NCBI GenBank assembly: GCA_964497315.1
Contig: CAZCCH010000015.1
Location: 1-33,743, forward strand
Length of the DNA: 33,743 nucleotides
Direction of reading: 5' to 3'
DNA from: an uncultured Planctomycetia bacterium
GTDB lineage: Bacteria > Omnitrophota > Gorgyraeia > Taenaricolales > CAZCCH01
Positions 1 through 33,743 of the stretch are shown piece after piece. Both the position numbers and the translations under genes were made by a program. Positions within the stretch are counted from its first letter, which is position 1; each line of letters opens with the position of its first letter. The notes under the pieces were generated by a model. The model worked only from the letters and a program-made list of their open reading frames with translations, did no database searches and had not been told where the DNA came from.

Positions 1-243
1 ACCCTTTTGCATTTTAGCTCAAGCTGAATTTACACACAATATGATACACTACCGCTTAGCTATTTTTTCTTGCTTAGCGGCTAATTATACTATATAATAT
101 ATGACTGTAATTCACATCATTTTTTGACCTACAAACTACCCGTCTAATAGCTAATTTACACTTAAAGAAAAAGTTTTCGTAGGAGGAGGAGATGTCGCAG
201 TTTATCAATATGGCACAGTTGTCAAAGCAGGTGGTTTTTTAAT

Positions 244-1137
244 ATGTGGTTTGCATTTGCGCTTTTGTGTGCATTTTGTATGGCGACAGCAAATGTGCTG
301 ACGAAAGCTATCTTAATAAAAGATGCAGATGAATATTTCGTAGGATGGCTTAAGCTCCTTTTTGCCTTACCTATATTGTTGGTATTTTTGTTTTTTAATC
401 CTTCCAGTGCAGATGCAACATTTTATAAAGTAATAGCGATTATTTTACCGCTCGAAGTATGTGCTTATGTCTTGTTTTTAAAGGCATTGAAGATTTCGCC
501 TATGTCGACTACCTTACCCTTTCTTGCCTTAACACCAGTGTTTTCTATATTTATAGGCTTTTTTCTTTTAGGGGAGACCCTTACAAGTATTGGCATAGTA
601 GGTATTTTATGTGTTGTCATAGGCGCATACGTATTAAATGCTGATGTTGTAAAATCAAGCGGCTTACTTGAACCCTTCAGGCAAGCCGTTAGAGAAAAAG
701 GCTCTAAATTTATAATCGTTGTTGCTTTTATTTATGCCTTTACCTCAGCCGCTGGCAAGGTGGCAATCTTGCATTCCAGTCCTTCCTATTTTGCAGCAGT
801 ATATTTTTTGATATTGACGTTAGCCTGGCTACCACTTTTAGCAGCGAGGACCTTTTATTTGGGTAAGAAAAAAAAGAGGGGTTTGTTTAAAAATATATCA
901 GGCAAGCGAAATTTAGTGATGTTTCTTTGTTTGGGATTGCTTTTTGGTATGGGCATTATCTTTCATTGCTTGGCTATTGCAAGAGCTAATGTGGCATATA
1001 TGATTGCAATAAAAAGGTCTGGAGTTGTTTTTTCTGTTATATACGGAGGCTTGTTTTTTAAAGAAAAGAATATTCATGTTAAACTTGCTGGTGTGTGCTT
1101 AATGTTTGTAGGTGTTTTCTTAATTGCCTTAGCGTAA
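244..1137 (+). CDS. EamA/DMT-superfamily membrane transporter
   Basis: 297-aa very hydrophobic ORF with about 10 predicted TM helices arranged as two similar halves, typical of EamA-domain permeases. The ATG at 244 lies 1 nt after the stop of a 16-codon upstream sORF. Confidence 0.75.
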   Translation: MWFAFALLCAFCMATANVLTKAILIKDADEYFVGWLKLLFALPILLVFLFFNPSSADATFYKVIAIILPLEVCAYVLFLKALKISPMSTTLPFLALTPVFSIFIGFFLLGETLTSIGIVGILCVVIGAYVLNADVVKSSGLLEPFRQAVREKGSKFIIVVAFIYAFTSAAGKVAILHSSPSYFAAVYFLILTLAWLPLLAARTFYLGKKKKRGLFKNISGKRNLVMFLCLGLLFGMGIIFHCLAIARANVAYMIAIKRSGVVFSVIYGGLFFKEKNIHVKLAGVCLMFVGVFLIALA

Positions 1138-1143
1138 AAAGTT

Positions 1144-1575
1144 ATGAATATAGTTATTCAAAGAGTAAAGAAAGCGAAAGTTTCAGTCAAAGGTAAAGAA
1201 GTTTCTAATATTACAAAAGGCTTGGTAATTCTTGTCGGAGTCAGAAAAGGAAACTCCTCGAGTGATGCTAAGGCCCTAGCTTTGAAAGTTTCTGACCTTA
1301 GGATATTCGATGATGAAAAAGGCAAGATGAATTTATCGATTAAAGACATAAAAGGAGAAATTCTTACGGTATCGCAATTTACATTGTGTGCTGCCCTAGA
1401 TAAGGGCAAGCGGCCTAGTTTTGACCCAGCTGCAGCTCCAGAAGATGCCAGGGGTATTTTTGCGGATTTTGTAAAAGCGTTGAAAAATGAAGGCATTACG
1501 GTTAAAGAAGGTACATTTGGTGCCTATATGCAAGTAGATATTCAAAATGATGGACCCGTGACTTTTGTTTTATAA
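1144..1575 (+). CDS. dtd: D-aminoacyl-tRNA deacylase
   Basis: 143 aa. N-terminal MNIVIQRV, SQFTL and C-terminal NDGPVTFVL motifs are characteristic of the DTD family, and the size fits. Confidence 0.93.
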   Translation: MNIVIQRVKKAKVSVKGKEVSNITKGLVILVGVRKGNSSSDAKALALKVSDLRIFDDEKGKMNLSIKDIKGEILTVSQFTLCAALDKGKRPSFDPAAAPEDARGIFADFVKALKNEGITVKEGTFGAYMQVDIQNDGPVTFVL

Positions 1576-1593
1576 AAGCTTAAGGACTAAAAA

Positions 1594-2409
1594 GTGACAA
1601 AAGAACCAACTCAACATAAAAAAGTTATGATAGAAGCTGCTTTGAGCGCAGGTAAGCTCATTGCCTCAAGAGTAGGGAAGATAAAAAGGGTTTCATATAA
1701 GGGCAAGATAAATCTCGTTACTGATGTGGATAGGTCTGCAGAAGAACTTATTAAACGCAAACTCAAGGCTAATTTTTCAGATTATCAGATACTTGCAGAG
1801 GAAACTCCTAGCAAGATTTCAGGGTGTGGCTATCGTTGGATTATTGATCCCTTAGATGGCACTACAAATTTTGCCCATAGTTTTCCATTTTTTTGCGTAT
1901 CTATAGCGCTAGAACATAACCGTAGACCCATTATGGGTGTTGTGTATGATCCAATGAGAGGCGAGCTATTTTGGGCTCAAGAAAAAAAAGGTGCGCATTT
2001 AAATGGGAAAAGGATTAAAGTTTCTGATACATCAAGGCTTTCCAGTAGTTTACTTGCTACAGGGTTTGCGTATGAATTTGAAAAATCAAGTAGTACCAAC
2101 ATAGGTAATTTCGTGAAGTTTTTGATGGTTTCGCAAGCCATTAGAAGGGCAGGTTCTGCTGCACTGGATTTATGTTATGTTGCCTGTGGTCGTTTTGATG
2201 GTTTTTGGGAATTGGATTTACACCCTTGGGATACAGCAGCGGGCAGCCTTATTGCGCAAGAGGCCGGTGGAAAACTAACTGCGCTCTCAGGAAGCAAATA
2301 CAGCCATTATAATAAAGAGATTTGTGCCTCAAATGGAAAAATTCACAAACAAATGCTTAAGGTGTTTGATAAAAGAATAGACTCAGTTTTAAGGAAAGTA
2401 GCCCTTTAG
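1594..2409 (+). CDS. suhB: Inositol monophosphatase family protein
   Basis: Contains the WIIDPLDGTTNF and LHPWDTAAG metal-binding signatures of the IMPase/SuhB family. GTG start. Confidence 0.9.
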   Translation: MTKEPTQHKKVMIEAALSAGKLIASRVGKIKRVSYKGKINLVTDVDRSAEELIKRKLKANFSDYQILAEETPSKISGCGYRWIIDPLDGTTNFAHSFPFFCVSIALEHNRRPIMGVVYDPMRGELFWAQEKKGAHLNGKRIKVSDTSRLSSSLLATGFAYEFEKSSSTNIGNFVKFLMVSQAIRRAGSAALDLCYVACGRFDGFWELDLHPWDTAAGSLIAQEAGGKLTALSGSKYSHYNKEICASNGKIHKQMLKVFDKRIDSVLRKVAL

Positions 2410-2422
2410 AAGAGGAGGCAGC

Positions 2423-3454
2423 ATGAGAAAAGCCACATTAATTTTTATAACATTGAACTTAATGCTTTTTTTAACTATTTCTTTATATGCAGCAGAGCCA
2501 AAAGAATATCAGCCCTATGGTCCGTTACCTGTGAAAAATCAGATGCCGCTCTATATCTTCTTTTTATCTTTTTCCCCAGATAAAGCAGAAGTTGTTAATG
2601 AAGGAAAATTTACCTATGATTTTGGCTATCAGGTATCAAATGGGGTATTAGACAAAGTCACAACCGGTACAGAAGACTATATAATTCAGATAGATACAGA
2701 AGTAAATAGATTCCATGTGGATTTAAGGTATGGCGTCCATGAAAATGCCGAAGTGGCGTTGGAGGTTCCATATATAAGATTTTCCAGAGGGTACTTGGAT
2801 GGGTTTATTGAAGGCTTTGAAGAGACGTTTAATTTCACAACCCCGGGTGCAAGAGAAAACTCCGACAGGAATAGCTATAAATATGAAGTACGAAAAGGGG
2901 GTGTCTACGCCATACGTTCGAATACACCCCATGGTACACTTGGGGATTCACTGCTGAGCTTTAAATACAAGTTGCTTGATGAATGCGATAATTATCCTTG
3001 GCCAACGTTTTCTGTTAAAGGAACACTAAAAATCCCCACTGGATCAAAAAGCAAATTGACAGGGAATGAGGAATGGGAAGGGGGTATTTCTTTATTGGCT
3101 GATAATTCTTTTTCAGATAGATGGTTTGGATATTTAAATTTCAACACAGCGTTTATACAAGAACCATCATTTTTTGAAGGTTGGGACATAGATAGCTATA
3201 TCATATCAGGGACCGTTGCCACTGAGTACTTTTTTACAAAAGGTTTGTCTACTATTTTGCAGCTATCTATAAACACAACCCCATATCCCTCAAGTGGAAC
3301 CGATCCCCTTGATAACGATGCATACGATGTGGCATGGGGATTTAACTATAAGTATACTGATTCAATAGAAGGACGTATATACGCAACTGAGAATCTAGAG
3401 ACAGATTCTTCTCCGGACTTTGGTCTTGGTGGTGGGTTTAAATTGAAGTGGTAA
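2423..3454 (+). CDS. Putative outer-membrane beta-barrel protein (unknown function)
   Basis: N-terminal signal peptide (LTISLYA|AEP). Alternating hydrophobic pattern rich in Y/G/N/D/T. C-terminus GGGFKLKW ends in an aromatic residue as in OMPs. AGGAGG lies upstream of the ATG. Confidence 0.5.
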   Translation: MRKATLIFITLNLMLFLTISLYAAEPKEYQPYGPLPVKNQMPLYIFFLSFSPDKAEVVNEGKFTYDFGYQVSNGVLDKVTTGTEDYIIQIDTEVNRFHVDLRYGVHENAEVALEVPYIRFSRGYLDGFIEGFEETFNFTTPGARENSDRNSYKYEVRKGGVYAIRSNTPHGTLGDSLLSFKYKLLDECDNYPWPTFSVKGTLKIPTGSKSKLTGNEEWEGGISLLADNSFSDRWFGYLNFNTAFIQEPSFFEGWDIDSYIISGTVATEYFFTKGLSTILQLSINTTPYPSSGTDPLDNDAYDVAWGFNYKYTDSIEGRIYATENLETDSSPDFGLGGGFKLKW

Positions 3455-3455
3455 A

Positions 3456-4091
3456 ATGGATAGAAAAGAGCGTGCAGGAAAAATAATACCCATTCTAAAA
3501 AGAGAATACCCTAAACCTAAAATTGCCCTTGAATTTAATAATTCCCTGCAAATCCTAGTAGCCACAATTTTATCAGCACAATGCACTGATAAAAGGGTAA
3601 ATATCATAACCCCTGTTTTGTTTAAAAGATATAAAACAGCAAAAGATTATGCAAGCGCCAACCGAAAAGAACTTGAAGGTCAAATCAGATCAACAGGTTT
3701 TTATAAAAACAAAGCTAAAAATATAATAAACTGTTGCAAAAGAATAATCAAAGATTTTAAAGGTAGCGTTCCAGGCTCAATGGAGGAACTAACTTCTTTG
3801 CCTGGGGTAGCTAGAAAAACAGCCAATATAGTACTATATAGCGGTTTTGGTAAAACCGAAGGCATTGCAGTAGATACCCATGTAAAAAGATTGTCGCAAA
3901 GAATAGGGTTTTCAAAATACTCTGATCCCGTAAAGATAGAGCAAGACCTAATGAAATTAATTTCTAAAAAAGACTGGGGTGTATTTAGTCATCTTTTGAT
4001 AAATCACGGAAGAAAAATCTGTGATGCCAAAAAACCTTTATGTAAATCTTGCGTTATATCTAGTTATTGTGCTTCTAAATTTAAGTTTTAA
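3456..4091 (+). CDS. nth: Endonuclease III (DNA glycosylase/AP lyase)
   Basis: HhH-GPD region (LPGVARKTANIVL, catalytic Lys context, VDTHV) and a C-terminal 4-Cys [4Fe-4S] cluster loop (CDAKKPLCKSCVISSYC). Confidence 0.93.
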   Translation: MDRKERAGKIIPILKREYPKPKIALEFNNSLQILVATILSAQCTDKRVNIITPVLFKRYKTAKDYASANRKELEGQIRSTGFYKNKAKNIINCCKRIIKDFKGSVPGSMEELTSLPGVARKTANIVLYSGFGKTEGIAVDTHVKRLSQRIGFSKYSDPVKIEQDLMKLISKKDWGVFSHLLINHGRKICDAKKPLCKSCVISSYCASKFKF

Positions 4092-4501
4092 TGGTAAAGA
4101 AAAAGAATTATATATATGTTATCCAAAAGCACGCTGCTTCGCATCTTCATTATGACCTTAGGTTAGAAATAAAGGGTGTGTTGAAAAGCTGGGCTATCCC
4201 AAAAGAACCCAGCAATGACTCCAAAATCAAGCGTCTTGCTGTAGAGGTTGAGGACCACGAAATAGGCTATGAAGATTTTCAAGGAATTATCCCAGAAGGC
4301 TCATACGGTGCAGGAAAAGTGGAAATTTGGGATAAGGGAACCTTTCAGCCCTTAGAGGTAGATAGCAATAAAATGATAATAGAGATAAATGGCAATAAAC
4401 TAAAGGGTAGGTATTGTTTGTTAAGATTTAAATCAAACAATCCAAAAGGCAAAAACTGGTTGTTTTTTAAGGTTAAAGATGAAAAGAGCAGCAAACTATA
4501 A
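4091..4501 (+). CDS. Stand-alone LigD-type 3'-phosphoesterase (PE) domain protein
   Basis: YVIQKHAASHLHYDLRLE ... SWAIPKEPS ... VEDHEIGYEDFQGIIPEGSYGAGKVEIWDKGTF matches the LigD N-terminal phosphoesterase domain signature. The start overlaps the nth stop (TAATG). Confidence 0.85.
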   Translation: MVKKKNYIYVIQKHAASHLHYDLRLEIKGVLKSWAIPKEPSNDSKIKRLAVEVEDHEIGYEDFQGIIPEGSYGAGKVEIWDKGTFQPLEVDSNKMIIEINGNKLKGRYCLLRFKSNNPKGKNWLFFKVKDEKSSKL

Positions 4502-5084
4502 ATTAAGCAAGATTTTATTAGTTGTGATTTTAGGATTTTCCCTAATAGGAGGTGAGGCAATGGCACAATTAGACTCTAAAAGGGTAGTTATGGTGATAGC
4601 TGAAACCAATTTTAGGGATGAAGAGCTTTTTGAGCCAAAGTCAGTACTAGAAAAAGAAGGAGTTAGGGTAGATATCGCATCTACCTCAATAAGCCCTGCC
4701 AAGGGTAAATTAGGGGCTATAGTTAACCCAGACTTGCTTCTTAGTGATATAAATATAGACAACTATGATGCTATAGTATTCATAGGGGGGTCTGGTTCTA
4801 TGCAATACTTTAATGATCAAAGGGCTCATTCATTAGCAAGGGAGGCTGTTACATCAGGGAAGATGGCAGCAGCTATTTGCATTGCACCTGCAATACTTGC
4901 AAATGCAGGCTTACTAAATGGCAAAAACGCCACTGTATTTAGCTCTGAGGCCGATACATTGCGTAAGAACGGTGCTTTTTATACCAAGGCGGGGGTGGAG
5001 ATAGATGGTAATATAATTACTGCTAATGGTCCGCAGAGCGCGACAAAGTTTGGTGAGGCAATATTGGAGGCACTTTCAAAATGA
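4479..5084 (+). CDS. DJ-1/PfpI family protein with predicted signal peptide
   Basis: Nucleophile-elbow AAICIAPAILA and overall class-I glutamine amidotransferase-like DJ-1/PfpI pattern. The N-terminus MKRAANYKLSKILLVVILGFSLIGGEAMA|Q looks like a Sec signal. An alternative ATG at 4560 has a strong AGGAGGTGA SD. Confidence 0.8.
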   Translation: MKRAANYKLSKILLVVILGFSLIGGEAMAQLDSKRVVMVIAETNFRDEELFEPKSVLEKEGVRVDIASTSISPAKGKLGAIVNPDLLLSDINIDNYDAIVFIGGSGSMQYFNDQRAHSLAREAVTSGKMAAAICIAPAILANAGLLNGKNATVFSSEADTLRKNGAFYTKAGVEIDGNIITANGPQSATKFGEAILEALSK

Positions 5085-5398
5085 GCAATGAGGCATATGT
5101 TAGGATTTGGCATTTAGTTAATCCTGATGAAGTAAAAAAACACTTATTGATAGTTGGGCATTTAAAGGGTGATTGTGCAAATTGTAAACATGTAGGAATA
5201 GATTACAAGATAACCAAATCTTGTCCTTCCTGTAAGACAGAATTTAGATATATAGCAACAAGAACAACCGAAGGCGTAAGGTACCAAGCTGGAACAGTTA
5301 AAAAGATACGCGATGTAAGAAGCGATTTAGTATTTATTGACCTGGAAGACTTTAAATATGCAAGCGAAAAAGACAAGGCAAAAAGATTTTTTGTATGA
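5081..5398 (+). CDS. Hypothetical protein with CxxC...CxxC zinc-ribbon
   Basis: 105-aa ORF overlapping the upstream stop by 4 nt (ATGA). Contains CANCKH...CPSCK. No family recognised. Confidence 0.5.
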   Translation: MSNEAYVRIWHLVNPDEVKKHLLIVGHLKGDCANCKHVGIDYKITKSCPSCKTEFRYIATRTTEGVRYQAGTVKKIRDVRSDLVFIDLEDFKYASEKDKAKRFFV

Positions 5399-5405
5399 TG
5401 CATTT

Positions 5406-5993
5406 ATGTTTGATCTAGGCAGGGTCATTGTAGATTTTGACCACTGGATTTCTGCTAGGAAAATTGCGCCTCTGTGCAATAAAGATCCAGAAGAAATCTA
5501 TAATATGTTTTTTGATTCAGAATTGACAGTTAAGTTTGATAGTGGAGCTATAACGCCACAGGAATTCTTCGTTGAGGTAGAAAAGATTTTAGGCCTAGAT
5601 ATAACATATGATGAGTTTATTGCAATTTGGACTAATATATTCTTTGAGAAAAAAGATATGTCTGAGTTTATAAGAGAGCTAAAGGAAGATTATTACATTG
5701 GGTTAATCTCAAATGTGAATATACTCCAATTTAGCCATATAAGAAATAAATTTCCTATAGTGAGTGAATTTGAAAAACCGATACTTTCATATGAGGTTGG
5801 GGCTATGAAACCAGACCCTAAAATCTATGAAGCTGCTATTAAGCTTTGCAATACTAGACCAGAGAAGATTATATATATAGATGACCGCCCGGAACTAGTA
5901 GAAGGGGGTAAAAGGATGGGACTGGAATCAATTGTGTTTAGGGATTTAACCCATCTCAAAACTCACCTTAAGGAATTAGGAGTAAAACTGTGA
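5406..5993 (+). CDS. HAD-superfamily hydrolase (subfamily IA, YihX-like phosphatase)
   Basis: N-terminal MFDLGRVIVDFD (HAD motif I as in YihX-type enzymes), ISNVN (motif II) and IYIDDRPELV (motif IV). The track ORF begins at TTG 5337, but ATG 5406 puts motif I at the N-terminus and avoids a 62-nt overlap. Confidence 0.78.
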   Translation: MFDLGRVIVDFDHWISARKIAPLCNKDPEEIYNMFFDSELTVKFDSGAITPQEFFVEVEKILGLDITYDEFIAIWTNIFFEKKDMSEFIRELKEDYYIGLISNVNILQFSHIRNKFPIVSEFEKPILSYEVGAMKPDPKIYEAAIKLCNTRPEKIIYIDDRPELVEGGKRMGLESIVFRDLTHLKTHLKELGVKL

Positions 5994-6520
5994 ACATTGA
6001 AAAGCAATGGCAGAAAGCACTAAAAAAGACTGAAATTTTAAGGGGAAGGTTAAGAAGCCTTCTCACATTTGAACATACAGAACTGCCTTATATTTTTCTA
6101 GCAGAATCTGTGGTAAATATTGGAGATGTAGTTGTCAGAAAAGGCAAGGTCTTAGTTGAAAAACCTTTAATAATTTTACCCGGTGATTTCCCTCAATTTG
6201 AAGGATTTGAGTTTAAAAAAGACTTTCACGTTGATAGTGAGTCTGTCACAACATTTTTATTAATGCGCGGTGTGTCATTCCCATCTTTAAAATACAGTAA
6301 TGAAGTCTCAACGATAGATGTTCAACCGGGACCTTTAACCAAGGTTATTAAGCGATTTTCAAGGGAATTAGAAAGAAGAGAAGACACGCATTCAGGTTTA
6401 ATTATATCTCCGGAAGATTGTTGGCAGTTGGCAATTCTCATTTATGTAGCCTCTCTTGCAGCAAAATCTATTCCCGATGATATAAAAAATATCCTTAAAC
6501 ACAAAAGAAGGGGGCGATGA
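5990..6520 (+). CDS. Hypothetical protein
   Basis: 176-aa ORF. Its GTG start overlaps the upstream stop (GTGA) and its stop overlaps the next start (ATGA). No family recognised. Confidence 0.5.
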   Translation: MNIEKQWQKALKKTEILRGRLRSLLTFEHTELPYIFLAESVVNIGDVVVRKGKVLVEKPLIILPGDFPQFEGFEFKKDFHVDSESVTTFLLMRGVSFPSLKYSNEVSTIDVQPGPLTKVIKRFSRELERREDTHSGLIISPEDCWQLAILIYVASLAAKSIPDDIKNILKHKRRGR

Positions 6521-7086
6521 AAAAGATTAATTTACCAGAAGGAAAATATGGTAGGGTTTTAACTTCAGACCCAGTAATTATAATAACCACAGTTGATAAA
6601 GATGGTAACGTAAATGGAGCTGCCTTTGGTTCTTATGTTAGAATTTCACCTTATATCTTGGTAGCGATTTATCCAGGACACCATACTTATGAGAACATAA
6701 AGAAGACAAAAGAATTTGTGGTAAACCTACCAGGAAAGGATCAGCTTGAGTCTATAATGGTATTTGGTAGGTATTATCCAGAAGGTACCAATGAGGTAAA
6801 AGAGGCAGGATTGAAGTGCGTTCCATCTGTTAAAGTAGCTCCACCCAGGATTGCAGAATATAAGGCACACATAGAATGTGTGTTTAAATGGAAAAAGCAA
6901 GTAAGTTCACACATGCTTGTAGCAGGGGAAATGGTTGCTGCTTCTTGTGATGAAGGCTTGCTTGATAAAGATAATTATTTTGATGTGGTAAAAGCCGGGG
7001 TGTTACACATAGTCCGATATCCTAAGCCTATATATATATCTGCAGAAGGCTATATAGAAGGAAAGAATACCAAAGAGTTGCCATAA
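6517..7086 (+). CDS. Flavin reductase-like FMN-binding domain protein (flavoredoxin-like)
   Basis: PVIIITTVDKDGNVNGAAFGS ... TYENIKKTKEFVVNLP pattern typical of the flavin-reductase-like split-barrel domain. Confidence 0.75.
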   Translation: MKKINLPEGKYGRVLTSDPVIIITTVDKDGNVNGAAFGSYVRISPYILVAIYPGHHTYENIKKTKEFVVNLPGKDQLESIMVFGRYYPEGTNEVKEAGLKCVPSVKVAPPRIAEYKAHIECVFKWKKQVSSHMLVAGEMVAASCDEGLLDKDNYFDVVKAGVLHIVRYPKPIYISAEGYIEGKNTKELP

Positions 7087-7089
7087 CCA

Positions 7090-7929
7090 ATGAAAAGAAT
7101 TGCAGGGTTTGTTTTTTTAGCTATGTTTTTGATATTAGCACTAGGAGAGGCTACCTATTCAAATTATTCTTTCGGTCTATCTGATAAAAAAGAAGTTGAA
7201 ATAGGCCAAAGGGCAGATAAACAAGTAAGGCGTAAGTTTGGTGGGACATACAAAGATAAAGAACTACAAAAATACGTAGAGACAGTAGGGCTTAAACTGG
7301 TTTCTGTTTGCGAAAGACCAAATCTTTATTATCACTTTGTAATATTGAATAATAAAGAGCTTAATGCCATGGCGGTTCCAGGTGGATATGTCTATGTTAC
7401 TAAGGGTATGCTTAGAGTATTGCAGAACGAAGCCCAGCTTGCAGCAGTCTTAGGCCATGAAATCGCTCATATTGCACGAAGGCACGGTGCAGAAAAAATA
7501 GATCAGGATATGACAATGAATCTTTTATTTATGATAGCCGGTATCGTTGCCTCAAGGAGTTCCGAAAAGACTGCCAAGACTGCTACAAGGATTATGCGGG
7601 GGGTGAGGACAGCCTATAATTTTGCTGCCTTAGGTTATGGGCGGCAGCATGAGTTTGAGGCGGATTGGAAAGGCACCGAATATGCCTATAGGGTTGGTTA
7701 TGACCCACAAGGAGCTGTACAGGTACTAAATATCTTACAAGAGGAAGAGAAGAAAAACCCTACTTTGATGTTGGATTTCTTGCGCTCTCATCCAAAGACT
7801 ACTGAACGAATAGATAAAGTAAGACAGCTTATGTTTAACTTACAACTTGATCCAAGATATAGCAGGGTAAAGGGTAAATTTTATCCTGAGAGATACTTAA
7901 AAAAAATAGCCCCTCTTTATAGGGAATAA
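7090..7929 (+). CDS. M48-family zinc metallopeptidase (exported)
   Basis: Signal peptide, [13 protein letters not shown] (HExxH) and a downstream [10 protein letters not shown] third-ligand region typical of M48/BepA-like peptidases. Confidence 0.88.
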
Positions 7930-7958
7930 AAATATTTAACCAAACAAGGAGGTATGAA

Positions 7959-8705
7959 ATGTCTTTATTTCATATGGTAATTGTTGTTATAGTTTTTTAT
8001 GTTGTCTCATGTATTAAAATCTTGAATGAATATGAGAGGGCAGTTATATTTCGTTTAGGAAGAGTGCTTAAAAGACCAAAGGGTCCAGGCCTTGTAATTA
8101 TATTCAGGCCAATTGACACTGCTGTTAAAGTAAGCCTAAGGACTGTTACCTTAGATGTTCCTCCGCAGGATATTATAACCAAAGATAATGTTTCTGTAAA
8201 AGTAAACGCGGTAGTGTATTTTAAGGTTATGGAACCAATAAAGGCCATAATAGAAGTTGAAGACTATAAGTTTGCTACTTCTCAAATGGCACAGACTACC
8301 TTACGAAGCATAATAGGCCAACTTGAGCTTGATGAACTTTTATCTGGAAGAGAGAAGATTAATAGCCAGCTTCAGTCGATATTAGACAAGCAGACAGACC
8401 CCTGGGGCATAAAGGTTTCAAATGTTGAAGTAAAACACGTTGATATAACAGAAGAGCTAAAAAGGGCCATGGCAAGACAGGCAGAAGCAGAAAGAGAAAG
8501 GCGTGCTAAGGTCATAGCAGCAGAGGGAGAGTATCAGGCAGCAGAAAAACTTGTTGCAGCCGCAGAAAAGATGAAAGATCACCCAATGGCGTTACAAATG
8601 CGCTATCTGCAGACCTTGGTAGAAGTTGGAACAGAAAACAACACGACTACGATATTTCCCGTGCCAGTGGACTTTTTAAAAACTTTTATGAAAAAAGATA
8701 AATAG
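7959..8705 (+). CDS. SPFH/band-7 (stomatin-like) membrane protein
   Basis: N-terminal TM helix, then [16 protein letters not shown]...GPGL...[24 protein letters not shown] and a [19 protein letters not shown] coiled region typical of prokaryotic stomatins. A GGAGG SD lies 6 nt upstream. Confidence 0.9.
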
Positions 8706-8716
8706 GTAGGTAAAAA

Positions 8717-9433
8717 ATGGTAAAATATAGACTATCTCCTACAGCACTAAACCTTTTTCTTGACTGCCCGCGTTGCTTTTGGCTTGATAAGAACAAACGC
8801 ATAAGAAGGCCAAGAGGAATTTTTCCTTCATTACCTGGAGGAATGGATGCTGTTATAAAGACCTATTTTGATAAATACCGCCTAAAAGGTGAAATGCCCC
8901 CAGAGATTGAAGGTAAATTGCCTGGGAAGCTTTTTGGCAATTTTCCGCTTTTGGAAAAATGGAGGGATTGGAGAAAGACTGATTTGCGCTGTGAAGACAA
9001 AGCATTGAATGCTTCCTTATCGGGTGCTTTAGATGATTGCCTCATAGAGGAAGATCGTTATATACCTCTGGATTATAAAACAAGAGGATATAAACTTATT
9101 GAAGACCCAAGACGATATTATCAAACTCAGCTTGATTGCTATTGTTTAATTTTAGAATCAGCAGGGTATAAAACTAAGGGATTGGCCTACCTGGCTGTTT
9201 ATTGGCCGCTTGAGGTTAGTGAAGGGGCAATGGTAAAATTTCATGTTGAGCCTTTAAAGATAGAAACAAATATAGATTCTGCCAAGACTATATTTAAAAA
9301 TGCTGTTACCGCATTAGGTAAGGACATACCCCCGGCTGCTGCTAAATGTGAATATTGTAATTTAGTTACAATCAGAGAAGATGAATCACAGCGAGGTTCT
9401 GAAGGCACAATAAAAGATGATTTGTTTTCATAG
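8717..9433 (+). CDS. PD-(D/E)XK nuclease, Cas4/RecB-like with Cys cluster
   Basis: N-terminal CPRCFW, a central IPLDYKT (D..(D/E)xK-like) plus QLDCYC, and C-terminal CEYC. This arrangement resembles Cas4/DUF83-type Fe-S nucleases. No cas genes or array are nearby. Confidence 0.55.
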   Translation: MVKYRLSPTALNLFLDCPRCFWLDKNKRIRRPRGIFPSLPGGMDAVIKTYFDKYRLKGEMPPEIEGKLPGKLFGNFPLLEKWRDWRKTDLRCEDKALNASLSGALDDCLIEEDRYIPLDYKTRGYKLIEDPRRYYQTQLDCYCLILESAGYKTKGLAYLAVYWPLEVSEGAMVKFHVEPLKIETNIDSAKTIFKNAVTALGKDIPPAAAKCEYCNLVTIREDESQRGSEGTIKDDLFS

Positions 9434-9448
9434 GGAGGCTGGTATAAA

Positions 9449-9928
9449 ATGAAATCTATTGTCATTTATTATTCTTATAGTGGAAACACGAAAAGAATAG
9501 CTGATATATTAGCGGAAGCACTAAAAGATAAAGGTGAGGTAGAGCAGTTAGAGCTAGCTCCTCTTGATGAAGTAGATTCTTTTCTAGGGCAGGCCAAGAG
9601 GGCATTTTTTAAAAAAAGGGCTAAGATACAGGAGGTAAAATTAGATTTATCAGAGTATGATTTGATTTGCTTTGGAACCCCTGTTTGGGCGTTTGGTCCA
9701 GCACCTGCAATAAATACATACCTTGATAAATGCTTTGGCGTAGAGGAAAAAAGAGGTGTTTTATTTACTACATACGGAAGTGGAGCTGGTAAGGAGCGCT
9801 GTATTGATTATATGCAAACTACATTGGCCAAAAAAGGGATAAAGGATTTTAAGAGGTTTTCTATACAGCAAGGTAAGGTTAAAGATAATGAATTCGTATT
9901 GCGTGAAATACAAAACATCTCAATATAA
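9449..9928 (+). CDS. Flavodoxin-family protein
   Basis: MKSIVIYYSYSGNTKRIA N-terminal FMN phosphate-binding loop, GTPVWA, and about 160 aa in size. Confidence 0.8.
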   Translation: MKSIVIYYSYSGNTKRIADILAEALKDKGEVEQLELAPLDEVDSFLGQAKRAFFKKRAKIQEVKLDLSEYDLICFGTPVWAFGPAPAINTYLDKCFGVEEKRGVLFTTYGSGAGKERCIDYMQTTLAKKGIKDFKRFSIQQGKVKDNEFVLREIQNISI

Positions 9929-9941
9929 CTAGAAGGCTGCT

Positions 9942-10403
9942 ATGATTAAAAAATCGCAATGGATAATGATATGGCTCCTGCCACTTGTAATAATTGGCGG
10001 TTTATTTAGTTCTCTGCTGGGTTATGTGGTATCGGCAATGATGGTGTTTTTGGTTATTTTATCAATTTTTAAAGGAAGGTATTGGTGTTGGAATTTGTGT
10101 CCTCGGGGAGCATTTTTGGATCTTGCCTTTACCAGATTTAGTCTTAACAGGCAATTGCCTAGGTTTTTTACAAAGGCGTGGTTTCGGTGGTTAATATTTA
10201 TTTTATTTATGTGTTTTTTAATCTTGCGTATTTTTCAAACAGGTGGTAATATAATAATGGTAGGTTCAGTATTTGTAGGAATGTGTATATTGACAACCGT
10301 TATTGCAATTATATTAGCAATTTTTACAAAACGAAGAGGTTGGTGTGCTATATGCCCAATGGGCACTCTTCAAGAAAGTATTTATAAAAGAATGAAAAAA
10401 TAA
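9942..10403 (+). CDS. Membrane protein with two 4Fe-4S-binding-type Cys motifs
   Basis: Four TM segments plus GRYWCWNLCPRGAF and RRGWCAICPMGTLQ, as in NapH/MauN-like polyferredoxin membrane proteins (CxxCP motifs). Confidence 0.55.
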   Translation: MIKKSQWIMIWLLPLVIIGGLFSSLLGYVVSAMMVFLVILSIFKGRYWCWNLCPRGAFLDLAFTRFSLNRQLPRFFTKAWFRWLIFILFMCFLILRIFQTGGNIIMVGSVFVGMCILTTVIAIILAIFTKRRGWCAICPMGTLQESIYKRMKK

Positions 10404-10423
10404 GCGAAGGGGGGTGAGAGTTA

Positions 10424-10711
10424 ATGTTTCATGGACTTTTTATAATTGGAAAAGCCTTACTTTTATTGGCAGTAAGCTTTTTTATTCTACTCGTAGTTCC
10501 TAAGGCTAAACCTAAAAACGTTCAGACATTTGGCAATCTTTTAGCTGGTGCGCTTTGCGTTCTTGCAGGCCTCATGGTCGTTCTTGCTGTGTATGCATGT
10601 GCTACAGGTAAACCTTTAAAGCTTCGTAAATACATGATGCATAAGAAGGCATGTCCAACTGAGACTATGCCCGCAAAACCGATGAATCGCGGGATAATTC
10701 GATCCAAGTAA
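10424..10711 (+). CDS. Small hypothetical membrane protein
   Basis: 95-aa ORF with two hydrophobic helices. GGGGGTGAG SD upstream. Followed by an intrinsic terminator. Confidence 0.45.
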   Translation: MFHGLFIIGKALLLLAVSFFILLVVPKAKPKNVQTFGNLLAGALCVLAGLMVVLAVYACATGKPLKLRKYMMHKKACPTETMPAKPMNRGIIRSK

Positions 10712-10720
10712 GCTAATAGC

Positions 10721-10768
10721 AGGGGCTGTCCTAATTGAGAAATCATCTACAGGGCAGCCCCTATTTTT
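10721..10768 (+). terminator. Rho-independent terminator
   Basis: 12-bp GC-rich stem, AGGGGCTGTCCT (10721-10732) pairing with AGGGCAGCCCCT (10751-10762) with one G-U pair, followed by ATTTTTAT. Confidence 0.6.
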
Positions 10769-10810
10769 ATCTTTTTGATATGCCTTTTTTAAAAGGGTAA
10801 TATATATAAT

Positions 10811-11575
10811 ATGTTAGAGCAAGGAAAAATTAAACAAATAGCCCAGTTTTTAAAAAAGTGTAAAAATATTCTGTTTATTACAGGTGCTGGTATTTCCGCT
10901 GATTCAGGGCTACCCACCTATAGGGGTATTGGTGGATTATATAATGATAAAACTACAGATGAAGGGATTCCTATAGAAATGGCCTTGGCAGGAGAGACGC
11001 TTGAGAAACAACCTTTGGTTACCTGGAAGTACCTTGCCCAGATAGAAGAACGCTGCCGTTATGCTAAATACAATCGTGGTCATACAGTTATAGCTGAAAT
11101 GGAGAAACATTTCCCGCGCGTCTGGGTACTTACACAAAATATAGATGGGTTTCATCATCATGCTGGTTCGAAAAATGTTATTGATATCCATGGTGACATG
11201 CATGATATAATATGTACAAACTGTCAATGGCAAGAAACAGTTAAAGATTATAGCGAGATAAAAATCCCACCTTATTGCCCTAAGTGCGACACAATCGCAA
11301 GACCTAAGGTAGTATTTTTTGGGGAAATGCTACCCGTTGATAAGTTAGAGCTTTTAGGTAAAGAACTTCTAAAAGGATTTGATATATATTTTTCAGTAGG
11401 AACAACAAGTGTTTTTCCATATATCCAACAGCCAATTTTGGATGCAACATCAAAGGGATTGACTACCGTTGAAATTAACCCTGATGAAACAGCGGTATCG
11501 CATTTGGTGGATATGAAAGTTTCTGCGGGAGCTGCTGAAACACTGAATGAAATTTGGAAAGAATACAACAAATAG
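10811..11575 (+). CDS. cobB: NAD-dependent protein deacylase (Sir2 family)
   Basis: FITGAGISADSGLPTYRG, TQNIDGFHHHAG, IHG, a Zn ribbon CTNC...CPKC, and RPKVVFFGE. Confidence 0.92.
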   Translation: MLEQGKIKQIAQFLKKCKNILFITGAGISADSGLPTYRGIGGLYNDKTTDEGIPIEMALAGETLEKQPLVTWKYLAQIEERCRYAKYNRGHTVIAEMEKHFPRVWVLTQNIDGFHHHAGSKNVIDIHGDMHDIICTNCQWQETVKDYSEIKIPPYCPKCDTIARPKVVFFGEMLPVDKLELLGKELLKGFDIYFSVGTTSVFPYIQQPILDATSKGLTTVEINPDETAVSHLVDMKVSAGAAETLNEIWKEYNK

Positions 11576-11584
11576 TCTTTAAAT

Positions 11585-11878
11585 ATGAAAGGCAAAAAGA
11601 AAACTTCTGATAACGTTCGCTATGCAAAGCTTCAAGAGGCGCAATCCATTGAGTATGAAAATAAATGTATTCGTTGTGGGGCTTGTTGTGGAGCATTTGA
11701 TGGTGATCCATGTGAAGACCTTAAAAGGCTAAAAAGCGGCAAATATACCTGCGCGGTTTATAAAAAGCGCTTCGGTGATCATAAGACAAAAAAGGGTGAA
11801 GTAATAGAATGTGTGCCTATCCGTGAAATCCTGCATATCAACTGGCCTGGCAATCACCTTTGTGCTTATAAAAGATAG
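11585..11878 (+). CDS. YkgJ/UPF0153-like Cys-rich zinc/iron-chelating protein
   Basis: The CIRCGACCGAF (CxxCxxCC) signature near the N-terminus is typical of the YkgJ family. 97 aa. Confidence 0.5.
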   Translation: MKGKKKTSDNVRYAKLQEAQSIEYENKCIRCGACCGAFDGDPCEDLKRLKSGKYTCAVYKKRFGDHKTKKGEVIECVPIREILHINWPGNHLCAYKR

Positions 11879-11952
11879 AATTATTTTTCTTTCTTGATAG
11901 GATTCGGCCGTAAGTGATATAATATTACCACTATAATAGGGAGAGAGTAAAA

Positions 11953-12225
11953 ATGGGTGAGATAAAGGTGTCAAAGCCAAGCAATGAAGAACTTGAAGGA
12001 ATGGGAGTTTTTACCTGGCCTATATGGGAGAAAGAGGTTTCAAGGTTTGATTGGCATTATGATGATAAAGAGACCTGCTATTTGCTTGAAGGTAAGGTAG
12101 TTGTAACATCTAAAGATGGTGACTCTGTCAATTTTGGAGCAGGTGACTTAGTGGTTTTCCCCAAGGGCTTAAGTTGTTTTTGGGATATAAAAGAAAGCGT
12201 TAAGAAGCATTATAATTTTGGTTAG
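11953..12225 (+). CDS. Cupin domain protein (DUF861/Cupin_3-like)
   Basis: FTWPIWEKE...FDWHYDDKETCYLLEGKVVV...GDLVVFPKGLSCFWDIKESVKKHY matches the small EutQ/ureidoglycine-hydrolase-type cupin pattern. Preceded by a TTGATA-18-TGaTATAAT promoter-like site (11894-11923). Confidence 0.78.
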   Translation: MGEIKVSKPSNEELEGMGVFTWPIWEKEVSRFDWHYDDKETCYLLEGKVVVTSKDGDSVNFGAGDLVVFPKGLSCFWDIKESVKKHYNFG

Positions 12226-12234
12226 AAGTTTTTT

Positions 12235-14562
12235 ATGCGAAACCTACAAAACAGACAAAATAAGACATTTATCTTAAAACCTCCTGGGACGTATAAAACT
12301 AAACGCAAGGAGCGTCTAATTAAACCTACCAAACGAAAACCATCCATAAAGAAAAAAATCACTGTAATATTTCTTCTTGTATCAATAGCATTATGCTCTG
12401 ATTTATTTGCAGAAAGGCCAAGCTATGCAAATCAGCGCCGACCTAAAATTGGATTAGTCTTAGGTGGCGGTGGTGCTAGGGGTGCTGCACATGTAGGGGT
12501 ATTAAGGGTTTTAGAAGAAAATAGAGTACCGATAGATTATGTTGTAGGTACTAGCATGGGTTCTATAGTAGGTGGTTTGTATGCATCGGGCGTTTCCGTA
12601 GAAGAGCTAGGGGAGATATTTGAATCTATTGACTGGAAAGGCCTCTTTACAGATAGGCCATCACGCAAAGATTTGCCTTTTCGTCATAAGCAAGACAGAA
12701 GAAAACTAATTGATTTTGAAATGGGTTTTAATAAAGGGAAATTGTCTATGCCTAAAGGTATTATTGCAGGTCAGAAGCTAGAATTTATTTTAAAGTCAAA
12801 AACCCTGCATGTTACAGGCGTTGAAGATTTTAATCAACTTTCAATTCCTTATAGGGCCGTAGCCGCTGATATTGAAACAGGCCAAAAGGTTGTTTTAGAT
12901 AGAGGCAATCTTGCTGAGGCGATAAGGGCCAGCATGTCAGTACCAGGTGTGTTTTCTCCTGTTGAGATAGATAATCATATATTAGTAGATGGCGGGATTG
13001 TGGATAATTTACCTGTGGATGTAGTGCGGGATATGGGTGCTGATATCGTTATCGCGGTTGATGTAGGTACAAAGCTCACTAAGCGCGAACAGCTAAAATC
13101 CGCCCTAGATATCTCCATGCAGGTAATAAGTATTTTAACCTTACAGAATGTTAATGAGCAAATTTCTAAGCTTACCAAAAAAGACTTATTAATTACACCC
13201 GAGCTAGGTGATACCTCTTCTTCGGATTTCCATAATGCTCCAGAGATTGTTAAGATTGGAGAGGAATCGGCACGTAATTTTACAAAACAACTAGAGAGAT
13301 ATTCTGTTTCAGATGAGGAGTATCAAATCTTTTTAACAAAACAAAGAAAAAAAGAATTAAAATCAATAAAGATTGATTTTATGGAGGTTACTTCTACGGG
13401 AGGGGCGGCACCTCAAAGGATACAGGCAAAGGTAAAGACAAAGTCAAATACAGAATTAGACCTTGATGTCCTTCAGGAGGATTTAACACGCATATATGCA
13501 ATGGGGGAGTTTGAAAAAGCAGATTTTAAAATTCTTGAAAAACAAGACAAGACAGGTCTTTTAATTAATACTACGGAAAAATCCTGGGGTCCTAACTATT
13601 TACGTTTTGGGCTAAATATCACAGACGATTTTGAAGGTGATAGTTATTATAATTTTCTTACGGAATATACCCGCACACAAGTTAACGCACTTGGTGCTGA
13701 ATGGAAGACTGAGGCCCAGATAGGCAGAACGCGCAAGGTGCTCACTCAATTTTATCAGCCGTTGGATTATGCAGACCGTTTCTTTATTGTACCTAGTATC
13801 GAATACAGCCGTAGCGTTTCAGATATATTTGAGGGTGATACCCGCACAGCGCAATACAAATTAGCCTACTTGCAAGGAGGTCTTGACGCTGGTATAAATA
13901 TAGGGACTTGCGCATTGGGTAAAATAGGAATTGTAAGGGGTAATACGGAGGCAGGTCCACTTGTAGGTGGTGAGAGCTTGCCGGAATTTAATATTGATAC
14001 AGCTGCATTAACAAGTGAGGTTATATTTGATCAAATAGATGATTCAAATTTTCCTAAATATGGAATAACATCTGATGCTTATCTTTTTCTATCGCAAAGA
14101 GGACTCGGCGCTGATGAAAGTTATAAAAAGTTACAATTCCAAGCAATTAAGGCAACTACCTTTGGTGGTAGACATACCTTCCTTGCAGATATAGAAGGTG
14201 GGGCAAACCTAGGAAAAGAAATACCATTTTATGATGAATTTACAATAGGTGGTTTTTTATCCTTGTCTGGCTATAGAAAAGGCCAATTAAGAGGGCAGTA
14301 TTTTGGTTTAGGGAGGCTTGTATATTATTATAAGGTTGCTAATGCGTCTTCCGGGTTGGCAGATGCTATTTATATTGGTGGTTCTGCTGAGAGTGGAAAT
14401 GTATGGGATAAGAGCAATGAGATTGAAATTGGCAATTTACTCCATGGTGGTAGTGTGTTTTTAGGTGTTGACAATATCTTTGGCCCATTGTATTTAGGGT
14501 ATGGCCTTGCTGAAGATAGTGAAGAGGGAAGGTTTTATCTATTTTTAGGTCAAACATTTTAA
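12235..14562 (+). CDS. Patatin-like phospholipase fused to a POTRA/Omp85-type beta-barrel (PlpD/type Vd autotransporter-like)
   Basis: GLVLGGGGARGAAHVGVL oxyanion loop, GTSMGS lipase serine and DGGIVDN catalytic Asp. The C-terminal ~300 aa are beta-strand-rich and end GQTF (aromatic terminus), as in surface-antigen/BamA-type barrels. Confidence 0.88.
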   Translation: MRNLQNRQNKTFILKPPGTYKTKRKERLIKPTKRKPSIKKKITVIFLLVSIALCSDLFAERPSYANQRRPKIGLVLGGGGARGAAHVGVLRVLEENRVPIDYVVGTSMGSIVGGLYASGVSVEELGEIFESIDWKGLFTDRPSRKDLPFRHKQDRRKLIDFEMGFNKGKLSMPKGIIAGQKLEFILKSKTLHVTGVEDFNQLSIPYRAVAADIETGQKVVLDRGNLAEAIRASMSVPGVFSPVEIDNHILVDGGIVDNLPVDVVRDMGADIVIAVDVGTKLTKREQLKSALDISMQVISILTLQNVNEQISKLTKKDLLITPELGDTSSSDFHNAPEIVKIGEESARNFTKQLERYSVSDEEYQIFLTKQRKKELKSIKIDFMEVTSTGGAAPQRIQAKVKTKSNTELDLDVLQEDLTRIYAMGEFEKADFKILEKQDKTGLLINTTEKSWGPNYLRFGLNITDDFEGDSYYNFLTEYTRTQVNALGAEWKTEAQIGRTRKVLTQFYQPLDYADRFFIVPSIEYSRSVSDIFEGDTRTAQYKLAYLQGGLDAGINIGTCALGKIGIVRGNTEAGPLVGGESLPEFNIDTAALTSEVIFDQIDDSNFPKYGITSDAYLFLSQRGLGADESYKKLQFQAIKATTFGGRHTFLADIEGGANLGKEIPFYDEFTIGGFLSLSGYRKGQLRGQYFGLGRLVYYYKVANASSGLADAIYIGGSAESGNVWDKSNEIEIGNLLHGGSVFLGVDNIFGPLYLGYGLAEDSEEGRFYLFLGQTF

Positions 14563-14577
14563 CAAAAGGAGGTTGTC

Positions 14578-14937
14578 ATGTTTGTAAAAATTTTAGGTTG
14601 GTTTTGGATTTGTATGGGTATCCTACTTGTATTAAAACCTGAAATCCTAAAAAAGAGACTACAAAAACAAGCATTTAAAAAAATAAAAAAATATATACTC
14701 GCCTTGACAATTGTCTTGTCCGTGCTTTTAATTAAGGTTGCTTTAGCATCTCAAGGTGTATTAGCGAAAGTGATACTTATCTTTGGTATCTTTGGTATCA
14801 TCAAGGTATTTTTCTTTCTTAAGGCGGGTGCCATGGAAAAAATGACTGAGTGGTTTGCCGATAAACCGCTTATATTCTTTAGACTAGGTGCTTGCGTGCA
14901 TATAATTATTGGTATATTGATATTGAATTTAAAGTAG
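14578..14937 (+). CDS. Hypothetical membrane protein
   Basis: 119-aa ORF with 3-4 hydrophobic helices and a GGAGG SD upstream. Confidence 0.5.
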
Positions 14938-14947
14938 GAAACTATTT

Positions 14948-15367
14948 ATGAAGTCTTATAGAGAAGAGTTATGGTTTAATACAAAAAAGAGAAGGGAATT
15001 TATTAATATAACCCCGCAAGTTGAGCAAGTGTTAAGAAAAAGCGGCATAAAAGAAGGTCTATGCCTTGTTAATGCTATGCATATAACAGCAAGTGTGTTT
15101 ATAAATGATGATGAGGGAGGCTTGCATAGTGATTTTGAGGCCTGGCTTGAAAAATTTGCCCCACATGAGCCTATTTCGCAATATAGGCACAATTTGACAG
15201 GTGAAGACAATGGTGATGCCCACCTTAAACGAACAATTATGGGCCGTGAGGTTGTTGTGGCAATAACTAAAGGCAAACTTGATTTTGGGCCTTGGGAGCA
15301 GGTTTTCTACGGTGAGTTTGACGGTTGTCGTAAGAAAAGGGTATTAGTTAAGGTAATAGGCGAATAG
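14948..15367 (+). CDS. yjbQ: YjbQ/UPF0047 family protein (secondary thiamine-phosphate synthase)
   Basis: [12 protein letters not shown]...[15 protein letters not shown]...[18 protein letters not shown]...RVLVKVIGE is colinear with E. coli YjbQ as I recall it. Confidence 0.88.
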
Positions 15368-15420
15368 GACATGGTTGTCATTTAGATTGACGTTTTTAAG
15401 GTCATTTTTAGTAAAATACC

Positions 15421-15448
15421 TCGACATTTATAGGACATATGGTATAAT
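15421..15448 (+). promoter_or_regulatory. Sigma-70-type promoter with extended -10, upstream of the HTH-Fic gene
   Basis: TCGACA (15421-15426), 16-nt spacer, then TGgTATAAT (15440-15448). Flanked and overlapped by three ATAGGACAT(AT)G repeats at 15364, 15430 and 15465. Confidence 0.5.
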
Positions 15449-15489
15449 CTATTATAGATAAATAATAGGACATATGTCTTATAAAATGT

Positions 15490-16407
15490 ATGGATGGAAG
15501 AATGAAACCACATATTTTTAGCGATAAGGAAAAAATAATTAAAATCCTTGAGGCTACTGGAGTTTCGCGTTCTGAACTTGCCAGGCGCCTTGGGGTGACC
15601 TATAAGACTGTATATAGATGGTTGAATGAAGGAAGGATGCCACATCCGGTCCAATCTAGGGAAATTGAGCAGTTATTTAAAGAGCATATAGATTTAAGAA
15701 ATACTGTTTTTATATTAGCCAAAAAGGTAAAAAACCCTATAGAAATATTAGAGAATAATGAAGGGATACGAGATAGGTTTTTGGTGGAGATGACCTACCA
15801 TTCTAATGCTATAGAAGGTAGTCGCATGAGCAAAAAAGAAACAGAAATGGCCATTAAAGGCAAAAAGATAAAAGATAAAGAGCTATATGAAATCTTCGAG
15901 GTTGTAAACCACAAAAATGCCATGGAGTTTGCATTAGATAACATTAAGCCAAATTTCAAAATTGATGAGAATTACATTTTGAAGCTACATAGTATAGTGA
16001 TGTATAATTTTAATAATAAGCTACCGGGTAAATATAGGACAGGACCTGTAAATTTAATAGGTGCAGATGTGAAGTTGGCTTCAGCACAAGATGTTCCTCT
16101 AAAAATGGGCAAGTTAATCAAGTCTATTAATGATTATAGAGATGATCCAATAGTTAAGATTGCCAAAGATCACTATGAATTTGAAGTGACACATCCTTTC
16201 TTTGATGGAAACGGTAGGGTTGGAAGGCTTATTATAATGACGCAACTTTTAAGTAAAGGGTTTGCTCCTGCTATTATACGGGTTGAAGATAGATATAAAT
16301 ACTATTTTGGACTGGGAAGGGCTGATTTCGGAGATTATAATAATATCACACAGGTAGTTTGCGATGGTATTATAAAGGGATATGAGCTATTAAGCGGTGA
16401 AAAATAA
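15490..16407 (+). CDS. fic: Fic-domain protein with N-terminal HTH (class II, auto-inhibited)
   Basis: Fic active-site motif HPFFDGNGRVGR (16192-16227). N-terminal inhibitory motif SNAIEG ([ST]xxxE[GN], 15802-15819). HTH segment VSRSELARRLGVTYKTVYRWL. Confidence 0.9.
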   Translation: MDGRMKPHIFSDKEKIIKILEATGVSRSELARRLGVTYKTVYRWLNEGRMPHPVQSREIEQLFKEHIDLRNTVFILAKKVKNPIEILENNEGIRDRFLVEMTYHSNAIEGSRMSKKETEMAIKGKKIKDKELYEIFEVVNHKNAMEFALDNIKPNFKIDENYILKLHSIVMYNFNNKLPGKYRTGPVNLIGADVKLASAQDVPLKMGKLIKSINDYRDDPIVKIAKDHYEFEVTHPFFDGNGRVGRLIIMTQLLSKGFAPAIIRVEDRYKYYFGLGRADFGDYNNITQVVCDGIIKGYELLSGEK

Positions 16408-16408
16408 A

Positions 16409-16885
16409 ATGAAACATTCTCTAAAAACAGGATTTAGCTTTGGTTTAACTTCAGGTATCATAACAACGCTTGGTTTGATTGTAGGTCTGCATGCAGGAAC
16501 GCAGTCTAGGCTTGCAGTTATAGGTGGTATTTTAACAATAGCCATAGCAGATGCTTTTTCAGATGCATTAGGTATTCACGTCTCTGAAGAGGTAGAGCAT
16601 AAGCATACCCCGAAACAGATATGGGTTTCAACAGTGGCTACATTCGTAACTAAATTTGTTTTTGCAATGACTTTTGTCGTACCTGTATTGCTGTTTCAGT
16701 TAACAACAGCGGTTATTGTTAGTATTGTTTGGGGATTGTCCTTGTTGGGAGTTTTTAGTTTTTGGATTGCAAAGAAACAAAAAGTAAATGCCTTTAAAGT
16801 AATTGCAGAACATTTATTAATAGCAATTATAGTTATAGTTACAACGCATTACCTGGGTGAATTTATAAGAATGAGGTTTTGTTAG
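16409..16885 (+). CDS. VIT1/CCC1-like membrane protein (putative metal transporter)
   Basis: FGLTSGIITTLGLIVGL...IGGILTIAIADAFSDALGIHVSEE resembles the conserved VIT1 helix pair, followed by further TM helices. I took ATG 16409, just after the fic stop, rather than GTG 16397. Confidence 0.45.
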   Translation: MKHSLKTGFSFGLTSGIITTLGLIVGLHAGTQSRLAVIGGILTIAIADAFSDALGIHVSEEVEHKHTPKQIWVSTVATFVTKFVFAMTFVVPVLLFQLTTAVIVSIVWGLSLLGVFSFWIAKKQKVNAFKVIAEHLLIAIIVIVTTHYLGEFIRMRFC

Positions 16886-16917
16886 ATAAGATTATGAATA
16901 AAAAAGGAGATTTTGAC

Positions 16918-17406
16918 ATGCTTGTTCCTACAATAATTATGGGAATAATCGCATTTATTCTTCTTGCTATTGGATATAGTAAGGGACAGCACATAGCTGG
17001 TCTTAAATTAGCGTTTGGTACAATAGTTAAAATCATCCCGCTTCTTATTTTTGCCTTTATTATAGCTGGTATGGTAAGGAGTTTATTGCCGCAGGAAATT
17101 ATTGCTAAATGGATAGGCAAGGAGTCTGGGTTAAAAGGAATATTTATTGGAACGGCAGCTGGTGCAATTACACCCGGTGGACCTTATACATCACTTCCTA
17201 TAGTTGCTGGGTTTTTGCGTTCAGGTGCAAGTGTGGGGACAGTAGTTGCCTTTTTAACAGCATGGTCATTATGGGCAATACCACGCCTGCCCATAGAAGT
17301 AGGTGTCCTTGGCTGGAAGTTTGCCCTTATTCGCTTTGCAAGTACATTTTTCTTCCCACCTATAGCTGGTTTAATTGCTCAGGCATTTTACTCAGGATTT
17401 AAATAA
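16918..17406 (+). CDS. Putative permease (ArsP/DUF318-like, short form)
   Basis: Polytopic membrane ORF. GAITPGGPYTSLPIVAGFLRSGASVGTVVAFLTAWSLW resembles the predicted-permease family. ATG 16918 has an AGGAG SD 8 nt upstream, whereas the track start at 16879 is a TTG. Confidence 0.5.
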   Translation: MLVPTIIMGIIAFILLAIGYSKGQHIAGLKLAFGTIVKIIPLLIFAFIIAGMVRSLLPQEIIAKWIGKESGLKGIFIGTAAGAITPGGPYTSLPIVAGFLRSGASVGTVVAFLTAWSLWAIPRLPIEVGVLGWKFALIRFASTFFFPPIAGLIAQAFYSGFK

Positions 17407-17422
17407 ACAAAAGGAGGTAAAA

Positions 17423-17626
17423 ATGGGATTGATGGCAAGCCTCAATGAAAGGGTAAAAAAGCTTACCTATGTAGATCTTAAGTTAATACAAGTAGCAATA
17501 TTAATCATAGGTATTGGCCTTGTAAAGTTATTCCCACAAGTTTTGGGAATAAGATTACGCTATCTCATTGCACTTCTTGTTATCGCATGCATAAAACCAC
17601 TTTATAAATTCTGGATTAAGAAGTAA
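17423..17626 (+). CDS. Small hypothetical membrane protein
   Basis: 67-aa ORF from ATG 17423, preceded by AAGGAGGT. Two hydrophobic helices. The track start at 17375 lies inside the upstream gene. Confidence 0.45.
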   Translation: MGLMASLNERVKKLTYVDLKLIQVAILIIGIGLVKLFPQVLGIRLRYLIALLVIACIKPLYKFWIKK

Positions 17627-17635
17627 CTTTACGAA

Positions 17636-18346
17636 ATGAAATATCTAAATTATTTATTATTAGCCGTTGTTTTTACTGCAGCAGTTGTTGGGTTTATGCA
17701 CCTAAGCCCCAATAGAGATACATTATTTCAAGTATCTACCATAGAAGCTCTGTTTAGAGGTGAATATGATGGAAATTTGACCTTTGGGAAGCTTAGCAGG
17801 CATGGTGATTTTGGCATAGGCACCTTCAATGCCCTTGATGGTGAAATGATAGCTTTAGACGGAGATTTCTATCAAATTAAGGCAGATGGTAAAGCATATA
17901 ATGTTACCTCAGAGGCTATAACACCTTTTTCTTCTGTTACTTTTTTTGAGGTGGATAAAGAAGTATCATTGAGTAATATAACTGATTATAAAAACCTAAA
18001 GAAACATTTAGATAGTTTACTTGCCGAAAAAGATTTGTTTTATGCTATAAAGATAGAAGGGACCTTTAGGTATGTAAAAACAAGAAGTGTTCCCGCGCAA
18101 ACCAAGCCCTATTCACCACTTCTTGAGGTGTTAAAGAATCAGCCAATATTTGAGTTTAATAATATAAAAGGTGCAATGGTGGGATTCTATTGTCCCAGCT
18201 ATGTTGGTGGCATAAATGCCCCTGGTTACCACTTTCATTTTATTACAAGAGATAGAAAGGCGGGGGGACATTTGCTTGAGTGTCAGCTAGAAGATGCAAA
18301 AGTGAAAATTGATTACACGGATGAATTTTATATGATGTTGCCTTAA
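17636..18346 (+). CDS. budA: Alpha-acetolactate decarboxylase
   Basis: FQVSTIEALFRGEYDG...FGIGTFNALDGEMIALDG.FYQ and C-terminal GYHFHFI..D...GGHLL motifs are typical of ALDC. It has an N-terminal hydrophobic segment. Confidence 0.88.
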   Translation: MKYLNYLLLAVVFTAAVVGFMHLSPNRDTLFQVSTIEALFRGEYDGNLTFGKLSRHGDFGIGTFNALDGEMIALDGDFYQIKADGKAYNVTSEAITPFSSVTFFEVDKEVSLSNITDYKNLKKHLDSLLAEKDLFYAIKIEGTFRYVKTRSVPAQTKPYSPLLEVLKNQPIFEFNNIKGAMVGFYCPSYVGGINAPGYHFHFITRDRKAGGHLLECQLEDAKVKIDYTDEFYMMLP

Positions 18347-18363
18347 AAACGAAAGATTTTATA

Positions 18364-18762
18364 ATGAATACCCTTCCAGATAAGATAATAGCGTTTTTGA
18401 TAGCACCTGTTGCATCGTTAGGCTTTATGATAATTTTGTTACGCGCTATATTTCAACCCGCATTATCAGATTTTGGTGAGAAAATACTAGATGTTGTTTC
18501 ATTAGTTGCTGTTTTGGCTATAGCTACAGTTGGTTGCTGGTTTATGTTTAGGATGACGGGTAATAGTGCCTTTGTGAAGCTTGTTTTGCCGCTAATAGTC
18601 CTTATAGTTCTTTTTGTTGGGTTAAAAAGTCCTTTACAGAGCCTCTATCATAGAAAATACGGTAAACCCACCTCAGAAAACTTCTGGCTTTGCCGCAAAT
18701 GCGGTGTGAATAACGAGAACGTATATTTAGAATGCCAGCGTTGTCATTCTGCAAAGCCATAA
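18364..18762 (+). CDS. Hypothetical membrane protein with C-terminal zinc ribbon
   Basis: Three TM helices followed by WLCRKCGVNNENVYLECQRCHS (a RanBP2-like CxxC...CxxC). Confidence 0.5.
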   Translation: MNTLPDKIIAFLIAPVASLGFMIILLRAIFQPALSDFGEKILDVVSLVAVLAIATVGCWFMFRMTGNSAFVKLVLPLIVLIVLFVGLKSPLQSLYHRKYGKPTSENFWLCRKCGVNNENVYLECQRCHSAKP

Positions 18763-18900
18763 TACTTTTATTTATAATGAGTTATATAATATAGTTAGCA
18801 AAACAAAAAGTAAGATTTTTACCCTTGCTTTTTGCCAATATTATGGTATACTTATATATTGATATAGTAAAATAAAAGCTAATTTTGGTAATATAGCCGT

Positions 18901-18987
18901 CCTCGACAAAGGTAAACTCGACCAAAAAGAGGTGGGGTTCGCAAAGCTGCGGGTCTAATTTTAAATAGATAGCCGGGCTGTCGAAGG
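18901..18987 (+). ncRNA. Candidate GEMM-I-like cyclic-dinucleotide riboswitch aptamer in the giant-gene leader
   Basis: Hand alignment to the V. cholerae Vc2 aptamer recalled from memory: GACAAAGG / UCGCAAAGCUGCGGGUCUAA / AUAGAUAGCCGGGCUGUCGAAGG versus GGCAAACC / ACGCAAAGCCUCCGGCCUAA / GUAGGUAGCGGGGUUACCGAUGG. A closing helix forms between CCTCGAC (18901-07) and GTCGAAGG (18980-87). Not verified with a covariance model. Confidence 0.5.
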
Positions 18988-19011
18988 AAACTATTTCGGC
19001 AGTCTTTTTTT
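18976..19011 (+). terminator. Intrinsic terminator / expression platform overlapping the 3' arm of the aptamer
   Basis: GGCTGTCGAA (18976-85) pairs with TTCGGCAGTC (18995-19004) around a 9-nt loop, followed by seven T. It lies 23 nt upstream of the giant-ORF ATG. Confidence 0.65.
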
Positions 19012-19033
19012 ATCTAAAAAATAGACTATTATT

Positions 19034-22000
19034 ATGAAACTATCAAACTCTAATATCCACAAAATTATATCAATAGCACTCCTTGTGACGTTTATGATGT
19101 CACTGATAGGGCCGGAGCTTGCCTTAGCTTCTTCTGAAACCCTTAGACCCCATGTTACATCAAGAAAAAAACCTCTTCTAAAAGAGATGATTGCAAGGTT
19201 TACTGAGTTGCAACGTCCTTCAGTAGCATCTAGTGCAGAAGACTTTAGAAAAGATGAAGTGCGCATAGTTAGAGAAATGACTGAAGCTGGACAGCTTTAT
19301 TTTCGCCATGAACCAGAAAAACCAAGTGCAATATACTATATACCATTTTTGCGATATAGAGCAAGGCTTACACGTTGTAGGGGTGTAGCTGATTATACCA
19401 GTGCTGTGTTGAATGAGAAAGATAGAAGGTTTTCTACATTTAAGAGTGAGCGCGATGGTTTTGAGCGTTGGTTTAGAACTTCCCAGGAAGGTTTTCCATC
19501 GGCAGCATTGTACGACATTGATGTTCATCCTCAAGACTTAAATGATGCCATTGCAGCACTCATAGAGCAGAAGACCAAAGAAAAGGACAATACCATTACT
19601 GTCAGGGCCTTCGGTTCTGGTTTACCGGCCTTACTTTTACCTGGAGATCCAGCTACACTTCTAGCAGGAGATGTTGAAATAGAAACTATTTTAAAGTTTA
19701 TATTATCAGGTCTAAGGCATACCAGGAATAAAGCAAAATGGACTGTGGTAGTTTATGTATATGATAAAAAGACAGCTTATTTAGGGCAACTGGAAAAGGT
19801 TCTTTTGGAAAAATTAGAAAACTCACCAATGCCATTTAATATTGTATTAAATCTTAGATATGGTGATATAGCAGATAGAGAGCAATACCCATATATGTTT
19901 GAAGAACAAAGTGACATTAATGTTTGCCGTAATATCACTCAAAGTGGTGAGAGTTTTTCTAAAGGAGATAGTATTTTTCATGGGCAATTAGTTAATAGCC
20001 TGTCACCTCATGGGTTTATTATACATGGTGCGCGTAGAAGGGGAGATAGGATTATATTAGCTTCTGATAGAGATGCTCTTAAGAGGTTAAGTGGCGATTT
20101 TCTGGATAGTAATTCTTCAGAAGATGAAGCTACTAGTAGGTTTTCAGAAATAGGTGCAATAGGTCACTTGGAAGAGGAAAGAAAAACAGAAGATCTTATT
20201 GCTGCATTGACTGCCTTTGATATTCCTTTTATACCCACAGAAAGCAATTGTGAATTTACAAGAATTTCCGCAGGTCATTCAAACCTTACGTATAATATTA
20301 AGCATAATGGCAAAAATAGGCATATTCTTCAACAAATGAGCACAATTTATGATGCAAATGCCCTTAATGCTAATCTGAACTTATTAGAACAGGCTCAAGA
20401 TGCATGGCTTAAGGAAGGCGCAGAAGATGAATACTGGCAGCCCGTTCATTATGTTAATGTCAAGGGCGCTTCTGATAAGCTATATTGTGATACAGCAGGC
20501 AGAATTTGGCGTTTAATGGATTATATTCCAGGAGAGGTTTTTGGAAAATTTAGTGATGTTCCTCAGAGTGATCGTAGAGAGATTGCCCAATCTCTTGGTA
20601 GGGCAATTGTTGTTTTTCGAAGAATGCTAGAATCAGTTCCTTTAGAAAGCTGGGAAAAGGATATGTCAGGTTTTCATGATCCACAATACTTTTATGCTTA
20701 TCTTCATTCTATTTGGCTGGGTCAGGAGGTGCCATTGAATTTTACTGATGGATCATCACATATGGTAGTTAGAGATCCTAGCGTAACAAGTGAATATTCA
20801 GAAAGAATAAATCTCTTAAAGAGAAAGATTGAAGATAGGAGACATATCTTAACTAGCTTAGATGAACTTGGCCAGGTTGTTTCACATGGAGATTTAAAGA
20901 TTGATAACCTATTCTTCCGAAAACACAAAGGCCGCTGGAAGTGCATATCTATTGCTGATTTAGATACGATACAACCTAGAAACGTCCTTACTGATCTTGG
21001 TGATGCACTGCGTTCTGCCGGCAACCCAGCTGGGTCAGAACCGAGAGCAATAGATGATGTAACAATAGATGTTGATGTGGTCACAAATATAATAAATGGA
21101 TACCTAGAAGCCACAGCAGGGTTTTATGATCACACAGAGGCAGAGCGCTTGAGACCACATACTATTGAGGCATTTAAACTTCTTCTGTATGGGCAGTCTA
21201 TGTGGTATTTAGCAGATGCACTTACTAATAGCGCATACTTTAATATAGGTGCAGAGAGAGCGCTATATAAGGCAGAGGTGCAGATGAGGGCATTGGAGCA
21301 GTTGGAAGAGTTAAGTCTAATTAAAGATGGCCCATTTGCTGATTTTGTCAAACCTGATGCCAGTAGGTTTGGGGAAAGGACTGCCGAAGAACGAATTGCT
21401 GCGCTGCGGGAAGATTTGGTGTATTATGAAGCAGCCGCGACAGCGTCTTCAGCACCTGATCAGGATTTTCCAGATGATATTTGTGATGTAGGTACAGGCG
21501 AAGCCCACCTGATGAATGAAGTCCACATTGCAGCTGATTCTGATGAGCGCCCTGAAAGAATAATTAGCGCATACACCGCTGGTCCTTGCCGGGCATATGT
21601 TATTAAAGGTAGAGTAAATGATGAGACAAGATTGTTTCTACGACATAGAGCTGCGGTAGAGGGCATACTTGATGATTTAAGAGAAGATATAGCCGCTTTA
21701 GAGAGAGCTGGCATGCAAGATAGAGAGGTTGTTTTTAAGCTTGATTTAAAGACGCAAGCCGGCCTGGAGGTCGTGAGGCTTGGATGGGTTTCTCCAGAAG
21801 AACTGAGGGAAAAAATTAAGGAAATATGCGGGCCTCGAATCTATACAGAAGAAGGCATTTTCCCACATGAAATTACTGATGTAATTGCAACCCAGGAAGG
21901 AGTAGTTATTTATTGCCCATATAATTCTAATGCCTCCAAGATTATCTTATGGCCAGAAAGCAAGGAAGGTGTATTCATGGATGCTGTATTGCCCAATGCA

Positions 22001-25000
22001 GAAGTCGTAGAGGATGAGGCATTTTCTGCTCAAAGCAGGTTTGGGGAAATGGCTGTTGATGCACTCAAGGGGAACATAAAGAGAGCGGTGTCTGTATTTA
22101 GGGATACGGCTATTGTAAAAAGTCCACAGTTAATAGAGGAAGACAAAAACAGAGTTTGGGTTATTAACAATATCTTTGAAGATAGATTCCTTCTAGATAG
22201 CGTAGTTTTAAAAGATCCAGACCCTAAACATGAAGAATATTTTTATGCTTCAAGAGAAGGGCTTGATATGTATGAGGCCCATTTTGAGAGTGACTATCCT
22301 CGCGTTGAAATAGCCCAAACAGTGATAATCGATAATCCGAAGGAAAATGATCTAGTTGGTACAAAAAGGGCATCACAGTGCCTTCCACTACTATTTGCTA
22401 ATATTCCTGATAACAAGCCCAACATGATAGGTTCTTCTCATATATTCACTTCGACAGACCCGACATTTTCATCCTTGGGTGATAAACTTCTTGACGCTGG
22501 ATATGAAAACCTAATTGTTGTAATTCCTCGTCCGAAAAAGCTTGGACGAACCGTAGCTCCATTCGCATTAAGAACATCTCAGTATGAGGAGGTGATAGCT
22601 AATATGCGAGCTAAAGGAATTACAGTATACGAGGTACCTTATCAAGACGTTTCAATAAGTGCTGCCGCAACAGCAGATGGTTTTGCGATATTCATAGAAA
22701 AATTCGTTGACCCCACAACAAAAAGGACAAAAGACATTGAAGAATTTGTTCTTCTTGAACCTATAAAAACATGGCAAGAATTCTCAAGTAGGTTTGGGGA
22801 GGTTGCTATTATTGAAGGTAATGCTGCACCGGAAGTTCTTCCGGCAACAGAGAATAGGATAGAGCTTGCGTTGAATATGCCTTCTGAAAGGGCTACGCAA
22901 ACAGGAACTGCCTGTATTAGACCCACGAAGGAAAGGGGATTTGCTGATGTATGGAGCCGCAGGGATTTTATGAAAGCCGGTGCTTTTGCTACGACTGTAG
23001 CAACTGTTTTTGGCAGTTTACCGAAGACCGGAGTTGCTGCTACGCCAGATGCTATTAAAGTCAAGGCAAAGGAGCTTTGTACACAATATTTAAAAGATGT
23101 TTGCGATGAGAAGATAACACTTGGACTAGATAATAGTTTAGGAACCTGGCGTGAAGTTCTCAAGGACAGGGAAGAATACGCCGACTTACTCAAGCCCGAT
23201 AATAATTATGCATTGCTTACTGCGTTTGTTTTTGACACGTTGTTTCCTGCGCTAGAGGAAGCTGCAAGCCGAACACGTGTCAGTGCCCATAACGCATCTA
23301 TAAATATAGAATTAGCCTTAATGAATCTCTTGGATAAAAAAGATGAAAAGGTCGAGGCATTTTTACGTCATACCTTAGCCAGGACCACTGACTCCTTGGT
23401 TAGAACAAGACGAATCCAGAATAAGGTAGAACGCGATAGACGAATTGGTATTGCACTGCAAAGACTGGAGAGCGCCTCTGCTTACATAGGGCCAGAGATT
23501 TCAGATAAGCTGGTTAGTATAGTCAAATTACACGATAGTTTAACGCAGCTTGGTCTGGAGCAAAAGGAAGAGATAGAAAGAGTATCCATGGAGATCAATA
23601 GTTTGATAATAGACCTAAATAAAATTCTAATTCCGCTTGGCTTATACTGCAGGGTTTCAATGAATGTAAGTCTGGGTGATGACAAAGAGCATATCTACAT
23701 CAAGTCGTTTAAAATAGAAAAAACCCGTTTATATAAAGCAACTGACGGCAAAGTTGTTAAGGTCTATATTGTAAAAGGGATAGATAACATAGCTATAACA
23801 AATGTCTTTGGTTTTCGCAGACTGGAAACAGACTATGCTGTAGTAATTTTAGATAATATAGAATCCAAAGCGAGAGACATAGAGGAAGTCCTAAAACATG
23901 GAAAATCTGATGCCCATAAGGATATAGAGAGCAGGCTGACTGCAATTGGGAAAGCAAGATTAGCAGACCTAAGGGTTTTACTTGTTGAGCTGGCAAAAAA
24001 GGAATTTAGTGGTTTGACCAGACAGCAAATAATGAATAAGATTCAAGTTTTAATCGAGACCCACGAGATAAGACATGTATTAGATAGGGGTAACTTTACA
24101 AGGGAAGAGCGCGATAAAAAAGAAGGTTCGGCTTTTATGGCAGAATTGATTCTGGCAGAATTGATTACAGGTACAGCTACATATTATAGTGTATTAAAAT
24201 GGGCTGAACATGTATTCAGAGGAGGAGAGCATGATTATGCCGCAAGGATGGTATTTGAAGGATTGATGAAAAAAGCAAAAGAGAAGGGATATGTAAATGC
24301 ATCCGTAAACCTGAAACATGTTAGCTTTAGAGAGTTGATAAAGACAGTAGAGACATTGCGCAGGCTAAGTAAGGGTGAAATTGCAGGTCTGGCAAGAGAG
24401 TCCTATAAAGAAATATTTGGTTTTGAATTTATAGATGCCTTGCCTGTCATTCAGCCTCCTGGTCGCTTTACCGAGCCAAAAAAGACAGCAACGTGTGAAA
24501 TAGCAATTAGAGGGAGAATGCATATTATACCCTCAGACTTGCTTGCCTATGAGCTATCAAACCTTTATAACGCAGTTAGGGGTAAGATTAATTTTACATT
24601 TAAGAAGGAGCTAGGAGACGATAGAGTTCTTGAAATGACTAATCCCGGGACAATAACTAATATTCTTAGCTTTGGACTGGGGCCTGGGGATATTCTAGAA
24701 GTTAGCGTGGAAGAGGACCTACCACGAGATGTGCAGGAAGAGGCATTGAATTACATTGAGGCTTTGTTTAATAGCTACCATATACTACAAGCAACTCAAT
24801 TGGCGCAGATGCATGGTGCTGAGCAGGCACGGATGGCTTTAGGTGGAACACCCTATGTTGATCTTGCCTCAGCAGAGCAGTATGGATTGGAGATAGTGCG
24901 TTCAGATCTATCTAGCAGTCTTTGGCCTGCATTAAGAAGACTAATAAGCATGTTGAAGCGTGATGTTGAGATTTCTCGTTTTACAGAAAGGGGAGATGAA

Positions 25001-28000
25001 ATACCCACTTCACCAGTCGATCCTGCAAGGTTTAGGGAAGATAGTAGGCTCATAGATGAGCGGGCAAGGGATATGCTGAAGGTGCTGTGTGAAAGCAGGC
25101 GCAGCCAGCCAACCAACACCAAAGCACGAAGGGCATTGGTGCGTTTAGAACACCTCGTGGATTCCAGATGGTCGTATGGTGAACAGTGGAGCGAAGTTAT
25201 CGATACATTGCGCGAAGCCGGACTCATCACCTCAGATACGGCAGGGTGGCTCGGCAGTTTGGATGATGAAGTTGTGCGCAGAACCATGTTCTATGTGACT
25301 GTGCGTTATCTTGACATAATGGAGCATGAAGTTTTATTTCACGGAACCTCACTGCATAACATAGACAGTATCAAGAAACATGGTCTGCACCCTGAGCATG
25401 TACCCCCGGGCAAAGAAGAACTTCAAAGGGTATTTGGCATAGTAGGCAAGGCGCTCGGAGAAGATCGCGCAATGGAGATTACAGAAGGTCAATTAAGTTT
25501 TGAATATGATCTAAGCCTTGCTAATTTTTACTTTGCTATCCTAGGCCCTGAGATGTTGCGAAGAGCGATAGGGGATTTACAAGAAATAAAGAAGCTAGGT
25601 TTTCCTGAAATTGATGAAGCAGATAGAAAATTTATAGAATATTTTCTTGAGCACTGGAATGATGGGTATCTTTCTTCAAACCAGCCATGCCTTCTGGCCG
25701 TACCGTTTAAGACAATCGTACAGTTTATGGATTTAGAGCAAGACGCTTACCAAAGGGATCGGACTAGGTTTCTGAAAAGGCCGCACGAATTTTTTAATGA
25801 TGTTATATTGCTTTACCTGTTTCCTTGGGAAACCTGGGTGGGGGAGGGTACATTGTTACCATTCCGCCTTCCAGCGCTTGATAAAATTGAAACAGCAATG
25901 CACGAACAAATGGCCGTTACCTTCCATGACGTGCATACATATTCCAGACCTAACTATGATCTGGGTGATATTTATGTTGTTACTGGTAAAAGAGATGCCC
26001 TCAATCTAGTACCGCTAAAACAAGTAGAAATAGATGAGCTTGAGAGAACCGCTGTTGTCCTCAGAGAAGTAAATCAAGAATGTCAAGAAAAACAAGGAGA
26101 AGTTTTCAATCGTAGCTTTTCTTCCCAGGAAGCACTTGATTTTTGCGCCGAGCTTCACAGCATTGCCCGGGAAGCCATTGCCAAGTCAAATTATGAGAGA
26201 ACCGATGGGTTATCAGGTGCTCGCTTTTCTGAGCAAGTTGAGTTTGTGGAGGATAAACTGGTCAGGGAACCAATAGAGGATGAAAATCTAACCTTGGACC
26301 AAGTGGAACAAATTGAAAGAGACAGACAGCAGATTGAAGCAGAATTGACTCGGCACTACGGGGATGCCGAGGCGTTTTTTGGAGAAGGACCACGTGATGG
26401 GATAAGAATTATTGCAACCACTGATGAAGAAGGCGAATTGATAGCAACTAGCCCCATTTATTATATAGCCCAAGGGGTAGCAATAAATGAGACCAGGCAA
26501 GAGGTATTGCTGAATTATCTTAATACGACTAGAGCGGGGATAGCAGAAGAAGGTTCGCGATATACGGTTTTTCATGAGATGGGTCACTGGGCTAATGAAA
26601 GTAGAGGTATTTCTAGTATAGTGCGGGAATTGATAGGTCCACAGATGGAGGAGATAGCGGCTTCGCATATTGAGAGGCATCCGGATGAATTGGGATTTTA
26701 CCTTGACTTGTATAATTCAAAGCTTAGAGAAGGTGAGATTCCTGTGGATAGGCTGCAAGAGTTACTGAAAGGCTGTTTAGTCGTCAAAGGCCTTACGCTT
26801 TTCGAGGATTGCTTGGTTGACAGGCAGTTATTAGAGTTAGCTCGCGCAGGAGATCTCGAAGGACTTGACAGAGAATTAATTGGTACAAGGAAAATACTTT
26901 TAGGCGATAAGCTAAAACAGCCAGATCTTTGTTGTCTCGCCATACTTAGATACAGGCTGCTTGAGGAAGTATATTCTCCAGATGATAGGACCAAGGTAGA
27001 TATTTTCCCGGATGACTTCAATCCAGAAAACTTTGGAATAAACGCAGAAATGATGAAGCAGATAGATGATGATGCGCGAGCGATGGCTGTGGCAATCAGG
27101 GGTGCGGAGCGCATGATAGCTAAATACGCGCCAGGAAAAATTGCGCCTCCAGGAGATTTGAGGGATTTAAAAGGCAGGCTGAAGTCATCTGTTGGAGATT
27201 TTATGCGACCATTGAAGAAATATCTTACCATTCCTGCGCTAATTTCTTATTTCAAGCTTAATCATACCCGAGTAGATCCCACGCGTTTCACCGAGGGTAC
27301 GGGTTCACTTAGTGCGGAGGGAAATTTGCCCGGCGATCAAACACTAGGTACTAGTGATTATTCCCCTGCCCGGTTTGTGGAAGGGGATGCCATTGCGCAA
27401 TGGCCTATTTCTATTGACGAGGCATTATTAAGAAGTGGTGAGTCTGCACGAGCTATTGCTGTAGAACCTGACTATGTTCCACCTTATGGAGTTTTAGCTC
27501 CTGGAGCTATTAATATTTCTGATTATCTCGCACTTGGCATGCTTGCTGCTTCAGGGATATCAAGTGAGCCGCAAGGGCAGGATGGGAAATTGAGCCGCAG
27601 GACGTTTCTTAAAGCTGCAGCCGCAGGAGCAGGCGTGGCAATTGGCAGCGCAGTAGTTCACAAGGTTCTAAAAAGCGATGATATAACACCGCGCATTTTA
27701 GATGATGCAGCCGATGAAAGATTAAGAAATGCTGGTAAGGCGATAAGTGCTAAATTCATGCATGTCTATGAAGAATACAAGGACAAAAATCCCGCCGAAA
27801 CAAAGCTGGTACGTGCACTTTTTAGAAAAATAAATGACCACAAGACAGAAAAGGAGATCATGCACCATCCTGAGCTTAAACACAAAAAAGATAACGTAGA
27901 CGTACTAATGGGTATAGGCGAACCTGCCGATGATAATGGTGAATCCCCTATCTATCTTTCATATAGCATACTGGGCCAACCCGATGAGATATTATGGGCA

Positions 28001-29113
28001 AAAATGGTCCACGAAGGATGGCATGCATATAATGAAATCCTCAAGAAGGCCAGTGGTGCAGCGGAGGCTATACGGCATGCACAAGATGAGATGCTTGCTA
28101 ATATAACCGAATGGGTTGAAAATCCCCAAAATCGCGATTCCATTAAAAGATATTTTAGCATTTGGGTAAATGAAGAGGAAATTGCCAATAGCTTGGAAAG
28201 AGCAGTTTTTGTTAGAGAAATAGGCGGTTCAGACAATGAGGCTATCGAAAGATTTGTGCAAAAAGCTATACAGCAAAATCCCAGGGCTCAGGCAGATACG
28301 GGCTCAGGCAGCAAAGAGAGAAAAGAGGCCTATGCGAGACATCTGAGAAGGTATGTAAGAGATCGAATACTGAGATATTATCGAATTCCCTCGTTACATG
28401 GTAGATTGCGATATATACTTAGTAGCTATTATTCACATGTAAAACCTGCTGTGTACATCGGGTTATTTCTAACAGAATTTTATGAAGGACGAGCTGATCA
28501 TCGAACTAGGACAACGAGCCCAGGCAGAAAGTTCTTCATAGGGCCAGATAGAATCGAACTAAATATAAGATCTCATGGAGCTAGTGGGCAGCAAAGGCTT
28601 ATTCTTACGCCTAAAGAGAATTTTTTAGAATGGGCATCGAACTGGGCAAATTCTGAGGAATATAAAAGATTGTTTGTGAAACCAGAAGGCCTTACGAAAA
28701 TGCGCGGTTCCCGCTTTTCCGAAGCCTCCCAAGCCATATTTGGCAAAATTGAGCAACCCACAGGCATAATAATGAAAGCAGATTTTGCTACTAAAATCTT
28801 TCCAGTTTTGCCAGAGTTAGCAGTCCACTTTGGCCAAAAGGTAACAATTGCTGTAGTGGGCCCTTCACAGCTAAAGGAGAGAATAACCAAAGTAAATGCA
28901 GTCTTGCCACATGATGTATCTATTATACTATGCGATACCATTGATGAAGCAGCCAAGGAGTTGTCTGAGAGAGGTATAGGCCTTATCAGATTACTCACCA
29001 GAAAAACAATAAAAGACCTTCCTTTGGTTCGTGAAACCCTCCTTATTACAGAGAAGACCCTACAGCTAATAGATGAGTTGAGATCCCGCAAAGAAATAGC
29101 TGGTGGGGCATAA
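19034..29113 (+). CDS. Giant (3,359-aa) multi-module secreted/membrane protein of unknown function
   Basis: Uninterrupted 10,080-nt ORF. N-terminal Sec-type signal (aa 1-32, ALA|SS). Internal kinase-like, HPr-like and HExxH segments, plus two internal twin-arginine signal-like segments. See findings. Confidence 0.9.
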   Translation: MKLSNSNIHKIISIALLVTFMMSLIGPELALASSETLRPHVTSRKKPLLKEMIARFTELQRPSVASSAEDFRKDEVRIVREMTEAGQLYFRHEPEKPSAIYYIPFLRYRARLTRCRGVADYTSAVLNEKDRRFSTFKSERDGFERWFRTSQEGFPSAALYDIDVHPQDLNDAIAALIEQKTKEKDNTITVRAFGSGLPALLLPGDPATLLAGDVEIETILKFILSGLRHTRNKAKWTVVVYVYDKKTAYLGQLEKVLLEKLENSPMPFNIVLNLRYGDIADREQYPYMFEEQSDINVCRNITQSGESFSKGDSIFHGQLVNSLSPHGFIIHGARRRGDRIILASDRDALKRLSGDFLDSNSSEDEATSRFSEIGAIGHLEEERKTEDLIAALTAFDIPFIPTESNCEFTRISAGHSNLTYNIKHNGKNRHILQQMSTIYDANALNANLNLLEQAQDAWLKEGAEDEYWQPVHYVNVKGASDKLYCDTAGRIWRLMDYIPGEVFGKFSDVPQSDRREIAQSLGRAIVVFRRMLESVPLESWEKDMSGFHDPQYFYAYLHSIWLGQEVPLNFTDGSSHMVVRDPSVTSEYSERINLLKRKIEDRRHILTSLDELGQVVSHGDLKIDNLFFRKHKGRWKCISIADLDTIQPRNVLTDLGDALRSAGNPAGSEPRAIDDVTIDVDVVTNIINGYLEATAGFYDHTEAERLRPHTIEAFKLLLYGQSMWYLADALTNSAYFNIGAERALYKAEVQMRALEQLEELSLIKDGPFADFVKPDASRFGERTAEERIAALREDLVYYEAAATASSAPDQDFPDDICDVGTGEAHLMNEVHIAADSDERPERIISAYTAGPCRAYVIKGRVNDETRLFLRHRAAVEGILDDLREDIAALERAGMQDREVVFKLDLKTQAGLEVVRLGWVSPEELREKIKEICGPRIYTEEGIFPHEITDVIATQEGVVIYCPYNSNASKIILWPESKEGVFMDAVLPNAEVVEDEAFSAQSRFGEMAVDALKGNIKRAVSVFRDTAIVKSPQLIEEDKNRVWVINNIFEDRFLLDSVVLKDPDPKHEEYFYASREGLDMYEAHFESDYPRVEIAQTVIIDNPKENDLVGTKRASQCLPLLFANIPDNKPNMIGSSHIFTSTDPTFSSLGDKLLDAGYENLIVVIPRPKKLGRTVAPFALRTSQYEEVIANMRAKGITVYEVPYQDVSISAAATADGFAIFIEKFVDPTTKRTKDIEEFVLLEPIKTWQEFSSRFGEVAIIEGNAAPEVLPATENRIELALNMPSERATQTGTACIRPTKERGFADVWSRRDFMKAGAFATTVATVFGSLPKTGVAATPDAIKVKAKELCTQYLKDVCDEKITLGLDNSLGTWREVLKDREEYADLLKPDNNYALLTAFVFDTLFPALEEAASRTRVSAHNASINIELALMNLLDKKDEKVEAFLRHTLARTTDSLVRTRRIQNKVERDRRIGIALQRLESASAYIGPEISDKLVSIVKLHDSLTQLGLEQKEEIERVSMEINSLIIDLNKILIPLGLYCRVSMNVSLGDDKEHIYIKSFKIEKTRLYKATDGKVVKVYIVKGIDNIAITNVFGFRRLETDYAVVILDNIESKARDIEEVLKHGKSDAHKDIESRLTAIGKARLADLRVLLVELAKKEFSGLTRQQIMNKIQVLIETHEIRHVLDRGNFTREERDKKEGSAFMAELILAELITGTATYYSVLKWAEHVFRGGEHDYAARMVFEGLMKKAKEKGYVNASVNLKHVSFRELIKTVETLRRLSKGEIAGLARESYKEIFGFEFIDALPVIQPPGRFTEPKKTATCEIAIRGRMHIIPSDLLAYELSNLYNAVRGKINFTFKKELGDDRVLEMTNPGTITNILSFGLGPGDILEVSVEEDLPRDVQEEALNYIEALFNSYHILQATQLAQMHGAEQARMALGGTPYVDLASAEQYGLEIVRSDLSSSLWPALRRLISMLKRDVEISRFTERGDEIPTSPVDPARFREDSRLIDERARDMLKVLCESRRSQPTNTKARRALVRLEHLVDSRWSYGEQWSEVIDTLREAGLITSDTAGWLGSLDDEVVRRTMFYVTVRYLDIMEHEVLFHGTSLHNIDSIKKHGLHPEHVPPGKEELQRVFGIVGKALGEDRAMEITEGQLSFEYDLSLANFYFAILGPEMLRRAIGDLQEIKKLGFPEIDEADRKFIEYFLEHWNDGYLSSNQPCLLAVPFKTIVQFMDLEQDAYQRDRTRFLKRPHEFFNDVILLYLFPWETWVGEGTLLPFRLPALDKIETAMHEQMAVTFHDVHTYSRPNYDLGDIYVVTGKRDALNLVPLKQVEIDELERTAVVLREVNQECQEKQGEVFNRSFSSQEALDFCAELHSIAREAIAKSNYERTDGLSGARFSEQVEFVEDKLVREPIEDENLTLDQVEQIERDRQQIEAELTRHYGDAEAFFGEGPRDGIRIIATTDEEGELIATSPIYYIAQGVAINETRQEVLLNYLNTTRAGIAEEGSRYTVFHEMGHWANESRGISSIVRELIGPQMEEIAASHIERHPDELGFYLDLYNSKLREGEIPVDRLQELLKGCLVVKGLTLFEDCLVDRQLLELARAGDLEGLDRELIGTRKILLGDKLKQPDLCCLAILRYRLLEEVYSPDDRTKVDIFPDDFNPENFGINAEMMKQIDDDARAMAVAIRGAERMIAKYAPGKIAPPGDLRDLKGRLKSSVGDFMRPLKKYLTIPALISYFKLNHTRVDPTRFTEGTGSLSAEGNLPGDQTLGTSDYSPARFVEGDAIAQWPISIDEALLRSGESARAIAVEPDYVPPYGVLAPGAINISDYLALGMLAASGISSEPQGQDGKLSRRTFLKAAAAGAGVAIGSAVVHKVLKSDDITPRILDDAADERLRNAGKAISAKFMHVYEEYKDKNPAETKLVRALFRKINDHKTEKEIMHHPELKHKKDNVDVLMGIGEPADDNGESPIYLSYSILGQPDEILWAKMVHEGWHAYNEILKKASGAAEAIRHAQDEMLANITEWVENPQNRDSIKRYFSIWVNEEEIANSLERAVFVREIGGSDNEAIERFVQKAIQQNPRAQADTGSGSKERKEAYARHLRRYVRDRILRYYRIPSLHGRLRYILSSYYSHVKPAVYIGLFLTEFYEGRADHRTRTTSPGRKFFIGPDRIELNIRSHGASGQQRLILTPKENFLEWASNWANSEEYKRLFVKPEGLTKMRGSRFSEASQAIFGKIEQPTGIIMKADFATKIFPVLPELAVHFGQKVTIAVVGPSQLKERITKVNAVLPHDVSIILCDTIDEAAKELSERGIGLIRLLTRKTIKDLPLVRETLLITEKTLQLIDELRSRKEIAGGA

Positions 29114-29165
29114 TAAAGACAAAGTAAAATCCCCAAAGAAAAATAATTTATTAAAAGAAAAGCCC

Positions 29166-29194
29166 TTGACAGAAGGGAGTTTCTGGTATATACT
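29166..29194 (+). promoter_or_regulatory. Sigma-70-type promoter for the DUF134 gene
   Basis: Consensus TTGACA (29166-71) with TGgTATATACT (29184-94) giving a 15-17-nt spacer. A perfect 12-bp palindrome GAGCATATGCTC (29201-12) lies just downstream. Confidence 0.5.
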
Positions 29195-29254
29195 ATTAAC
29201 GAGCATATGCTCATAATAAATAGGGGGTTTATAGAGAGAGTAGTTGGAGGAGGC

Positions 29255-29554
29255 ATGAAACCCAAAGGAAGACCCAGGAAGATACGGTATATAAAAGGAG
29301 AGCCTAAAATAGCTCAATTTAGCCCTAGAGGAAGGCCTGGAAGGCCGGATGAAGTTGAGCTTACAATAGATCAATATGAGGCTATAAGGCTTGCAGATTT
29401 TAGGAATATGAGCCATAAGCAGGCTGGCAAGATGATGGGAATATCTAGACAAACCTTTGAAAGGATTTTAAAAGAGGCCCGCAAAAGGCTTGCTGAGGGT
29501 GTCATAGTTGGTAAGATTATACGGTTTCAAGGAGGTTGTTTTAAAGTAGGATAG
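29255..29554 (+). CDS. DUF134/UPF0251 family DNA-binding protein
   Basis: MKPKGRPRKIRYI...F.P.G......V.LTIDQYEAIRLADF.NMSHKQAGKMMGISRQTFERILKEARKRLAEG is the characteristic DUF134 pattern with a sigma-70 region-4-like HTH. ATG 29255 is preceded by GGAGGAGG, and the track start at 29207 is less likely. Confidence 0.85.
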   Translation: MKPKGRPRKIRYIKGEPKIAQFSPRGRPGRPDEVELTIDQYEAIRLADFRNMSHKQAGKMMGISRQTFERILKEARKRLAEGVIVGKIIRFQGGCFKVG

Positions 29555-29944
29555 TTTTTAAAAACCCACCAAAATATTACCAAATTTAGCCTAAAAAACC
29601 CCGAACCTATATAAACATATATCAGATACTATTAGATACAGGTGCTTGTGGGGCGTATTCTCCACAAATTCCCAATGTCCTATAATATATCTTATGTAAA
29701 CTACGATATTTAAAAGAAATAAGCCTAACTTGTTATAATTAAAGAAGTTACGTGAATTAGTGGAAAACTTGTGGATAACTGATCTTAACTATGCTGGCGC
29801 CATCATTGGGTATTTGCTTTTATATATAATTAAGCACGAAATAACCTATTACTGGAATCAGATCATACTTGTTTAAATACAGCCAACTCATAAATACATT
29901 AAGAAATCTTTTGCTTTTCTGTCAAAATCTAGTATAATCTATTC

Positions 29945-30952
29945 ATGATAAAAATAGGTTCTCTAACGCTTAAAAGCAGGCTAATTTTAGCCCCTCTCTC
30001 TGGTACATCTGATTTGCCATTTAGAAGGCTTACTAGGGATCATGGCTGTAGATTTGCCTTTTATGAAATGCTAGATTCTTCAGCCCTTGTGCATGCTCAC
30101 AAGCGCACTCTAAAAATGCTTGAAAGTAATTCAAATGACGAACCTATTGGAGCTCAGATTTTAGGTTCAGATCCTGGCCAAATTTTGGATGCATGTCAGG
30201 TAATTTTAGCCAATTCAACCCCCCACTTAATTGATCTAAATTGTGCTTGTCCTGCCAAGAAAATACTACGTAAAAAAGCGGGTGCTTATTTTTTAAGAGA
30301 GCCCAAAAAAGCAGGCAAAATCATCAAAAAATTAGCCTCTCTTCTTCCTATACCTGTCACAGTTAAGGTTAGGCTTGGGCTTGACAAAAACAGTGCCTCA
30401 GAAGGCCTGAAATTGGCTAAGATGGCCCAGGAAAATGGGGCTTCAGCTGTTTTTTTTCATGGGAGAACTGTAGAACAAGGCTATGCTGAAAGAGTTAATT
30501 ATGAGGCTATAAAGGAGACAAAGCAAGCTCTTGAAATACCGGTTTTTGGTAGCGGAGATATCCTAAGTGAAAAACTAGCAAAAGAAATGCTGGATAGGAC
30601 TGGCTGTGATGGCCTGTTGGTAGCCAGGGGAGCCATAGGAAGTCCTTGGATTTTTAGGCAAATTGAAACTTACCTAAGAGACCCAAGTGCCCCTATTTTT
30701 TCACCTTCTTATGAAGAAATTACAGCTATTGCCAGAAAACACCTTGAACTATATATAGACTGGAGGGGTGAAAAAGTAGCCCAAAAATACTACCTCGGCC
30801 ACATTCGAAAAATAGCTATATGGTACTCAAAAGGTCTGCCTTACTCCAAAAGAGCTCGAGAAGCCATATCCAAGGCTAGCAGTTCTAGTGAAGTTATAGA
30901 AGTGTTAGGCAGGTTAAATCGAGATTATGATAAGAGTTGGTTTAAAAAATGA
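29945..30952 (+). CDS. dus: tRNA-dihydrouridine synthase
   Basis: LAPLSGTSDLPFRRL, DLNCACPAKK (catalytic Cys), VTVKVRLG, HGRT and VARGAIGSPWIF motifs of the Dus family. Confidence 0.92.
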   Translation: MIKIGSLTLKSRLILAPLSGTSDLPFRRLTRDHGCRFAFYEMLDSSALVHAHKRTLKMLESNSNDEPIGAQILGSDPGQILDACQVILANSTPHLIDLNCACPAKKILRKKAGAYFLREPKKAGKIIKKLASLLPIPVTVKVRLGLDKNSASEGLKLAKMAQENGASAVFFHGRTVEQGYAERVNYEAIKETKQALEIPVFGSGDILSEKLAKEMLDRTGCDGLLVARGAIGSPWIFRQIETYLRDPSAPIFSPSYEEITAIARKHLELYIDWRGEKVAQKYYLGHIRKIAIWYSKGLPYSKRAREAISKASSSSEVIEVLGRLNRDYDKSWFKK

Positions 30953-30989
30953 AATTATAATGAAAAATTGGTGGTTTTTTGGTGGGAAG

Positions 30990-31439
30990 TTATTTCAGCT
31001 TGTATCTTTTTCGATATGCTTCTTCATTAATTAGCTTTTTATGGTCAAATCCTACCTTGTATCTATAAATTAAAGAATAAGCACCAGGGTGGGTTTTATT
31101 AACTATTTGATCAAGTAAGATATGCAGGGATATACCCATTCCGATACCTAACCATAGCCCTCCTTTCTGCAACAAGACTATGGCTATGAGATAACCTAGT
31201 ATAAATTCGTAAGAATGCAATAAAAAGTATATTTTTTTAAGCTTTAAGTTCTGACAGACATAAATGGTTTTTCGAATGTCAAATTTAGGTCCAAAATTCA
31301 TATAGCAGTCTAGTACATGGTCCAAGTCTAAAAAAATACCTCCTAGAAAGGCCCCAATTGTCATGGGGATAGACCTGAACAGGTAAAATAAAACTCCGCT
31401 TAAAACAGCACTTGTTGCTATGTGAGCAGGTAAACGCAC
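30990..31439 (-). CDS. YdjM/DUF457-like membrane-bound metal-dependent hydrolase
   Basis: 149-aa polytopic ORF beginning MRLPAHIATS (conserved His) with a FLDLDHVLD motif, as in the DUF457 family. Confidence 0.55.
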   Translation of the reverse strand: MRLPAHIATSAVLSGVLFYLFRSIPMTIGAFLGGIFLDLDHVLDCYMNFGPKFDIRKTIYVCQNLKLKKIYFLLHSYEFILGYLIAIVLLQKGGLWLGIGMGISLHILLDQIVNKTHPGAYSLIYRYKVGFDHKKLINEEAYRKRYKLK

Positions 31440-31473
31440 CTTTACTCCTCTTCTTTTGTGTGAAATTATATGG

Positions 31474-31513
31474 AAAATCCCCCAAATTAAAACTTATATT
31501 CGGGGGATTTTTT
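31474..31513 (-). terminator. Intrinsic terminator downstream of csp
   Basis: On the minus strand, AAAATCCCCCGAA...TTTGGGGGATTTT forms a hairpin followed by a T-run. It lies between the csp stop (31529) and the next minus-strand gene. Confidence 0.6.
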
Positions 31514-31528
31514 AGCTAAAAAAACAAC

Positions 31529-31732
31529 TTATTCTACTTTTTTGACGTTAGTTGCCTGTTCGCCTTTAGGGCCTTGAGTTACCTCAAATTCTACCTTCTG
31601 GCCTTCTTCGAGCGTTTTGTAACCTTCAGCTTCTACAGCTGAAAAGTGTACAAATACGTCCTTACCTTCATCTGTAGTAACGAAGCCATAACCTTTCTGG
31701 TTACTAAACCATTTCACTGTTCCTGTTGCCAC
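31529..31732 (-). CDS. csp: Cold-shock protein (CspA family)
   Basis: 67 aa. Contains [15 protein letters not shown] (RNP-1) and VFVHFSAV (RNP-2). Confidence 0.95.
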
Positions 31733-31915
31733 TTGCCTCTCCTCCTTTCCTATGTTTATTTTGGAGAGCTAACTTCGAAGGTATAAAAAAACCGCAATAT
31801 CCTAAAGAAAAATAAGACTTGCGGCTTTATTTTCGTAGTTCTTTATTATATTGTATGTTGCGTTTGTTGCGCATACTACAAAACCCTTAAAAGCTTATTC
31901 TCCAACTGCAAGCTA

Positions 31916-31945
31916 AATATACCATTTTTTTGGCATATTTGTCAA
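31916..31945 (-). promoter_or_regulatory. Candidate csp promoter (would give a ~175-nt 5' UTR)
   Basis: Minus strand reads TTGACA (31945-31940), an 18-nt spacer, then TGgTATATT (31924-31916). It overlaps the 3' end of the upstream 581-aa ORF. Confidence 0.4.
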
Positions 31946-31955
31946 GGTTTTTTGC

Positions 31956-33701
31956 TTACCAGCTGCTAGTAAATGTCAAGAATGTATCTATGCTATGCTG
32001 GGTGTCAGTTTGCTCATCTTTTGCTGAAAGAGACATGTATTTAGTACCATATTCATCAAGGCGATACCTGCATAAGCCTTCTATGTCGTATCCCCCTGTT
32101 TGGTTATTTAATGCAAGCCTAGAAGATAGCTCTAAAGAATCATCTAGGTTAAAACCAAGCCCTATTTCTTGTTCGCAGACCTGCCAAATGCCTTGATTCT
32201 GCCAGTTTAGATTAGCTAGCCAAAGATTAAATGATTTTTCCCCTATATTATACCTTAGGTCTGTACCATAGCGCATAAGGCTGCGCCCCAAGTCATTTTC
32301 TAGGAATAACTCTGCATTCAACCCCAATATATCAAAATTTGTAAATCCCTTTATATGATTGAAACTAAAAGAATCATTCATGTGTAGTTGACTACCCAAT
32401 CTTAACCATGGCATAACTTCAATAGAGGGTGATACCTCAAAGCCATTATTTACATCTCTAGATAGGTATAAATCCAATTTCCTATCCCATATTTGTCTTT
32501 TGATTTCTGCTTCTATCTTGCTTGCAAAACGCAGTTCCATCATCCTATCAAGAGAGCTTTTGCCTGAGCCAACTAATTTAATCTTATAATCATTCCTGTC
32601 AAGTTCAACAGGTATATATGGATAGAAGTATTGGCTTAGACGCCAACCATAGGTAGGATTATCTATAGTAACGCCGAATTTTCCTCCAGGAATAAATACC
32701 CCATTATCTTCGAGCTCTTCTGTGTAAAGAGCGTTATTAGAAAGGCTTTTGTTTATTCCAATGTCTATATCCTCATCAAGATAATATAAATACGCCAATC
32801 CATCAAAGGAAATGAAATTCCCAGATATACTAAAAAGATCCCTGTGGTACTTTCCATAGATACGATGTGCAGAAGTGCTGGCCCACAAGTGAGTTTGGCT
32901 GTATGAATCTAGGAAAAGAGGCATATCCAATGCCAACTTACCATATTCCTGGCCTATAACTCCATCCTGGTATTCTCCTTGATAGCTTGCCTCAGGTGTG
33001 AAGTAGACCCCAGGGCCTTCCATTCCCTCTTCTCCTCCACTTCCCTCTATGGAATCGCCTAATTCTTGCACCAGTTGCCTTTCAGCAGCTTGCATATAGG
33101 AATCTACCCCTTCGTACCTTAAGGCATCAAAGAATTCCCACAGCCTCCCCTGAGGAGTGTCTGCATCAATTATGTCAATACAGTCATAAGATGAAAGGTT
33201 TATCTCTTTTAGATCAATAGCAAGCGAATGTATAACATCATCCCATTCAGGATTTCCAGTAGTTAGATATTTTTCCAATTCGCGCGGGTTTATCCTTACT
33301 TCTTTTAAGCTAGCATGAATGGTCTGATTTCGAACATCTTTACCTATACGCCTTGTCTCATAATTACTGAATACCTCTTCTAAGGTATCTGCAATTTCAT
33401 CTTCTGGGTATGTTTCTACCTCTATTATATAAACATCGTTATACAAACCACCTACATTTGTATATTTGTTAAAATCTACTCTCGCGCCAGTAACATCAAG
33501 CAACACGTCATTAAACCTGAATCTACCATCTCTCAAGGTATCTTCGCCTTTTGCCCAGGCTACGTTAGTTTCTATTGCACCATCTTCAGATATACTATGC
33601 CATTGCCCTCCATCTTCTTCAAGGTTCAATTCAAATATATTACCATTATAATCGGCCCTAAGTAGTTTTTCCAGCTCATCGTATTCAGCAGGTAATGTCA
33701 A
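31956..33701 (-). CDS. Hypothetical acidic protein with beta-barrel-like C-terminal half
   Basis: 581-aa ORF with a TTG start immediately after an in-frame stop. The N-terminal half is acidic. The C-terminal ~200 aa show an alternating beta-strand pattern ending FLTFTSSW. No signal peptide is visible. Confidence 0.55.
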   Translation of the reverse strand: MTLPAEYDELEKLLRADYNGNIFELNLEEDGGQWHSISEDGAIETNVAWAKGEDTLRDGRFRFNDVLLDVTGARVDFNKYTNVGGLYNDVYIIEVETYPEDEIADTLEEVFSNYETRRIGKDVRNQTIHASLKEVRINPRELEKYLTTGNPEWDDVIHSLAIDLKEINLSSYDCIDIIDADTPQGRLWEFFDALRYEGVDSYMQAAERQLVQELGDSIEGSGGEEGMEGPGVYFTPEASYQGEYQDGVIGQEYGKLALDMPLFLDSYSQTHLWASTSAHRIYGKYHRDLFSISGNFISFDGLAYLYYLDEDIDIGINKSLSNNALYTEELEDNGVFIPGGKFGVTIDNPTYGWRLSQYFYPYIPVELDRNDYKIKLVGSGKSSLDRMMELRFASKIEAEIKRQIWDRKLDLYLSRDVNNGFEVSPSIEVMPWLRLGSQLHMNDSFSFNHIKGFTNFDILGLNAELFLENDLGRSLMRYGTDLRYNIGEKSFNLWLANLNWQNQGIWQVCEQEIGLGFNLDDSLELSSRLALNNQTGGYDIEGLCRYRLDEYGTKYMSLSAKDEQTDTQHSIDTFLTFTSSW

Positions 33702-33743
33702 TTAAATTGTGTAAATTCCTTTAAGGGTTTATCCTCCCACTTG

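Follow-up and report, generated by a model that had tools for sequence, protein, structure and literature searches.

A predicted c-di-GMP-I ON riboswitch with a rare U at pocket position 92 in the leader of a giant Omnitrophota gene

What regulates a gene of 3,359 codons in an uncultured bacterium, and which signal, if any, is read by the RNA in front of it? The gene (19034..29113, +) lies in a 33.7-kb window, the whole stretch of DNA that was analysed (the sequence of JGI contig Ga0118720_1001580), and is preceded by an intergenic leader of 271 nt (18763-19033) between the stop codon of a 132-aa gene (18762) and its own ATG at 19034. The original prediction placed in the leader a GEMM-I-like cyclic dinucleotide aptamer with an overlapping terminator, possibly altered in ligand specificity. 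The host is assigned to the Omnitrophota from sequence; the named best matches of the DusB gene in the window (29945-30952) are all Candidatus Omnitrophota/Omnitrophica, at 66% identity or less. The analysis argues for a transcriptional ON switch of the c-di-GMP class I in the ~175-nt RNA leader of this 3,359-codon gene, with c-di-GMP as the likeliest ligand, a reading that is probable and leaves real room for others.

Family membership and anatomy of the aptamer

When the whole window was scanned on both strands against 4227 families (Rfam cmscan), the sole match at the gathering threshold (GA) was to RF01051 (c-di-GMP-I) at 18901-18985 (+), which covers the full model (positions 1-87) at 43.5 bits against a GA of 35, with E = 1.8e-5 for the whole window and E = 3e-9 when the short stretch alone was searched. 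A score below the gathering threshold had been named beforehand as the outcome that would refute the GEMM-I class call, which came through this test, and the proposed control search with c-di-GMP-II (RF01786) gave no match at the gathering threshold, nor at E <= 10 in 18760-19040. RF03167, a short-P3 model, aligns with 18902-18986, P1 columns included, at 41.8 bits, under its own GA of 59. Together with the minimum free energy (MFE) fold, these alignments outline a c-di-GMP-I (GEMM-I) aptamer at 18901..18987 (+), placed 49 nt 5' of the ATG in the 5' leader, on the same strand as the gene and accompanied by an expression platform. The conserved blocks from which the class was first recognised (ACAAAGGUAAAC, CGCAAAGC, GGGUCUAA and UAGCCGGGCUGUCGAAGG) are all present in the leader, as is the helix UCUA/UAGA, in which 18954-57 pairs with 18966-69. 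The aptamer was recovered identically in 10 contigs of the same species from other metagenomes, with the 271-nt leader, the 87-nt core and the Rfam scores all equal; the leader copies at the upstream-gene locus are all identical and so offer no sequence variation for covariation analysis.

Vc2 numbering was mapped onto the sequence by combining the cmscan alignments with the base pairs that PMC11705072 lists for Vc2 (G14-C93, C13-G94, U90-A48, G21-C46, C22-G45 and C44-G83). The MFE structure of 18901-18987 alone is the P1/P2/P3 fold, at -27.3 kcal/mol, and the three-helix junction of the family, with P1 as closing helix and two hairpins, is found both in this fold and in the cmscan structure lines. 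The 5' strand of P1 lies at 18901..18907 (+), where 18901-18905 pair with 18982-18987 (CG, CG, UA, CG, GC), in agreement with the P1 columns of RF03167; Vc2 G14-C93 becomes G18905-C18982 and C13-G94 becomes C18904-G18983. In the fold, two further possible pairs, A18906-U18981 (AU) and C18907-G18980 (CG), could lengthen P1 across the pocket, and a P1 so lengthened would compete with the ligand. The P2 (P1b) hairpin, defined by alignments and fold at 18912..18942 (+), carries the equivalents of G21-C46 (G18912-C18942) and C22-G45 (the wobble U18913-G18941), a stem of 18917-23 with 18931-37 that contains one G-G mismatch, and an A-rich loop of 7-9 nt that is not GNRA (AAAAAGA / CAAAAAGAG). Positions 42-44 read UUC (18938-40) against the consensus GAC, with C44 kept as C18940. 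The P3 (P2) hairpin is of the short form (18945..18979, +), with 12 pairs, an AU-rich tip and bulged A18971 and G18972; four distal P3 pairs of the model are deleted in the RF01051 alignment. The bulged G18972 stands at the aligned column of G83 and is the partner of C18940, which gives the interhelical C44-G83 pair, described as universally conserved (PMC4744006). U90 corresponds to U18979 and position 91 to G18980. The weakness of the tetraloop helix, which the original prediction had named as its main reservation, was borne out: the A-rich loop stands where a GNRA loop would be, P3 lacks its distal 4 bp, and the tetraloop and its receptor, a feature of only part of the GEMM-I family, are both absent.

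Vc2 G20 recognises one ligand base through its Hoogsteen face (PMC6140456), and Vc2 A47 intercalates between two ligand bases (PMC4744006). Both purines are canonical in the window: the G20 equivalent is G18911 (+), at RF01051 model position 11 in both cmscan alignments with posterior '*', and the A47 equivalent is A18943 (+), in the CGCAAAGC block of both alignments. The proposal that G20 is replaced by A18906 is therefore set aside, A18906 being Vc2 position 15, beside P1 G14-C93. The companion proposal, that C92 is replaced by U18981 (+), holds in the alignments and in the Vc2 pair mapping, because the equivalents of G14-C93, C13-G94, U90 and C44-G83 leave that site to it. In Vc2 position 92 forms a Watson-Crick pair with the second guanine of the ligand, and the window thus has U where the family has the C of that pair. 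The pocket composition is G20/A47/U92. Position 92 is not treated here as family-defining, since the clan models give 57-80 bits to 18 natural U92 RNAs and Vc2 with C92U keeps a reduced response to c-di-GMP.

Set beside Vc2 (Vibrio cholerae, 5' of tfoY, RF01051), the window retains an intact core, namely the three-helix junction, G20, A47, G21-C46, C44-G83 and the AGC...GCU strand of P3, and differs in having U92 in place of C, UUC in place of GAC at 42-44, a short P3 and neither the GAAA tetraloop nor the 11-nt receptor. The A at position 20 that marks GEMM-Ib 3'3'-cGAMP riboswitches is absent (G18911). RF03167 (c-di-GMP-I-GGC) and RF03168 (c-di-GMP-I-UAU) belong to the same clan, CL00126, and the short-P3 form of the window aligns with RF03167; the score, however, is below the GA of that family and A stands at position 47, where its consensus has G. 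The names GGC and UAU would seem to give the bases at positions 20/47/92, in which case the window, with G18911, does not have the U20 of UAU; one natural U92 RNA (L045) passes RF03168. A score of 43.5 bits is low for a family whose other members reach 57-80 bits, and is explained by U92, UUC for GAC at 42-44, the G-G mismatch in P2, the absence of GNRA tetraloop and receptor, and the truncated P3. With such a score and such departures from conserved positions, ligand binding could be weak or lost. As judged from its sequence the element is nevertheless genuine, a divergent c-di-GMP-I riboswitch of a known class and an ordinary kind, with one rare pocket change.

Terminator, promoter and switch logic

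An intrinsic terminator occupies 18975..19012 (+), with a stem of 18975-18986 and 18994-19005, a loop at 18987-18993 and a U7 tract at 19006-19012. The terminator scan and the fold agree on 12 pairs, 4 of them G-U (the overlap with the aptamer 3' strand had been foreseen, with a shorter stem of 10 bp), and the hairpin has a folding energy of -15.7 kcal/mol (z = -3.5). Its 5' arm (18975-18986) is made of the 3' strand of P3 and the 3' strand of P1, and because this arm is common to both structures the aptamer and terminator folds are mutually exclusive. Over 18896-19012 the best aptamer fold is calculated at -35.3 and the best terminator fold at -34.6 kcal/mol; the plain MFE structure is the aptamer, and the centroid is the terminator. 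The aptamer fold has a further pairing, of a 5' GCCG (18896-99) with the CGGC (18997-19000) of the terminator 3' arm, and the terminator itself contains a U18981-G18999 wobble. Neither fold can coexist with the other and the two are evenly matched, so that a bound ligand should shift the outcome towards read-through, and ON logic, as the original prediction had proposed from the overlap of the terminator with the aptamer 3' strands, is supported by the modelled structure.

We infer the following course of events in vivo. Transcription would start from the promoter at ~18825-18852, and the aptamer (18901-18987) would fold into its three-helix junction. Ligand binding would hold P1 and the base of P3 in place, 18975-18986 would be barred from serving as the terminator 5' arm, and polymerase would read through into the gene; with no ligand, the nearly isoenergetic terminator would form and transcription would stop at ~19012. 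The terminator hairpin leaves the start codon at 19034 uncovered, and there is no Shine-Dalgarno-like sequence before this ATG, something that many of the window's genes lack as well. A platform of the same design, GCUGCCGAA-loop-UUCGGCAGC-U tract, recurs in the nearest aptamers among the GEMM-I RNAs collected, which are short-P3 ON switches from metagenomes (L107, L124, L135) that stand 5' of secreted, signal-peptide proteins. These differ from the window in having C92, GNRA loops, GAC or GGC at 42-44, and genes of 156-782 aa. For Vc2 an off-switch that works through RNA stability has been described (10.1101/617340), and the window differs from it in that its platform is an overlapping intrinsic terminator with ON logic.

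The promoter itself is best approached through a sister species found on sibling-sample contigs, in which the region 5' of a gene for a 1,126-aa protein (L182:244-3624) aligns with window 18775-18862. A -35-like hexamer, TTGCTT (18825..18830, +), aligns with the TTGACT upstream of this relative, and an extended -10, TGGTATACT (18844..18852, +; TG at 18844-45, hexamer at 18847-52), aligns with the sister TGGTATAAT. The segment 18825-18852 is likely, from its sequence, to be the promoter of the riboswitch and giant-gene unit, with transcription probably starting near 18859; its -10 overlaps a scan-predicted TTGCCA-17-TATATT site (18832-18860). The extended -10 originally suggested at 18886..18894 (+) is there as described (TGGTAATAT) and is a possible alternative, yet not the favoured one: the promoter scan gave no site at 18886-18894, this segment is without a counterpart in the sister species, and the promoter at 18825-52, being shared with the sister, is the better candidate.

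Just 3' of the 132-aa gene, an 11-bp AU-rich hairpin (18804-18834, CAAAAAGUAAG ... CUUGCUUUUUG) overlaps the -35 in a region conserved in the sister; it could be a terminator of the upstream operon or a promoter-occluding structure. In the sister species the promoter consists of TTGACT, a 16-nt spacer and TGGTATAAT, with the ATG following 7 nt on, and in the window TGGTATACT is followed by ~172 extra nt, containing riboswitch and terminator, before the ATG. The likely promoter is thus shared by the two species, and the riboswitch is a lineage-specific addition or loss. The short distance of only ~7 nt between a perfect extended -10 and the sister ATG (L182:200-246), where the window has TTG (18859-61), suggests that the mRNA of the sister 1,126-aa gene is leaderless.

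The giant gene and its relatives

The 3359-aa product of the regulated gene begins with a hydrophobic signal-like segment and contains a kinase-like (APH) domain at residues 408-672 (Pfam). Its N-terminal 800 aa have no relatives in the genomic contigs or in a word-indexed protein search; an exhaustive HMMER search with residues 1-1200 returned relatives almost only for 385-760, at 35-46% identity, within proteins of 2,330-5,866 aa, several of them labelled Omnitrophota. Two internal twin-arginine-like motifs with hydrophobic stretches (WSRRDFMKAGAFATTVATVFG and SRRTFLKAAAAGAGVAIGSAVV) are encoded at window 22880-22960 and 27580-27660, residues ~1287 and ~2852 (TIGR01409 scores 25.1 bits, above its cut-off of 16.7). 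Such motifs are odd inside a single open reading frame (ORF) and suggest fused or formerly separate secreted modules. The motif [SAT]RF[SGTVR]E occurs in 11 copies (residues 54, 368, 777, 1001, 1252, 1981, 1998, 2396, 2750, 2779 and 3226) against 0.06 expected from shuffles, with the copies at 368 and 777 flanking the kinase-like domain; it is nearly absent from the homologous giant proteins, among which a single copy is found, in P0009, and could be an inter-module linker, docking or processing motif.

The sister species sheds light on how such a protein may have been assembled. Its homologue of the 132-aa upstream protein (p132) is 75% identical and stands in the order Fic - AAL decarboxylase - p132 - 173-aa ORF - LAGLIDADG - DUF134, and between p132 and DUF134 there is neither riboswitch nor giant gene (no GEMM-I at E <= 1). 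The gene for the 1,126-aa protein lies elsewhere, 5' of Fic. The signal peptides of this protein and of the giant protein can be aligned, and over residues 456-909 it shares 60% identity with giant residues 2777-3230 (window 27362-28723). The sharing of a signal peptide and of a 60%-identical module with a protein from a different locus makes the giant gene look, in sequence, like a mosaic of shuffled modules.

A riboswitch as a general feature of these giant genes was considered and ruled out on the basis of nine related loci that lack one. None of the nine, which carry homologous kinase-like giant genes, gave an Rfam match at the gathering score, with upstream sequence of 200 nt or less in at least three of the nine, and the four with usable upstream sequence gave no GEMM-I when re-scanned at E <= 1. 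Omnitrophota giant genes have been linked to c-di-GMP in a preprint through PilZ neighbours and internal GGDEF domains. The gene that follows the giant ORF in the window is DUF134, not PilZ. Elsewhere, a PilZ-domain gene (L174:11593-12291) lies directly 3' of a 3,849-aa giant gene with a homologous kinase-like domain, an adjacency that matches the reported association.

Position 92, the ligand and the alternatives

A search of genomic contigs with the core pattern carrying T at position 92 gave 59 loci, of which ~35 look by eye like genuine GEMM-I RNAs; on viral contigs the matches to the pattern were mostly coding false positives. All 18 of the U92 RNAs tested pass the Rfam clan models (56.8-79.8 bits) and all have the pocket G20/A47/U92; their sources are Rubrobacter, Rokubacteria, Nitrospirae, Alicyclobacillus, Desulfuromonadales, Shewanella mangrovi, Rickettsiales and Omnitrophota. 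With Y allowed at position 92, a scan of metagenomes yielded a pattern-defined sample of 94 GEMM-I RNAs, 93 with C and 1 with U, none of them related to the giant-gene leader. From its single occurrence there and its recurrence in genomes, U92 is thus rare but recurrent. In what is a biased sample, about one quarter of the ~35 genuine-looking matches (of the 59) carry Omnitrophota labels, and U92 RNAs seem over-represented in that phylum. Among the genes 3' of U92 RNAs one encodes a GGDEF cyclase (L030), one a GGDEF-EAL protein (L045) and one an MCP (L044); others encode a PAS histidine kinase (L024) or long secreted proteins (L037, > 1537 aa; L077, > 1531 aa), so that the usual c-di-GMP regulon is represented.

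Several arrangements came to light in the course of this survey. One group of U92 RNAs from Omnitrophota- or Planctomycetales-labelled MAGs (L025, L029, L031, L038, L046, L047, L062, L064, L074 and L078) has in common the 3' tail GUCUGGUUGCC together with a P2 loop rich in A; for the six with an extracted downstream ORF (L029, L031, L038, L062, L078 and, less clearly, L025) that ORF is of 70-113 aa, and five of these six small proteins end in ...IVVP. On a Rubrobacter contig a c-di-GMP-II riboswitch (L039:687-773, 69.7 bits) lies ~600 nt from a U92 c-di-GMP-I riboswitch, and two leaders (L127 and L146) hold tandem GEMM-I aptamers, two per leader and ~60 nt apart, 5' of a secreted protein.

The pocket of the window has a close parallel in the C92U mutant of Vc2 (PDB 3MUR and 3UD3, as listed in PMC10671752), which has the same G20/A47/U92 composition; that RNA is a laboratory point mutant of a consensus aptamer, whereas the window is natural and more divergent, with a P1 that can be extended over U92. 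On the V. cholerae chromosome C92U lowers the Vc2 response 30-fold, and a diguanylate cyclase brings part of that response back (bioRxiv 10.1101/617340). Within the terminator the partner of U92 is A in two natural RNAs (L043 and L037, from reading of the sequences), and in the window the wobble partner G18999 makes U18981 look like a C-to-U transition tolerated in both modelled folds, not a redesigned pocket. On these comparisons the most likely ligand is c-di-GMP, which would be held by a G-U wobble, probably at reduced affinity.

The altered specificity raised in the original prediction survives in so far as U92 is present and rare (1/94 in the pattern-defined metagenome sample), and it loses ground in that G20 is canonical and G20/A47/U92 RNAs recur across phyla 5' of c-di-GMP-regulon genes; it is the less likely reading. 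In its general form, the same scaffold would bind another ligand, U92 forming a Watson-Crick pair with adenine while G20 reads guanine, so that 3'3'-cGAMP, in the orientation opposite to that in GEMM-Ib, or some other cyclic dinucleotide would be preferred. Pocket changes do re-target this scaffold, since G20A leads to cGAMP binding (PMC6140456) and G20A/C92U binds c-di-AMP (PMC7288161, PMC9049102), and the share of Omnitrophota labels among U92 RNAs could be read in the same direction. The GEMM-Ib riboswitches themselves (Geobacter Gs1761; Kellenberger 2015 and Nelson 2015, by the account in PMC6140456) resemble the window in scaffold and in having a single pocket substitution relative to consensus, but their diagnostic base is A20 with C92 kept. 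Because G20 is retained in the window, this validated signature is absent, and the GGDEF, EAL and MCP genes behind U92 RNAs in other phyla, the residual c-di-GMP response of C92U Vc2 and the tolerated transition opposite G18999 all weigh against a change of ligand, which is accordingly judged unlikely. A bolder version, in which G20/A47/U92 GEMM-I RNAs form a distinct specificity class for a G-A cyclic dinucleotide or another signal, bound in the orientation opposite to GEMM-Ib, and in this organism gate a mosaic giant protein through a riboswitch placed by insertion downstream of a conserved promoter and ahead of the start codon, is doubtful still.

The low score, UUC for GAC, U92, the P2 mismatch and the missing tetraloop and receptor would equally suit an aptamer that has decayed and binds no ligand, leaving the hairpin and U7 as a constitutive, protein- or temperature-modulated attenuator or as a means of keeping a costly gene at a low basal level; P1 can close over the pocket, and in the sister, which has no riboswitch, the same promoter drives a related gene. 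Decay sits poorly, however, with the integrity of all three helices, both junction purines, C44-G83 and the exact terminator overlap, with folds balanced within 1 kcal/mol as in a working switch, and with a sequence identical across 10 contigs from several samples, and it too is considered improbable. That the resemblance arose by chance in an AT-rich intergenic region might be argued from a score only 8.5 bits over the gathering threshold, but the E-values for both the whole window and the short stretch, and a full-length match on the right strand, 5' of a gene and fitted to a platform known from other GEMM-I leaders, speak against it; the RF01051 and RF03167 alignments together with the fold effectively refute this reading, which is hardly credible.

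The preferred reading, a c-di-GMP-I switch, leaves the understanding of the riboswitch class unchanged, and adds a clean c-di-GMP-I ON switch, well supported by computation, to the Omnitrophota, an uncultured phylum noted for its giant genes. Riboswitches are not mentioned in either of the two preprints on these giant genes, where the link to c-di-GMP is made only via neighbouring PilZ genes and internal GGDEF domains. By sequence and model the element would be a transcriptional, ON-type terminator platform before a mosaic giant gene. Its natural C92U pocket provides a test case for the share of position 92 in affinity or selectivity outside Vc2, and the sister species, which keeps promoter and signal peptide with no riboswitch, completes a natural pair, with and without the element, that bears on riboswitch control of a costly gene.

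Follow-up and report, generated by a model that had tools for sequence, protein, structure and literature searches.

A c-di-GMP-I riboswitch precedes a 3,359-residue mosaic protein of Candidatus Omnitrophota in which R-F-x-E linkers may mark cutting sites

Locus and host

The window (the whole stretch of DNA analysed, 33,743 nt) was found to possess one exceptionally long open reading frame (ORF) of 3,359 aa, the only one in the window above 775 aa, and a riboswitch leader lies directly upstream of it:

18901..18985, + strand: c-di-GMP-I riboswitch aptamer (RF01051, scoring 43.5 bits where the gathering threshold is 35)
18975..19015, + strand: intrinsic-terminator hairpin and T-run (expression platform), a 12-bp stem followed by TTTTTTT
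19034..29113, + strand: single ORF of 3,359 aa, with an ATG start and 3,359 codons without a stop

All genes of the window lie on one strand. The neighbouring Dus gene is 66, 55 and 46% identical to Omnitrophota MAGs, which assigns the host to Candidatus Omnitrophota. A phage origin was rejected, as the ORF has housekeeping and outer-membrane genes for neighbours and PHROGs gave no match, and a search for defence systems gave no PADLOC match. No secretion-system, type II secretion/pilus or PilZ genes were detected in the 33.7-kb window; among the loci of related proteins (see below), that of P0015 is the only one adjoined by PilZ and secretin genes. The HTH gene noted downstream of the ORF in a preliminary description of this DNA is indeed present (DUF134), and has a promoter-like site of its own; no link between it and the ORF was found.

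Continuity and composition of the ORF

The preliminary description reported a single stop-free frame of 10 kb made up of three modules (A, B and C). ORF calling confirmed the frame, and the exact 3,359-aa product sequence is carried by five contigs. The assembly record L002 is identical to positions 21334-33743 of the window, except for one 10-N scaffold gap, and spans both module junctions (22.9 and 27.5 kb) without a difference, while P0003, a near-identical strain variant, spans the second (27.5-kb) junction. A merger of genes through chimerism or indels, which had been named as a possible flaw, was thus not seen at contig level, where L002 and P0003 agree at the junctions. The DNA of the ORF is ~40% G+C, yet its 3,359 codons are free of stops. 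GC3 shifts from ~0.26-0.33 in module A to ~0.39-0.40 at aa 2003-2750, and Arg codon usage is host-like along the whole ORF. Within it, promoter and terminator signals did not rise above chance. It is highly probable, at the least, that the ORF is a real single gene of the Omnitrophota mosaic type under the control of the riboswitch.

The division into three modules proved too coarse, as motif and domain matches split the product into a chain of approximately ten mutually unrelated, domain-sized segments, with no internal paralogy among them. Word-indexed searches with aa 1-1281, 1282-2400 and 2401-3359 returned fragments of the same protein only, and a scan of genome contigs using the whole protein as query gave no match.

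The c-di-GMP-I riboswitch leader

The cyclic-dinucleotide-type leader suspected upstream of the ORF was identified as a c-di-GMP-I riboswitch, the match to RF01051 being full length (model positions 1-87 of 87). Its clan relative RF03167 scored 41.8 bits (E 9e-9) at the aptamer. The 5' arm of the terminator shares sequence with the aptamer's 3' strand, and in the ligand-free leader the terminator hairpin is the MFE structure. We infer that the riboswitch acts as an ON switch: high c-di-GMP would stabilise the aptamer, the terminator would be blocked and the gene would be turned on. The arrangement is like that of other c-di-GMP-I riboswitch genes for secreted or surface proteins in having a full-length RF01051 aptamer and terminator with a signal-peptide-bearing protein directly downstream. 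It differs from those elsewhere in host phylum and type of regulated gene, both new within the searches made, and in that none of five loci examined for relatives of the protein has a riboswitch (0/5).

Signals, kinase and other segments of the chain

The following features were located in the protein:

19034..19129, + strand: Sec-type signal peptide, aa 1-32, with K2/K10 in the n-region, h-region IISIALLVTFMMSLIG and ALA|SS; read by eye
20255..21319, + strand: NahK/APH-type kinase domain, aa 408-762, from PF01636 and NahK structure matches
22928..24463, + strand: D5 cassette, aa 1299-1810, comprising leader, helical bundle, 5-strand sheet and HExxH…E helices
22955..23047, + strand: internal Tat-like leader 1, aa 1308-1338 (SRRDFMKAGAFATTVATVFGSLPKTGVAA), RR at aa 1309
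24062..24139, + strand: metal-site motif H1677-E-I-R-H1681 … E1697-x-x-A1700, conserved in family alignment A1; its HEIRH (aa 1677) was found by motif scan
25295..25396, + strand: possible ADP-ribosyltransferase (ART)/Tpt1-like H-G-T stretch, aa 2088-2121, sub-threshold
26573..26587, + strand: HEMGH motif, aa 2514, from the motif scan; no family match
27587..27667, + strand: internal Tat-type leader 2, aa 2852-2878 (LSRRTFLKAAAAGAGVAIGSAVVHK), RR at aa 2855
28010..28024, + strand: HEGWH motif, aa 2993, from the motif scan; no Pfam or NCBIfam family match

Several of the assignments made in the preliminary description stood. Its Sec-type N-terminal signal agrees with our own reading by eye (hydropathy 2.0, with a charge of +2 in the n-region before the h-region and -1 after it), its HEIRH, HEMGH and HEGWH motifs are present, and its NahK/APH-like kinase was recovered by PF01636 (APH), which scores 41.2 bits over aa 408-672 (cut-off 23.2; E 2e-10), and, with aa 412-762 searched alone, by the NahK structures 4ocu, 4wh1 and 4ocj (E 6e-12). 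The latter match extends across both lobes, and HGDLKIDN (aa 618-625) and DLD (aa 642-644) align to HNDTKLNN and DLD of NahK, so that the HGDxxxxN catalytic loop and the DLDTI-P…L-D-GD-R block are kept. These alignments show a NahK-like kinase segment with intact catalytic residues. It differs from NahK in its low overall similarity (48 bits) and in forming a single module within a 3,359-aa chain that is headed by a signal peptide. Calls of Rossmann/methyltransferase-, CheD- and HPr-like segments found no support in Pfam, NCBIfam, PDB or PHROGs. For the ART-like segment a stretch of 26-34 residues around H-G-T could be aligned, with matches to PARP (E 0.042) and RNA 2'-phosphotransferase (Tpt1; E 0.007) that stayed far under the cut-offs (13.8-16 bits against 26.7-239). 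A single-sequence AlphaFold2 model of aa 2040-3239, which holds the ART-like, HEMGH and HEGWH segments, had a pLDDT of 35 and gave no usable fold.

The two internal leaders described earlier as Tat-like fared differently. Leader 2 passes both models (PF10518, 23.9 bits against 22.7; TIGR01409, 25.1 against 16.7), whereas leader 1 falls just under threshold with TIGR01409 (16.0 against 16.7; PF10518, 13.7 against 22.7); its RR columns are conserved in alignment A1. Judged from sequence features and HMM scores they are Tat-like, and their hydropathy (1.08 for leader 1 and 1.56 for leader 2) is that of Tat leaders and not of transmembrane segments. Export-type leaders do precede cytoplasm-type enzymes in one mosaic frame, as had been described. 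Both RR pairs are internal to the continuous ORF, and would be N-proximal only following cleavage or internal initiation. Between the leaders the maximal segment hydropathy is 1.42, and several segments exceed leader 1. No intervening segment is as hydrophobic as leader 2, and on this reading the two leaders could not both function as N-in leaders in one uncut chain.

The D5 family

In alignment A1, which is numbered from aa 1299, H383, E399 and A402 are invariant and H379 and E380 near-invariant. The D5 family matches no model in Pfam-A or NCBIfam, and recurs within other mosaic proteins of 1.4-3.6 kaa. These relatives, too, carry the RR-leader cassette in the interior of long ORFs, in unrelated assemblies, and the RR-hydrophobic stretch lies behind HATPase_c, methyltransferase, PGI or sugar transferase domains in single ORFs; their leaders were not recognised by the Tat HMMs. 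The non-D5 segments of the present protein had nothing in common with 16 D5-family proteins. Comparison of segments D8 and D9, the HEMGH segment included, with the D5 profile by hhalign was not significant.

The confident structure model of D5 resembles the DPP III/DUF6421 fold with a conserved HExxH…E site, and the two-lobe fold of peptidase family M49 (DPP III) is present in the model. The pentapeptide HExxH followed by E-x-[R/S]-A recalls both the atypical M49 motifs HELMH…EEAKAD (PMC9820243) and the DUF6421 site HE/DxxH-x21-23-E (PMC12614342). Sequence identity to DPP III and DUF6421 is 8-11%. None of 17 D5 members matched the M49 or DUF6421 models of Pfam and NCBIfam (Peptidase_M49 of Pfam even at E up to 10), a profile search over PDB sequences returned designed helical proteins only and no DPP III, and Foldseek found no match for the model in the PDB. 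Of the M49 zinc motifs HExx(G)H and EEx(R/K)A(E/D), D5 keeps HExxH and E-x-[R/S]-A-[F/Y], with a shorter spacing from HExxH to E (15-19 residues) and the final acidic residue replaced by F/Y. It differs further from DPP III and DUF6421 in having no further conserved catalytic His, in adding an N-terminal helical bundle with the RR-hydrophobic leader, and in being embedded in long mosaic proteins and not a free cytosolic enzyme. The DPP III-type fold is common to a Zn peptidase (DPP III) and the Fe/pterin oxidase PolE (PMC12614342). In DUF6421, a site of this type belongs to an Fe oxidase.

A recurrent R-F-x-E linker motif

The pattern [S/A/G/T]-R-F-x-E was found in 12 copies in the protein, where 0.9 are expected and 2,000 shuffles gave at most 6:

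19196..19207, + strand: motif 1, aa 55, A-RFTE
20138..20149, + strand: motif 2, aa 369, S-RFSE
21365..21376, + strand: motif 3, aa 778, S-RFGE
22037..22048, + strand: motif 4, aa 1002, S-RFGE
22790..22801, + strand: motif 5, aa 1253, S-RFGE; the RR of leader 1 begins 56 aa downstream
24464..24475, + strand: motif 6, aa 1811, G-RFTE; immediately past the end of D5
24977..24988, + strand: motif 7, aa 1982, S-RFTE
25028..25039, + strand: motif 8, aa 1999, A-RFRE
26222..26233, + strand: motif 9, aa 2397, A-RFSE
27284..27295, + strand: motif 10, aa 2751, T-RFTE
27371..27382, + strand: motif 11, aa 2780, A-RFVE; the RR of leader 2 lies 75 aa downstream
28712..28723, + strand: motif 12, aa 3227, S-RFSE; precedes the final 129-aa segment

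In an unbiased pattern scan R-F-x-E ranked top (p 2.3e-10), the best p of any pattern in 300 shuffles being 5.4e-7. The 6,114 aa of neighbouring proteins contain no copy, and at other loci (607 kaa) the background is 0.24 per 1,000 aa with a maximum of 2 per ORF. The residue at -1 is small at all 12 sites (P 6.5e-8), and in the flanks P/S/G/T/D/E are over-represented (P 2e-4) and hydrophobic residues under-represented (P 1e-3). The sites fall in linker-like sequence, none within the recognised domains (the NahK match and the D5 block), and two pairs stand in tandem, 17 aa (aa 1982/1999) and 29 aa (aa 2751/2780) apart. The Arg codon of the motif varies between AGG and CGN, which indicates conservation at the peptide level. 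A DNA-level repeat as its source was rejected, as AGYAGGTTTGGGGAR occurs in three sites and CGN codons in the others.

The fragmentary P0006, the closest relative (43% identical), has T-RFAE at the place aligned to motif 6 and is the sole informative case for conservation of the motif in relatives; P0015 and P0018 end where motif 6 stands in the 3,359-aa protein. No enrichment was found in more distant D5-family proteins, so the family as a whole does not use the motif as a code. A term search of two preprints on Omnitrophota giant genes found no mention of a repeated linker motif.

Comparison with known systems

The preliminary description knew of no family with this combination of domains. 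Long multi-enzyme proteins with a signal peptide and membrane segments have in fact already been described in Omnitrophota (West-Roberts et al., bioRxiv 10.1101/2023.11.21.568195; bioRxiv 10.64898/2026.06.07.730766; Seymour et al., PMC10066038), and by host, domain mosaic and signal peptide or transmembrane segments the 3,359-aa protein falls within this class. In both, one ORF tiles many unrelated enzyme-type domains, a signal peptide is followed by later hydrophobic segments, conservation is poor and few domains are annotated. A tie to c-di-GMP is also common to both, PilZ genes being reported downstream of giant genes and occurring beside P0015. However, the protein has 3.4 kaa, whereas the catalogues begin at 10 kaa or 20 kb; it lacks C39/S8 peptidase, SecA, dockerin and adhesin domains; no secretion or pilus locus adjoins it within the window; its c-di-GMP control would act via a riboswitch and not PilZ/GGDEF; and it has the repeated linker motif. 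Proteolytic processing of the giant proteins has been suspected without proof, with no known cleavage points according to the literature.

MARTX and large clostridial toxins are likewise single large exported polypeptides with several unrelated enzymatic modules, which are freed by site-specific cleavage in the inter-module linkers (PMC2900308, PMC6315884). Their cleavage motif is a Leu-containing site and not R-F-x-E, and there is no sequence relation. The RTX repeats, InsP6-activated cysteine protease domain and type I secretion signal of MARTX were not found in the 3,359 aa with Pfam and NCBIfam.

A possible polyprotein and its alternatives

The best reading, to which we assign a probability of roughly 0.4, is that of a c-di-GMP-induced polyprotein cut at its R-F-x-E linkers. 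The linkers would be site-specific cleavage sites, and the cutter one of the HExxH modules of the chain itself or a protease encoded elsewhere. Cleavage would yield short spacers and approximately ten individual products (130-560 aa). Two of these products would then bear a Tat-like leader near the new N-terminus, and their export or anchoring could proceed without the first product, which is headed by the Sec signal. A self-processing polyprotein had been proposed before the motif was recognised; the 12-fold motif lends that idea new support, for R-F-x-E is kept across 12 otherwise unrelated linkers, and the cutting itself is still rated somewhat short of an even chance. It is more doubtful that [S/A/G/T]-R-F-x-E is a processing code by which one c-di-GMP-switched ORF gives rise to some ten enzymes and proteins, two of them exported by Tat after cutting. 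Against the polyprotein reading stand the fold of D5, the sole well-modelled HExxH domain, which is shared by peptidase and oxidase, its missing further His, the lack of motif enrichment in distant D5-family proteins, and the sub-threshold score of leader 1 together with the unrecognised leaders of the relatives. No protease with R-F-x-E specificity has been identified.

The last point, with the absence of the motif from distant relatives, is in keeping with the main alternative, an uncut scaffold, a single 3,359-aa multi-enzyme chain that would be secreted and/or membrane-associated like other long proteins of the phylum. In such a chain R-F-x-E would serve to cap linkers structurally or to dock a partner, and the internal RR leaders would be inherited relics or weak membrane-association segments. 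A signal peptide with membrane segments is the norm of the phylum (39% of 916 catalogued long proteins), and the D5 relatives hold their RR stretch behind cytoplasm-type domains inside single ORFs. However, a five-position motif kept in 12 linkers with nothing else in common shows more specificity than linkers usually have, and neither its tandem sites nor the two successive leaders of N-in type with no comparably hydrophobic segment between them suit an uncut chain, which we rate as somewhat less likely than the cut polyprotein.

A multi-effector toxin is less probable again. The protein would be exported into a host or prey cell, where the kinase, ART-like and HExxH modules would act and be processed in the manner of MARTX. 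ATP-dependent and possibly NAD-dependent modules behind an export signal are consistent with this, as is the inference that Omnitrophota are episymbionts or predators with giant proteins proposed to act on target cells (PMC10066038), and control by c-di-GMP would suit an attached state. The chain, however, shows no translocation or pore region in addition to lacking the MARTX hallmarks given above, its NahK-like kinase is of a sugar-salvage type not typical of toxins, and the window is devoid of secretion-system genes.

Production of modules B and C from additional internal starts (M1282; M2836 or TTG 2853), with the Tat leaders N-terminal in separately made proteins, is very improbable. In-frame Met codons do lie 27 and 19 aa ahead of the RR pairs, and the TTG at aa 2853, with AGGA 7 nt before it, would yield MSRRTFLK. 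Yet M1282 has no Shine-Dalgarno-like sequence at a usable distance and M2836 none at all, promoter and terminator signals inside the ORF do not exceed chance, many unrelated long ORFs have the RR-leader cassette in their interior, and R-F-x-E is common to all three modules. Fusion of three genes by an assembly or indel artefact, in favour of which the metagenomic contig and the GC3 shift may be cited, is largely refuted by the five identical copies, L002, P0003, the stop-free frame and the host-like Arg codons, as well as by the motif common to all modules and the same internal arrangement in relatives.

Significance

The combination of an RR leader with a metal domain of DPP III fold is a new recurrent building block of long mosaic proteins, and the c-di-GMP riboswitch ties a gene of this kind, beyond the PilZ/GGDEF partners, to the second messenger of attachment. 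Whether Omnitrophota giant proteins work as one chain or are cut into pieces is explicitly an open question, for which a protein of 3.4 kaa with a statistically unambiguous 12-fold linker motif bordering recognisable domains makes a manageable test case. The R-F-x-E linkers may mark cutting sites; if true, the long proteins of Omnitrophota would gain their first set of cleavage points defined by sequence, and the 3,359-aa protein is a possible first clue as to whether the giant proteins of the phylum are processed into pieces.

Continuity of the Long Reading Frame

Positions 19034–29113 (+) form a single stop-free frame with an ATG start which encodes 3,359 aa, the second-longest ORF of the window being of 775 aa. 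The contig derives from JGI metagenome 3300009311, and five contigs on record carry the exact 3,359-aa product. A scaffold under another accession (L002; ENA ERZ23499064, SAMN11854494) was found to be base-for-base identical to window positions 21334–33743, except for a 10-N scaffolding gap. At L002 positions 2799–2808, the 10 N stand in place of two window bases (CT). Because of this gap, gene calling yielded two products, of 940 and 1,658 aa, in place of one. The 1,658-aa fragment is the protein-database cluster representative, with the result that searches with module A (aa 1 to ~1280) miss even the long ORF protein itself.

A single continuous frame had been proposed in the preliminary description, with possible mis-joins at 22.9 and 27.5 kb, and this was verified by L002, which spans both points with identical sequence. 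A near-identical strain variant, differing in its C-terminal octapeptide, also spans the second junction. Arg codon usage follows that of the neighbouring genes along the whole length, while GC3 rises mildly, from 0.26–0.33 to 0.39–0.40, in aa 2003–2750. As the junctions are crossed by both the second scaffold and the variant, the Arg codons are host-like and the GC3 shift is mild, this contig-level comparison makes an assembly artefact very unlikely. The long ORF encodes a real protein, unusual in its detail.

Genomic Context and Riboswitch Leader

Features of the window outside the long ORF include:

10811–11575, +, stand-alone SIR2-family protein, a few kb 5' of the long ORF
12235–14562, +, patatin-like phospholipase fused to an Omp85-type barrel, 775 aa, of PlpD-like, type Vd autotransporter architecture
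15490–16407, +, HTH-Fic protein, a few kb 5' of the long ORF
31956–33701, −, 581-aa ORF with no Pfam match, occurring in L002 too

The window genes also include those for D-Tyr-tRNA deacylase, inositol monophosphatase, Dus, flavodoxin, an M48 peptidase and DUF3187, besides the patatin-Omp85 fusion. A phage origin of the window is excluded, as the long ORF is surrounded by genes usual for the chromosome of a diderm anaerobe. The top matches of the Dus neighbour (66, 55, and 46% identity) are all from Candidatus Omnitrophota MAGs, with other phyla reaching only 31–37%, which places the host in that phylum; in the nearest MAG, no long ORF lies beside Dus. No link of the HTH-Fic or SIR2-family gene to the long ORF was found. 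The HTH gene noted 3' of the long ORF is indeed a DUF134/HTH gene and has a promoter-like site of its own.

The cyclic-dinucleotide-type leader described upstream was identified as a full-length c-di-GMP-I riboswitch (RF01051, 18901–18985, 43.5 bits against a gathering threshold of 35). It is followed by a 12-bp hairpin with a T-run (18975–19015), the 5' arm of which is the aptamer 3' strand, and the minimum-energy fold of the ligand-free leader is the terminator. From this arrangement we infer an ON switch, in which the ligand-bound aptamer would prevent terminator formation.

Domains and Leaders of the Product

The kinase proposed in module A matched PF01636 above threshold (aa 408–672), and the closest solved structures to this segment, when searched alone, are N-acetylhexosamine 1-kinases (E 6e-12). 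Its HGDLKIDN and DLD align with the NahK catalytic loop, and the NahK-typical block DLDTI-P…L-D-GD-R was also found in the segment. All three HExxH motifs are present (HEIRH at aa 1677, HEMGH at aa 2514, and HEGWH at aa 2993). The ART-like call was matched over an H-G-T stretch of 26–34 residues, but with a score far below threshold, and the methyltransferase-, CheD- and HPr-like calls received no support from the tools. A single-sequence AlphaFold2 model of aa 2040–3239 was unusable.

The N-terminal segment is the only strongly hydrophobic one in the product (hydropathy 2.0) and, judged by eye, looks like a putative Sec signal. Of the two Tat-like RR leaders within the chain, the first (aa 1309) scores slightly under the cut-off (16.0 vs. 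16.7 bits), whereas the second (aa 2855) passes both Tat models. Their hydropathies, 1.08 and 1.56 respectively, are typical of Tat h-regions and not of membrane helices; between them the top value is 1.42, below that of the second leader, with several segments exceeding the 1.08 of the first.

A Cassette Family Shared with Other Mosaic Proteins

An exhaustive HMMER search of aa 782–1981 was run against 1.84 billion representative proteins, other parts being covered by word-indexed search. Seventeen proteins matched, all over aa ~1281–1809 only, that is, the first RR leader and the HEIRH helical region (the D5 cassette, aa 1299–1810); the exhaustive search returned no relatives of aa 782–1252 or 1815–1981. 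The majority of these relatives are themselves long mosaic proteins (1.4–3.6 kaa), in which the cassette is internal, varies in position and in one protein occurs twice. Upstream of it are cytoplasm-type domains, namely HATPase_c, methyltransferases, HTH_8, sugar transferase and phosphoglucose isomerase. By inspection, 10 of the 15 cassette copies with upstream sequence begin with [S/T]-R-R-x-F/L and a hydrophobic run that ends with A-x-A or A-Q, and the RR columns are ≥70% conserved; the relatives' leaders are not recognized by the Tat HMMs.

In the cassette alignment H1681, E1697, and A1700 are invariant and H1677, E1678, and E1709 near-invariant (long ORF numbering), the conserved positions giving the consensus HExxH-x15-19-E-x-[R/S]-A-[F/Y]. 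No family member is matched by Pfam or NCBIfam models. An AlphaFold2 model from the family alignment was confident (pLDDT 87.3, pTM 0.83), with a bundle of helices, a sheet of five strands, and helices that bear the HExxH and the conserved Glu; Foldseek found no match to it in the PDB. The atypical M49 enzyme 5zum has the pentapeptide HELMH and EEAKAD (PMC9820243), while in PolE (DUF6421), an Fe/pterin-dependent oxidase, a DPP III-like fold goes with HE/DxxH-x21-23-E (PMC12614342). On the basis of these comparisons the cassette is assigned to the DPP III/DUF6421 fold as a predicted metal-binding domain, for which sequence cannot separate peptidase from oxidase.

Several relatives (P0010, P0011, P0019, P0020, P0021) have in common both an N-terminal block, 'LLPNLPAPGQ…VHPENPLLFDFI.DRG', and a C-terminal one, 'GGIDF/L … G(L/F)xPVIxxIxPI..LPxILG', which together look like a lineage-specific head domain and a sorting-type tail; both are absent from the window protein. 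In another relative, P0007, 'FFFNDTATTEIYTLSLHDALPIS' close to the N-terminus and a C-terminal 'IGRAHV' look like junk or chimeric sequence round a genuine D5 core. Directly 3' of the gene of relative P0015 (HTH_8, HATPase_c, methyltransferase, D5) come genes for PilZ and, after it, a secretin (contig L086, 10721–11047 and 13104–14810). This neighbourhood is that reported for Omnitrophota giant genes, downstream of which genes for PilZ, a c-di-GMP receptor, have been described (bioRxiv 10.1101/2023.11.21.568195; bioRxiv 10.64898/2026.06.07.730766; PMC10066038).

A Repeated Linker Motif

Twelve copies of R-F-x-E were counted in the product (aa 55, 369, 778, 1002, 1253, 1811, 1982, 1999, 2397, 2751, 2780, and 3227), compared with 0.9 copies expected and a maximum of six in 2,000 shuffles. 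When all three-of-four-residue patterns were scanned without bias, this one was by far the strongest (p 2.3e-10); in 300 shuffles no pattern gave a p below 5.4e-7. Neighbouring proteins have no copy in 6,114 aa, and in the ORFs of 85 other loci, 607 kaa in all, the background is 0.24 per 1,000 aa, with at most two per ORF.

The residue before the Arg is S, A, G or T at every site (P 6.5e-8) and x is G, S or T at 10 of the 12; the sequence on either side is rich in P/S/G/T/D/E (P 2e-4), and hydrophobic residues are under-represented there (P 1e-3). Because the Arg codon varies (AGG at some sites; CGC, CGT or CGG at others), it is the peptide that is conserved and not a DNA repeat. Three sites (21365–21376, 22037–22048, and 22790–22801) have a 15-nt string in common, AGYAGGTTTGGGGAR, which may be a linker duplication within module A; the remaining nine use CGN Arg codons.

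The NahK match and the D5 block are both free of sites. Site 6 (aa 1811) lies immediately 3' of the end of that block, where two relatives terminate. P0006, at 43% identity the closest relative and the sole one informative for motif conservation, has T-RFAE at this place; it is a fragment lacking its 5' end and comes from a sister sample. The sites divide the chain into pieces of 129–558 aa and three short spacers; the pieces are unrelated to one another.

Proposed Mechanism and Alternatives

The most likely reading, to which we give a probability of about 0.4, is a c-di-GMP-induced polyprotein cut at the R-F-x-E linkers. In this scheme c-di-GMP would switch on transcription of the long ORF, and cleavage at the linkers would free the kinase resembling NahK, the domain with the DPP III fold, the remaining HExxH segments and several modules without detectable relatives. 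Two leader-bearing products could then be exported or anchored independently.

The main rival, somewhat less probable, is an uncut scaffold in which R-F-x-E acts as a linker cap or docking site; judged from sequence, two consecutive leaders with a cytoplasmic N side could not function jointly in one uncut chain. A multi-effector directed at a host or prey is a more doubtful proposal, and overlaps with both the polyprotein and the scaffold. Internal translation starts within the long ORF are unlikely.

Long and giant mosaic ORFs, poorly conserved, are known from Omnitrophota, and "multi-enzyme" architectures form an explicit class among them (bioRxiv 10.1101/2023.11.21.568195; bioRxiv 10.64898/2026.06.07.730766; PMC10066038). 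In a catalogue of 916 such proteins, 94% have signal peptides and/or transmembrane segments (bioRxiv 10.64898/2026.06.07.730766). Cleavage of Omnitrophota giant proteins has been suspected, the literature stating that no cleavage points are known. The long ORF protein falls within the kind already described for this phylum; the new elements here are the linker motif, the cassette family and riboswitch control.

Follow-up and report, generated by a model that had tools for sequence, protein, structure and literature searches.

Several described systems offer parallels to the modular protein considered here. With respect to motif grammar, the closest known case appears to be that of the large surface proteins of Mycoplasma hyopneumoniae, in which S/T-X-F|X-D/E has been experimentally mapped as an endoproteolytic site; in the P97/P102 adhesins, sites such as TYFAE and TTKF|QE are cut by an unknown protease to yield multiple fragments (PMC3322551, Bogema et al.). 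With respect to architecture, the closest known precedent would be the MARTX toxins, in which exchangeable, unrelated effector modules lie between conserved termini and are released by cuts in the inter-domain linkers; these toxins are further distinguished by glycine-rich RTX repeats, an InsP6-activated cysteine protease (C80) that cuts after Leu, and type I secretion (PMC6315884, PMC3153235). In Clostridioides difficile, a comparable system comprises surface adhesins controlled by c-di-GMP riboswitches, CD2831 and CD3246, and the HExxH metalloprotease PPEP-1 (Zmp1), which recognizes a Pro-Pro site (VNP|PVP) and releases adhesin from the wall (PMC6366702). The Omnitrophota themselves possess giant genes of the Archaeovorin and Dockerin types (West-Roberts et al.), which exceed 20-30 kb and encode many transmembrane helices along with C39/S8 peptidase, SecA-like, glycolytic, or dockerin domains. 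Giant proteins of this phylum have already been suspected of being cleaved, and the authors note that “information about cleavage points” was lacking and that this gap blocked structural analysis (bioRxiv 10.1101/2023.11.21.568195).

Comparable organizations are also seen in polymorphic toxins and the gingipain polyproteins RgpA/Kgp, in which an N-terminal trafficking part is followed by variable C-terminal modules that in-cis peptidases are thought or known to release; for the Porphyromonas gingipains, cutting of the precursor takes place at Arg or Lys residues on domain borders. The architectures of polymorphic toxins and pre-toxin metallopeptidases were reportedly described by Zhang, Aravind et al. 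in 2012. Viral-type polyproteins, in turn, have a 3C/chymotrypsin-like or prohead protease (T4 gp21-type, L/I-x-E), encoded in cis or adjacent.

In the window, by which we mean the whole 33,743-nucleotide stretch of DNA that was analysed, an ORF call at 19034..29113 (+ strand, as are its modules, motif copies, and upstream elements) yields a giant protein of 3,359 aa with the appearance of a modular polyprotein. Its Sec-type leader predicts a secreted protein of an uncultured Omnitrophota bacterium, the gene context is that of a bacterial chromosome, and the JGI contig Ga0117906_1000949 carries the same gene call. The hydropathy profile displays one strong hydrophobic segment and two Tat h-regions. 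The first-pass annotation had drawn attention to 12 copies of RFxE, all of which were recovered at the same residues and nucleotides and all of which are preceded by S, A, G, or T. The composition of the protein predicts 0.89 RFxE, in line with the single chance occurrence it had estimated, and 0.22 when a small preceding residue is demanded; the maximum among 20,000 residue shuffles was 8, with none reaching 12 (Poisson P = 2.3e-10). RF.E outranks every other XY.Z pattern in the protein (runner-up P = 1e-5), and its enrichment persists on correction for ~24,000 patterns (P ~5e-6); hence, the motif is non-random. As had been noted, RFxE is absent from the remaining ORFs of at least 100 aa in the window. 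The Arg codons of the 12 copies comprise AGG (six), CGC (three), CGT (two), and CGG (one), the Glu codons are divided between GAA (seven) and GAG (five), and the Phe codons likewise vary. Since the codons differ among copies, the motif is a protein-level rather than a DNA repeat, a DNA repeat or recombination site is rejected, and the variation indicates that selection on the motif acts at the level of the protein. A literature search for “RFxE” returned irrelevant matches only.

An exhaustive search of 1.84 billion representatives, with residues 1800-2999 as the query, recovered just two relatives, P0003 (1,706 aa) and P0010 (1,126 aa), both from related Omnitrophota metagenome contigs and both bearing the motif; no relatives surfaced on searching genome contigs with the whole giant protein or on searching viral contigs. 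P0003 contains eight copies of [RH]F.E versus 0.5 expected (P about 6e-8 to 1e-7), with RF.E again ranking first in an unbiased pattern scan, and P0010 contains four versus ~0.2 expected. The pooled tally for this family, whose three proteins come from two or three closely related uncultured organisms and thus afford limited phylogenetic depth, is 24 copies versus 2.0 expected, ~18 of which lie in non-homologous contexts by our own count. The refined consensus across the three proteins is [SA]-[RH]-F-[AGST]-E: F-x-E is present in 24/24 copies, the residue at -3 relative to x is S or T in 14, A in eight, and G and E in one each, and no relaxed variants of the motif were observed in these proteins.

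The leader, the ALA site, and a motif copy following the leader are conserved in all three proteins. The block of similarity between residues 2381-2754 of the giant protein and 760-1155 of P0003 stops exactly at a motif Glu, as does that between 2741-3230 of the giant protein and 430-909 of P0010. Within these blocks, module 10 is 35-39% identical to residues 779-1155 of P0003, with each version flanked by the motif on both sides, and module 12 is 57-62% identical to residues 463-909 of P0010. Thus, the motif is retained at homologous junctions in its only relatives, and the proposal that it is a short linear motif at domain boundaries holds for boundaries defined by evolution. Between residues 2741-2790 of the giant protein and 430-465 of P0010, the linker flanks have diverged with indels, whereas the five motif residues are kept; the P0010 residues aligned to copy 10 read as a degenerate ERLAE. 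P0010 and P0003 share a C-terminal module, with 41% identity between the two versions, that is unrelated to the one of the giant protein. The breakpoints of module exchange fall at the motif, and the modules have been shuffled between a shared promoter and signal-peptide leader on one side and variable C-termini on the other.

The leader (aa 1-58; 19034..19207), delineated by hydropathy and similarity to P0003 and P0010, begins with a predicted Sec-type signal peptide, KIISIALLVTFMMSLIGPELALA|SS, continues with a short propeptide, and closes with motif copy 1 (ARFTE, aa 54-58; 19193..19207), which aligns with AHFAE of P0003. Pattern matching places copy 2 (SRFSE, aa 368-372; 20135..20149) before module 3 (aa 373-781; 20150..21376), an APH/N-acetylhexosamine-kinase-like kinase supported by Pfam APH over aa 408-672 (E = 2e-10) and by PDB 4ocu, in which query residues 412-760 match positions 48-363 of a 379-residue chain. 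Extrapolation of the NahK structure gives ~aa 365-776, as against 373-781 from the motifs; the kinase-like module fills the space between two copies. Further pattern matches are copy 3 (SRFGE, aa 777-781; 21362..21376), copy 4 (SRFGE, aa 1001-1005; 22034..22048), and copy 5 (SRFGE, aa 1252-1256; 22787..22801), which is followed by a Tat-type signal or anchor, SRRDFMKAGAFATTVATVFGSLP (22955..23023; TIGR01409, Pfam TAT_signal E = 0.07). The CheD-like label previously given to aa 782-1256 was discarded for want of any Pfam match. Module 6 contains the first HExxH, HEIRH (aa 1677-1681; 24062..24076), and copy 6 (GRFTE, aa 1810-1814; 24461..24475) precedes the segment that had been called HPr-like, for which there is a match to PTS-HPr, but a sub-threshold one (E = 0.12, 12.9 bits versus a cut-off of 23). 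Copies 7 (SRFTE, aa 1981-1985; 24974..24988) and 8 (ARFRE, aa 1998-2002; 25025..25039) form a doublet within one linker and lead into module 9 (aa 2003-2400; 25040..26233), whose profile similarity is weakly PARP/Tpt1-like, pointing to a putative ADP-ribosyltransferase fold. The external homologues P0004 and P0005 match aa 2002-2393, the whole of module 9 and nothing more, and so keep to the borders drawn by the motif.

Copy 9 (ARFSE, aa 2396-2400; 26219..26233) is homologous to SRFAE at P0003 residue 775 and opens module 10 (aa 2401-2754; 26234..27295), an HExxH module (HEMGH, 26573-26587) recognized by similarity to P0003, which stops at copy 10 (TRFTE, aa 2750-2754; 27281..27295; P0003 residue 1155). 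A second doublet is completed by copy 11 (ARFVE, aa 2779-2783; 27368..27382), homologous to SRFAE at P0010 residue 459. Module 12 (aa 2784-3230; 27383..28723) comprises a conserved N-region of 70 aa followed by a Tat signal (27593-27661) and an HExxH (HEGWH, 28010-28024), and ends with copy 12 (SRFSE, aa 3226-3230; 28709..28723), at whose Glu similarity to P0010 stops. The C-terminal module 13 (aa 3231-3359; 28724..29110) is unrelated to the one common to P0003 and P0010. There are as many copies as modules after the leader, with no copy trailing the last module, as expected for a separator. The protein has no internal repeats, and the inter-motif segments are mutually dissimilar, which bears out the remark that the flanks are unrelated; their nucleotide composition also differs, with module GC contents of 0.38 to 0.45. 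The flanks of the motif are disorder-prone, being enriched in P, S, G, and D and raised in TOP-IDP propensity (z = 3.7, P about 6e-4). In a low-confidence AF2 model, four of six copies lie in coil at local pLDDT minima, but the two AF2 models (mean pLDDT 41 and 34) are too poor to confirm that the copies fall in linkers.

The RR pairs at aa 1309 and 2855 lie in SRRDFMK (aa 1308) and SRRTFLK (aa 2854), respectively, and their spacing after motif copies is much as had been described, the pairs lying 56 and 75 residues past the Arg of the preceding copy, or 52 and 71 past the motif end. The giant protein displays the pattern S/T-R-R-x-F-L-K with a moderately hydrophobic h-region, and it matches Pfam TAT_signal (23.9 bits versus a cut-off of 22.7) and, in two stretches, TIGR01409 (25.1 versus 16.7). 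Tat signals come after motif copies in both the giant protein and P0010, and the stretch between motif and RR is conserved. P0003 has just two internal segments of strong hydrophobicity, both Sec-like, and these begin 7 and 13 residues after motif copies. As the Tat signals are internal rather than N-terminal, a function in export would need prior cleavage, unless they are used as anchors. Nevertheless, with the RR pairs 52 and 71 residues past the motif, a new N-terminus created there would not have the classical short n-region, which counts against cleavage.

Set against the described systems, the copies resemble the Mycoplasma site in their succession of a small hydroxyl residue, any residue, Phe, any residue, and an acidic residue (here SRFGE, TRFTE, SRFAE), with a strict fit to S/T-X-F-X-D/E in 14 of 24 copies and a relaxed one in the others, and both occur in large multi-domain surface or secreted proteins, here in flanks predicted to be disorder-prone. 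More speculatively, this resemblance could reflect a shared protease specificity. Unlike the Mycoplasma site, the -2 position here is Arg or His, Ala occupies -3 in one third of the copies, the Glu is invariant, and the variable position of the consensus is A, G, S, or T; the sites in Mycoplasma follow a looser pattern and do not regularly separate modules, and cleavage is demonstrated there and putative here. The proteins, from Mollicutes and Omnitrophota, respectively, share no sequence homology, and searches of Pfam and PDB yielded no similarity of the giant protein to the P97/P102 adhesins, to which it does not belong. Like MARTX, it is a giant secreted protein with exchangeable, unrelated modules and variants generated by module shuffling, and its modules may likewise be released by cuts between them; it departs from MARTX in its Sec leader, its defined pentapeptide, and its internal signals of Tat or Sec-like type. 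It showed no RTX or HemolysinCabind match in Pfam at E <= 0.1 and no Peptidase_C80 in Pfam or NCBIfam, and its junction motif is not X-Leu; accordingly, it is not a MARTX member either. A conserved N-terminal part and a variable C-terminal module recall polymorphic toxins and gingipains, but there are many motif-separated modules rather than one toxin tip, no pre-toxin peptidase, Rhs/YD, haemagglutinin, or C25 domain was detectable in the protein, and no immunity-gene pattern was seen. The PPEP-1 system shares the c-di-GMP riboswitch, a short motif, and HExxH modules with this one, which differs in being a multi-module polyprotein without homology to it. Pfam detected no 3C/chymotrypsin-like or prohead protease of the viral kind in the giant protein, and the viral contigs held no relatives. 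Finally, unlike the Archaeovorin and Dockerin types, the gene is 10 kb long, with one strong hydrophobic segment and two Tat h-regions in its product, and C39/S8 peptidase, SecA-like, glycolytic, and dockerin domains were not found in it by Pfam.

Taking these findings together, we propose, with somewhat better than even confidence, that the motif is a module-junction site for a site-specific endopeptidase and that the protein is a bacterial polyprotein cut into separate enzymes. The precursor would consist of a Sec-type leader and a series of enzyme-like modules unrelated to one another (one APH/NahK-like kinase, one PARP/Tpt1-like, three with HExxH, and several orphans), with the pentapeptide [SA]-[RH]-F-[AGST]-E before each module serving as the separator that the endopeptidase recognizes in order to cut the chain into individual proteins. 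Cutting might free the N-termini of modules with a Sec-like segment (P0003) or a Tat signal (the giant protein and P0010), and these targeting signals could then act independently. We infer the cutting itself, the bond (F|x, as in Mycoplasma, or after the Glu), the protease, and the compartment, which may be the cytoplasm, periplasm, or cell surface of the producer, or a target cell. One copy is followed by Pro (RFTE-P), which disfavours cutting after Glu at that site. The candidate endopeptidase may lie among the HExxH modules of the protein itself or be supplied in trans by a gene elsewhere. The three HExxH motifs reported earlier are real (aa 1677, 2514, and 2993, versus 0.16 expected); two of the three modules bearing them carry Tat signals, and at least one HExxH module occurs in the giant protein, in P0003, and in P0010 alike. 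The three proteins have no protease module in common, hhalign detected no relation between the two HExxH module types (probability 0.1%), PDB profile searches with both returned no significant match, and Pfam Tox-MPTase3 is sub-threshold in the giant protein (E = 0.18). The only neighbouring peptidase in the window is an M48 at 7090..7929, 11 kb from the giant gene, and annotation of the genes called in the surroundings of P0003 and P0010 showed no peptidase family. The HExxH segments may still be the protease that cuts the motif. More speculatively, and with distinctly lower confidence, the proteins might each be a bacterial “operon in a protein,” by which a small Omnitrophota clade would have exchangeable enzyme or effector cassettes made as one precursor and parted at a fixed pentapeptide by a dedicated endopeptidase, each cut unmasking a private targeting signal (Sec-like, Tat, or none) that directs the pieces to different compartments; given ATP- and NAD-dependent modules behind an export leader, such sorting might even occur inside a prey or host cell.

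The first-pass annotation had left cleavage, docking, and modification side by side; comparison with the homologues tips the balance toward a separator or cleavage role over the other two, short of proof. Under the docking alternative, the pentapeptide would be a non-proteolytic short linear motif, a recognition site before each module of a chain that stays whole, bound by a chaperone, by part of a secretion or translocation apparatus, or by a modifying enzyme, which might be the kinase or ART-like module of the protein itself. The presence of those two modules in cis, the failure of Pfam searches to find a protease, and a strictly conserved protein-level pentapeptide in disorder-prone flanks are all consistent with this. 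However, the motif lacks a conserved modifiable residue, the Ser at -1 being replaced by Ala in 8/24 copies, and docking leaves unexplained the copy after the leader and the lack of one after the last module, the signal-like hydrophobic segments starting 7-13 residues past copies, and the doublets in single linkers (copies 7/8 and 10/11); we therefore consider it unlikely. A structural hinge or capping element of linkers, kept for folding or spacing with no recognizing partner, would account for the constant position of the motif at module borders and the P, S, G, and D enrichment of its flanks. Linkers normally drift, whereas here five residues are kept amid flanks that diverged with indels, and strict identity over ~18 unrelated contexts with no relaxed variants points instead to a binding pocket, rendering this reading improbable.

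A DNA-level recombination site that shuffles module cassettes, with the motif as its by-product, is suggested by the clear shuffling of modules with breakpoints at the motif, their GC range of 0.38 to 0.45, and the different chromosomal positions of the polyprotein gene in related genomes. Yet the 15-nt sites are not conserved as DNA, with four Arg and both Glu codons in use and unrelated flanking DNA, and the junctions have no conserved nucleotide core or inverted repeats; moreover, a conserved peptide that helps recombinants survive would presuppose a protein-level function, and we give this reading very little credence. Chance or a compositional artefact has nothing to recommend it beyond the pattern having been noticed after the fact, and with a corrected P of ~5e-6 in the giant protein alone and replication of the pre-specified pattern in P0003 and P0010, its likelihood is negligible. 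Other readings were rejected on specific grounds: internal translation starts at the motif, as Met follows one copy only; self-cleaving chemistry, as there is no conserved nucleophile; and a prepilin-peptidase site (G|FTLxE), as the spacing does not fit and the motif is not followed by a hydrophobic helix.

The separator motif, with its precise consensus and 24 mapped instances, makes the cleavage question directly testable. If the cleavage reading is true, the phylum's oversized proteins would gain their first sequence-defined cleavage code that can be tested. Confirmation of this reading would give bacterial polyprotein biology a defined junction code along with a new protease specificity, explain module swapping between paralogues, and indicate that cleavage can activate internal Sec and Tat signals.

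In the neighbourhood of the giant gene, the encoded Dus is 66% identical to that of an Omnitrophota MAG in a genome-contig search; the 80 loci from the search with this neighbour showed neither synteny nor an RFxE-rich ORF. Upstream of the gene, a sigma-70-like promoter (TTGCCA, 17 nt spacer, TATATT; 18832..18860; 10/12 match) sits in a block conserved 5' of all three polyprotein genes, with 18787-18859 sharing 79% identity with the sequence preceding P0010 (L085) and 74% with that preceding P0003 (L082). The 5' leader of the giant gene, in contrast to the regions upstream of P0003 and P0010, contains a c-di-GMP-I riboswitch aptamer (RF01051; 18901..18986), a full-length match (model positions 1-87; 43.5 bits versus a gathering score of 35) located 48 nt before the ATG. 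A terminator-like hairpin with a T-run (18975..19015) has a 5' arm that overlaps the 3' side of the aptamer and is hence probably the expression platform of an ON switch, through which c-di-GMP probably turns on expression of the giant gene. This riboswitch links the polyprotein system to surface and attachment lifestyles.

The giant ORF (19034..29113, forward strand; 3,359 aa) contains twelve copies of RF.E, and a regular-expression scan places all twelve at the residues and nucleotide positions listed in the first-pass annotation, each preceded, as described there, by S, A, G or T. That annotation had guessed at about one chance copy; residue composition predicts 0.89, or 0.22 if the preceding small residue is included, giving a Poisson P of 2.3e-10 for the RF.E count, and the shuffle test that it proposed reached a maximum of 8 copies in 20,000 shuffles. 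RF.E is also the top outlier among all XY.Z patterns of the protein, by five orders of magnitude, and the window's remaining ORFs of 100 aa or more indeed lack it. A chance origin of the motif is excluded.

Residues 1800-2999 of the giant protein, searched exhaustively with HMMER against 1.84 billion representatives, returned just five proteins: a fragment of the giant itself, P0002, P0003, P0004 and P0005. P0002 is the N-terminal portion of P0010 (1,126 aa), a protein found in five related samples, and the backbone genes of its genome share 67-82% identity with their counterparts in the window; P0003 (1,706 aa) is from the giant's own metagenome. P0003 carries eight copies (AHFAE, ARFAE, ARFAE, SRFSE, SRFAE, TRFAE, ARFAE and ERFTE) versus 0.5 expected (P = 6e-8), and RF.E again ranks top in an unbiased pattern scan. 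With the four of P0010 (SHFAE, SRFGE, SRFAE and SRFAE), the three proteins total 24 copies versus about 2 expected, with the consensus [SA]-[RH]-F-[AGST]-E, the His variant being confined to the first copy, behind the leader. A search of the three for the relaxed variants R[LIMV].E, KF.E and RF.D found none. P0004 and P0005 have only the PARP-like module in common with the giant and lack the motif. P0005 (2,809 aa) has a hydrophobic N-terminal leader (FKLITIVIVCLFAVNNFSIAAE, residues ~40-65) that recalls the family leader, along with a large internal duplication and no enrichment of RFxE; it may be a distant relative with a different junction rule or none.

Comparison of the homologues points to positional conservation, with the motif bordering the blocks of similarity. 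The giant resembles P0003 only in the leader and one further block (giant 2381-2754, P0003 760-1155); in each protein the motif flanks this block on both sides, and the last residue of the block is the motif Glu. With P0010 it shares the leader and another block (giant 2741-3230, P0010 430-909), which likewise stops precisely at a motif Glu. The C-terminal module of P0010 is unrelated to that of the giant and 41% identical to that of P0003. Other boundaries fall close to the motif: the P0005 match covers giant 2002-2393 versus a motif-defined module of 2003-2400, and extrapolation of the NahK-like kinase gives about aa 365-776 versus 373-781. Around the motif, homologous linkers have drifted apart, with indels, while the pentapeptide itself is retained, although one doublet member has decayed in P0010 (TRFTE to ERLAE). 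A promoter block and a signal-peptide leader are common to the three genes; the first copy lies behind this leader, at residues 40-58, and no copy ever follows the last module. The order leader, motif, module, motif, module is thus a separator arrangement, and from sequence comparison we regard it as established that a small family of Sec-led, modular polyproteins shares a junction motif at the protein level.

Recognizable domains are few in the giant. It opens with a Sec-type signal peptide (KIISIALLVTFMMSLIGPELALA|SS), the sole strongly hydrophobic stretch, followed by an APH/N-acetylhexosamine-kinase-like kinase (aa 408-672; PDB match spanning aa 412-760), a weak PARP/Tpt1-like signature (aa 2088-2121) and twin-arginine signals at aa 1308 (SRRDFMK) and aa 2854 (SRRTFLK). 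The three HExxH motifs reported earlier are present, versus 0.16 expected; the supposed CheD-like segments have no CheD match in Pfam, which gives only sub-threshold matches to PTS-HPr (E = 0.12), for the HPr-like segment, and to Tox-MPTase3 (E = 0.18). GC content differs from module to module: modules 1-2 stand at 0.38, modules 4 and 7-13 at 0.42-0.45, and the window outside the gene at 0.37, as would fit a mosaic origin.

Further clues come from what follows the motif. P0003 has just two strongly hydrophobic internal segments; these start 7 and 13 residues past motif copies, have basic residues in front (ARFAE-GNKNKKGLMGPAVMRTALIACVLGVGAAAMVYG and ARFAE-DEKPVVETTWHRKWRTSVLLTIISVIPLAISYFI) and resemble N-terminal Sec signals or anchors, which only cutting at the motif would bring close to an N-terminus. 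Tat signals in the giant and P0010 also sit behind motif copies, but 52-78 residues away, with a conserved stretch between. At least one HExxH module occurs in each of the three proteins; the two module types show no detectable relationship to each other and, in Pfam and PDB profile searches, no significant match to any known peptidase family. Motif flanks are disorder-prone (TOP-IDP z = 3.7), and four of six copies are coil at local pLDDT minima in a low-confidence AF2 model of aa 1800-2999; a second AF2 model was uninformative.

The first-pass reading of a short linear motif, perhaps a cleavage site, holds as regards a protein-level motif at module borders in both motif-bearing relatives; cleavage itself is a putative function. 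We propose that the motif is most simply explained as the recognition site of a site-specific endopeptidase acting on the polyprotein, because the five-residue identity is strict across about 18 non-homologous contexts, the copies are arranged as separators, doublets occur within linkers and signal-like segments sit just downstream. We rank lower a docking or modification motif and a structural hinge. A DNA recombination signature also ranks lower: the Arg codons (AGG, CGC, CGT, CGG) and Glu codons (GAA, GAG) vary among copies and the flanking DNA is unrelated from copy to copy, which argues for selection at the peptide level, and the thirteen inter-copy segments, as first noted, lack mutual similarity.

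Should the endopeptidase cut at F|x, a small residue would occupy P1' and Glu P2', mirroring the mapped cleavage site of Mycoplasma hyopneumoniae, S/T-X-F|X-D/E (PMC3322551), whose protease is still unidentified in the literature; the grammar is like that of this adhesin site, but sequence and lineage are unrelated. A cut after Glu would be as compatible, except at the single copy with Pro directly after Glu. The leader predicts export, yet the kinase and NAD-dependent modules would need the cytoplasm; hence, the polyprotein might be processed before export, processed at the surface or delivered into a target cell. In architecture (conserved termini, swappable effector-like modules and putative inter-module processing) the giant resembles MARTX and polymorphic toxins, but every defining domain of these families is absent. 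Most Omnitrophota are believed to live as ultra-small predators or parasites, and the phylum is known for ORFs that are very large and poorly annotated (PMC10066038). The giant belongs to none of the described Omnitrophota giant-gene classes, for which missing cleavage points were named as a limiting gap (bioRxiv 10.1101/2023.11.21.568195); for at least one lineage, the motif offers a concrete hypothesis toward filling it.

The giant gene is preceded, at 48 nt, by a full-length c-di-GMP-I riboswitch (18901..18986, forward strand; RF01051, 43.5 bits), located between the shared promoter (18832..18860, forward strand) and its ATG. A terminator-like hairpin (18975..19015, forward strand) shares nucleotides with the 3' part of the aptamer, so the riboswitch is probably an ON switch. 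The riboswitch is absent upstream of the paralogous genes on contigs L082 (P0003) and L085 (P0010), despite the same promoter block; L082 has just a 'CTCGACAAAGGCTAA' remnant immediately ahead of the ATG.

The window comes from a bacterial chromosome and encodes EamA, inositol monophosphatase, DUF3187, M48 peptidase, SPFH, Sir2, patatin-Omp85, Fic, acetolactate decarboxylase, DUF134, Dus and cold-shock proteins. JGI metagenome contig Ga0117906_1000949 is identical to it, and its Dus is 66% identical to a Candidatus Omnitrophota MAG protein, the next best matches also being from Omnitrophota. The patatin-like phospholipase fused to an Omp85 barrel (12235..14562, forward strand) has a PlpD-like, type Vd autotransporter architecture, and a Fic/HTH protein is encoded nearby (15490..16407). 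Where the window has the giant gene, between the 132-aa gene and DUF134 (window 18364..29554, L085 6484..8284), the related genome of L085 has an ORF of 173 aa and another for a LAGLIDADG endonuclease; its own polyprotein gene, that of P0010, lies upstream of Fic. The location of polyprotein genes therefore varies within a backbone that is otherwise syntenic.

The five independently assembled P0010 contigs all begin exactly 243 nt upstream of the gene, suggesting a repeat or hypervariable region there that breaks assemblies. Two of them (L083 and L084, from two samples) have an in-frame TAG (YNKTLK*ASS, about 2293..2295) that splits the gene into separate calls of 683 aa and 434 aa; the codon is AAG (Lys) in the three other samples (L085, L086 and L087), making this a nonsense polymorphism within the Tat/HExxH module. 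On L082, the P0003 gene has a pilin-like N_methyl gene as its immediate upstream neighbour, and a group II intron domain match (RF00029, 8149..8952) lies downstream between tRNA genes.

Follow-up and report, generated by a model that had tools for sequence, protein, structure and literature searches.

The 33,743-nt window, meaning the whole stretch of DNA that was analysed, contained a giant open reading frame at positions 19034–29113 of the forward strand, taken from the ORF list and encoding a predicted modular precursor of 3,359 aa. All features described below lie on this strand, and residue N of the giant ORF corresponds to nucleotide 19034 + 3(N−1). The identical 3,359-aa protein was found on five contigs (NCBI, JGI and ENA assemblies); the other contigs of the same population were 100% identical and thus uninformative on conservation. 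Best hits of the flanking genes, rather than phylogeny, point to Omnitrophota as the source of the locus. The named matches of the flanking gene Dus were labelled Candidatus Omnitrophica or Omnitrophota, with one labelled only "[bacterium]", and the best named match showed 66% identity.

A promoter-like site, TTGCCA-17-TATATT, was located at 18832–18860 by consensus scan (10/12 matches); such sites occurred in the region at chance expectation, and a single one is weak alone. It was followed by a c-di-GMP-I riboswitch aptamer at 18901–18985, 49 nt before the ATG, which matched Rfam RF01051 over the full model (1–87) with 43.5 bits (gathering score 35; E 1.8e-5). The variant model c-di-GMP-I-GGC scored 41.8 bits, under its cut-off of 59, and other assemblies of the population had the same aptamer sequence. 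A terminator scan revealed a hairpin of 12 pairs with a T-run at 18975–19015, overlapping the 3′ side of the aptamer as a putative expression platform, and the minimum-free-energy fold of 18895–19036 formed this terminator-like hairpin with a z-score of −3.8. The overlap of aptamer and terminator suggests an ON switch. P0047, a large signal-peptide protein that shares one module (module 9) with the giant protein, also lies behind a c-di-GMP-I riboswitch, and none was found upstream of the related proteins P0045 or P0044. Some riboswitches of the c-di-GMP-I class control secreted or surface proteins, e.g., Vibrio cholerae gbpA and Clostridioides difficile zmpI, and the present leader is of that type, with a GEMM-I aptamer and a terminator before the gene of a protein here predicted to be exported. 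A literature search on polyproteins or c-di-GMP riboswitches in Omnitrophota gave nothing relevant; as far as searched, the locus adds a new gene type to those under c-di-GMP-I riboswitch control.

As the preliminary description had proposed, the protein is predicted to begin with a Sec-type signal peptide (19034–19129, aa 1–32) of n-h-c layout, consisting of the n-region MKLSNSNIHK with K2 and K10, the h-region IISIALLVTFMMSLIG and the c-region PELALA. The latter forms a Pro-x-x-Ala-Leu-Ala cleavage-type site (P27-E-L-A30-L-A32) with small residues at −3 and −1, and this segment, whose h-region has 16 residues, was the sole stretch of the protein with transmembrane-level hydrophobicity (Kyte–Doolittle 19-residue mean of 2.0). 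The signal was conserved residue by residue in P0044 and P0045 (M1, K2, K10, I11, S13, I14, L17, F20, S23, P27, A30, L31, and A32), in favour of the ATG at 19034 being the true start.

Behind the signal, the chain was divided by a short motif, RFxE, into about ten unrelated modules, with the kinase as module 3. Motif 1 (A-RFTE, 19196–19207, aa 55–58), at whose aligned place relatives show HFAE, precedes module 2 (19208–20149, aa 59–372), which had no Pfam, NCBIfam or PDB match and ends with motif 2 (S-RFSE, nt 20138–20149). The kinase module, with its NahK-like APH fold (20150–21376, aa 373–781; homology core aa 389–763), ends with motif 3 (S-RFGE, nt 21365–21376). Modules 4 and 5 (21377–22801; aa 782–1005 and 1006–1256) are each closed by S-RFGE (nt 22037–22048 and 22790–22801), and no family was detectable for them by Pfam, PDB or word-based search; the word-based search with aa 782–1811 had no match among the best 8,000 candidates, a weak negative for a long query. 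Module 6 (22802–24475, aa 1257–1814) ends with G-RFTE (nt 24464–24475), and module 7 (aa 1815–1985) shares the interval 24476–25039 with a 13-residue spacer between the tandem motifs S-RFTE and A-RFRE (nt 24977–24988 and 25028–25039). Module 9 (25040–26233, aa 2003–2400) ends with A-RFSE (nt 26222–26233), and module 10 (26234–27295, aa 2401–2754) with T-RFTE (nt 27284–27295), which is in tandem with the A-RFVE (nt 27371–27382) that closes a Gly/Ser/Thr-rich spacer of ~25 residues (27296–27382). Module 12 (27383–28723, aa 2784–3230) ends with S-RFSE (nt 28712–28723) and is followed by the C-terminal module (28724–29113, aa 3231–3359), which had no detectable family and was unlike the C-terminal module shared by P0045 and P0044 with its continuation. 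There was no significant internal paralogy between modules. Defence-system and phage libraries gave no matches, and no relatives were found in genome and metagenome contig collections with whole-protein and conserved-module-alignment queries.

The kinase module

All of the kinase and N-terminal elements quoted in the preliminary description were present in place, far beyond chance. The N-lobe nucleotide-binding elements SAGHSNLTY (aa 412–420) and ILQQMS (aa 431–436) lie at 20267–20341, the catalytic loop H618-G-D620-L-K622-I-D-N625 at 20885–20908 (SHGDLKIDNLFF begins at aa 617), and the metal-binding elements IADLDT (aa 640–645) and DLGDALR (aa 654–660), identified by alignment with NahK, at 20951–21013. 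The Pfam APH profile (PF01636), proposed earlier as a check, was recovered above its curated threshold (aa 408–672, E 2.2e-10, 41.2 bits vs. a cut-off of 23.2), and phmmer against the PDB matched only NahK (4ocu, 4wh1, 4ocj; E about 1e-11). In the phmmer alignment, HNDTKLNN of NahK paired with HGDLKIDN, IIDLDT with IADLDT, DFGDSIR with DLGDALR, GHINTTY with GHSNLTY, and ILQRMN with ILQQMS, and the GDxxR element of NahK also aligned with the module. The module's catalytic His, Asp and Asn, as well as the Asp that binds metal, were thus matched to those of NahK. In a 17-sequence alignment of the module and its homologues (A1), G414, Q433, the catalytic-loop residues H618, D620, K622, and N625, and D642, L643, D644, T645, D654, G656, D657, and R660 were invariant. 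No catalytic residue was lost in the module, and of the 87 family-invariant columns 17 were changed (80% kept). The module showed the bilobal kinase-like fold of APH/choline-kinase-type phosphotransferases, while the linkers on either side of it had low pLDDT.

The complete-looking, ATP-dependent small-molecule kinase fold suggested in the preliminary description is therefore upheld by the Pfam APH match, the NahK match and the aligned catalytic residues, and the NahK resemblance noted there proved to be the closest among solved structures and characterised relatives, both by sequence and by fold. Judged from its sequence, the kinase is a genuine NahK-type small-molecule kinase with catalytic residues intact, and its substrate is probably an amino sugar or other sugar. 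NahK of Bifidobacterium longum (N-acetylhexosamine 1-kinase, EC 2.7.1.162; PDB 4WH1-3, 4OCJ, 4OCU, 4OCV), only ~20% identical to the module, is a free-standing cytoplasmic enzyme of 359 aa from the GNB/LNB pathway (PMC8106489). In contrast, the kinase module forms part of a signal-peptide protein of 3,359 aa, and the window's genes included none of the GNB/LNB pathway (GH112 phosphorylase, GalT, GalE, ABC transporter).

Fourteen close homologues (P0001–P0014; E 1e-59 to 1e-96) spanned aa 389–763 with 36–44% identity over the entire kinase module and form a clade of their own, much nearer to it than NahK; named examples came from MAGs of Armatimonadota and Saganbacteria. They share with the module extra insertions relative to NahK and the invariant residues, but are free-standing, without signal peptide or SRFxE motif, and have unrelated neighbours. 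From the missing signal peptides we infer that they are cytoplasmic. Since the alignments of these stand-alone proteins of 390–414 aa coincide exactly with the stretch from motif 2 to motif 3, the kinase cassette is best explained, on this sequence comparison, as a free-standing gene, coding for a protein without signal peptide, that was captured in its entirety. An apparent extension of kinase homology to aa 304 in L006/L007 was spurious, running through a stop codon. AmgK belongs to the same APH-type phosphotransferase family. This anomeric MurNAc/GlcNAc kinase of peptidoglycan recycling (PMC5371407) is cytoplasmic and stand-alone, unlike the embedded module. A weak match to the module, P0024 (E 5e-8), was a nucleotidyltransferase–APH fusion resembling the MurU–AmgK pair, and a role with cell-wall sugars would be in keeping with it.

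Taken alone, the kinase adds an unremarkable member to the NahK/APH fold; the interest lies in its setting. The preliminary description had placed it behind the Sec signal and drawn it as exported or anchored on the outside. The signal-like N-terminus stood, but it is 340 residues away, with a 314-aa module and two SRFxE motifs intervening, and the exported kinase as drawn was not supported: it is one of many modules, the chain carries two internal Tat signals, which could not all serve together with the Sec signal if the chain left whole, and the nearest relatives have no signal peptides, for which reasons a location outside the cytoplasm is only a possibility.

The junction motif, internal signals and relatives

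The giant protein contained 12 copies of RFxE against 0.9 expected (maximum of 5 in 2,000 shuffles); it was the commonest XYxZ pattern in the protein, and no other ORF of at least 150 aa in the window or in the other loci compared carried two or more copies. The Arg codon of the motif varied (AGG, CGC, CGT, CGG), so that the constraint is on the peptide and not on the DNA, and among 23 motif sites compared, the five core positions alone were conserved. The motif as a DNA repeat or recombination site was rejected as the main explanation, as Arg, Phe and Glu codons differ between sites. Start codons or Shine–Dalgarno sequences at the AGGTTTGGGGA sites were likewise dismissed, one site only preceding an ATG, with wrong spacing. 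A literature search for the motif gave nothing relevant. From its sequence pattern, [S/A]-R-F-x-E looks like a cutting or junction site, and a short, statistically unmistakable motif that marks every module border offers a directly testable hypothesis of a processing or junction code.

Two further export signals were internal. In module 6, a Tat-like signal, SRRDFMK (aa 1308–1314) with AGAFATTVATVFGSL, lies at nt 22949–23050 (aa 1306–1339), and in module 12, SRRTFLK (aa 2854–2860) with AAAAGAGVAIGSAVV lies at nt 27587–27673 (aa 2852–2880). The latter scored 23.9 bits with Pfam TAT_signal (cut-off 22.7) and 25.1 bits with TIGR01409 (cut-off 16.7), and TIGR01409 reported two Tat stretches in the giant protein. 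Each is 52–72 residues after the preceding motif, and only a cut at that SRFxE site would bring it close to an N-terminus. Tat works only from the cytoplasmic side, and both signals are therefore unexplained if the whole chain leaves by Sec. A motif scan revealed three HExxH motifs, HEIRH in module 6 (nt 24062–24076), HEMGH in module 10 (nt 26573–26587), and HEGWH in module 12 (nt 28010–28024), which had no family or fold support in Pfam and PDB searches.

Module 9 contained the motif LFHGTS..NI.SI..HG (aa 2088–2121, nt 25295–25396) and had homologues in P0046 (31% identity) and P0047 (28%). Weak matches over ~33 residues around L-F/Y-H-G-T-S were obtained to PARP (E 0.04), NCBIfam Tpt1 (E 0.007), and PDB Tpt1 (E 0.11), and the sequence makes module 9 a possible Tpt1/ADP-ribosyltransferase-like module. 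An AF2 model from a three-sequence alignment reached a pLDDT of 51, too poor for a fold search, and profile searches of the PDB yielded no significant match for module 9 or module 10.

Searched exhaustively with HMMER, 1.84 billion representative proteins included only four relatives of aa 2003–3202. P0045 and P0044 (with its continuation) have the same signal peptide and motif, with different modules around the motif, and carry 8 and 4 copies of it against 0.5 and 0.3 expected, respectively. The signal-and-motif family thus has three members, which all stem from closely numbered JGI metagenome assemblies, and no single HExxH module is common to the three. Module 10 was 36–39% identical to aa 801–1155 of P0045, where the block is flanked by two RFAE motifs. 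The homology blocks of residues 2414–2754 with L014 3197–4261 and of residues 2777–3230 with L015 1609–2970 both stop at motifs; in the second, module 12 was about 60–61% identical and RFAE bounds the block on both sides. R, F and E were retained at 4/4 orthologous boundaries, against a background identity of 36–61%.

Readings of the chain

The reading that we favour, at a little short of an even chance and built on sequence features, is a c-di-GMP-induced, exported multi-enzyme precursor cut at [S/A]-R-F-x-E motifs. Binding of c-di-GMP to the leader riboswitch would keep the terminator from forming and turn the gene on, and the conserved N-terminal signal would direct the chain of 3,359 residues to the Sec translocon. 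Cutting at the twelve linkers would then yield about ten separate proteins (the kinase, the three modules with HExxH, the possible Tpt1/ADP-ribosyltransferase-like module and several others of no recognised fold), which would act outside the producer's cytoplasm. As a kinase needs ATP, the likely site would be on or inside another cell, a prey or a host. Over evolutionary time, related precursors would swap motif-bounded cassettes. Against this exported and cut precursor, the periplasm and the surroundings of the cell offer no ATP, the internal Tat signals do not fit an exit of the whole chain by Sec, the HExxH motifs are bare, the family is small, and a riboswitch was not found before P0045 or P0044. 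Likewise, no protease of matching specificity was identified, and among the window ORFs scanned no delivery apparatus or secretion-system gene was recognised and no immunity gene was evident. Were the kinase really delivered outside, it would count among the rare sugar-kinase effectors that are exported.

The Tat signals and the signal-less kinase relatives also fit a cytoplasmic polyprotein, cut at SRFxE perhaps co-translationally, whose products are routed differently, a reading that we regard as unlikely. Sec would then export the first ~23-aa peptide only; the kinase, module 9 and others would stay with cytoplasmic ATP and NAD, in line with a kinase that is a complete stand-alone protein without signal peptide, and two Tat-tagged HExxH modules would be exported by Tat once folded and loaded with metal. 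The kinase would then be wholly cytoplasmic, and its place behind a Sec signal a side effect of encoding everything in a single ORF. Each of the three signal types would find its use without conflict, both Tat signals score above curated cut-offs and would come near a new N-terminus once the chain is cut, and the second retains RRxFLK in the relative with 60% identity. However, the Tat region is not better conserved than the 60% background, the Tat motifs would be unusually far (50–70 aa) from the new N-termini, and a strongly hydrophobic N-terminal signal is expected to engage the translocon early. Shuffled module content and a c-di-GMP riboswitch, moreover, typify secreted or surface factors and not housekeeping enzyme sets. 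Large Sec-exported proteins that remain uncut are common, and it is conceivable, with low probability, that the chain is an uncut giant surface or periplasmic protein, in which SRFxE is a recombination junction or a structural or docking linker and the kinase is inactive outside for lack of ATP, or active only after delivery. SRFxE would then be comparable to junctions such as VENN and DPxGL in polymorphic toxins. The homology blocks of relatives end at motifs as recombination junctions would, three sites are nearly the same DNA (AGT/AGC AGG TTT GGG GAA/GAG), and the GC3 difference between modules (0.24 to 0.41) suggests a mosaic origin. Yet the other nine sites differ in codons with an invariant peptide core, the retention of R, F and E at all four orthologous boundaries contrasts with the divergence around them, and tandem motifs with 13- and 25-residue spacers fit processing sites more easily than scars.

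That the ORF is a mis-assembly, or a row of pseudogenes fused by stop-codon loss with the kinase as a relic, is highly improbable. An in-frame TAG does lie within a module of the relative L015/L016, and most modules have no detectable family; but the five contigs with the identical ORF come from independent assemblies, a 10-kb open frame is unexpected by chance at ~40% G+C, the kinase retains its catalytic residues and most family-invariant columns, and signal and motifs are conserved in relatives. A more far-reaching version of the processed chain, which we hold to be doubtful, is a bacterial polyprotein or "operon in one reading frame", a 10-kb ORF under riboswitch control whose product, made in a single round of translation, is cut at the [S/A]-R-F-x-E code into about ten separately routed proteins (a peptide exported by Sec, two metalloproteases exported by Tat, and enzymes, the sugar kinase among them, that stay in the cytoplasm or are delivered to prey), with cassettes exchanged between genomes.

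Likeness to known systems

Secreted proteins that string together several unrelated enzymes are known from a few toxin families. In MARTX toxins, one secreted polypeptide carries unrelated effector modules separated by unstructured linkers that are cut for release, with a content that varies by strain; they use type I secretion and have, alongside glycine-rich repeats, a cysteine protease domain that is activated by inositol hexakisphosphate and cleaves after Leu. The giant protein resembles them at the sequence level in its modular layout and inter-module linker motif, but has a Sec signal and a different junction motif, and no RTX or glycine-rich repeats or C80 cysteine protease domain were matched by Pfam or NCBIfam at an E of 1 or less. 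Polymorphic toxins are Sec-exported with a cargo that acts in another cell's cytoplasm, and motifs such as VENN (CdiA) and PxxxxDPxGL (Rhs) border their swappable cassettes. In them, a single C-terminal cassette is followed by an immunity gene, whereas about ten serial, motif-flanked cassettes are found here. The locus is also a case of Sec and Tat signals within one chain. In the Streptomyces Rieske protein Sco2149, a small polytopic protein and dual Sec/Tat substrate that likewise has an N-terminal Sec-dependent segment, the Tat motif stands before the last transmembrane helix, whereas the Tat signals of the giant protein are >1,300 and >2,800 residues into a soluble modular chain.

Omnitrophota are ultra-small, possibly predatory bacteria, and very large enzyme-studded proteins are a hallmark of the phylum. 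For their giant proteins ("archaeovorins"), which exceed 30,000 aa and have many transmembrane segments, C39/S8 peptidase domains and an adjacent type II secretion-like locus, cleavage has been proposed, with cleavage points not known (bioRxiv 10.1101/2023.11.21.568195). The protein described here belongs to the same phylum and likewise places cytoplasm-type enzyme domains in a very large chain with an N-terminal signal, but is a tenth the size, with a single hydrophobic segment and a defined, repeated junction motif; C39/S8 domains were absent from it, and type II secretion-like genes from the window ORFs scanned. The motif-bounded modules bear on how such enzyme-studded chains are processed and, if the "operon in one reading frame" is true, the same code may let the larger Omnitrophota giant proteins be dissected in silico.

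The kinase module and its nearest relatives

The kinase region (nt 20240-21300) of the preliminary description corresponds to aa 403-756 of a single forward-strand ORF (19034..29113), which encodes a giant protein of 3,359 aa (residue N begins at nt 19034+3(N-1)). The kinase elements quoted there were all recovered in place, including the catalytic loop SHGDLKIDNLFF starting at aa 617, with H618, D620 and N625 (nt 20885-20908), followed by IADLDT (aa 640-645) and DLGDALR (aa 654-660). The Pfam family APH (PF01636) matched aa 408-672 with an E value of 2.2e-10, above the curated cut-off. When the whole 3,359-aa chain was compared with solved proteins, the only significant matches were three sequences of N-acetylhexosamine 1-kinase (NahK), which the kinase module alone matched at E ~1e-11. 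The HMMER alignment set the quoted elements opposite NahK GHINTTY, ILQRMN, HNDTKLNN, IIDLDT and DFGDSIR, and at the sequence level the match is beyond chance resemblance.

A search with aa 379-799 against 5.8 billion proteins gave 24 matches. The best 14 of these 24 (E 1e-59 to 1e-96, 36-44% identity, 84-91% coverage) were stand-alone proteins of 388-414 aa without a signal peptide, their named members coming from Armatimonadota and Saganbacteria MAGs, while a second tier comprised 362-aa APH-family proteins with 26-28% identity. Comparison of the giant protein with seven loci of close kinase homologues by tblastn matched aa 389-763 only. An apparent extension of the homology to aa 304 passed through a stop codon and was discarded as spurious. 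Residues G414, Q433, H618, D620, K622, N625, D642, L643, D644, T645, D654, G656, D657 and R660 were invariant in an alignment of 17 sequences. The twelve closest stand-alone proteins agree without exception in 87 columns; the window kinase retained 70 of these, and none of its 17 changes fell in the catalytic loop or metal site.

The AlphaFold2 model built from the kinase alignment was confident (pLDDT 88.2, pTM 0.88), with only the first seven and last three residues, in the linkers, below pLDDT 50 and the final ten-residue block averaging 51. Foldseek ranked NahK at the top (E 1.5e-16 to 2.8e-14, TM 0.73/0.83), followed by homoserine kinase (5e-9). The kinase-like fold suspected earlier was confirmed by both the Pfam match and the model, and the likeness to NahK by both sequence and structure comparison. 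Together, sequence and model point to a NahK-like kinase of small molecules that is complete and apparently functional. With an identity of about 20%, and with none of the GNB/LNB pathway genes among those of the window, it is not a NahK orthologue. By analogy with this nearest characterised relative, the substrate would be an amino sugar or another sugar. The fold is already known, and the kinase itself is a new addition to it.

Among the stand-alone homologues, P0002 has very large genes on both sides (locus L006, 1-5517 and 9261-12806); its neighbours, with no assigned function, measure more than 1,876 aa, 769 aa and 1,181 aa, the last with a weak GH42-middle-domain match. On loci L001-L003, a 374-aa protein with an overlapping start and no assigned function lies downstream of the kinase homologue, with a PEPCK-like gene nearby.

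N-terminal signal, recurrent motif and modular layout

The first 32 residues of the giant protein (MKLSNSNIHK, then IISIALLVTFMMSLIG, then PELALA) hold its sole stretch of transmembrane-level hydrophobicity. Two related proteins start almost alike, with 13 of the first 32 positions invariant, including P27, A30, L31 and A32; gene callers working on truncated contigs picked Met21 as the start instead. These near-identical N-termini support the ATG at 19034 as the true start and a predicted cleavable Sec-type signal. The preliminary description had drawn the kinase behind such a signal; the kinase fold and the signal-like N-terminus both stood, but the architecture proved far more complex. An exported kinase is a plausible reading.

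The chain is punctuated by the pentapeptide [S/A]-R-F-x-E (SRFxE motif). Its R-F-x-E core, the commonest XYxZ pattern in the protein, occurred 12 times versus 0.9 expected (maximum of 5 in 2,000 shuffles), preceded without exception by Ser, Ala, Thr or Gly. Four different codons were used for Arg and both for Phe and Glu, indicating constraint on the peptide; three copies had nearly identical 15 nt. Across 23 motif sites, conservation was limited to the five core positions. The motifs delimit pieces of 129-558 aa, plus two spacers that set tandem copies 13 and 25 residues apart, and no significant similarity was found between modules within the giant protein. The kinase (module 3) fills exactly the interval from motif 2 (aa 369-372) to motif 3 (aa 778-781) and equals a whole stand-alone protein. 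GC3 ranged from 0.24 (module 2) through 0.28 (kinase) to 0.39-0.41 (modules 9 and 10), compared with 0.28-0.31 for the flanking genes, which suggests that the cassettes differ in origin or age. No other ORF of at least 150 aa with at least two motif copies was present in the window or in the loci collected up to that stage.

Beyond the kinase, searches of the chain with Pfam and NCBIfam gave only two Tat-signal matches above cut-off and a weak PARP/Tpt1 match. Of the forward-strand Tat signals, SRRTFLK (nt 27587-27673; profile match at aa 2852-2874) is kept in the relative P0044, and SRRDFMK, in the second profile stretch, was placed at aa 1306 (nt 22949-23050). Both lie 52-72 residues past an SRFxE motif and upstream of HExxH, which occurs three times (aa 1677, 2514 and 2993). 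The weak match covers L-F-H-G-T-S..N-I..S-I..H-G (aa 2088-2121, nt 25295-25396, forward strand), resembling the NAD-binding His region of Tpt1/KptA and PARP-type ADP-ribosyltransferases; its six PDB matches were weak and all to RNA 2'-phosphotransferases (best E 0.11). The L-F-H-G-T-S motif is kept in two further relatives, P0046 and P0047.

An exhaustive HMMER search with aa 2003-3202 against 1.84 billion representative proteins found only five, namely the giant's own fragment and four relatives. P0045 (1,706 aa) and P0044 (683 aa, followed after an in-frame TAG by a further 434-aa ORF without change of frame) have the giant's signal peptide and carry eight and four motif copies versus 0.5 and 0.3 expected, the first copy being HFAE in both. 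Homology with the giant protein is limited to single modules and ends at motifs: giant 2777-3230 matched L015 1609-2970 (61% identity) and giant 2414-2754 matched L014 3197-4261 (36% identity), each from RFAE to RFAE. The remaining modules of P0045 and P0044 are unlike the giant's; some contain, by eye, a G-x-x-G-K-S stretch (a candidate P-loop) or hydrophobic segments, and Pfam assigned them to no family. A C-terminal module is common to P0044 and P0045 (36% identity) and not to the giant. P0046 and P0047 lack the motif and have just module 9 in common with the giant protein. Additional scans of genome and metagenome collections gave no more relatives, and the family appears small. In L015 and L016 (two assemblies), a TAG at 2293-2295 directly follows HEGWHAYNKTLK, and module 12 homology resumes in the same frame; candidate explanations are a nonsense allele, a pseudogene and read-through.

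Putative riboswitch control and possible processing of the chain

A c-di-GMP-I riboswitch (RF01051; 18901-18985, forward strand) was matched 49 nt before the giant gene's ATG with 43.5 bits vs 35; its ligand is uncertain, since the leader reaches 41.8 bits with the c-di-GMP-I-GGC variant model as well, under the cut-off of 59 for that model. An intrinsic-terminator-like hairpin (12 bp plus TTTTTTT; 18975-19015, forward strand) shares positions with the aptamer's 3' side and is the dominant structure of the fold without ligand. From this layout, ligand binding would prevent termination, making an ON switch. P0047 (2,809 aa) has a c-di-GMP-I match just upstream (L017 644-763, forward strand; 36.6 bits vs 35); its called GTG start at 719 falls within the aptamer, and the ATG at L017 840 gives a signal-peptide-like N-terminus, MRHLAQNNNVIFKLITIVIVCLFAVNNFSIAAE. 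No c-di-GMP-I riboswitch was found in the upstream regions of P0044 and P0045.

Read most economically, the giant ORF would encode a precursor built of modules, with a functional pentapeptide marking the borders of its cassettes. A processing site is the favoured role for this motif, because its core is invariant amid variable surroundings and codons, it sits in linkers modelled with low confidence, it occurs in tandem copies with short spacers, and it brackets a unit found elsewhere as a complete protein. A survey of giant proteins in Omnitrophota described huge proteins that bear signals and contain enzyme domains, and proposed proteolytic processing, stating the cleavage points to be unknown (bioRxiv 10.1101/2023.11.21.568195). 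In its conserved Sec signal, the varying cassettes, c-di-GMP control and the predicted lifestyle of the phylum, the system is more like secreted multi-effector proteins (MARTX) and the cassette junctions of polymorphic toxins than like a metabolic enzyme set.

Export of the chain followed by cutting at the motifs is therefore ranked first, and we tentatively put its chances at a little short of even. In the main rival, judged rather unlikely, the chain would be cut in the cytoplasm and its products routed separately, leaving the kinase cytoplasmic; this reading alone accounts for the two internal Tat signals. An uncut chain, in which the motif would be no more than a junction for recombination or docking, is given about the same low probability. 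That the ORF is an artefact is very unlikely, as identical ORFs occur in independent assemblies. As a whole, the cassette protein, with its recurrent motif, leading signal and riboswitch control, is a novel variation on known multi-effector and giant-protein themes.

Genomic neighbourhood

The genes flanking the giant gene are ordinary chromosomal ones, and the named matches to Dus were from Candidatus Omnitrophica/Omnitrophota, including the best named (66% identity), with one exception labelled '[bacterium]'. L015 is syntenic with the window, with its motif-bearing gene at another position, immediately upstream of an HTH-Fic gene (window 15490-16407, forward strand; L015 3717-4778) that adjoins an acetolactate decarboxylase cluster in both. 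At the place of the giant gene, L015 has a 173-aa ORF and a LAGLIDADG endonuclease gene. Two short ORFs at window 16397-17406 (forward strand), one VIT1-like (162 aa) and one ArsP-like (175 aa), cover their Pfam profiles only in part and may result from gene splitting or remodelling; the counterpart of the VIT1 part in L015 forms a fusion with the acetolactate decarboxylase gene. A 581-aa ORF at 31956-33701 (reverse strand) belongs to no Pfam family and is at least 90% conserved in several assemblies. The ORF at 12235-14562 (forward strand) joins a patatin-like phospholipase to an Omp85-type barrel in one 775-aa protein, the layout of type Vd (PlpD-like) secreted lipases.

Follow-up and report, generated by a model that had tools for sequence, protein, structure and literature searches.

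Only a handful of compact membrane-protein families are known to contain internal twin-arginine (Tat) signals, and the occurrence of such signals deep in large soluble multi-domain proteins, or twice in one chain, has not been reported. The closest described cases are the dual Sec/Tat membrane proteins, such as the actinobacterial Rieske proteins and Sco3746, in which an internal Arg-Arg (RR) pair leads directly into a segment of low hydrophobicity (h-region) that is followed by positive charges, a compact helix bundle with an even number of transmembrane domains (TMDs) precedes the pair, and the exported part is a folded C-terminal domain that probably binds metal; low hydrophobicity of the h-region and the positive charge after it lead to release from Sec (Tooke et al. 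2017, PMC5449189). The long proteins of Omnitrophota are multi-domain, mostly unannotated and provided with N-terminal signals, and post-translational cleavage has been suggested for them (West-Roberts et al. 2023 preprint; 2026 preprint 10.64898/2026.06.07.730766). Tat is unmentioned in both preprints, and the 2026 preprint by design gives less weight to signal-peptide calls on any chunk but the first, regarding them as chunking artefacts, so that internal signals like those described here would have been discarded. Our literature search found no case of a Tat-type polyprotein and nothing on Tat in Omnitrophota.

The window, that is, the whole analysed stretch of 33,743 nucleotides, contains a giant open reading frame (ORF) with the following features in its leader and N-terminal part (a slash within a sequence marks a potential cleavage point):

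18901-18985, + strand: c-di-GMP-I riboswitch aptamer (Rfam RF01051, 43.5 bits against a gathering score of 35, full model 1-87)
19034-29113, + strand: giant ORF of 3,359 aa, a multi-domain 'beads-on-a-string' protein, open end to end
19034-19132, + strand: N-terminal Sec-type signal, MKLSNSNIHK-IISIALLVTFMMSLIG-PELALA/SS
20255-21319, + strand: APH / N-acetylhexosamine-1-kinase-like kinase domain (aa 408-762; Pfam PF01636, E 2.2e-10)

The N-terminal segment is the hydrophobicity maximum of the giant protein (Kyte-Doolittle, KD, 2.0-2.2), lacks an RR pair, matches none of the Tat HMMs, and is resembled by the N-termini of the homologues P0025 and P0027. The kinase domain also matches the NahK structures PDB 4ocu/4wh1 (E 4.5e-9, aligned aa 412-762), and the HGDLKIDN and DLD motifs found in its sequence are probably catalytic. 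In the 5' leader, the aptamer lies 48 nt before the ATG of the giant ORF, with a promoter-like site upstream (18832-18860) and a terminator-like stem (18975-19005) plus T-run overlapping its 3' end. This predicted riboswitch would tie expression of the giant protein to second-messenger signalling. No riboswitch was found upstream of the paralogue P0025, where RNase P RNA and tRNAs occur instead, and PADLOC gave no match.

Two segments of the giant protein resemble Tat signals, and each of them directly precedes a conserved domain, recognized by a confident AlphaFold fold for the first and by end-to-end homology with the orthologue on contig L010 for the second:

22802-22954, + strand: non-conserved linker holding M1282 (nt 22877), with pLDDT <50 in its modelled part (aa 1285 onward)
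22955-23041, + strand: internal Tat-type signal 1, SRRDFMK, h-region, PKTGVAA/
23042-24460, + strand: conserved module with a DPP-III-like zincin fold (aa 1337-1809; HEIRH at nt 24062-24076)
27593-27673, + strand: internal Tat-type signal 2, SRRTFLK-AAAAGAGVAIGSAVV-HKVLK
27674-28708, + strand: domain after signal 2, with predicted export (aa 2881-3225; HEGWH at nt 28010-28024)

The first-pass annotation had described a Tat signal peptide with an in-frame Met at 1282 (nt 22877) and an S-R-R-x-F-(L/M)-K motif at nt 22955-22975, within a frame that has no stop codon nearby. Both coordinates and translation proved exact: ATG 22877 is M1282, AGC CGC AGG GAT TTT ATG AAA (22955-22975) is S1308-R-R-D-F-M-K, the frame is open from 19034 to 29113, and the weakly hydrophobic Ala/Thr/Gly-rich h-region is followed by the V-A-A c-region (KTGVAA/TPD, up to nt 23041). 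The 16 residues of this h-region (AGAFATTVATVFGSLP) are all uncharged, with a mean KD of 1.23, and signal 1 scores above the cut-off of TIGR01409 (19.3 bits against 16.7) and below that of Pfam PF10518, TAT_signal (15.2 bits against 22.7). AlphaFold places an isolated low-confidence helix over the RR pair and h-region (aa 1309-1328) in a stretch with pLDDT <50 (aa 1285-1335), and the modelled domain begins directly at the c-region PK...VAA/TP. Signal 2 (aa 2854-2880, LSRRTFLKAAAAGAGVAIGSAVVHKVLK), absent from the annotation, is stronger than signal 1, exceeding both cut-offs (TIGR01409, 23.8 bits; PF10518, 24.7 bits) with an h-region of 16 uncharged residues and a KD of 1.53; its only small-x-small site, GSA/VV, falls within the h-region, and HKVLK comes after. 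The pattern [ST]RRxF[LM]K occurs twice in the giant protein against 0.0002 expected from 5000 protein shuffles. The segment singled out by the annotation is best read as a tripartite Tat-type signal rather than a chance match or an ordinary hydrophobic helix. Unlike what is required of a Tat signal peptide, the two signals are not N-terminal, starting 1,307 and 2,853 residues into the product.

According to the AlphaFold model (pLDDT 80), whose confident fold begins at about aa 1337, right after VAA/TPD, the module after signal 1 is predicted to have the fold of DPP III. It differs from M49 and other gluzincins in sequence (identity 7-14%) and in signature, HE[IA]RH and E[AG][RS]AF..E taking the place of the M49 motifs HExxGH ... 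EExR[AK]E; the Pfam search gave no peptidase family match for the module, and the Foldseek search against PDB gave none either. The first His of HExxH is gone in one paralogous module copy. The domain after signal 2 shares 54% identity over 43% of the query with its orthologue P0027 on L010 (60% in alignment A3), whereas the AlphaFold model of the second cassette, built from two sequences, reached a pLDDT of only 35. P0027 keeps signal 2 as NRRSFLKRSVVAGAGAAIAGSAIYKALK, in the same manner as P0025 keeps signal 1. A BLASTP self-comparison of the giant protein found no internal repeats, so the two cassettes are not duplicates of each other.

The family statistics cover the 20 matches of an exhaustive search plus P0025 and P0027. 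When the giant protein is compared with P0025, conservation is lacking in the linker that leads up to RR. It is seen in RRDF[ML]K, in the hydrophobic character of the h-region, in LPK and a small-x-small site, and in the start of the mature domain (LCxQYLKDV..EKI.LGLDNSL.TWR). In alignment A1, comprising nine modules of 21-30% identity, the RR pair (R25 and R26) is among only ten invariant columns; to judge from the alignments, the pair is maintained by selection after fusion. Eleven signals consisting of RR and an uncharged stretch stand 268-371 residues before the HExxH of the module, or at the module N-terminus. The gene boundary expected at RR is missing from the homologues: wherever the 5' end is resolved, the signal is internal (P0025, aa 413 of 1082; P0006, 890 of 1456; P0007, 1003 of 2487; P0011, 859 of 1931; P0012, 1401 of 1882). 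An N-terminal module in P0004 was rejected, since this ORF runs off the contig start. The only relative that starts with the module is P0008, a distant, complete standalone module gene whose N-terminal signal lacks RR. The more distant P0014, P0015 and P0019 carry a hydrophobic segment without RR at the same position, and Tat would therefore not be obligatory for the module. A word-indexed homologue search returned no match for aa 1200-1700 or alignment A1; in the case of aa 1200-1700 the likely reason is that P0001, the cluster representative, extends over aa 1702-3359 only. The search of genome and metagenome contigs with alignment A2 returned pattern matches and no confirmed relatives.

Domain order provides independent information on membrane sides. 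The domains upstream of RR include the NahK-like kinase of the giant protein, a P-loop domain (P0027), HATPase_c (P0017 and P0012) and TPR (P0025). The ATP-dependent sugar kinase of the giant protein and the HTH, HATPase and methyltransferase domains of relatives are of cytoplasmic type, and ATP or sugar phosphates are required by the kinase, P-loop and HATPase_c domains. P0012, which lacks an N-terminal signal, runs from HTH_8, HATPase_c and SAM-methyltransferase domains through RR and h-region to a C-terminal module, and P0011 has two hydrophobic helices, then RRR and h-region, then the module, which is a Rieske-like arrangement. From the independent architectures of P0008, P0012 and P0011, the module itself is predicted to be extracytoplasmic. 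The giant protein, P0025, P0027, P0006 and P0007 have a classical Sec-type start and no return helix before RR. The conflict with the N-terminal Sec-type signal that the annotation pointed out is therefore real, the hydrophobicity scan finding no return helix from aa 30 to 1308 of the giant protein.

Simple sums on the Hessa scale mostly range from +4.5 to +8.2 for the RR-linked h-regions versus +0.2 to +3.4 for the Sec-type segments of the same proteins, with the h-regions of P0012 (+3.2) and P0017 (+2.6) as exceptions that overlap the Sec-type range; signals 1 and 2 reach +7.0 and +4.7 versus +2.3 for the N-terminal signal. By reading of the sequences, a basic residue follows the h-region in 8 of the 13 listed signals. 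In these h-region properties the signals agree with the features derived for dual Sec/Tat proteins in PMC5449189.

Given the above, it is reasonable to suggest, at about even chances in our own estimate, that the segment is a functional, selectively maintained internal Tat-type signal which exports the domain downstream of it and forms the N-terminal part of a mobile cassette. Such a cassette would consist of an unstructured linker, the RR signal and a folded DPP-III-like HExxH domain, and the giant ORF would hold two cassettes of one layout with different downstream domains. The upstream ATP-using domains would be made in the cytoplasm and remain there, while the downstream domain folds; the RR motif, the weakly hydrophobic h-region and the basic residue after it would then be passed over by Sec and handed to the Tat translocase. 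The h-region would cross the membrane N-in/C-out and bring the domain to the outer side of the cytoplasmic membrane, where the h-region would keep it tethered or signal peptidase would set it free at VAA/TPD. Since the chain carries a Sec-type signal and two RR signals but no return helices, it would probably have to be cut between the cassettes. In the proteins with a Sec-type start (giant, P0025, P0027, P0006 and P0007), an uncut chain cannot have both its N-terminal part and the RR n-region placed as the model needs, and if the chain were not cut at aa 1810, signal 1 would have a cargo of about 1,500 residues to export; we know of no Tat cargo as large as this.

Both segments could instead be ordinary transmembrane helices inserted by Sec/YidC as stop-transfer or signal-anchor sequences, the arginines serving the positive-inside rule only, in a two- or three-span protein whose resemblance to Tat substrates is inherited but irrelevant. 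We regard this as unlikely, though with an appreciable share of the probability. A self-consistent topology does exist for it (Sec signal, outside, h1, inside, h2, outside), yet this topology would place an apparently intact ATP-dependent kinase outside the cell, and the conserved module would lie on opposite membrane sides in the giant protein and in P0008, P0011 and P0012. Long Omnitrophota-type proteins have been described as rich in TM helices, and the segment without RR at the same place in distant relatives is more hydrophobic; the h-regions here, however, are poor Sec TM segments, and the positive-inside rule needs no invariant Arg-Arg followed by x-F/L-L/M. The window contains no Tat genes, and neither tatA, tatC nor a canonical N-terminal Tat substrate was seen in approximately 150 kb of related contigs. 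This weighs against the Tat reading and fits plain helices, but these would leave the small-x-small site and the domain start just after it unexplained.

That shorter Tat precursors arise from the giant mRNA by internal initiation, at or close to M1282 and also at TTG 27590, is a poor prospect. The annotation had offered an internal start as an option while seeing no good Shine-Dalgarno (SD) sequence before 22877, and although an in-frame ATG lies 27 codons before RR, its anti-SD duplex (-3.1 kcal/mol) does not exceed the background, namely the mean (-3.07) of 150 in-frame start-like codons within the ORF; no start codon or SD is conserved there, and no promoter-like site occurs in 22500-23100. 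TTG 27590 stands directly before the S-R-R of signal 2 with an SD-like AGGA (-7.7 kcal/mol), but a value of -6 kcal/mol or better is attained by chance at about 15% of the start-like codons inside the ORF, and the codon is TTA without SD in the L010 orthologue. A Met does occur one or two residues before RR in P0004, P0005 and P0007, whereas P0006 has no start-like codon immediately before it, the nearest in-frame ATG upstream of RR in P0025 scores +0.2 kcal/mol, and the SD-like sites on L003 and L005 are at the wrong distance. It is more improbable still that the signals have lost their function and merely mark recent fusions between once-separate Tat-substrate genes: relics should decay, yet RR is invariant among the modules of alignment A1, the tripartite signal persists despite drift in its exact sequence, and RR is internal in all homologues with a resolved 5' end. 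The varied contexts upstream of the cassettes (TPR in P0025, P-loop in P0027, kinase in the giant protein) and the standalone gene P0008 do point to shuffling or fusion, and the gene fusion put forward by the annotation accordingly survives as evolutionary history only, with linker-signal-domain cassettes shuffled between genes. An artefact of sequencing or assembly, or a missed stop or frameshift joining separate genes, has next to no probability. Interruptions do occur in the family, the L010/L011 orthologue of the second cassette having an in-frame TAG, but an assembly accident is unlikely for the giant ORF because the identical 3,359-aa product is present on 5 contigs, its cluster entry naming NCBI, JGI/IMG and ENA as sources; P0025 is aligned in one frame with the giant protein over linker, signal and module, and chance cannot account for an open frame of 10 kb at 40% GC.

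The internal Tat-type signal as preferred reading calls for processing, and post-translational cleavage, the third option of the annotation, is possible, with a recurrent RFxE motif supplying candidate sites:

22787-22801, + strand: SRFGE boundary motif, 56 aa before the first RR signal, one of 12 RFxE copies
24461-24475, + strand: GRFTE boundary motif at the end of the first cassette and exact endpoint of the homology with P0025 and P0002, both of which keep TRFAE
27281-27295, + strand: TRFTE, just before ARFVE
27368-27382, + strand: ARFVE boundary motif at the start of the second cassette, where the local alignment to the L010 orthologue begins
28709-28723, + strand: SRFSE boundary motif closing the second cassette; the L010 orthologue alignment stops here and the sequence beyond differs

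RFxE occurs 12 times in the giant protein against 0.9 expected, and [SAT]RFxE 11 times against 0.17 expected; the copies other than SRFGE have their Arg at aa 55, 369, 778, 1002, 1811, 1982, 1999, 2397, 2751, 2780 and 3227. The motif coincides with boundaries established by independent means: it flanks the kinase domain and lies at either end of each homology cassette. It is confined to these proteins and is missing from more distant homologues that retain RR. A DNA-level explanation was rejected: the Arg codons vary, and RFxE is therefore selected at the protein level. This lineage-specific [SAT]RFxE, present at those domain boundaries that could be located, may be a cutting or recognition site. 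If all copies were cut in the cytoplasm, the first site (aa 54) would part the Sec signal from all else, which makes little sense.

Our results also raise the possibility, which we consider rather doubtful, that these proteins are a bacterial polyprotein not recognised before, in which one Sec-targeted product would contain several RFxE-delimited, separately routed units, the ATP-dependent enzymes staying in a cytoplasm and the units with Tat signals being exported and cut by signal peptidase. In the most radical version, the whole protein would act as an effector in prey cells; once delivered, it would use its internal RR signals to hijack the Tat system of the prey and bring the peptidase modules into the prey periplasm.

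Compared with the dual Sec/Tat proteins, the giant protein shares an internal RR that leads directly into a weakly hydrophobic segment followed by positive charges, and the proposed export of a folded, probably metal-binding C-terminal domain. The rule of an even number of TMDs before RR holds in P0011 (2) and P0012 (0), but not in the giant protein, where a crude hydrophobicity scan counts one N-terminal Sec-type segment and no other before aa 1308. The signal here comes after 400-1,400 residues of soluble multi-domain sequence instead of a compact helix bundle; the giant protein has two signals per chain and a predicted cargo of peptidase-like fold rather than a redox cofactor domain, it and its closest relatives have a Sec-type cleavable start with no return helices, and a putative small-x-small cleavage site is usually present. 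With canonical N-terminal Tat signal peptides (TIGR01409 / PF10518), the signals have in common S-R-R-x-F-L-K, a 16-residue uncharged h-region of low hydrophobicity, a basic c-region residue and, in signal 1, a candidate AxA-type site, but they are found at residues 1308 and 2854 with no supported start codon nearby. At 3.4 kaa, the giant protein is small for the class of long Omnitrophota proteins, which it resembles in being multi-domain, mostly unannotated and equipped with an N-terminal signal, and its homologue P0006 lies on a contig deposited as Omnitrophota.

If the signals work, Tat would be a modular, transferable 'export this domain' element within large proteins, providing a handle on how Omnitrophota-type long proteins spread across the membrane, and the RFxE boundary motif would be a testable candidate for the long-suspected processing sites. 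Furthermore, the internal signal-peptide calls that giant-protein pipelines treat as artefacts may hold key topology information. In flavivirus and pestivirus polyproteins, internal signal sequences cut by host signal peptidase set the membrane side of successive domains. These viral systems are eukaryotic, Sec61-dependent and co-translational, unlike the giant protein, and no common descent is implied; the likeness lies in internal signals that would fix the side for the domains of one product, together with potential signal-peptidase sites.

The giant ORF covers 10,080 nt of the window (19034-29113, + strand) and encodes 3,359 aa. The internal Tat-type signal proposed in the first-pass annotation lies exactly where it was placed, with ATG 22877 encoding M1282 and nt 22955-22975 encoding S1308-R-R-D-F-M-K, and its h-region and V-A-A c-region are present as AGAFATTVATVFGSLP followed by KTGVAA↓TPD up to nt 23041. 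This h-region comprises 16 residues without charge (Kyte-Doolittle mean 1.23). A second internal signal, absent from that annotation, reads LSRRTFLK-AAAAGAGVAIGSAVV-HKVLK (aa 2853-2880, nt 27590-27673), and the two [ST]RRxF[LM]K motifs observed in the giant compare with 0.0002 expected from 5000 shuffles of the protein. As isolated sub-sequences, the first signal (RR1) passed NCBIfam TIGR01409 (19.3 bits; cut-off 16.7) and failed Pfam PF10518 (15.2 bits; cut-off 22.7), whereas the second (RR2) scored higher on both models and passed both (23.8 and 24.7 bits, respectively); the N-terminal 100 residues of the giant matched neither. From nt 21001 on, the GC content of the ORF (~0.40-0.45 across 21001-29000) exceeds that of the neighbouring genes and of its own first 2 kb (0.35-0.39).

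An exhaustive HMMER run queried 1.84 billion representative proteins with giant aa 1001-2200 and gave 20 matches, all to ~470 residues beginning directly after the RR1 signal. When this module was aligned with segments of the homologous proteins P0004, P0005 (two copies), P0006, P0007, P0011, P0012 and P0017, the eight homologous modules were 21-30% identical to that of the giant and only ten columns were invariant across all nine; two of these are the twin arginines (RR), and others include the second His of HExxH and a downstream E..A........E pattern. The AlphaFold2 model built from this alignment reached pLDDT 80 and pTM 0.79, with model residues 1-51 (giant aa 1285-1335) below pLDDT 50 and forming one isolated helix across the twin arginines and h-region; the confident fold begins at ~aa 1337, right behind VAA↓TPD, and ends at ~aa 1806. 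Three HExxH motifs occur in the giant (0.16 expected), pointing to as many as three metallopeptidase-like domains in the chain:

nt 24062, + strand: HEIRH at aa 1677, in the modelled, DPP-III-like domain
nt 26573, + strand: HEMGH at aa 2514
nt 28010, + strand: HEGWH at aa 2993

Around FHGTSLHNIDSIKKHGL, aa 2088-2121 (~nt 25295-25396) weakly resemble RNA 2'-phosphotransferase (Tpt1/KptA) and the PARP catalytic domain, at E 0.007-0.04 and far short of the cut-offs, and may form an ADP-ribosyltransferase-like domain.

A gene boundary at the signal in homologues, which the first-pass annotation had proposed to check for, was not found; their RR signals are internal:

Position of the RR signal in homologous proteins
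P0025: residue 413 of 1082
P0006: residue 890 of 1456
P0007: residue 1003 of 2487
P0011: residue 859 of 1931
P0012: residue 1401 of 1882
P0017: residue 1391 of 1860
P0018: residue 203 of 433
P0005: residues 588 and 1191 of 2258

P0004 carries RR at residue 86 of an ORF open to the contig edge and a second internal RR signal (LSRRAFLK...AQA↓VD) at residue 2950. The closest relative, P0025, comes from the metagenome that yielded the window (JGI 3300009311), where its gene is complete and lies on a different contig; between it and the giant the linker ahead of RR is not conserved, whereas RRDF[ML]K, h-region hydrophobicity, LPK, a small-x-small site (VAA/ASA) and the first mature-domain residues are. 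In the distant relative P0008, a complete standalone gene, the module stands behind an N-terminal signal without RR, and still more distant relatives have a hydrophobic segment without RR at the signal position. The hydrophobic signal thus belongs to the module as its own N-terminal part, and in the closer relatives it is of the RR type and is maintained by selection.

Several other features of these loci were observed. The C-termini of P0006 (contig labelled Omnitrophota by its depositor), P0007 and P0018 share GGIDFDPSKL.LQIKRDGRGVPLP...G[LF].PVI..I.PI..LP.IL, with GGIDL in P0017; this element matched no Pfam family and may serve as a signal for sorting or anchoring in this protein class. 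Directly upstream of P0012, another very long ORF (L013 61-9726, with a TTG start at nt 61 close to the edge of the locus and a length of at least 3,221 aa) is missing from the called genes. Just upstream of P0025, L006 9411-9830 holds an RNase P RNA (class A, 148 bits) and two tRNAs, and no riboswitch was found in this region.

RR2 is kept as NRRSFLKRSVVAGAGAAIAGSAIYKALKSDD in P0027/the L010 orthologue, a relative of the second cassette (linker, RR signal and domain between RFxE motifs), and the upstream domains of P0027 differ from those of the giant. Local alignment of the second cassette with the L010 orthologue spans exactly ARFVE to SRFSE. An in-frame TAG directly follows HEGWHAYNKTLK in this orthologue at L010 2293-2295 and at the same position in L011, two independent metagenome samples; past it the frame is unbroken and homologous sequence goes on. 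Possible readings of this codon are a nonsense allele, readthrough and a pseudogene. The L010 neighbourhood shares Fic, VIT1, AAL_decarboxy, a 132-aa ORF and DUF134 with the window.

The giant contains 12 copies of RFxE (0.9 expected), their Arg at aa 55, 369, 778, 1002, 1253, 1811, 1982, 1999, 2397, 2751, 2780 and 3227, and 11 copies of [SAT]RFxE (0.17 expected). RFxE is absent from the ~9,700 residues of the window's other ORFs and, among the proteins compared, is confined to the giant and its close relatives P0025 (four copies) and the L010 orthologue (four, one of them HFAE). Examples in the giant ORF are:

22787-22801, + strand: RFxE copy
24461-24475, + strand: RFxE copy
27368-27382, + strand: RFxE copy
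28709-28723, + strand: RFxE copy

Their Arg codons differ (AGG, CGC, CGT, CGG), and therefore the constraint acts on the protein. At the boundaries that could be located, copies sit between domains or homology cassettes: those at 369 and 778 flank the kinase domain (412-762), that at 1253 lies 56 residues before RR1, the AlphaFold fold and the P0025/P0002 homology end at 1811, where both relatives keep TRFAE, those at 2751 and 2780 lie upstream of RR2, and the L010-orthologue homology ends at 3227. All three relatives also have a copy 10-25 residues behind the N-terminal signal. RFxE is a candidate boundary or processing motif and may be a cleavage site, a docking site or only a linker signature; cutting at the first copy would separate the Sec signal from the rest, and this speaks against simple processing in the cytoplasm at all sites. 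In P0004 (L004, 3,653 aa), KPWLV occurs at aa 4, 58 and 2886, in each case 28-82 residues ahead of one or the other of its two RR signals, a layout paralleled by the RFxE copies that precede both RR signals of the giant.

Upstream of the giant gene, the following elements were found:

18832-18860: promoter-like site, upstream of the aptamer
18901-18985, + strand: c-di-GMP-I riboswitch RF01051 (43.5 bits; gathering score 35), 48 nt before the giant start codon
18975-19005: terminator-like stem and T-run, overlapping the aptamer 3' end

Together with a PilZ protein gene adjoining P0012 (L013 15721-16047), the riboswitch points to c-di-GMP control, under which the giant gene probably stands. Surface and attachment factors are commonly controlled in this way.

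A classical Sec-type signal of high hydrophobicity, ending in an AxA-like site (ALA↓SS, VYA↓YR, ALA↓YR), opens the giant, P0025, P0027, P0006 and P0007, and the crude hydrophobicity scan found no further hydrophobic segment before RR in these five. The conflict with the N-terminal Sec signal that the first-pass annotation had recognized holds for the giant, in which no hydrophobic segment separates that signal from RR1; between RR1 and RR2 there is no clear return helix, the sole candidate being a marginal stretch at aa 2820-2843. The uncut chain cannot meet all signals of this subgroup, and therefore we think that processing of these Sec-signal-bearing proteins is needed. P0012, with zero helices before RR in the same scan, and P0011, with two (754, 822) and then RRR at 859, fit the N-in topology before RR that dual Sec/Tat proteins require (PMC5449189). 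The domains that precede the RR signals are of kinds typical of the cytoplasm. Giant aa 408-762 form an APH/N-acetylhexosamine-1-kinase-like domain (Pfam E 2e-10; PDB 4ocu E 4.5e-9) with HGDLKIDN and DLD, which we read as its catalytic motifs; P0027 has a P-loop domain (GIGGYSLAGKS), P0017 two HATPase_c domains, and P0012 HTH_8, HATPase_c and SAM methyltransferase domains and no N-terminal signal. PGI and FBPase domains in P0004 are located after its first RR.

That the RR segments are ordinary Sec-inserted helices is conceivable but unlikely. In a crude position-independent Hessa-2005 sum, the RR-linked h-regions mostly gave +4.5 to +8.2 kcal/mol, with lower values in P0012 (+3.2) and P0017 (+2.6), and the N-terminal/Sec-type segments of the same proteins gave +0.2 to +3.4 kcal/mol; the RR-linked h-regions are predicted to be poor Sec substrates. 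By our count, a basic residue follows the h-region in 8/13 signals; low hydrophobicity of the h-region and a basic residue behind it are the two features that, in experiments, let the helix depending on Tat escape from Sec (PMC5449189).

Internal initiation yielding shorter Tat precursors, an option in the first-pass annotation, gained no support from SD and promoter scans of the giant and homologues and seems quite improbable. TTG 27590, immediately ahead of the RR2 S-R-R, speaks for it, with AGGA at the right spacing (-7.7 kcal/mol), but ~15% of the start-like codons inside the ORF attain -6 kcal/mol or better by chance, and the L010 orthologue has TTA without SD at that position. ATG 22877 indeed lacks a good SD, its anti-SD duplex of -3.1 kcal/mol being background (mean of the ORF's 150 internal start-like codons in frame, -3.07 kcal/mol; annotated starts in the window, down to -12.5 kcal/mol). 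The Met in the P0025 linker gives +0.2 kcal/mol, P0006 has no start-like codon near RR, SD-like strings in L003 and L005 have the wrong spacing, and no promoter-like site was found in 22500-23100. That the RR signals, retained in the closer relatives, are a decaying fusion relic is highly improbable, and the chance that the giant is an artefact is negligible, as an identical 3,359-aa product was read on five contigs (sources listed: NCBI, JGI and ENA), which rules out an assembly accident.

We give about an even chance to a functional internal Tat-type signal, by which RR1 would route the downstream folded domain out in N-in/C-out orientation, the domain then being anchored by the h-region or freed by signal removal at VAA↓TPD, and the chain probably also being cut between cassettes; part of the probability is assigned to none of the readings considered. 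The largest gap in the case for this signal is that neither tatA nor tatC, nor any canonical Tat substrate, could be seen in the ~150 kb of related sequence read. In the literature searched, Tat-type signals are not reported from bacterial proteins resembling polyproteins; Tat is not mentioned in the preprints on long Omnitrophota proteins (West-Roberts et al. 2023; 10.64898/2026.06.07.730766), the latter of which discarded signal-peptide calls on non-first chunks by design, or in a general Omnitrophota paper (PMC10066038). Established cases of internal Tat signals are the actinobacterial Rieske protein and three more membrane-protein families (PMC5449189; PMC13186574). The giant has signal features in common with these Rieske-type proteins but differs in the length and nature of the sequence ahead of the signal, in its two signals per chain, in its Sec-type N-terminus and in its apparent cleavage site.

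Follow-up and report, generated by a model that had tools for sequence, protein, structure and literature searches.

HExxH is overwhelmingly a signature of peptidases or amidases, such as the zincins and gluzincins of MEROPS clan MA (thermolysin M4, M1, M48). Small, interchangeable HExxH domains of the Tox-MPTase type are also found as cargo at the termini of secreted polymorphic toxins with many domains, beside ADP-ribosyltransferase- and kinase-type toxin domains. In MARTX toxins, unrelated enzyme modules form a large secreted string that is shuffled at linkers, and an internal cysteine protease domain frees the effectors at Leu sites. Anthrax lethal factor combines a zincin with an ADP-ribosyltransferase-like domain. 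In the Omnitrophota, a phylum for which a mostly predatory or parasitic lifestyle has been proposed (PMC10066038), giant ORFs encode very long, poorly annotated and poorly conserved secreted or surface proteins that have been tied to predation or symbiosis (PMC10066038; bioRxiv 10.1101/2023.11.21.568195). The protein described here has points in common with these systems and differences from each of them.

The window, the whole stretch of DNA that was analyzed, is 33,743 nucleotides long. A giant ORF (19034–29113, + strand) encodes a protein of 3359 amino acids, in which 12 RFxE motifs set off 13 segments. The product is identical to public protein P0006 (JGI contig Ga0118720_1001580), contains 9% Glu and is mostly helical by prediction. 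Its N-terminal leader (19034–19207, + strand) contains a Sec-type signal peptide as read from the sequence, with a K-rich n-region, a 16-residue hydrophobic core and P-x-x-A-L-A, and then the first RFTE. Synteny through the neighboring dus gene placed the host in the Omnitrophota. The giant ORF product shares its phylum, its great length, its poor annotation and conservation, and its predicted export with the giant ORF products cited above; however, those ORFs exceed 20 kb and encode many transmembrane helices and adhesin-type domains, whereas the 10 kb ORF in this window encodes enzyme-like modules separated by RFxE. The terms HExxH, zincin, metalloprotease and twin-arginine were not encountered in a 2026 survey of long Omnitrophota proteins. 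A phage origin was ruled out by the cellular housekeeping neighbors and by zero PHROG matches.

P0003 and P0010 were the only relatives with modules of the HEMGH or HEGWH type that a search of ∼15 billion proteins recovered. The family relationship is module-wise: P0003 has the HEMGH-type module only, P0010 has the HEGWH-type module only, and both have RFxE motifs. The leader is kept in P0010 and also in P0003, to which it is 45% identical (E 1e-10). These two proteins were retrieved with the HExxH modules as queries, so the presence of HExxH in relatives is not independent evidence; likewise, the observation that every family member seen has at least one HExxH module comes from sampling that was biased by the search with these modules. 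P0003 and P0010 also have a C-terminal module in common (41% identity). A family-wide C-terminal module was rejected, because the C-terminal module of the giant protein is unlike theirs. Protein-homologue searches with residues 2401–3230, with module 6 and with an alignment of the three leaders gave zero matches, though the collection contains relatives. Neither the HExxH modules nor the leader retrieved related loci from genome, metagenome (searched twice) or viral contigs, and tblastn against plasmids gave no match. In the closest genome, which was compared by synteny through the neighboring dus gene, no giant gene lies beside dus.

The original prediction placed three HExxH motifs in this region, and the positions proved exact: HEIRH (24062–24076, residues 1677–1681), HEMGH (26573–26587, residues 2514–2518) and HEGWH (28010–28024, residues 2993–2997) all lie on the + strand within the single ORF. 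Only 0.16 motifs are expected from the composition of the protein, and three or more were obtained in 0.05% of 2000 shuffles (P ∼5e-4). The density of 0.89 per 1000 residues is ∼19-fold above a background of 0.047, measured over 485,000 residues in long ORFs of 80 unrelated loci. The motifs do not cluster in one repetitive region. They belong to separate modules: each of three different modules bounded by RFxE contains one, and two of these (modules 6 and 12) are headed by Tat-like signals. Hydrophobic residues precede the motifs. The occurrence of three HExxH motifs is non-random, a conclusion that these counts support.

HEMGH and HEGWH had also been described as lying in clearly paralogous contexts, within duplicated metalloprotease-like domains. 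This part of the prediction did not survive, as no relationship was detected by sequence or profile tests. When the two segments were compared by BLASTP, the motif-centered alignment had an E value of 1.7. Comparison of the module 10 and module 12 alignments by hhalign gave a probability of 0.3%, and the top match left the motifs unaligned. In Smith-Waterman comparisons with the flanks shuffled and HExxH held fixed, z was 0.9 and an equal or better score was obtained in 20% of shuffles. The shared SPIY is real in that the protein contains exactly two (26450–26461, residues 2473–2476, and 27944–27955, residues 2971–2974, both + strand), each upstream of an HExxH, but the spacing to the motif differs (37 versus 18 residues); the equivalents are SPLLY in P0003 and APIY in P0010. 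The common downstream NE becomes DR in P0003 and NK in P0010. As far as can be detected by such comparisons, the HEMGH and HEGWH modules appear to be mutually unrelated.

Module 10 (26234–27295, + strand; residues 2401–2754) runs from RFSE (2397–2400) to RFTE (2751–2754) and contains HEMGH. It is 38% identical to residues 779–1155 of P0003, a module that is likewise bounded, from RFAE to RFAE. In P0003 the motif reads HEVVH; both middle residues are changed, and H, E and H are invariant. This retention is modest evidence, having a ∼15% chance of arising from per-residue conservation rates; 13 of the 39 Glu residues of module 10 are conserved in P0003, and identity near HEMGH is only average for the module. 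Two conserved residues are candidates for a third ligand: H2545 (26666–26668, + strand), 27 residues past the second His of the motif, and D2551. A match of Tox-MPTase3 (PF15639) to residues 2491–2540, which include HEMGH, had an E value of 0.18 and scored 12.4 bits, where the cut-off is 25 bits, and the orthologous module in P0003 gave no match at E ≤ 10. Assignment to the Tox-MPTase3 family was rejected because the match is sub-threshold and the orthologue fails to reproduce it.

Module 12 (27383–28723, + strand; residues 2784–3230), bounded by RFVE (2780–2783) and RFSE (3227–3230), carries a Tat signal and HEGWH. It aligns over its full length with residues 463–909 of P0010 at 61% identity; each of the two modules comprises 447 residues and has RFxE at its boundaries. 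The Tat motif, RRTFLK (27596–27613, + strand; residues 2855–2860), is followed by an A/G-rich hydrophobic region and is kept in P0010; it conforms to the twin-arginine pattern S/T-R-R-x-F-L-K. The signal (residues 2852–2874) scored 23.9 bits with Pfam TAT_signal (cut-off 22.7) and 25.1 bits with TIGR01409 (cut-off 16.7). HEGWH lies within a 19-residue invariant block, QPDEILWAKMVHEGWHAYN, and forms the center of this longest identical run in the alignment with P0010. The 21 residues around HEGWH are, by conservation, among the top 5% of windows. The sequence AQDEM (28079–28093, + strand; residues 3016–3020) is also invariant in P0010, and its D3018 and E3019, 21–22 residues past the second His of HEGWH, may contribute a third ligand. 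A Gly-Trp pair between the ligands, as in HEGWH, is atypical for zincins.

Module 6 (22802–24475, + strand; residues 1257–1814) extends from RFGE (1253–1256) to RFTE (1811–1814) and contains HEIRH together with a Tat-like signal. The latter consists of RRDFMK (22958–22975, + strand; residues 1309–1314) and an Ala/Thr/Gly-rich hydrophobic stretch, and its Pfam TAT_signal score is sub-threshold (14.3 bits, E 0.04). TIGR01409 matched two stretches in the giant protein. The Glu-rich stretch that had been noted after HEIRH was confirmed as EGSAFMAE (24122–24145, + strand; residues 1697–1704), which starts 15 residues past the second His. This stretch is a candidate "glutamate helix", with E1697 as the putative third metal ligand. 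We take the arrangement HEIRH-x15-EGSAFMAE to resemble the pattern HExxH-x18-E-G-x-A of gluzincins (M1/Peptidase_MA); the region had no Pfam match to support this likeness. The homologue search returned nothing for module 6, which lay outside the exhaustive search, so HEIRH is without conservation evidence.

In Pfam, NCBIfam and PHROGs, no curated peptidase family reached or approached its threshold for any of the three HExxH regions. An M48 zincin encoded in the same window (7090–7929) served as a positive control and was found by the same tool (E 3.6e-34). Searches of the PDB with the HExxH modules by phmmer and hmmsearch were empty. The zincin fold has a mixed β-sheet, and an edge strand comes before the active-site helix that carries the motif. 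AlphaFold2 models were built for module 10 together with its single orthologue and for a chimera of residues 1560–1814 fused to residues 2880–3230, with P0010. Mean pLDDT was 48.0 and 40.8, respectively, and fell below 45 in the HExxH regions, values that, we stress, are too low to place a third ligand. HEMGH and HEGWH are predicted to lie inside helices in these low-confidence models, and Foldseek comparison of both models with the PDB gave nothing at E ≤ 0.001 (generic helical bundles only). Conserved candidate third ligands lie 21–33 residues downstream of HEMGH and HEGWH. The three regions are like zincins and gluzincins in having HExxH in a predicted helix and candidate third ligands 15–33 residues downstream; they are unlike them in lacking detectable family similarity, in the Gly-Trp of HEGWH and in being embedded in a 3359-residue multi-module protein, and any zincin fold is putative.

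The segments of the giant protein are delimited by the motif [S/A/T/G]-R-F-x-E, which occurs 12 times against an expectation of 0.89. Six of the 12 flank the HExxH modules (22790–22801, 24464–24475, 26222–26233, 27284–27295, 27371–27382 and 28712–28723, all + strand). The sites coincide with the boundaries of module homology in the giant protein, P0003 and P0010. Module content differs between these relatives, and the points of exchange fall exactly at RFxE. The surroundings are rich in Ser, Pro, Asp and Gly and are linker-like, and pairs of sites enclose two mini-segments of 17 and 29 residues. A DNA-level repeat or recombination site was rejected as the explanation, since the codons for Arg, Phe and Glu vary among the sites, which indicates selection on the protein. 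Both Tat-like signals are internal (residues 1309 and 2855), 53–72 residues past an RFxE and away from the polypeptide N terminus. We infer from the sequence context that the RFxE motifs may be processing sites. A literature search on the RFxE motif and on Omnitrophota polyproteins found nothing relevant.

Other modules resemble effector enzymes. Module 9 (25040–26233, + strand; residues 2003–2400), directly upstream of the HEMGH module, is ADP-ribosyltransferase/PARP-like (HGT...YFA region); PARP (E 0.004) and RNA 2′-phosphotransferase match it weakly over the same residues. P0004 (31% identity, E 3e-33) and P0005 contain homologous modules, each of which likewise matches PARP weakly. An APH-type kinase-like module is also present in the giant protein (E 2e-10). 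The pairing of an ADP-ribosyltransferase-like module with HExxH, which recalls anthrax lethal factor, is seen in module 9 and the adjoining module 10, in P0004 (125–454, with HELLH at 654) and in P0005 (2208–2600, with HELSH at 2106). However, the giant protein and lethal factor are not similar in sequence, the giant protein, P0004 and P0005 have HExxH regions that are unlike one another, and the HEMGH-type module of P0003 occurs without the ADP-ribosyltransferase.

A c-di-GMP-I (GEMM-I) riboswitch aptamer (18901–18985, + strand) lies in the 5′ leader of the giant gene, 48 nucleotides before the ATG, and scored 43.5 bits with RF01051 (gathering threshold 35). A promoter-like site (18832–18860) is located 5′ of the riboswitch, and a terminator-like hairpin (18975–19005) followed by a T-run overlaps its 3′ end. 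The P0005 gene is also preceded by a c-di-GMP-I riboswitch. There is a described precedent for such an arrangement in zmpI, a secreted zinc protease gene of C. difficile that is reported to be under c-di-GMP riboswitch control (PMC6200980).

Polymorphic toxins and MARTX toxins offer parallels to the architecture as a whole. With polymorphic toxins the giant protein shares small, interchangeable HExxH cargo beside ADP-ribosyltransferase- and kinase-type modules. In contrast to them, it carries several cargo modules in series and not a single C-terminal one, a Pfam scan detected no trafficking domain of the Rhs/YD, PAAR or LXG kind or the like, and the downstream side, where the next gene encodes a DUF134 regulator, showed no candidate for an immunity gene. 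The resemblance to MARTX toxins lies in the string of unrelated enzyme modules and in linkers at which modules are exchanged and whose motif could be a processing site. Unlike MARTX toxins, the giant protein has no RTX/glycine-rich repeats or cysteine protease domain (whole-protein Pfam scan, E ≤ 1), has a Sec signal in place of type I secretion, and contains internal Tat signals. The [S/A]RFxE motif is also far more specific than a Leu site.

We tentatively favor, at slightly less than even confidence, the reading that each HExxH motif marks the catalytic, metal-binding helix of a zincin-like hydrolase module, and that these three modules are highly divergent and unrelated to one another. They would be the cargo of a modular multi-effector protein that is secreted through Sec. 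The zincin-like modules would correspond to residues 1257–1814, 2401–2754 and 2784–3230, and would be carried alongside the kinase-like and ADP-ribosyltransferase-like modules. The modules of the protein are joined by short linkers ending in [S/A]-R-F-x-E, at which they are swapped between family members, and expression of the gene appears to be gated by the c-di-GMP riboswitch. The zincin-like part is suggested by the motif excess, the conservation of HEMGH and HEGWH in orthologues, the conserved candidate third ligands and the helix placement in the low-confidence models; from these we infer zinc binding and hydrolysis. It is weakened by the absence of a peptidase-family, PDB or fold match, the lack of a homologue for HEIRH, and the atypical HEGWH. 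The multi-effector part draws on the RFxE module boundaries, the conserved leader, the kinase- and ADP-ribosyltransferase-like modules, the Omnitrophota host, and the c-di-GMP-I riboswitch with its zmpI precedent. The modules would act on another cell, because the kinase and ADP-ribosyltransferase depend on ATP and NAD+, whereas the leader exports the protein from its producer.

It is unlikely, though by no means negligible, that the motifs are not metal sites but patterns of His and Glu on the surfaces of helices in largely α-helical domains, kept for structure or binding, with their number an after-the-fact coincidence. In favor of this, the protein is Glu-rich (9%) and mostly helical by prediction, the supposed peptidase domains find no support from families, the PDB or fold searches, conservation evidence is lacking for HEIRH, and identity near HEMGH is only average. 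Coincidence sits poorly with P ∼5e-4 for at least three motifs and a 19-fold excess over the empirical background, as does the location of each motif in a different RFxE-bounded module; moreover, H, E and H are kept in P0003 while the middle residues change, and HEGWH is central to the most conserved block of module 12. If the motifs do bind metal, the modules could still be something other than peptidases, namely metal-dependent hydrolases or amidases that act on the cell envelope, or structural zinc sites for which folding in the cytoplasm is needed. This would explain the Tat-type signals on two of the three HExxH modules, since the typical Tat substrate is exported already folded and often bears a cofactor; the modules also show no likeness to any peptidase family. 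Against this, HExxH overwhelmingly marks peptidases or amidases and there is no positive evidence for an alternative activity, and we consider this reading improbable.

The same low probability attaches to a proposal, already raised in the original prediction, that the HExxH modules are polyprotein processing enzymes. At least one of them would cut the [S/A]-R-F-x-E linkers, releasing the modules, including the two headed by Tat signals. The usual preference of zincins for a hydrophobic residue at P1′ makes R|F the plausible cut. Such processing would account for the excess of RFxE (12 versus 0.89), the selection at the protein level, the linker-like context and the exact module boundaries; the 17- and 29-residue mini-segments resemble spacer peptides, and internal Tat signals make sense only with a free N terminus nearby. 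At least one HExxH module is found in each family member seen, but this is biased by how the relatives were found. Against a simple form of the proposal, P0003 has only the HEMGH type and P0010 only the HEGWH type, the two are unrelated by every test, and the RFxE motif is the same in both. Either two enzymes would then share one unusual specificity, or a protease would act in trans. RFxE equally fits a site for a Glu-specific (hydrophobic-x-Glu) endopeptidase or a non-proteolytic docking motif. To a still more speculative scheme we give even less credence: a self-processing effector polyprotein in which the zincin-like modules would cut [S/A]R|FxE after secretion or in prey, freeing a kinase, an ADP-ribosyltransferase and several hydrolases, about ten enzymes in all. 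The Tat-headed HExxH modules would be re-exported by Tat, possibly that of the prey, and attack the envelope from within, the whole program being switched on by the c-di-GMP riboswitch.

Should the motifs not be catalytic, they would be a statistical curiosity in an orphan protein, and the RFxE module architecture would be the more interesting feature. That architecture, with enzyme modules on a strict five-residue linker motif, internal Tat signals and a cyclic-dinucleotide riboswitch, is not known to have been described for bacteria. If the metal sites of the favored, zincin-like reading are real, the protein would contain three previously unrecognized zincin-like families that are invisible to current profile libraries and essentially without homologues in ∼15 billion public proteins. 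A modular, c-di-GMP-induced effector array would offer a molecular handle on attack by the uncultured Omnitrophota, most of which are thought to be predatory or parasitic.

The window holds a single very long ORF (19034–29113, forward strand) of 3359 codons, and a motif scan of its product, the giant protein, found exactly three HExxH sequences. They are HEIRH (aa 1677, nt 24062), HEMGH (aa 2514, nt 26573) and HEGWH (aa 2993, nt 28010), given by their first positions; all are in one ORF on the forward strand, and each lies where the original prediction had placed it. The composition of the giant protein (His 2.3%, Glu 9.0%) predicts 0.16 such motifs, and three or more occurred in 0.05% of 2000 shuffles. 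Their density, 0.89 per 1000 residues, compares with 0.047 in a background of 485,000 residues from ORFs of at least 250 aa in 80 unrelated bacterial loci. The motifs are real and above chance number.

HEMGH and HEGWH had also been described as lying in clearly paralogous contexts, a claim contradicted by BLASTP, profile–profile comparison and a flank-shuffle test. When the two segments (∼190 residues) were compared by BLASTP, the motif-centred alignment had E = 1.7, and self-BLAST of the giant protein found no internal repeats. Comparison of the alignments of module 10 (aa 2401–2754, with HEMGH) and module 12 (aa 2784–3230, with HEGWH) gave a probability of 0.3% and left the motifs unaligned. 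With HExxH fixed and the flanks shuffled, Smith-Waterman scoring gave z = 0.9, and 20% of shuffles equalled the score. SPIY, cited as a shared upstream element, does occur only twice in the giant protein, each time upstream of an HExxH, but the spacing differs (37 residues in one module, 18 in the other); its counterparts in the orthologues are SPLLY and APIY. The supposedly common downstream NE is replaced by DR in one relative of the giant protein, P0003, and by NK in another, P0010. At most, the two modules appear to have in common a hydrophobic (S/A)-P-h-h-Y strand somewhere ahead of the motif.

Relatives were sought by an exhaustive HMMER search of 1.84 billion cluster representatives with aa 2003–3202, which returned only the giant protein itself and four others. 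The match of P0003 (1706 aa) is confined to module 10 (38% identity), that of P0002 and of its full-length form, P0010 (1126 aa), to module 12 (61% identity), and those of P0004 and P0005 to aa 2003–2400, the module upstream of HEMGH (25–31% identity). A word-indexed protein search with these modules returned nothing, the query's own entry included, and likewise found no homologues of the HEIRH module (module 6, aa 1257–1814). Negatives of this search are unreliable for the family, because the exhaustive search and a cluster look-up showed relatives in the same collection.

The counterpart of HEMGH in P0003 is HEVVH, in which both His and the Glu are kept and the middle residues changed. Between module 10 and P0003, 4 of 6 His and 13 of 39 Glu are conserved, and retention of the H/E/H pattern, with a chance of ∼15%, lends modest support to HEMGH. 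H2545, 27 residues downstream of HEMGH, is conserved in P0003. HEGWH lies inside QPDEILWAKMVHEGWHAYN, the longest identical run between module 12 and P0010, and AQDEM, 19–23 residues past HEGWH, is invariant in P0010. EGSAFMAE begins 15 residues past HEIRH, a feature that we take to resemble the gluzincin HExxH-x(n)-E-G-x-A pattern.

Scans of the three HExxH regions against Pfam, NCBIfam and PHROGs found no peptidase family. The positive control for the profile scan was the Peptidase_M48 gene at 7090–7929 (forward strand; HEIAH, E = 3.6e-34), an ordinary zincin with the only further HExxH among the long ORFs of the window. Tox-MPTase3 was tried for aa 2491–2540 and rejected; it scored 12.4 bits (E = 0.18) against a 25-bit cut-off, and the orthologous module of P0003 had no match. 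PDB searches by sequence and by profile with the HExxH modules returned nothing relevant. AlphaFold2 models built from two-sequence alignments had a mean pLDDT of 48.0 for module 10 and 40.8 for a chimera of aa 1560–1814 and 2880–3230, with values below 45 in the HExxH regions of both. Foldseek searches with these low-confidence models returned only generic helical bundles and no match at E ≤ 0.001.

The linker motif RFxE, which divides the giant protein into modules, occurs 12 times against 0.89 expected (starts at aa 55, 369, 778, 1002, 1253, 1811, 1982, 1999, 2397, 2751, 2780 and 3227). P0003 has seven copies and P0010 three, and none of the remaining long ORFs in the 87 loci reaches three. 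The motif has the consensus [S/A/T/G]-R-F-[S/G/T/A]-E and lies in surroundings rich in Ser, Pro, Asp and Gly; its codons differ between sites, which indicates a constraint on the protein and not a DNA repeat. Homology with every relative starts and stops at RFxE. Module 10 is flanked by RFSE and RFTE in the giant protein and by RFAE on either side in P0003; module 12, with RFxE at both ends, has the same length, 447 residues, in the giant protein as in P0010. The giant protein, P0003 and P0010 have a common N-terminal leader (K-rich start, hydrophobic core, P-x-x-A-L-A), read as a Sec signal peptide and spanning aa 1–58 of the giant protein. The first (R/H)FxE follows 11–23 residues past the signal-like part in these three proteins, and the leaders of P0003 and P0010 each have HFAE.

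The sole confidently annotated enzyme domain of the giant protein is a secure APH domain, an aminoglycoside/choline-kinase-type phosphotransferase (aa 408–672, 20255–21049; E = 2e-10). Module 7 (aa 1815–1985, 24476–24988) appears HPr-like by eye (GRMHIIPSD...LGPGDILEVSVEE) and has a weak PTS-HPr match at aa 1856–1913 (E = 0.12, profile positions 34–80 of 81). The segment aa 2003–2400 (25040–26233) is read as ADP-ribosyltransferase (ART)-like; weak PARP and RNA 2'-phosphotransferase matches fall on its HGT...YFA region, and P0004 and P0005 give them at the corresponding positions. All three proteins have an HExxH within a few hundred residues of this module. A Tat signal at aa 2852–2874 (twin-arginine motif at 27596–27613) exceeds both the Pfam and the TIGRFAM cut-off and has a conserved counterpart in P0010, and a Tat-like signal at aa 1309 (22958–22975) is below threshold. 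Both twin-arginine signals are internal, 53–72 residues past an RFxE and each at the head of an HExxH module, which is odd beside the N-terminal Sec-type signal. P0003 and P0010 have P-loop-like modules and a common C-terminal module that is missing from the giant protein.

The window corresponds to JGI metagenome contig Ga0118720_1001580. Neighbouring genes are ordinary cellular ones: D-Tyr-tRNA deacylase, inositol monophosphatase, endonuclease III, the M48 peptidase, a patatin-Omp85 protein, Fic, acetolactate decarboxylase, DUF134 and Dus. The patatin-Omp85 gene (12235–14562, forward strand) encodes a patatin-like phospholipase fused to an Omp85-family outer-membrane domain (E = 8e-35 and 5e-11). 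Dus is 66% identical to a protein of an Omnitrophota MAG, and its next-best matches are likewise from Omnitrophota. L083, the locus of a related Omnitrophota genome that carries P0010, has flanking proteins 58–82% identical to those of the window and keeps the order VIT1, acetolactate decarboxylase, 132-aa ORF, DUF134. There, where L083 6877–7984 corresponds to window 18763–29206, the 10-kb giant gene is replaced by a 173-aa ORF and a gene for a LAGLIDADG endonuclease, and the P0010 gene is in a different place, upstream of a Fic gene. The GC content of the giant gene (0.40–0.44) is 4–7 points higher than that of its surroundings (0.36–0.38). Because of this and the L083 locus that is without it, the giant gene looks like a variable insertion and not core genome. 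Prepilin-type (N_methyl) genes lie directly upstream of P0003 (L081 86–598) and ∼9 kb from P0010 (L083 12507–13133), beside an unannotated 979-aa ORF; a tie to type IV pilus-like machinery is possible.

A c-di-GMP-I (GEMM-I) riboswitch aptamer is predicted at 18901–18985 (forward strand; 43.5 bits, gathering score 35), 48 nt ahead of the giant ORF start codon. The c-di-GMP-I-GGC variant model, run with permissive filters, gave 41.8 bits, under its cut-off of 59. A promoter-like site (18832–18860, forward strand) lies upstream of the aptamer, and a terminator-like 12-bp hairpin with a T-run (18975–19005, forward strand) uses the aptamer 3' end. This overlap suggests an ON switch, in which ligand binding would hold the shared strand in the aptamer, block the terminator and turn on the giant gene. 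The same riboswitch family is found at L086 644–763 (forward strand, 36.6 bits), directly upstream of the signal-peptide Met of P0005 (2809 aa), whose probable true start, MRHLAQNNNVIFKLITIVIV..., is signal-peptide-like. P0005 and the giant protein have only the ART-like module in common. The upstream regions of P0003 (L081) and P0010 (L083), the latter with 243 nt available, showed no such aptamer. In Clostridioides difficile, c-di-GMP riboswitches are described as controlling zmpI, a secreted zinc metalloprotease gene (PMC6200980, PMC6366702).

We tentatively favor, at a little short of an even chance, the reading that the motifs mark three zincin-like hydrolase modules, unrelated to one another and very divergent, which would be carried as exchangeable cargo within a secreted multi-effector protein. 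The zincin assignment draws on motif statistics and limited conservation. It is unlikely, if still to be reckoned with, that the three HExxH are not metal sites at all. That they are metal sites of non-peptidase enzymes is less probable still. Equally improbable, if attractive, is the original proposal that the HExxH modules cut the RFxE linkers of the giant protein. P0003 has the HEMGH-type module only and P0010 the HEGWH-type only, so two unrelated enzymes would need a common specificity. The linkers do resemble processing sites, spacer-like mini-segments of 17 and 29 residues lie between two pairs of them, and the internal Tat signals would require a free N-terminus nearby. A cut between R and F would suit the usual preference of zincins for a hydrophobic residue at P1', but RFxE is equally compatible with the site of a Glu-specific endopeptidase.

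The closest analogues of the giant protein are MARTX toxins and polymorphic toxins. A Pfam scan detected neither the RTX-type repeats nor the internal cysteine protease domain of the former, and no known trafficking domain or immunity candidate of the latter kind was identified. The literature searched yielded no description of the HExxH modules, of RFxE or of an architecture of this kind. As zincins, the modules would be new families, within a new variation on the multi-effector toxin theme, and the RFxE-punctuated, riboswitch-controlled architecture is more striking than the HExxH finding alone. Kinase and ADP-ribosyltransferase modules require ATP and NAD+, yet the leader would export the protein from its producer. 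We therefore infer that the giant protein may be delivered into another cell as an effector or toxin, which would fit the predatory or parasitic life proposed for most Omnitrophota (PMC10066038).

Follow-up and report, generated by a model that had tools for sequence, protein, structure and literature searches.

MARTX toxins and viral polyproteins are processed polyproteins that carry several effectors in one chain, and the Omnitrophota, the phylum from which the present locus derives, are regarded as predators or parasites. It is generally assumed that a gene product carries its export signal at the start, and annotation pipelines throw out internal calls; a recent Omnitrophota survey suppressed internal signal-peptide calls as artefacts. 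A precedent for internal twin-arginine signals that are read by the Tat system exists in the Streptomyces Rieske protein Sco2149 and its relatives (Keller 2012, PMC3471235; Tooke 2017, PMC5449189), and for the large proteins of Omnitrophota cleavage after translation has been proposed, at sites that are not known (bioRxiv 10.1101/2023.11.21.568195). Our literature searches on Omnitrophota TatC and on Omnitrophota polyproteins retrieved nothing relevant.

Within the window (the whole analysed stretch of DNA, 33,743 nucleotides; all features given here lie on the + strand) we identified a giant ORF of 3359 codons plus stop (19034..29113), a member of a mosaic family characterized by a signal peptide and recurrent RFxE motifs. 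A 3359-aa protein identical to its product (P0006) is recorded from NCBI, JGI and ENA (3 contigs), and the 10-N scaffold gap of a second assembly (L003) corresponds to window positions 24131-24133, that is 3.4 kb upstream of the second Tat-type signal described below, which is thus unaffected by it. The protein begins with a Sec-type signal peptide (aa 1-32, 19034..19129; h-region IISIALLVTFMMSLI, then A-L-A↓SS with the arrow at the predicted signal-peptidase site, then ETLRP), its most hydrophobic segment. Neither a cysteine protease domain (CPD) nor RTX repeats were found in the giant ORF with Pfam and NCBIfam, the domain search revealed no SecA_DEAD, C39/S8 peptidase, dockerin or discoidin domains, and PADLOC gave no defence-system match; the protease-like features of the protein consist of three HExxH motifs only. 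As the neighbours are ordinary chromosomal genes, a phage identity of the window was rejected. Fic genes are present near the giant ORF.

Far inside this ORF lies a second internal Tat-type signal (27593..27664), in which S2854-RRTFLK is followed by the h-region AAAAGAGVAIGSAVV and then by HK. The motif S2854-R-R-T-F-L-K2860 spans nt 27593-27613, the Ala/Gly-rich uncharged stretch AAAAGAGVAIGSAVVHK ends at nt 27664, and basic residues come after it (H-K-V-L-K). The segment scored above the curated cut-off of both Tat-signal models, with 24.1-25.1 for TIGR01409 (cut-off 16.7) and 23.9 bits in the whole ORF or 23.4 in the excised segment for PF10518 TAT_signal (gathering score 22.7). Its h-region is weakly hydrophobic (Kyte-Doolittle 1.85 vs 2.65 in the Sec signal peptide) and has a positive sum (+2.3) on the biological hydrophobicity scale. 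No A-x-A site was found after this h-region, the only candidate being a G-S-A↓V inside the hydrophobic stretch. A first internal Tat-type signal is situated at aa 1308 (22955..23041, S1308-RRDFMK-AGAFATTVATVFGSL-PKTGVAA↓T); it exceeds the TIGR01409 cut-off (20.0), stays below that of PF10518 (15.2), and by direct reading of the sequence is followed by the signal-peptidase-like V-A-A↓T. Judged by composition, 0.0046 occurrences of RRxF[LM]K are expected per protein (0.0005 with S/T in front) and two are seen. When 8 loci were scanned in all six frames (the window, five others of this lineage and two of related Omnitrophota MAGs), the RR motif turned up in the giant ORF and its homologue only; tatA and tatC were found neither in the window nor in the fetched loci. 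Taken together, the second segment is by sequence criteria a genuine Tat-type signal, although as encoded its twin arginine stands at aa 2855 of 3359 and is not N-terminal. The preliminary description had read at this place a canonical S-R-R-x-F-L-K with an Ala/Gly-rich h-region and an in-frame methionine 19 residues before the RR (Met2836, nt 27539-27541), and had argued that two such signals in one ORF were no coincidence; the profile models and the composition-based expectation bear out the motif and the argument, and the methionine is there and is kept in the homologue.

The two signals head modules (B and C) that show no BLASTP similarity beyond the signal itself and are hence not detectably homologous, so that the same kind of signal occurs in two unrelated modules; for the same reason we rejected the notion that the pair reflects a single event, with B and C as duplicates. 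Module C (aa 2784-3226, 27383..28711) has one homologue among all sequences recovered (L001/P0015), with which it shares 61-62% identity over 443 aa with one indel per sequence. In this homologue, which is an intact ORF of 1126 aa seen in four samples, the corresponding motif (NRRSFLK) is internal as well, at aa 533. Within this single homologue lineage, on which the conservation of the signal rests, R-R, F, L, K and a basic residue past the h-region are retained, while 9/15 positions of the h-region are changed, all of them to small or hydrophobic uncharged residues; the G-S-A↓V is also kept. The homology block starts in both proteins at an RFVE motif and stops 3 residues past RFSE (aa 3227), and it includes a 70-aa extension ahead of the twin arginine (27383..27592, WPISI-E-LL..GE..RA..DYV-PYGV.., Met2836 included) which is ~50% identical to the homologue, a value close to the 61% of the whole module. 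No Pfam or NCBIfam domain matched module C. Its HEGWH motif (nt 28010-28024) sits in a strand-strand-helix context in the AlphaFold2 (AF2) secondary structure, the only part used of a model that has a pLDDT of 35.8 (2-sequence alignment); on this basis module C is probably a zincin-like zinc metalloprotease, and, as the fold is of low confidence, it is the HExxH alone that suggests a cofactor-binding fold such as would account for export by Tat. Downstream of it, a conserved C-terminal module with a Rossmann-like alpha/beta fold (aa 3231-3359, 28724..29110) is more widely shared than module C, the homology with three further family proteins (P0003, P0004 and P0005) starting at RFSE.

These boundaries recur throughout the protein. 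Twelve sites of the [AS]RF[TSAG]E type are present in the giant ORF (shuffled sequences: mean 0.87, maximum 4), and the seven family proteins (10,469 aa) contain 35 RFxE sites, 27/35 of them strict [AS]RF[TSAG]E; the strict motif was found 0 times in the neighbouring ORFs (6,501 aa) and in two further sets of ORFs of 10,829 and 26,521 aa. The sites that frame the modules discussed here are A-RFTE (aa 55-58, 19196..19207), which is the first and lies 23 residues past the predicted signal-peptidase site, S-RFGE (aa 1253-1256, 22790..22801), which opens module B, T-RFTE (aa 2751-2754, 27284..27295) and A-RFVE (aa 2780-2783, 27371..27382), which are separated by a G/S/T/P-rich linker and the latter of which is the true start of module C, and S-RFSE (aa 3227-3230, 28712..28723), at which module C ends and the C-terminal module starts. 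Six RFxE motifs lie between the two RR signals. Since the codons differ between sites (cgt ttc acc gag vs cgg ttt gtg gaa), what is conserved is the amino-acid sequence, and a DNA-level repeat or recombination site was rejected. The Fic inhibitory motif [ST]xxxE[GN] was likewise rejected as an identity for RFxE (position -1 is Ala in 16/37 sites and position +4 is rarely G/N).

The family comprises at least 7 proteins from one Omnitrophota lineage, which have in common a prefix of Sec-type signal peptide plus (E)TLRP, followed by variable modules split by [AS]RF[TSAG]E; the first RFxE comes 20-40 aa past the signal peptide in 6/7 of them, the L001 protein having HFAE there. The blocks that paralogues share in BLASTP end mostly 0-10 residues from an RFxE motif, and one and the same module has different neighbours in different family proteins. 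Module A of the giant ORF is APH / N-acetylhexosamine-kinase-like, an ADP-ribosyltransferase-like module is found among the others, and paralogues contain sigma-54 AAA+ activator and receiver modules. The giant ORF thus looks, by its sequence, like a polyprotein-like mosaic composed of a Sec-type signal peptide and about 11-12 independently shuffled modules. The N-terminal prefix alignment, a query that is too short, had no significant match in a 5.8-billion-sequence database. The alignment of the C-terminal module matched neither GTDB genomes (of which the host genome is not a representative) nor JGI metagenome contigs, and the family is accordingly known from a handful of metagenome contigs only. 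[AS]RFxE did not come up in our few literature searches, which were directed at related subjects.

This architecture does not bear out the division into three parts (Sec-A, Tat-B and Tat-C) given in the preliminary description, as the protein has about 12 RFxE-bounded units, only two of which carry a Tat-type signal. The last ~520 aa, described there as one HEGWH-containing module, do contain the HEGWH and fall into two modules, module C and the C-terminal one. Met2836 does not head module C either, for the homology block starts at RFVE, 56 residues before the methionine and 75 before the RR. On the other hand, the low-complexity RFxE-containing stretch pointed out at aa 2751-2783 (RFTE and RFVE with their linker) proved the weightier clue, and the comparison of gene boundaries that had been suggested revealed a conserved RR motif that is again internal to its gene.

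The topology of the protein places constraints on any explanation. The three 15-mers of highest hydrophobicity correspond to the N-terminal signal peptide and to the segments after the two RR motifs, and the biological hydrophobicity scale indicated no further transmembrane candidates. As the positive charges of each RR stretch are found at its N-terminal end, the two constitute N-in/C-out signals; no transmembrane segment separates them, and they thus cannot both act in an uncut chain. We tentatively favour, at somewhat less than even confidence, the reading that processing takes place at the RFxE junctions and that each Tat signal would work only after the release of its module; within this reading we hold with similar reserve that the Tat-type segment may be a selectively maintained targeting peptide of a module rather than of a gene. 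A protease of some kind would cut the chain at or near the RFxE junctions, in the cytoplasm of the producer or, after export, in a target cell. Module C (and likewise module B) would then possess an N-proximal twin-arginine signal, that of module C being 71 residues from its own module start (the RR would be residue 72 of the released chain only if the cut were made at RFVE), and a Tat translocase would carry the folded module across a cytoplasmic membrane, where module C, having no clear A-x-A past the h-region, may stay anchored by its uncleaved signal. Neither location of the cutting is free of difficulty: since only 23 residues separate the Sec signal peptide from the first RFxE, a cut made in the cytoplasm would detach this peptide from the rest, while after a cut in the periplasm the Tat signals would be on the side of the membrane where they do not belong. 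Moreover, the n-region left by a cut at RFVE (70 residues) is long for a Tat signal, and RFxE could instead have a structural role or serve in binding; it opens the first helix of the C-terminal module in the AF2 model of the latter, which is a confident one.

Had modules B and C been captured from ordinary Tat-exported proteins, their signals would be functionless passengers, and such an origin, which we consider rather unlikely, would agree with a family visibly shaped by module shuffling, with the resemblance of other modules to ordinary cytoplasmic proteins (APH / N-acetylhexosamine-kinase-like, sigma-54 AAA+ activators, receiver domain) and with the position of the signal near the module start, as in a captured N-terminus. 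Against relics of this kind speak the retention of the motif and of the h-region character in versions that differ at ~39% of residues, the lack of a stand-alone homologue of module C in 1.84 billion representative proteins (full HMMER) and of any homologue of module B in 5.8 billion proteins (word-indexed search), and the fact that the 70 conserved pre-RR residues begin exactly at a junction motif, whereas one would expect a captured pre-protein to begin at its own methionine. That the protein is instead an uncut envelope protein, with the RR-flanked stretches as transmembrane anchors and the third segment perhaps inserted by Tat after Sec, as in the actinobacterial Rieske proteins, appears to us still less probable. 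For the long proteins of Omnitrophota a signal peptide combined with transmembrane helices is commonly predicted (bioRxiv 10.64898/2026.06.07.730766), the hydrophobic segments before the second RR are even in number (two), and the latter resembles Tat-dependent transmembrane domains in being weakly hydrophobic and positively charged on its C-terminal side (eLife 2017, PMC5449189). In such a topology, however, the first RR motif would be periplasmic together with its positive charges, against its own strong Tat consensus, and so would the ATP-dependent kinase-like module A; the post-RR stretches, both with positive sums on the biological scale, would make poor Sec transmembrane segments, and the junction-motif architecture would be left without explanation.

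The processing reading also has to be set against the view that module C is a separate product, either translated from Met2836 or belonging to one of three genes joined by an assembly or fusion artefact, a view to which we attach a very small probability. Starting 19 residues before the RR, Met2836 would provide a Tat signal of normal length and is conserved in the homologue, and many genes of the window are likewise devoid of a Shine-Dalgarno sequence, so that the missing one here is weak evidence; nevertheless, neither an SD-like sequence nor an above-background promoter precedes the methionine in the window or in the homologue, and conservation continues undiminished upstream of it as far as RFVE, for which reasons we rejected an internal start. 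The one scaffold gap (at the positions given above) could speak for an artefact, but the frame is stop-free over 10 kb and the same ORF is found on the contigs of all three sources, while the internal position of the homologue's RR motif in an intact frame, in four independent samples, argues against a separate gene. A further proposal, which we deem highly improbable, moves the RFxE cutting into a victim cell, the Tat machinery of which would read both signals: the metalloprotease-like modules would thereby reach the victim's envelope from the inside, while its cytoplasm would be the site of action of the kinase and ADP-ribosyltransferase-like modules and, where paralogues are concerned, of the sigma-54-activator and receiver modules. 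If true, this would represent a prokaryote-on-prokaryote counterpart of effectors with host organelle-targeting signals.

Two textbook Tat signals heading shuffled modules suggest that one ORF may encode several differently addressed proteins that are separated afterwards, and [AS]RFxE is a concrete candidate for the cleavage points of large Omnitrophota proteins. Furthermore, the family layout (a signal peptide and next to it (E)TLRP, with repeated [AS]RF[TSAG]E downstream) offers a rule by which other genomes can be mined.

In comparison with canonical N-terminal Tat signals (as captured by TIGR01409 and PF10518), the second signal is alike in its motif, its weak Ala/Gly-rich h-region, the basic residues that follow and its scores, and unlike in that 2,853 residues of the ORF, and 70 of its own module, come before it and in having no A-x-A site. 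With proteins of the Sco2149 type it shares a mid-chain twin arginine, a segment of low hydrophobicity and C-terminal positive charges. There, however, 2 or 4 transmembrane domains inserted by Sec stand in close succession before the RR and a single cofactor domain comes after it, whereas in the giant ORF the RR is preceded by soluble modules of more than 1,000 aa, and there are two signals that no transmembrane segment separates; the signal peptide, which looks cleavable, and the stretch of the first RR stand 1,500-2,800 residues before the second RR and do not adjoin it, and the charges of the first RR stretch are those of an N-in segment where N-out would be needed, so that in an uncut chain this stretch would have the wrong orientation. 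Like MARTX toxins and viral polyproteins, the giant ORF combines in one frame unrelated modules that vary between paralogues and are divided by short recurring junctions; it differs from MARTX in being devoid of CPD and RTX repeats, in having Tat-type signals together with typical cytoplasmic regulators, and in that its cleavage is putative. The giant proteins of Omnitrophota (archaeovorin/dockerin; bioRxiv 10.1101/2023.11.21.568195; Seymour 2023, PMC10066038) come from the same phylum and are similarly large, poorly annotated and equipped with a signal peptide, with a suggested cleavage into multiple products. They reach >10,000-30,000 aa and contain many transmembrane helices, in contrast to the ten times smaller protein described here with its three hydrophobic segments, which is defined in relation to them by its RFxE junctions, shared prefix and shared C-terminal module.

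The second internal Tat-type signal of the giant ORF (19034..29113, + strand, 3359 aa; the single very long ORF of the window, 33.7 kb, 38% G+C) lies where the preliminary description had placed it, with Met2836 at nt 27539, S-R-R-T-F-L-K at nt 27593-27613 and, by sequence reading, the AAAAGAGVAIGSAVVHK stretch ending at nt 27664 (all on the + strand). It scored above threshold with both the Pfam Tat-signal model PF10518 (23.9 bits for the full ORF, 23.4 for the excised segment; gathering score 22.7) and the NCBIfam model TIGR01409 (24.1-25.1; cut-off 16.7), while the first copy, in module B (S1308-RRDFMK-AGAFATTVATVFGSL-PKTGVAA/T), passed TIGR01409 (20.0; cut-off 16.7) and scored 15.2 with PF10518, under the 22.7 threshold. 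Given the composition of the giant ORF, 0.0046 RRxF[LM]K motifs are expected per protein, and six-frame translations of eight loci, namely the window, five others of its lineage and two belonging to related MAGs, contained no such motif outside the giant ORF and its homologue; the RR motifs are thus non-random and not chance matches, which upholds the view that their recurrence within one ORF goes beyond coincidence. On the biological hydrophobicity scale (values of Hessa et al. 2005), the top three 15-mers of the giant ORF come from the signal peptide at the N-terminus (-2.6) and from the two post-RR stretches (+2.3 and +2.5), both of the latter being much weaker in hydrophobicity than the Sec signal, as is typical of Tat h-regions. 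As a sequence element, the second signal resembles Tat signal peptides in every respect but its position.

The signal is part of module C (aa 2784-3226), whose limits are RFVE at aa 2780 and RFSE at aa 3227 and in which the RR sits 71 residues from the start. A full HMMER pass with aa 2784-3359 through 1.84 billion representative proteins returned five proteins only (the giant ORF included), among which P0001 (intact form P0015, 1126 aa, its ORF found on contigs from three samples) is the sole other one with module C, and P0003, P0004 and P0005 have only the last ~135 residues in common with the giant ORF. The two versions of module C are 61-62% identical over 443 aa (one indel per sequence), and the expected conservation of the Tat motif was borne out: R-R, F, L and K are unchanged, the residue at position -1 changes from S in the giant ORF to N in the homologue and that at position x from T to S, 9 of the 15 h-region positions differ by exchanges only among A, G, S, V and I, and the basic residue past the h-region is retained. 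A conserved motif with an h-region kept in character and not in sequence is, at the sequence level and in two lineages only, the pattern of a working signal peptide. The proposal that Met2836 heads the Tat module did not hold, since the 70 pre-RR residues are ~50% identical with the homologue (Met2836 is therefore no boundary), and neither a Shine-Dalgarno-like sequence nor an above-background promoter was found upstream of Met2836 in the window or the homologue. Outside the signal, no similarity connects modules B and C, which thus represent two unrelated modules with the same signal type. In the homologue's module C, an in-frame TAG (contig L001, 2293-2295; also contig L002) occurs in two samples where the window has AAG (Lys), and reflects either nonsense variation at the strain level or an error in sequencing.

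Two more family genes adjoin the HMMER matches on the same contigs, bringing the family to seven proteins. All seven start with a Sec-type signal peptide, which bears an A-x-A-like site and is followed by (E)TLRP or LRTP and, 20-40 residues further on, by the first [A/S]RFxE (HFAE instead in the L001 protein); modules of ~100-560 aa then alternate with further [A/S]-R-F-[T/S/A/G]-E motifs (hereafter strict), with much longer motif-free stretches in two of the seven. The giant ORF holds 12 RFxE sites in 3,359 aa (shuffle mean 0.87, maximum 4) and the seven proteins together 35 (27 strict) in 10,469 aa, as compared to none in the window's other 26 ORFs (6,501 aa), 3 in those ORFs at the family loci that lie outside the family (10,829 aa) and 9 in the ORFs of further Omnitrophota-like loci (26,521 aa); the strict motif is absent from all of these non-family ORFs (~44,000 aa). 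As codons vary from site to site, it is the protein sequence that is conserved. Furthermore, paralogue homology blocks start and stop at RFxE motifs: one block (L085_P4 739-1006 and L088_prev 445-714) starts at offset 0 from the motif in both proteins, module C homology stops 3 residues beyond RFSE/RFAE in both proteins, and the shared C-terminal module starts at -1 to +9 of the motif in five of six pairings (15-25 residues upstream in the sixth alignment). The same module hence occurs beside different neighbours, with RFxE marking the joints, and the three-part Sec-A, Tat-B, Tat-C organisation suggested earlier gives way to modules separated by RFxE at 12 sites. No description of such a junction family was found in a limited search of the literature.

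Regarding module contents, an APH-family kinase-like module (window 20255-21049, aa 408-672; best PDB likeness to N-acetylhexosamine 1-kinases, E 4.5e-9) would place an ATP-dependent enzyme type downstream of the Sec signal peptide, and a weak match to PARP catalytic domain/RNA 2'-phosphotransferase (LFHGTS...HGL; window 25295-25396, aa 2088-2121) hints at an ADP-ribosyltransferase-like module. HExxH motifs occur in three modules: HEIRH (24062-24076), HEMGH (26573-26587; weak match to the metallopeptidase toxin Tox-MPTase3, E 0.17) and, in module C, HEGWH (28010-28024), whose strand-strand-helix context, in a model otherwise unreliable, makes a putative zincin-type metalloprotease plausible. 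The paralogues P0003 (L084 10001-12874) and P0005 (L088 10001-14137), which share the signal-peptide prefix and C-terminal module of the family, contain either a pair of sigma-54 AAA+ activator units or a receiver domain together with HEAT repeats; although regulators of this kind are typically cytoplasmic, here they come downstream of a Sec-type signal peptide.

The giant ORF is flanked by EamA, inositol monophosphatase, endonuclease III, M48 peptidase, SPFH, Sir2, patatin-Omp85 fusion (12235-14562; 775 aa, patatin-like phospholipase with Omp85-type beta-barrel), Fic, acetolactate decarboxylase and Dus genes, an ordinary set for the chromosome of a diderm bacterium; the nearest relatives of the Dus protein are in Candidatus Omnitrophota MAGs (66% and 55% identity). 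At three loci, a gene of the RFxE family has a Fic-domain gene (window 15490-16407, L001 3717-4778, L085 1924-3087) no more than a few kb away, which could reflect conserved synteny or a functional link. A 581-aa ORF without Pfam match (31956-33701, - strand) keeps its position beside a cold-shock gene in another assembly of the region, L003 (ENA, 99.9% identical). In L003, a scaffold gap of 10 N takes the place of the window's 'CT' (24131-24133), a spot flanked by a tandem GGCAGAATTGATT repeat and on which the giant ORF relies for its in-frame continuity. The identical 3359-aa protein is on record from NCBI, JGI and ENA (three contigs), and the stretch with the second Tat-type signal is uninterrupted in every version.

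Both RR stretches carry positive charges on their N-terminal side, and the hydrophobicity scan of the whole protein yielded no further transmembrane candidates. Two such N-in/C-out signals could not both be used in an uncut chain; if they are functional, the chain has to come apart in the interval between them, where six RFxE motifs lie. This topology, together with the module-boundary evidence, favours processing at or near RFxE, and we tentatively propose that the chain would be cut at or near these joints and that Tat would afterwards target the freed modules. An uncut protein, in which the RR stretches act as membrane anchors in a Rieske-like Sec-to-Tat hand-over, has precedent (PMC3471235, PMC5449189, PMC13186574) and the second signal shows the low hydrophobicity and flanking charges reported for such cases; we nevertheless consider it improbable, as the first RR would have the wrong orientation and the 'transmembrane domains' ahead of the second signal lie over 1,500 residues away. 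Slightly less improbable, albeit unlikely, is that the signals are relics of captured genes: module shuffling agrees with such an origin, whereas the motif and the pre-RR extension are conserved between the two versions and no stand-alone relative was found in the protein databases searched. That separate genes, internal initiation or an artefact underlie the ORF is very doubtful, given that intact ORFs recur in several samples.

Under the proposed processing, module C may remain membrane-anchored through its own signal, as suggested by the lack of an A-x-A site. Cutting in the cytoplasm would suit the ATP-dependent and regulatory modules, at the price of losing the Sec signal peptide with just ~22 mature residues; export before cutting would preserve the meaning of the signal peptide, and would put the Tat signals outside the producer's cytoplasm, thus readable only in another cell.

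Taken together, the sequence data indicate that the Tat signals of the giant ORF are real and non-random; the encoded protein is a mosaic, is probably processed and would use its Tat signals at the module level. A recent Omnitrophota survey suppressed internal signal-peptide calls on long proteins as artefacts (bioRxiv 10.64898/2026.06.07.730766). The defining parts of MARTX toxins and those of the described Omnitrophota giant proteins are absent from the giant ORF, for which a processed multi-module polyprotein is the closest working likeness as a system.
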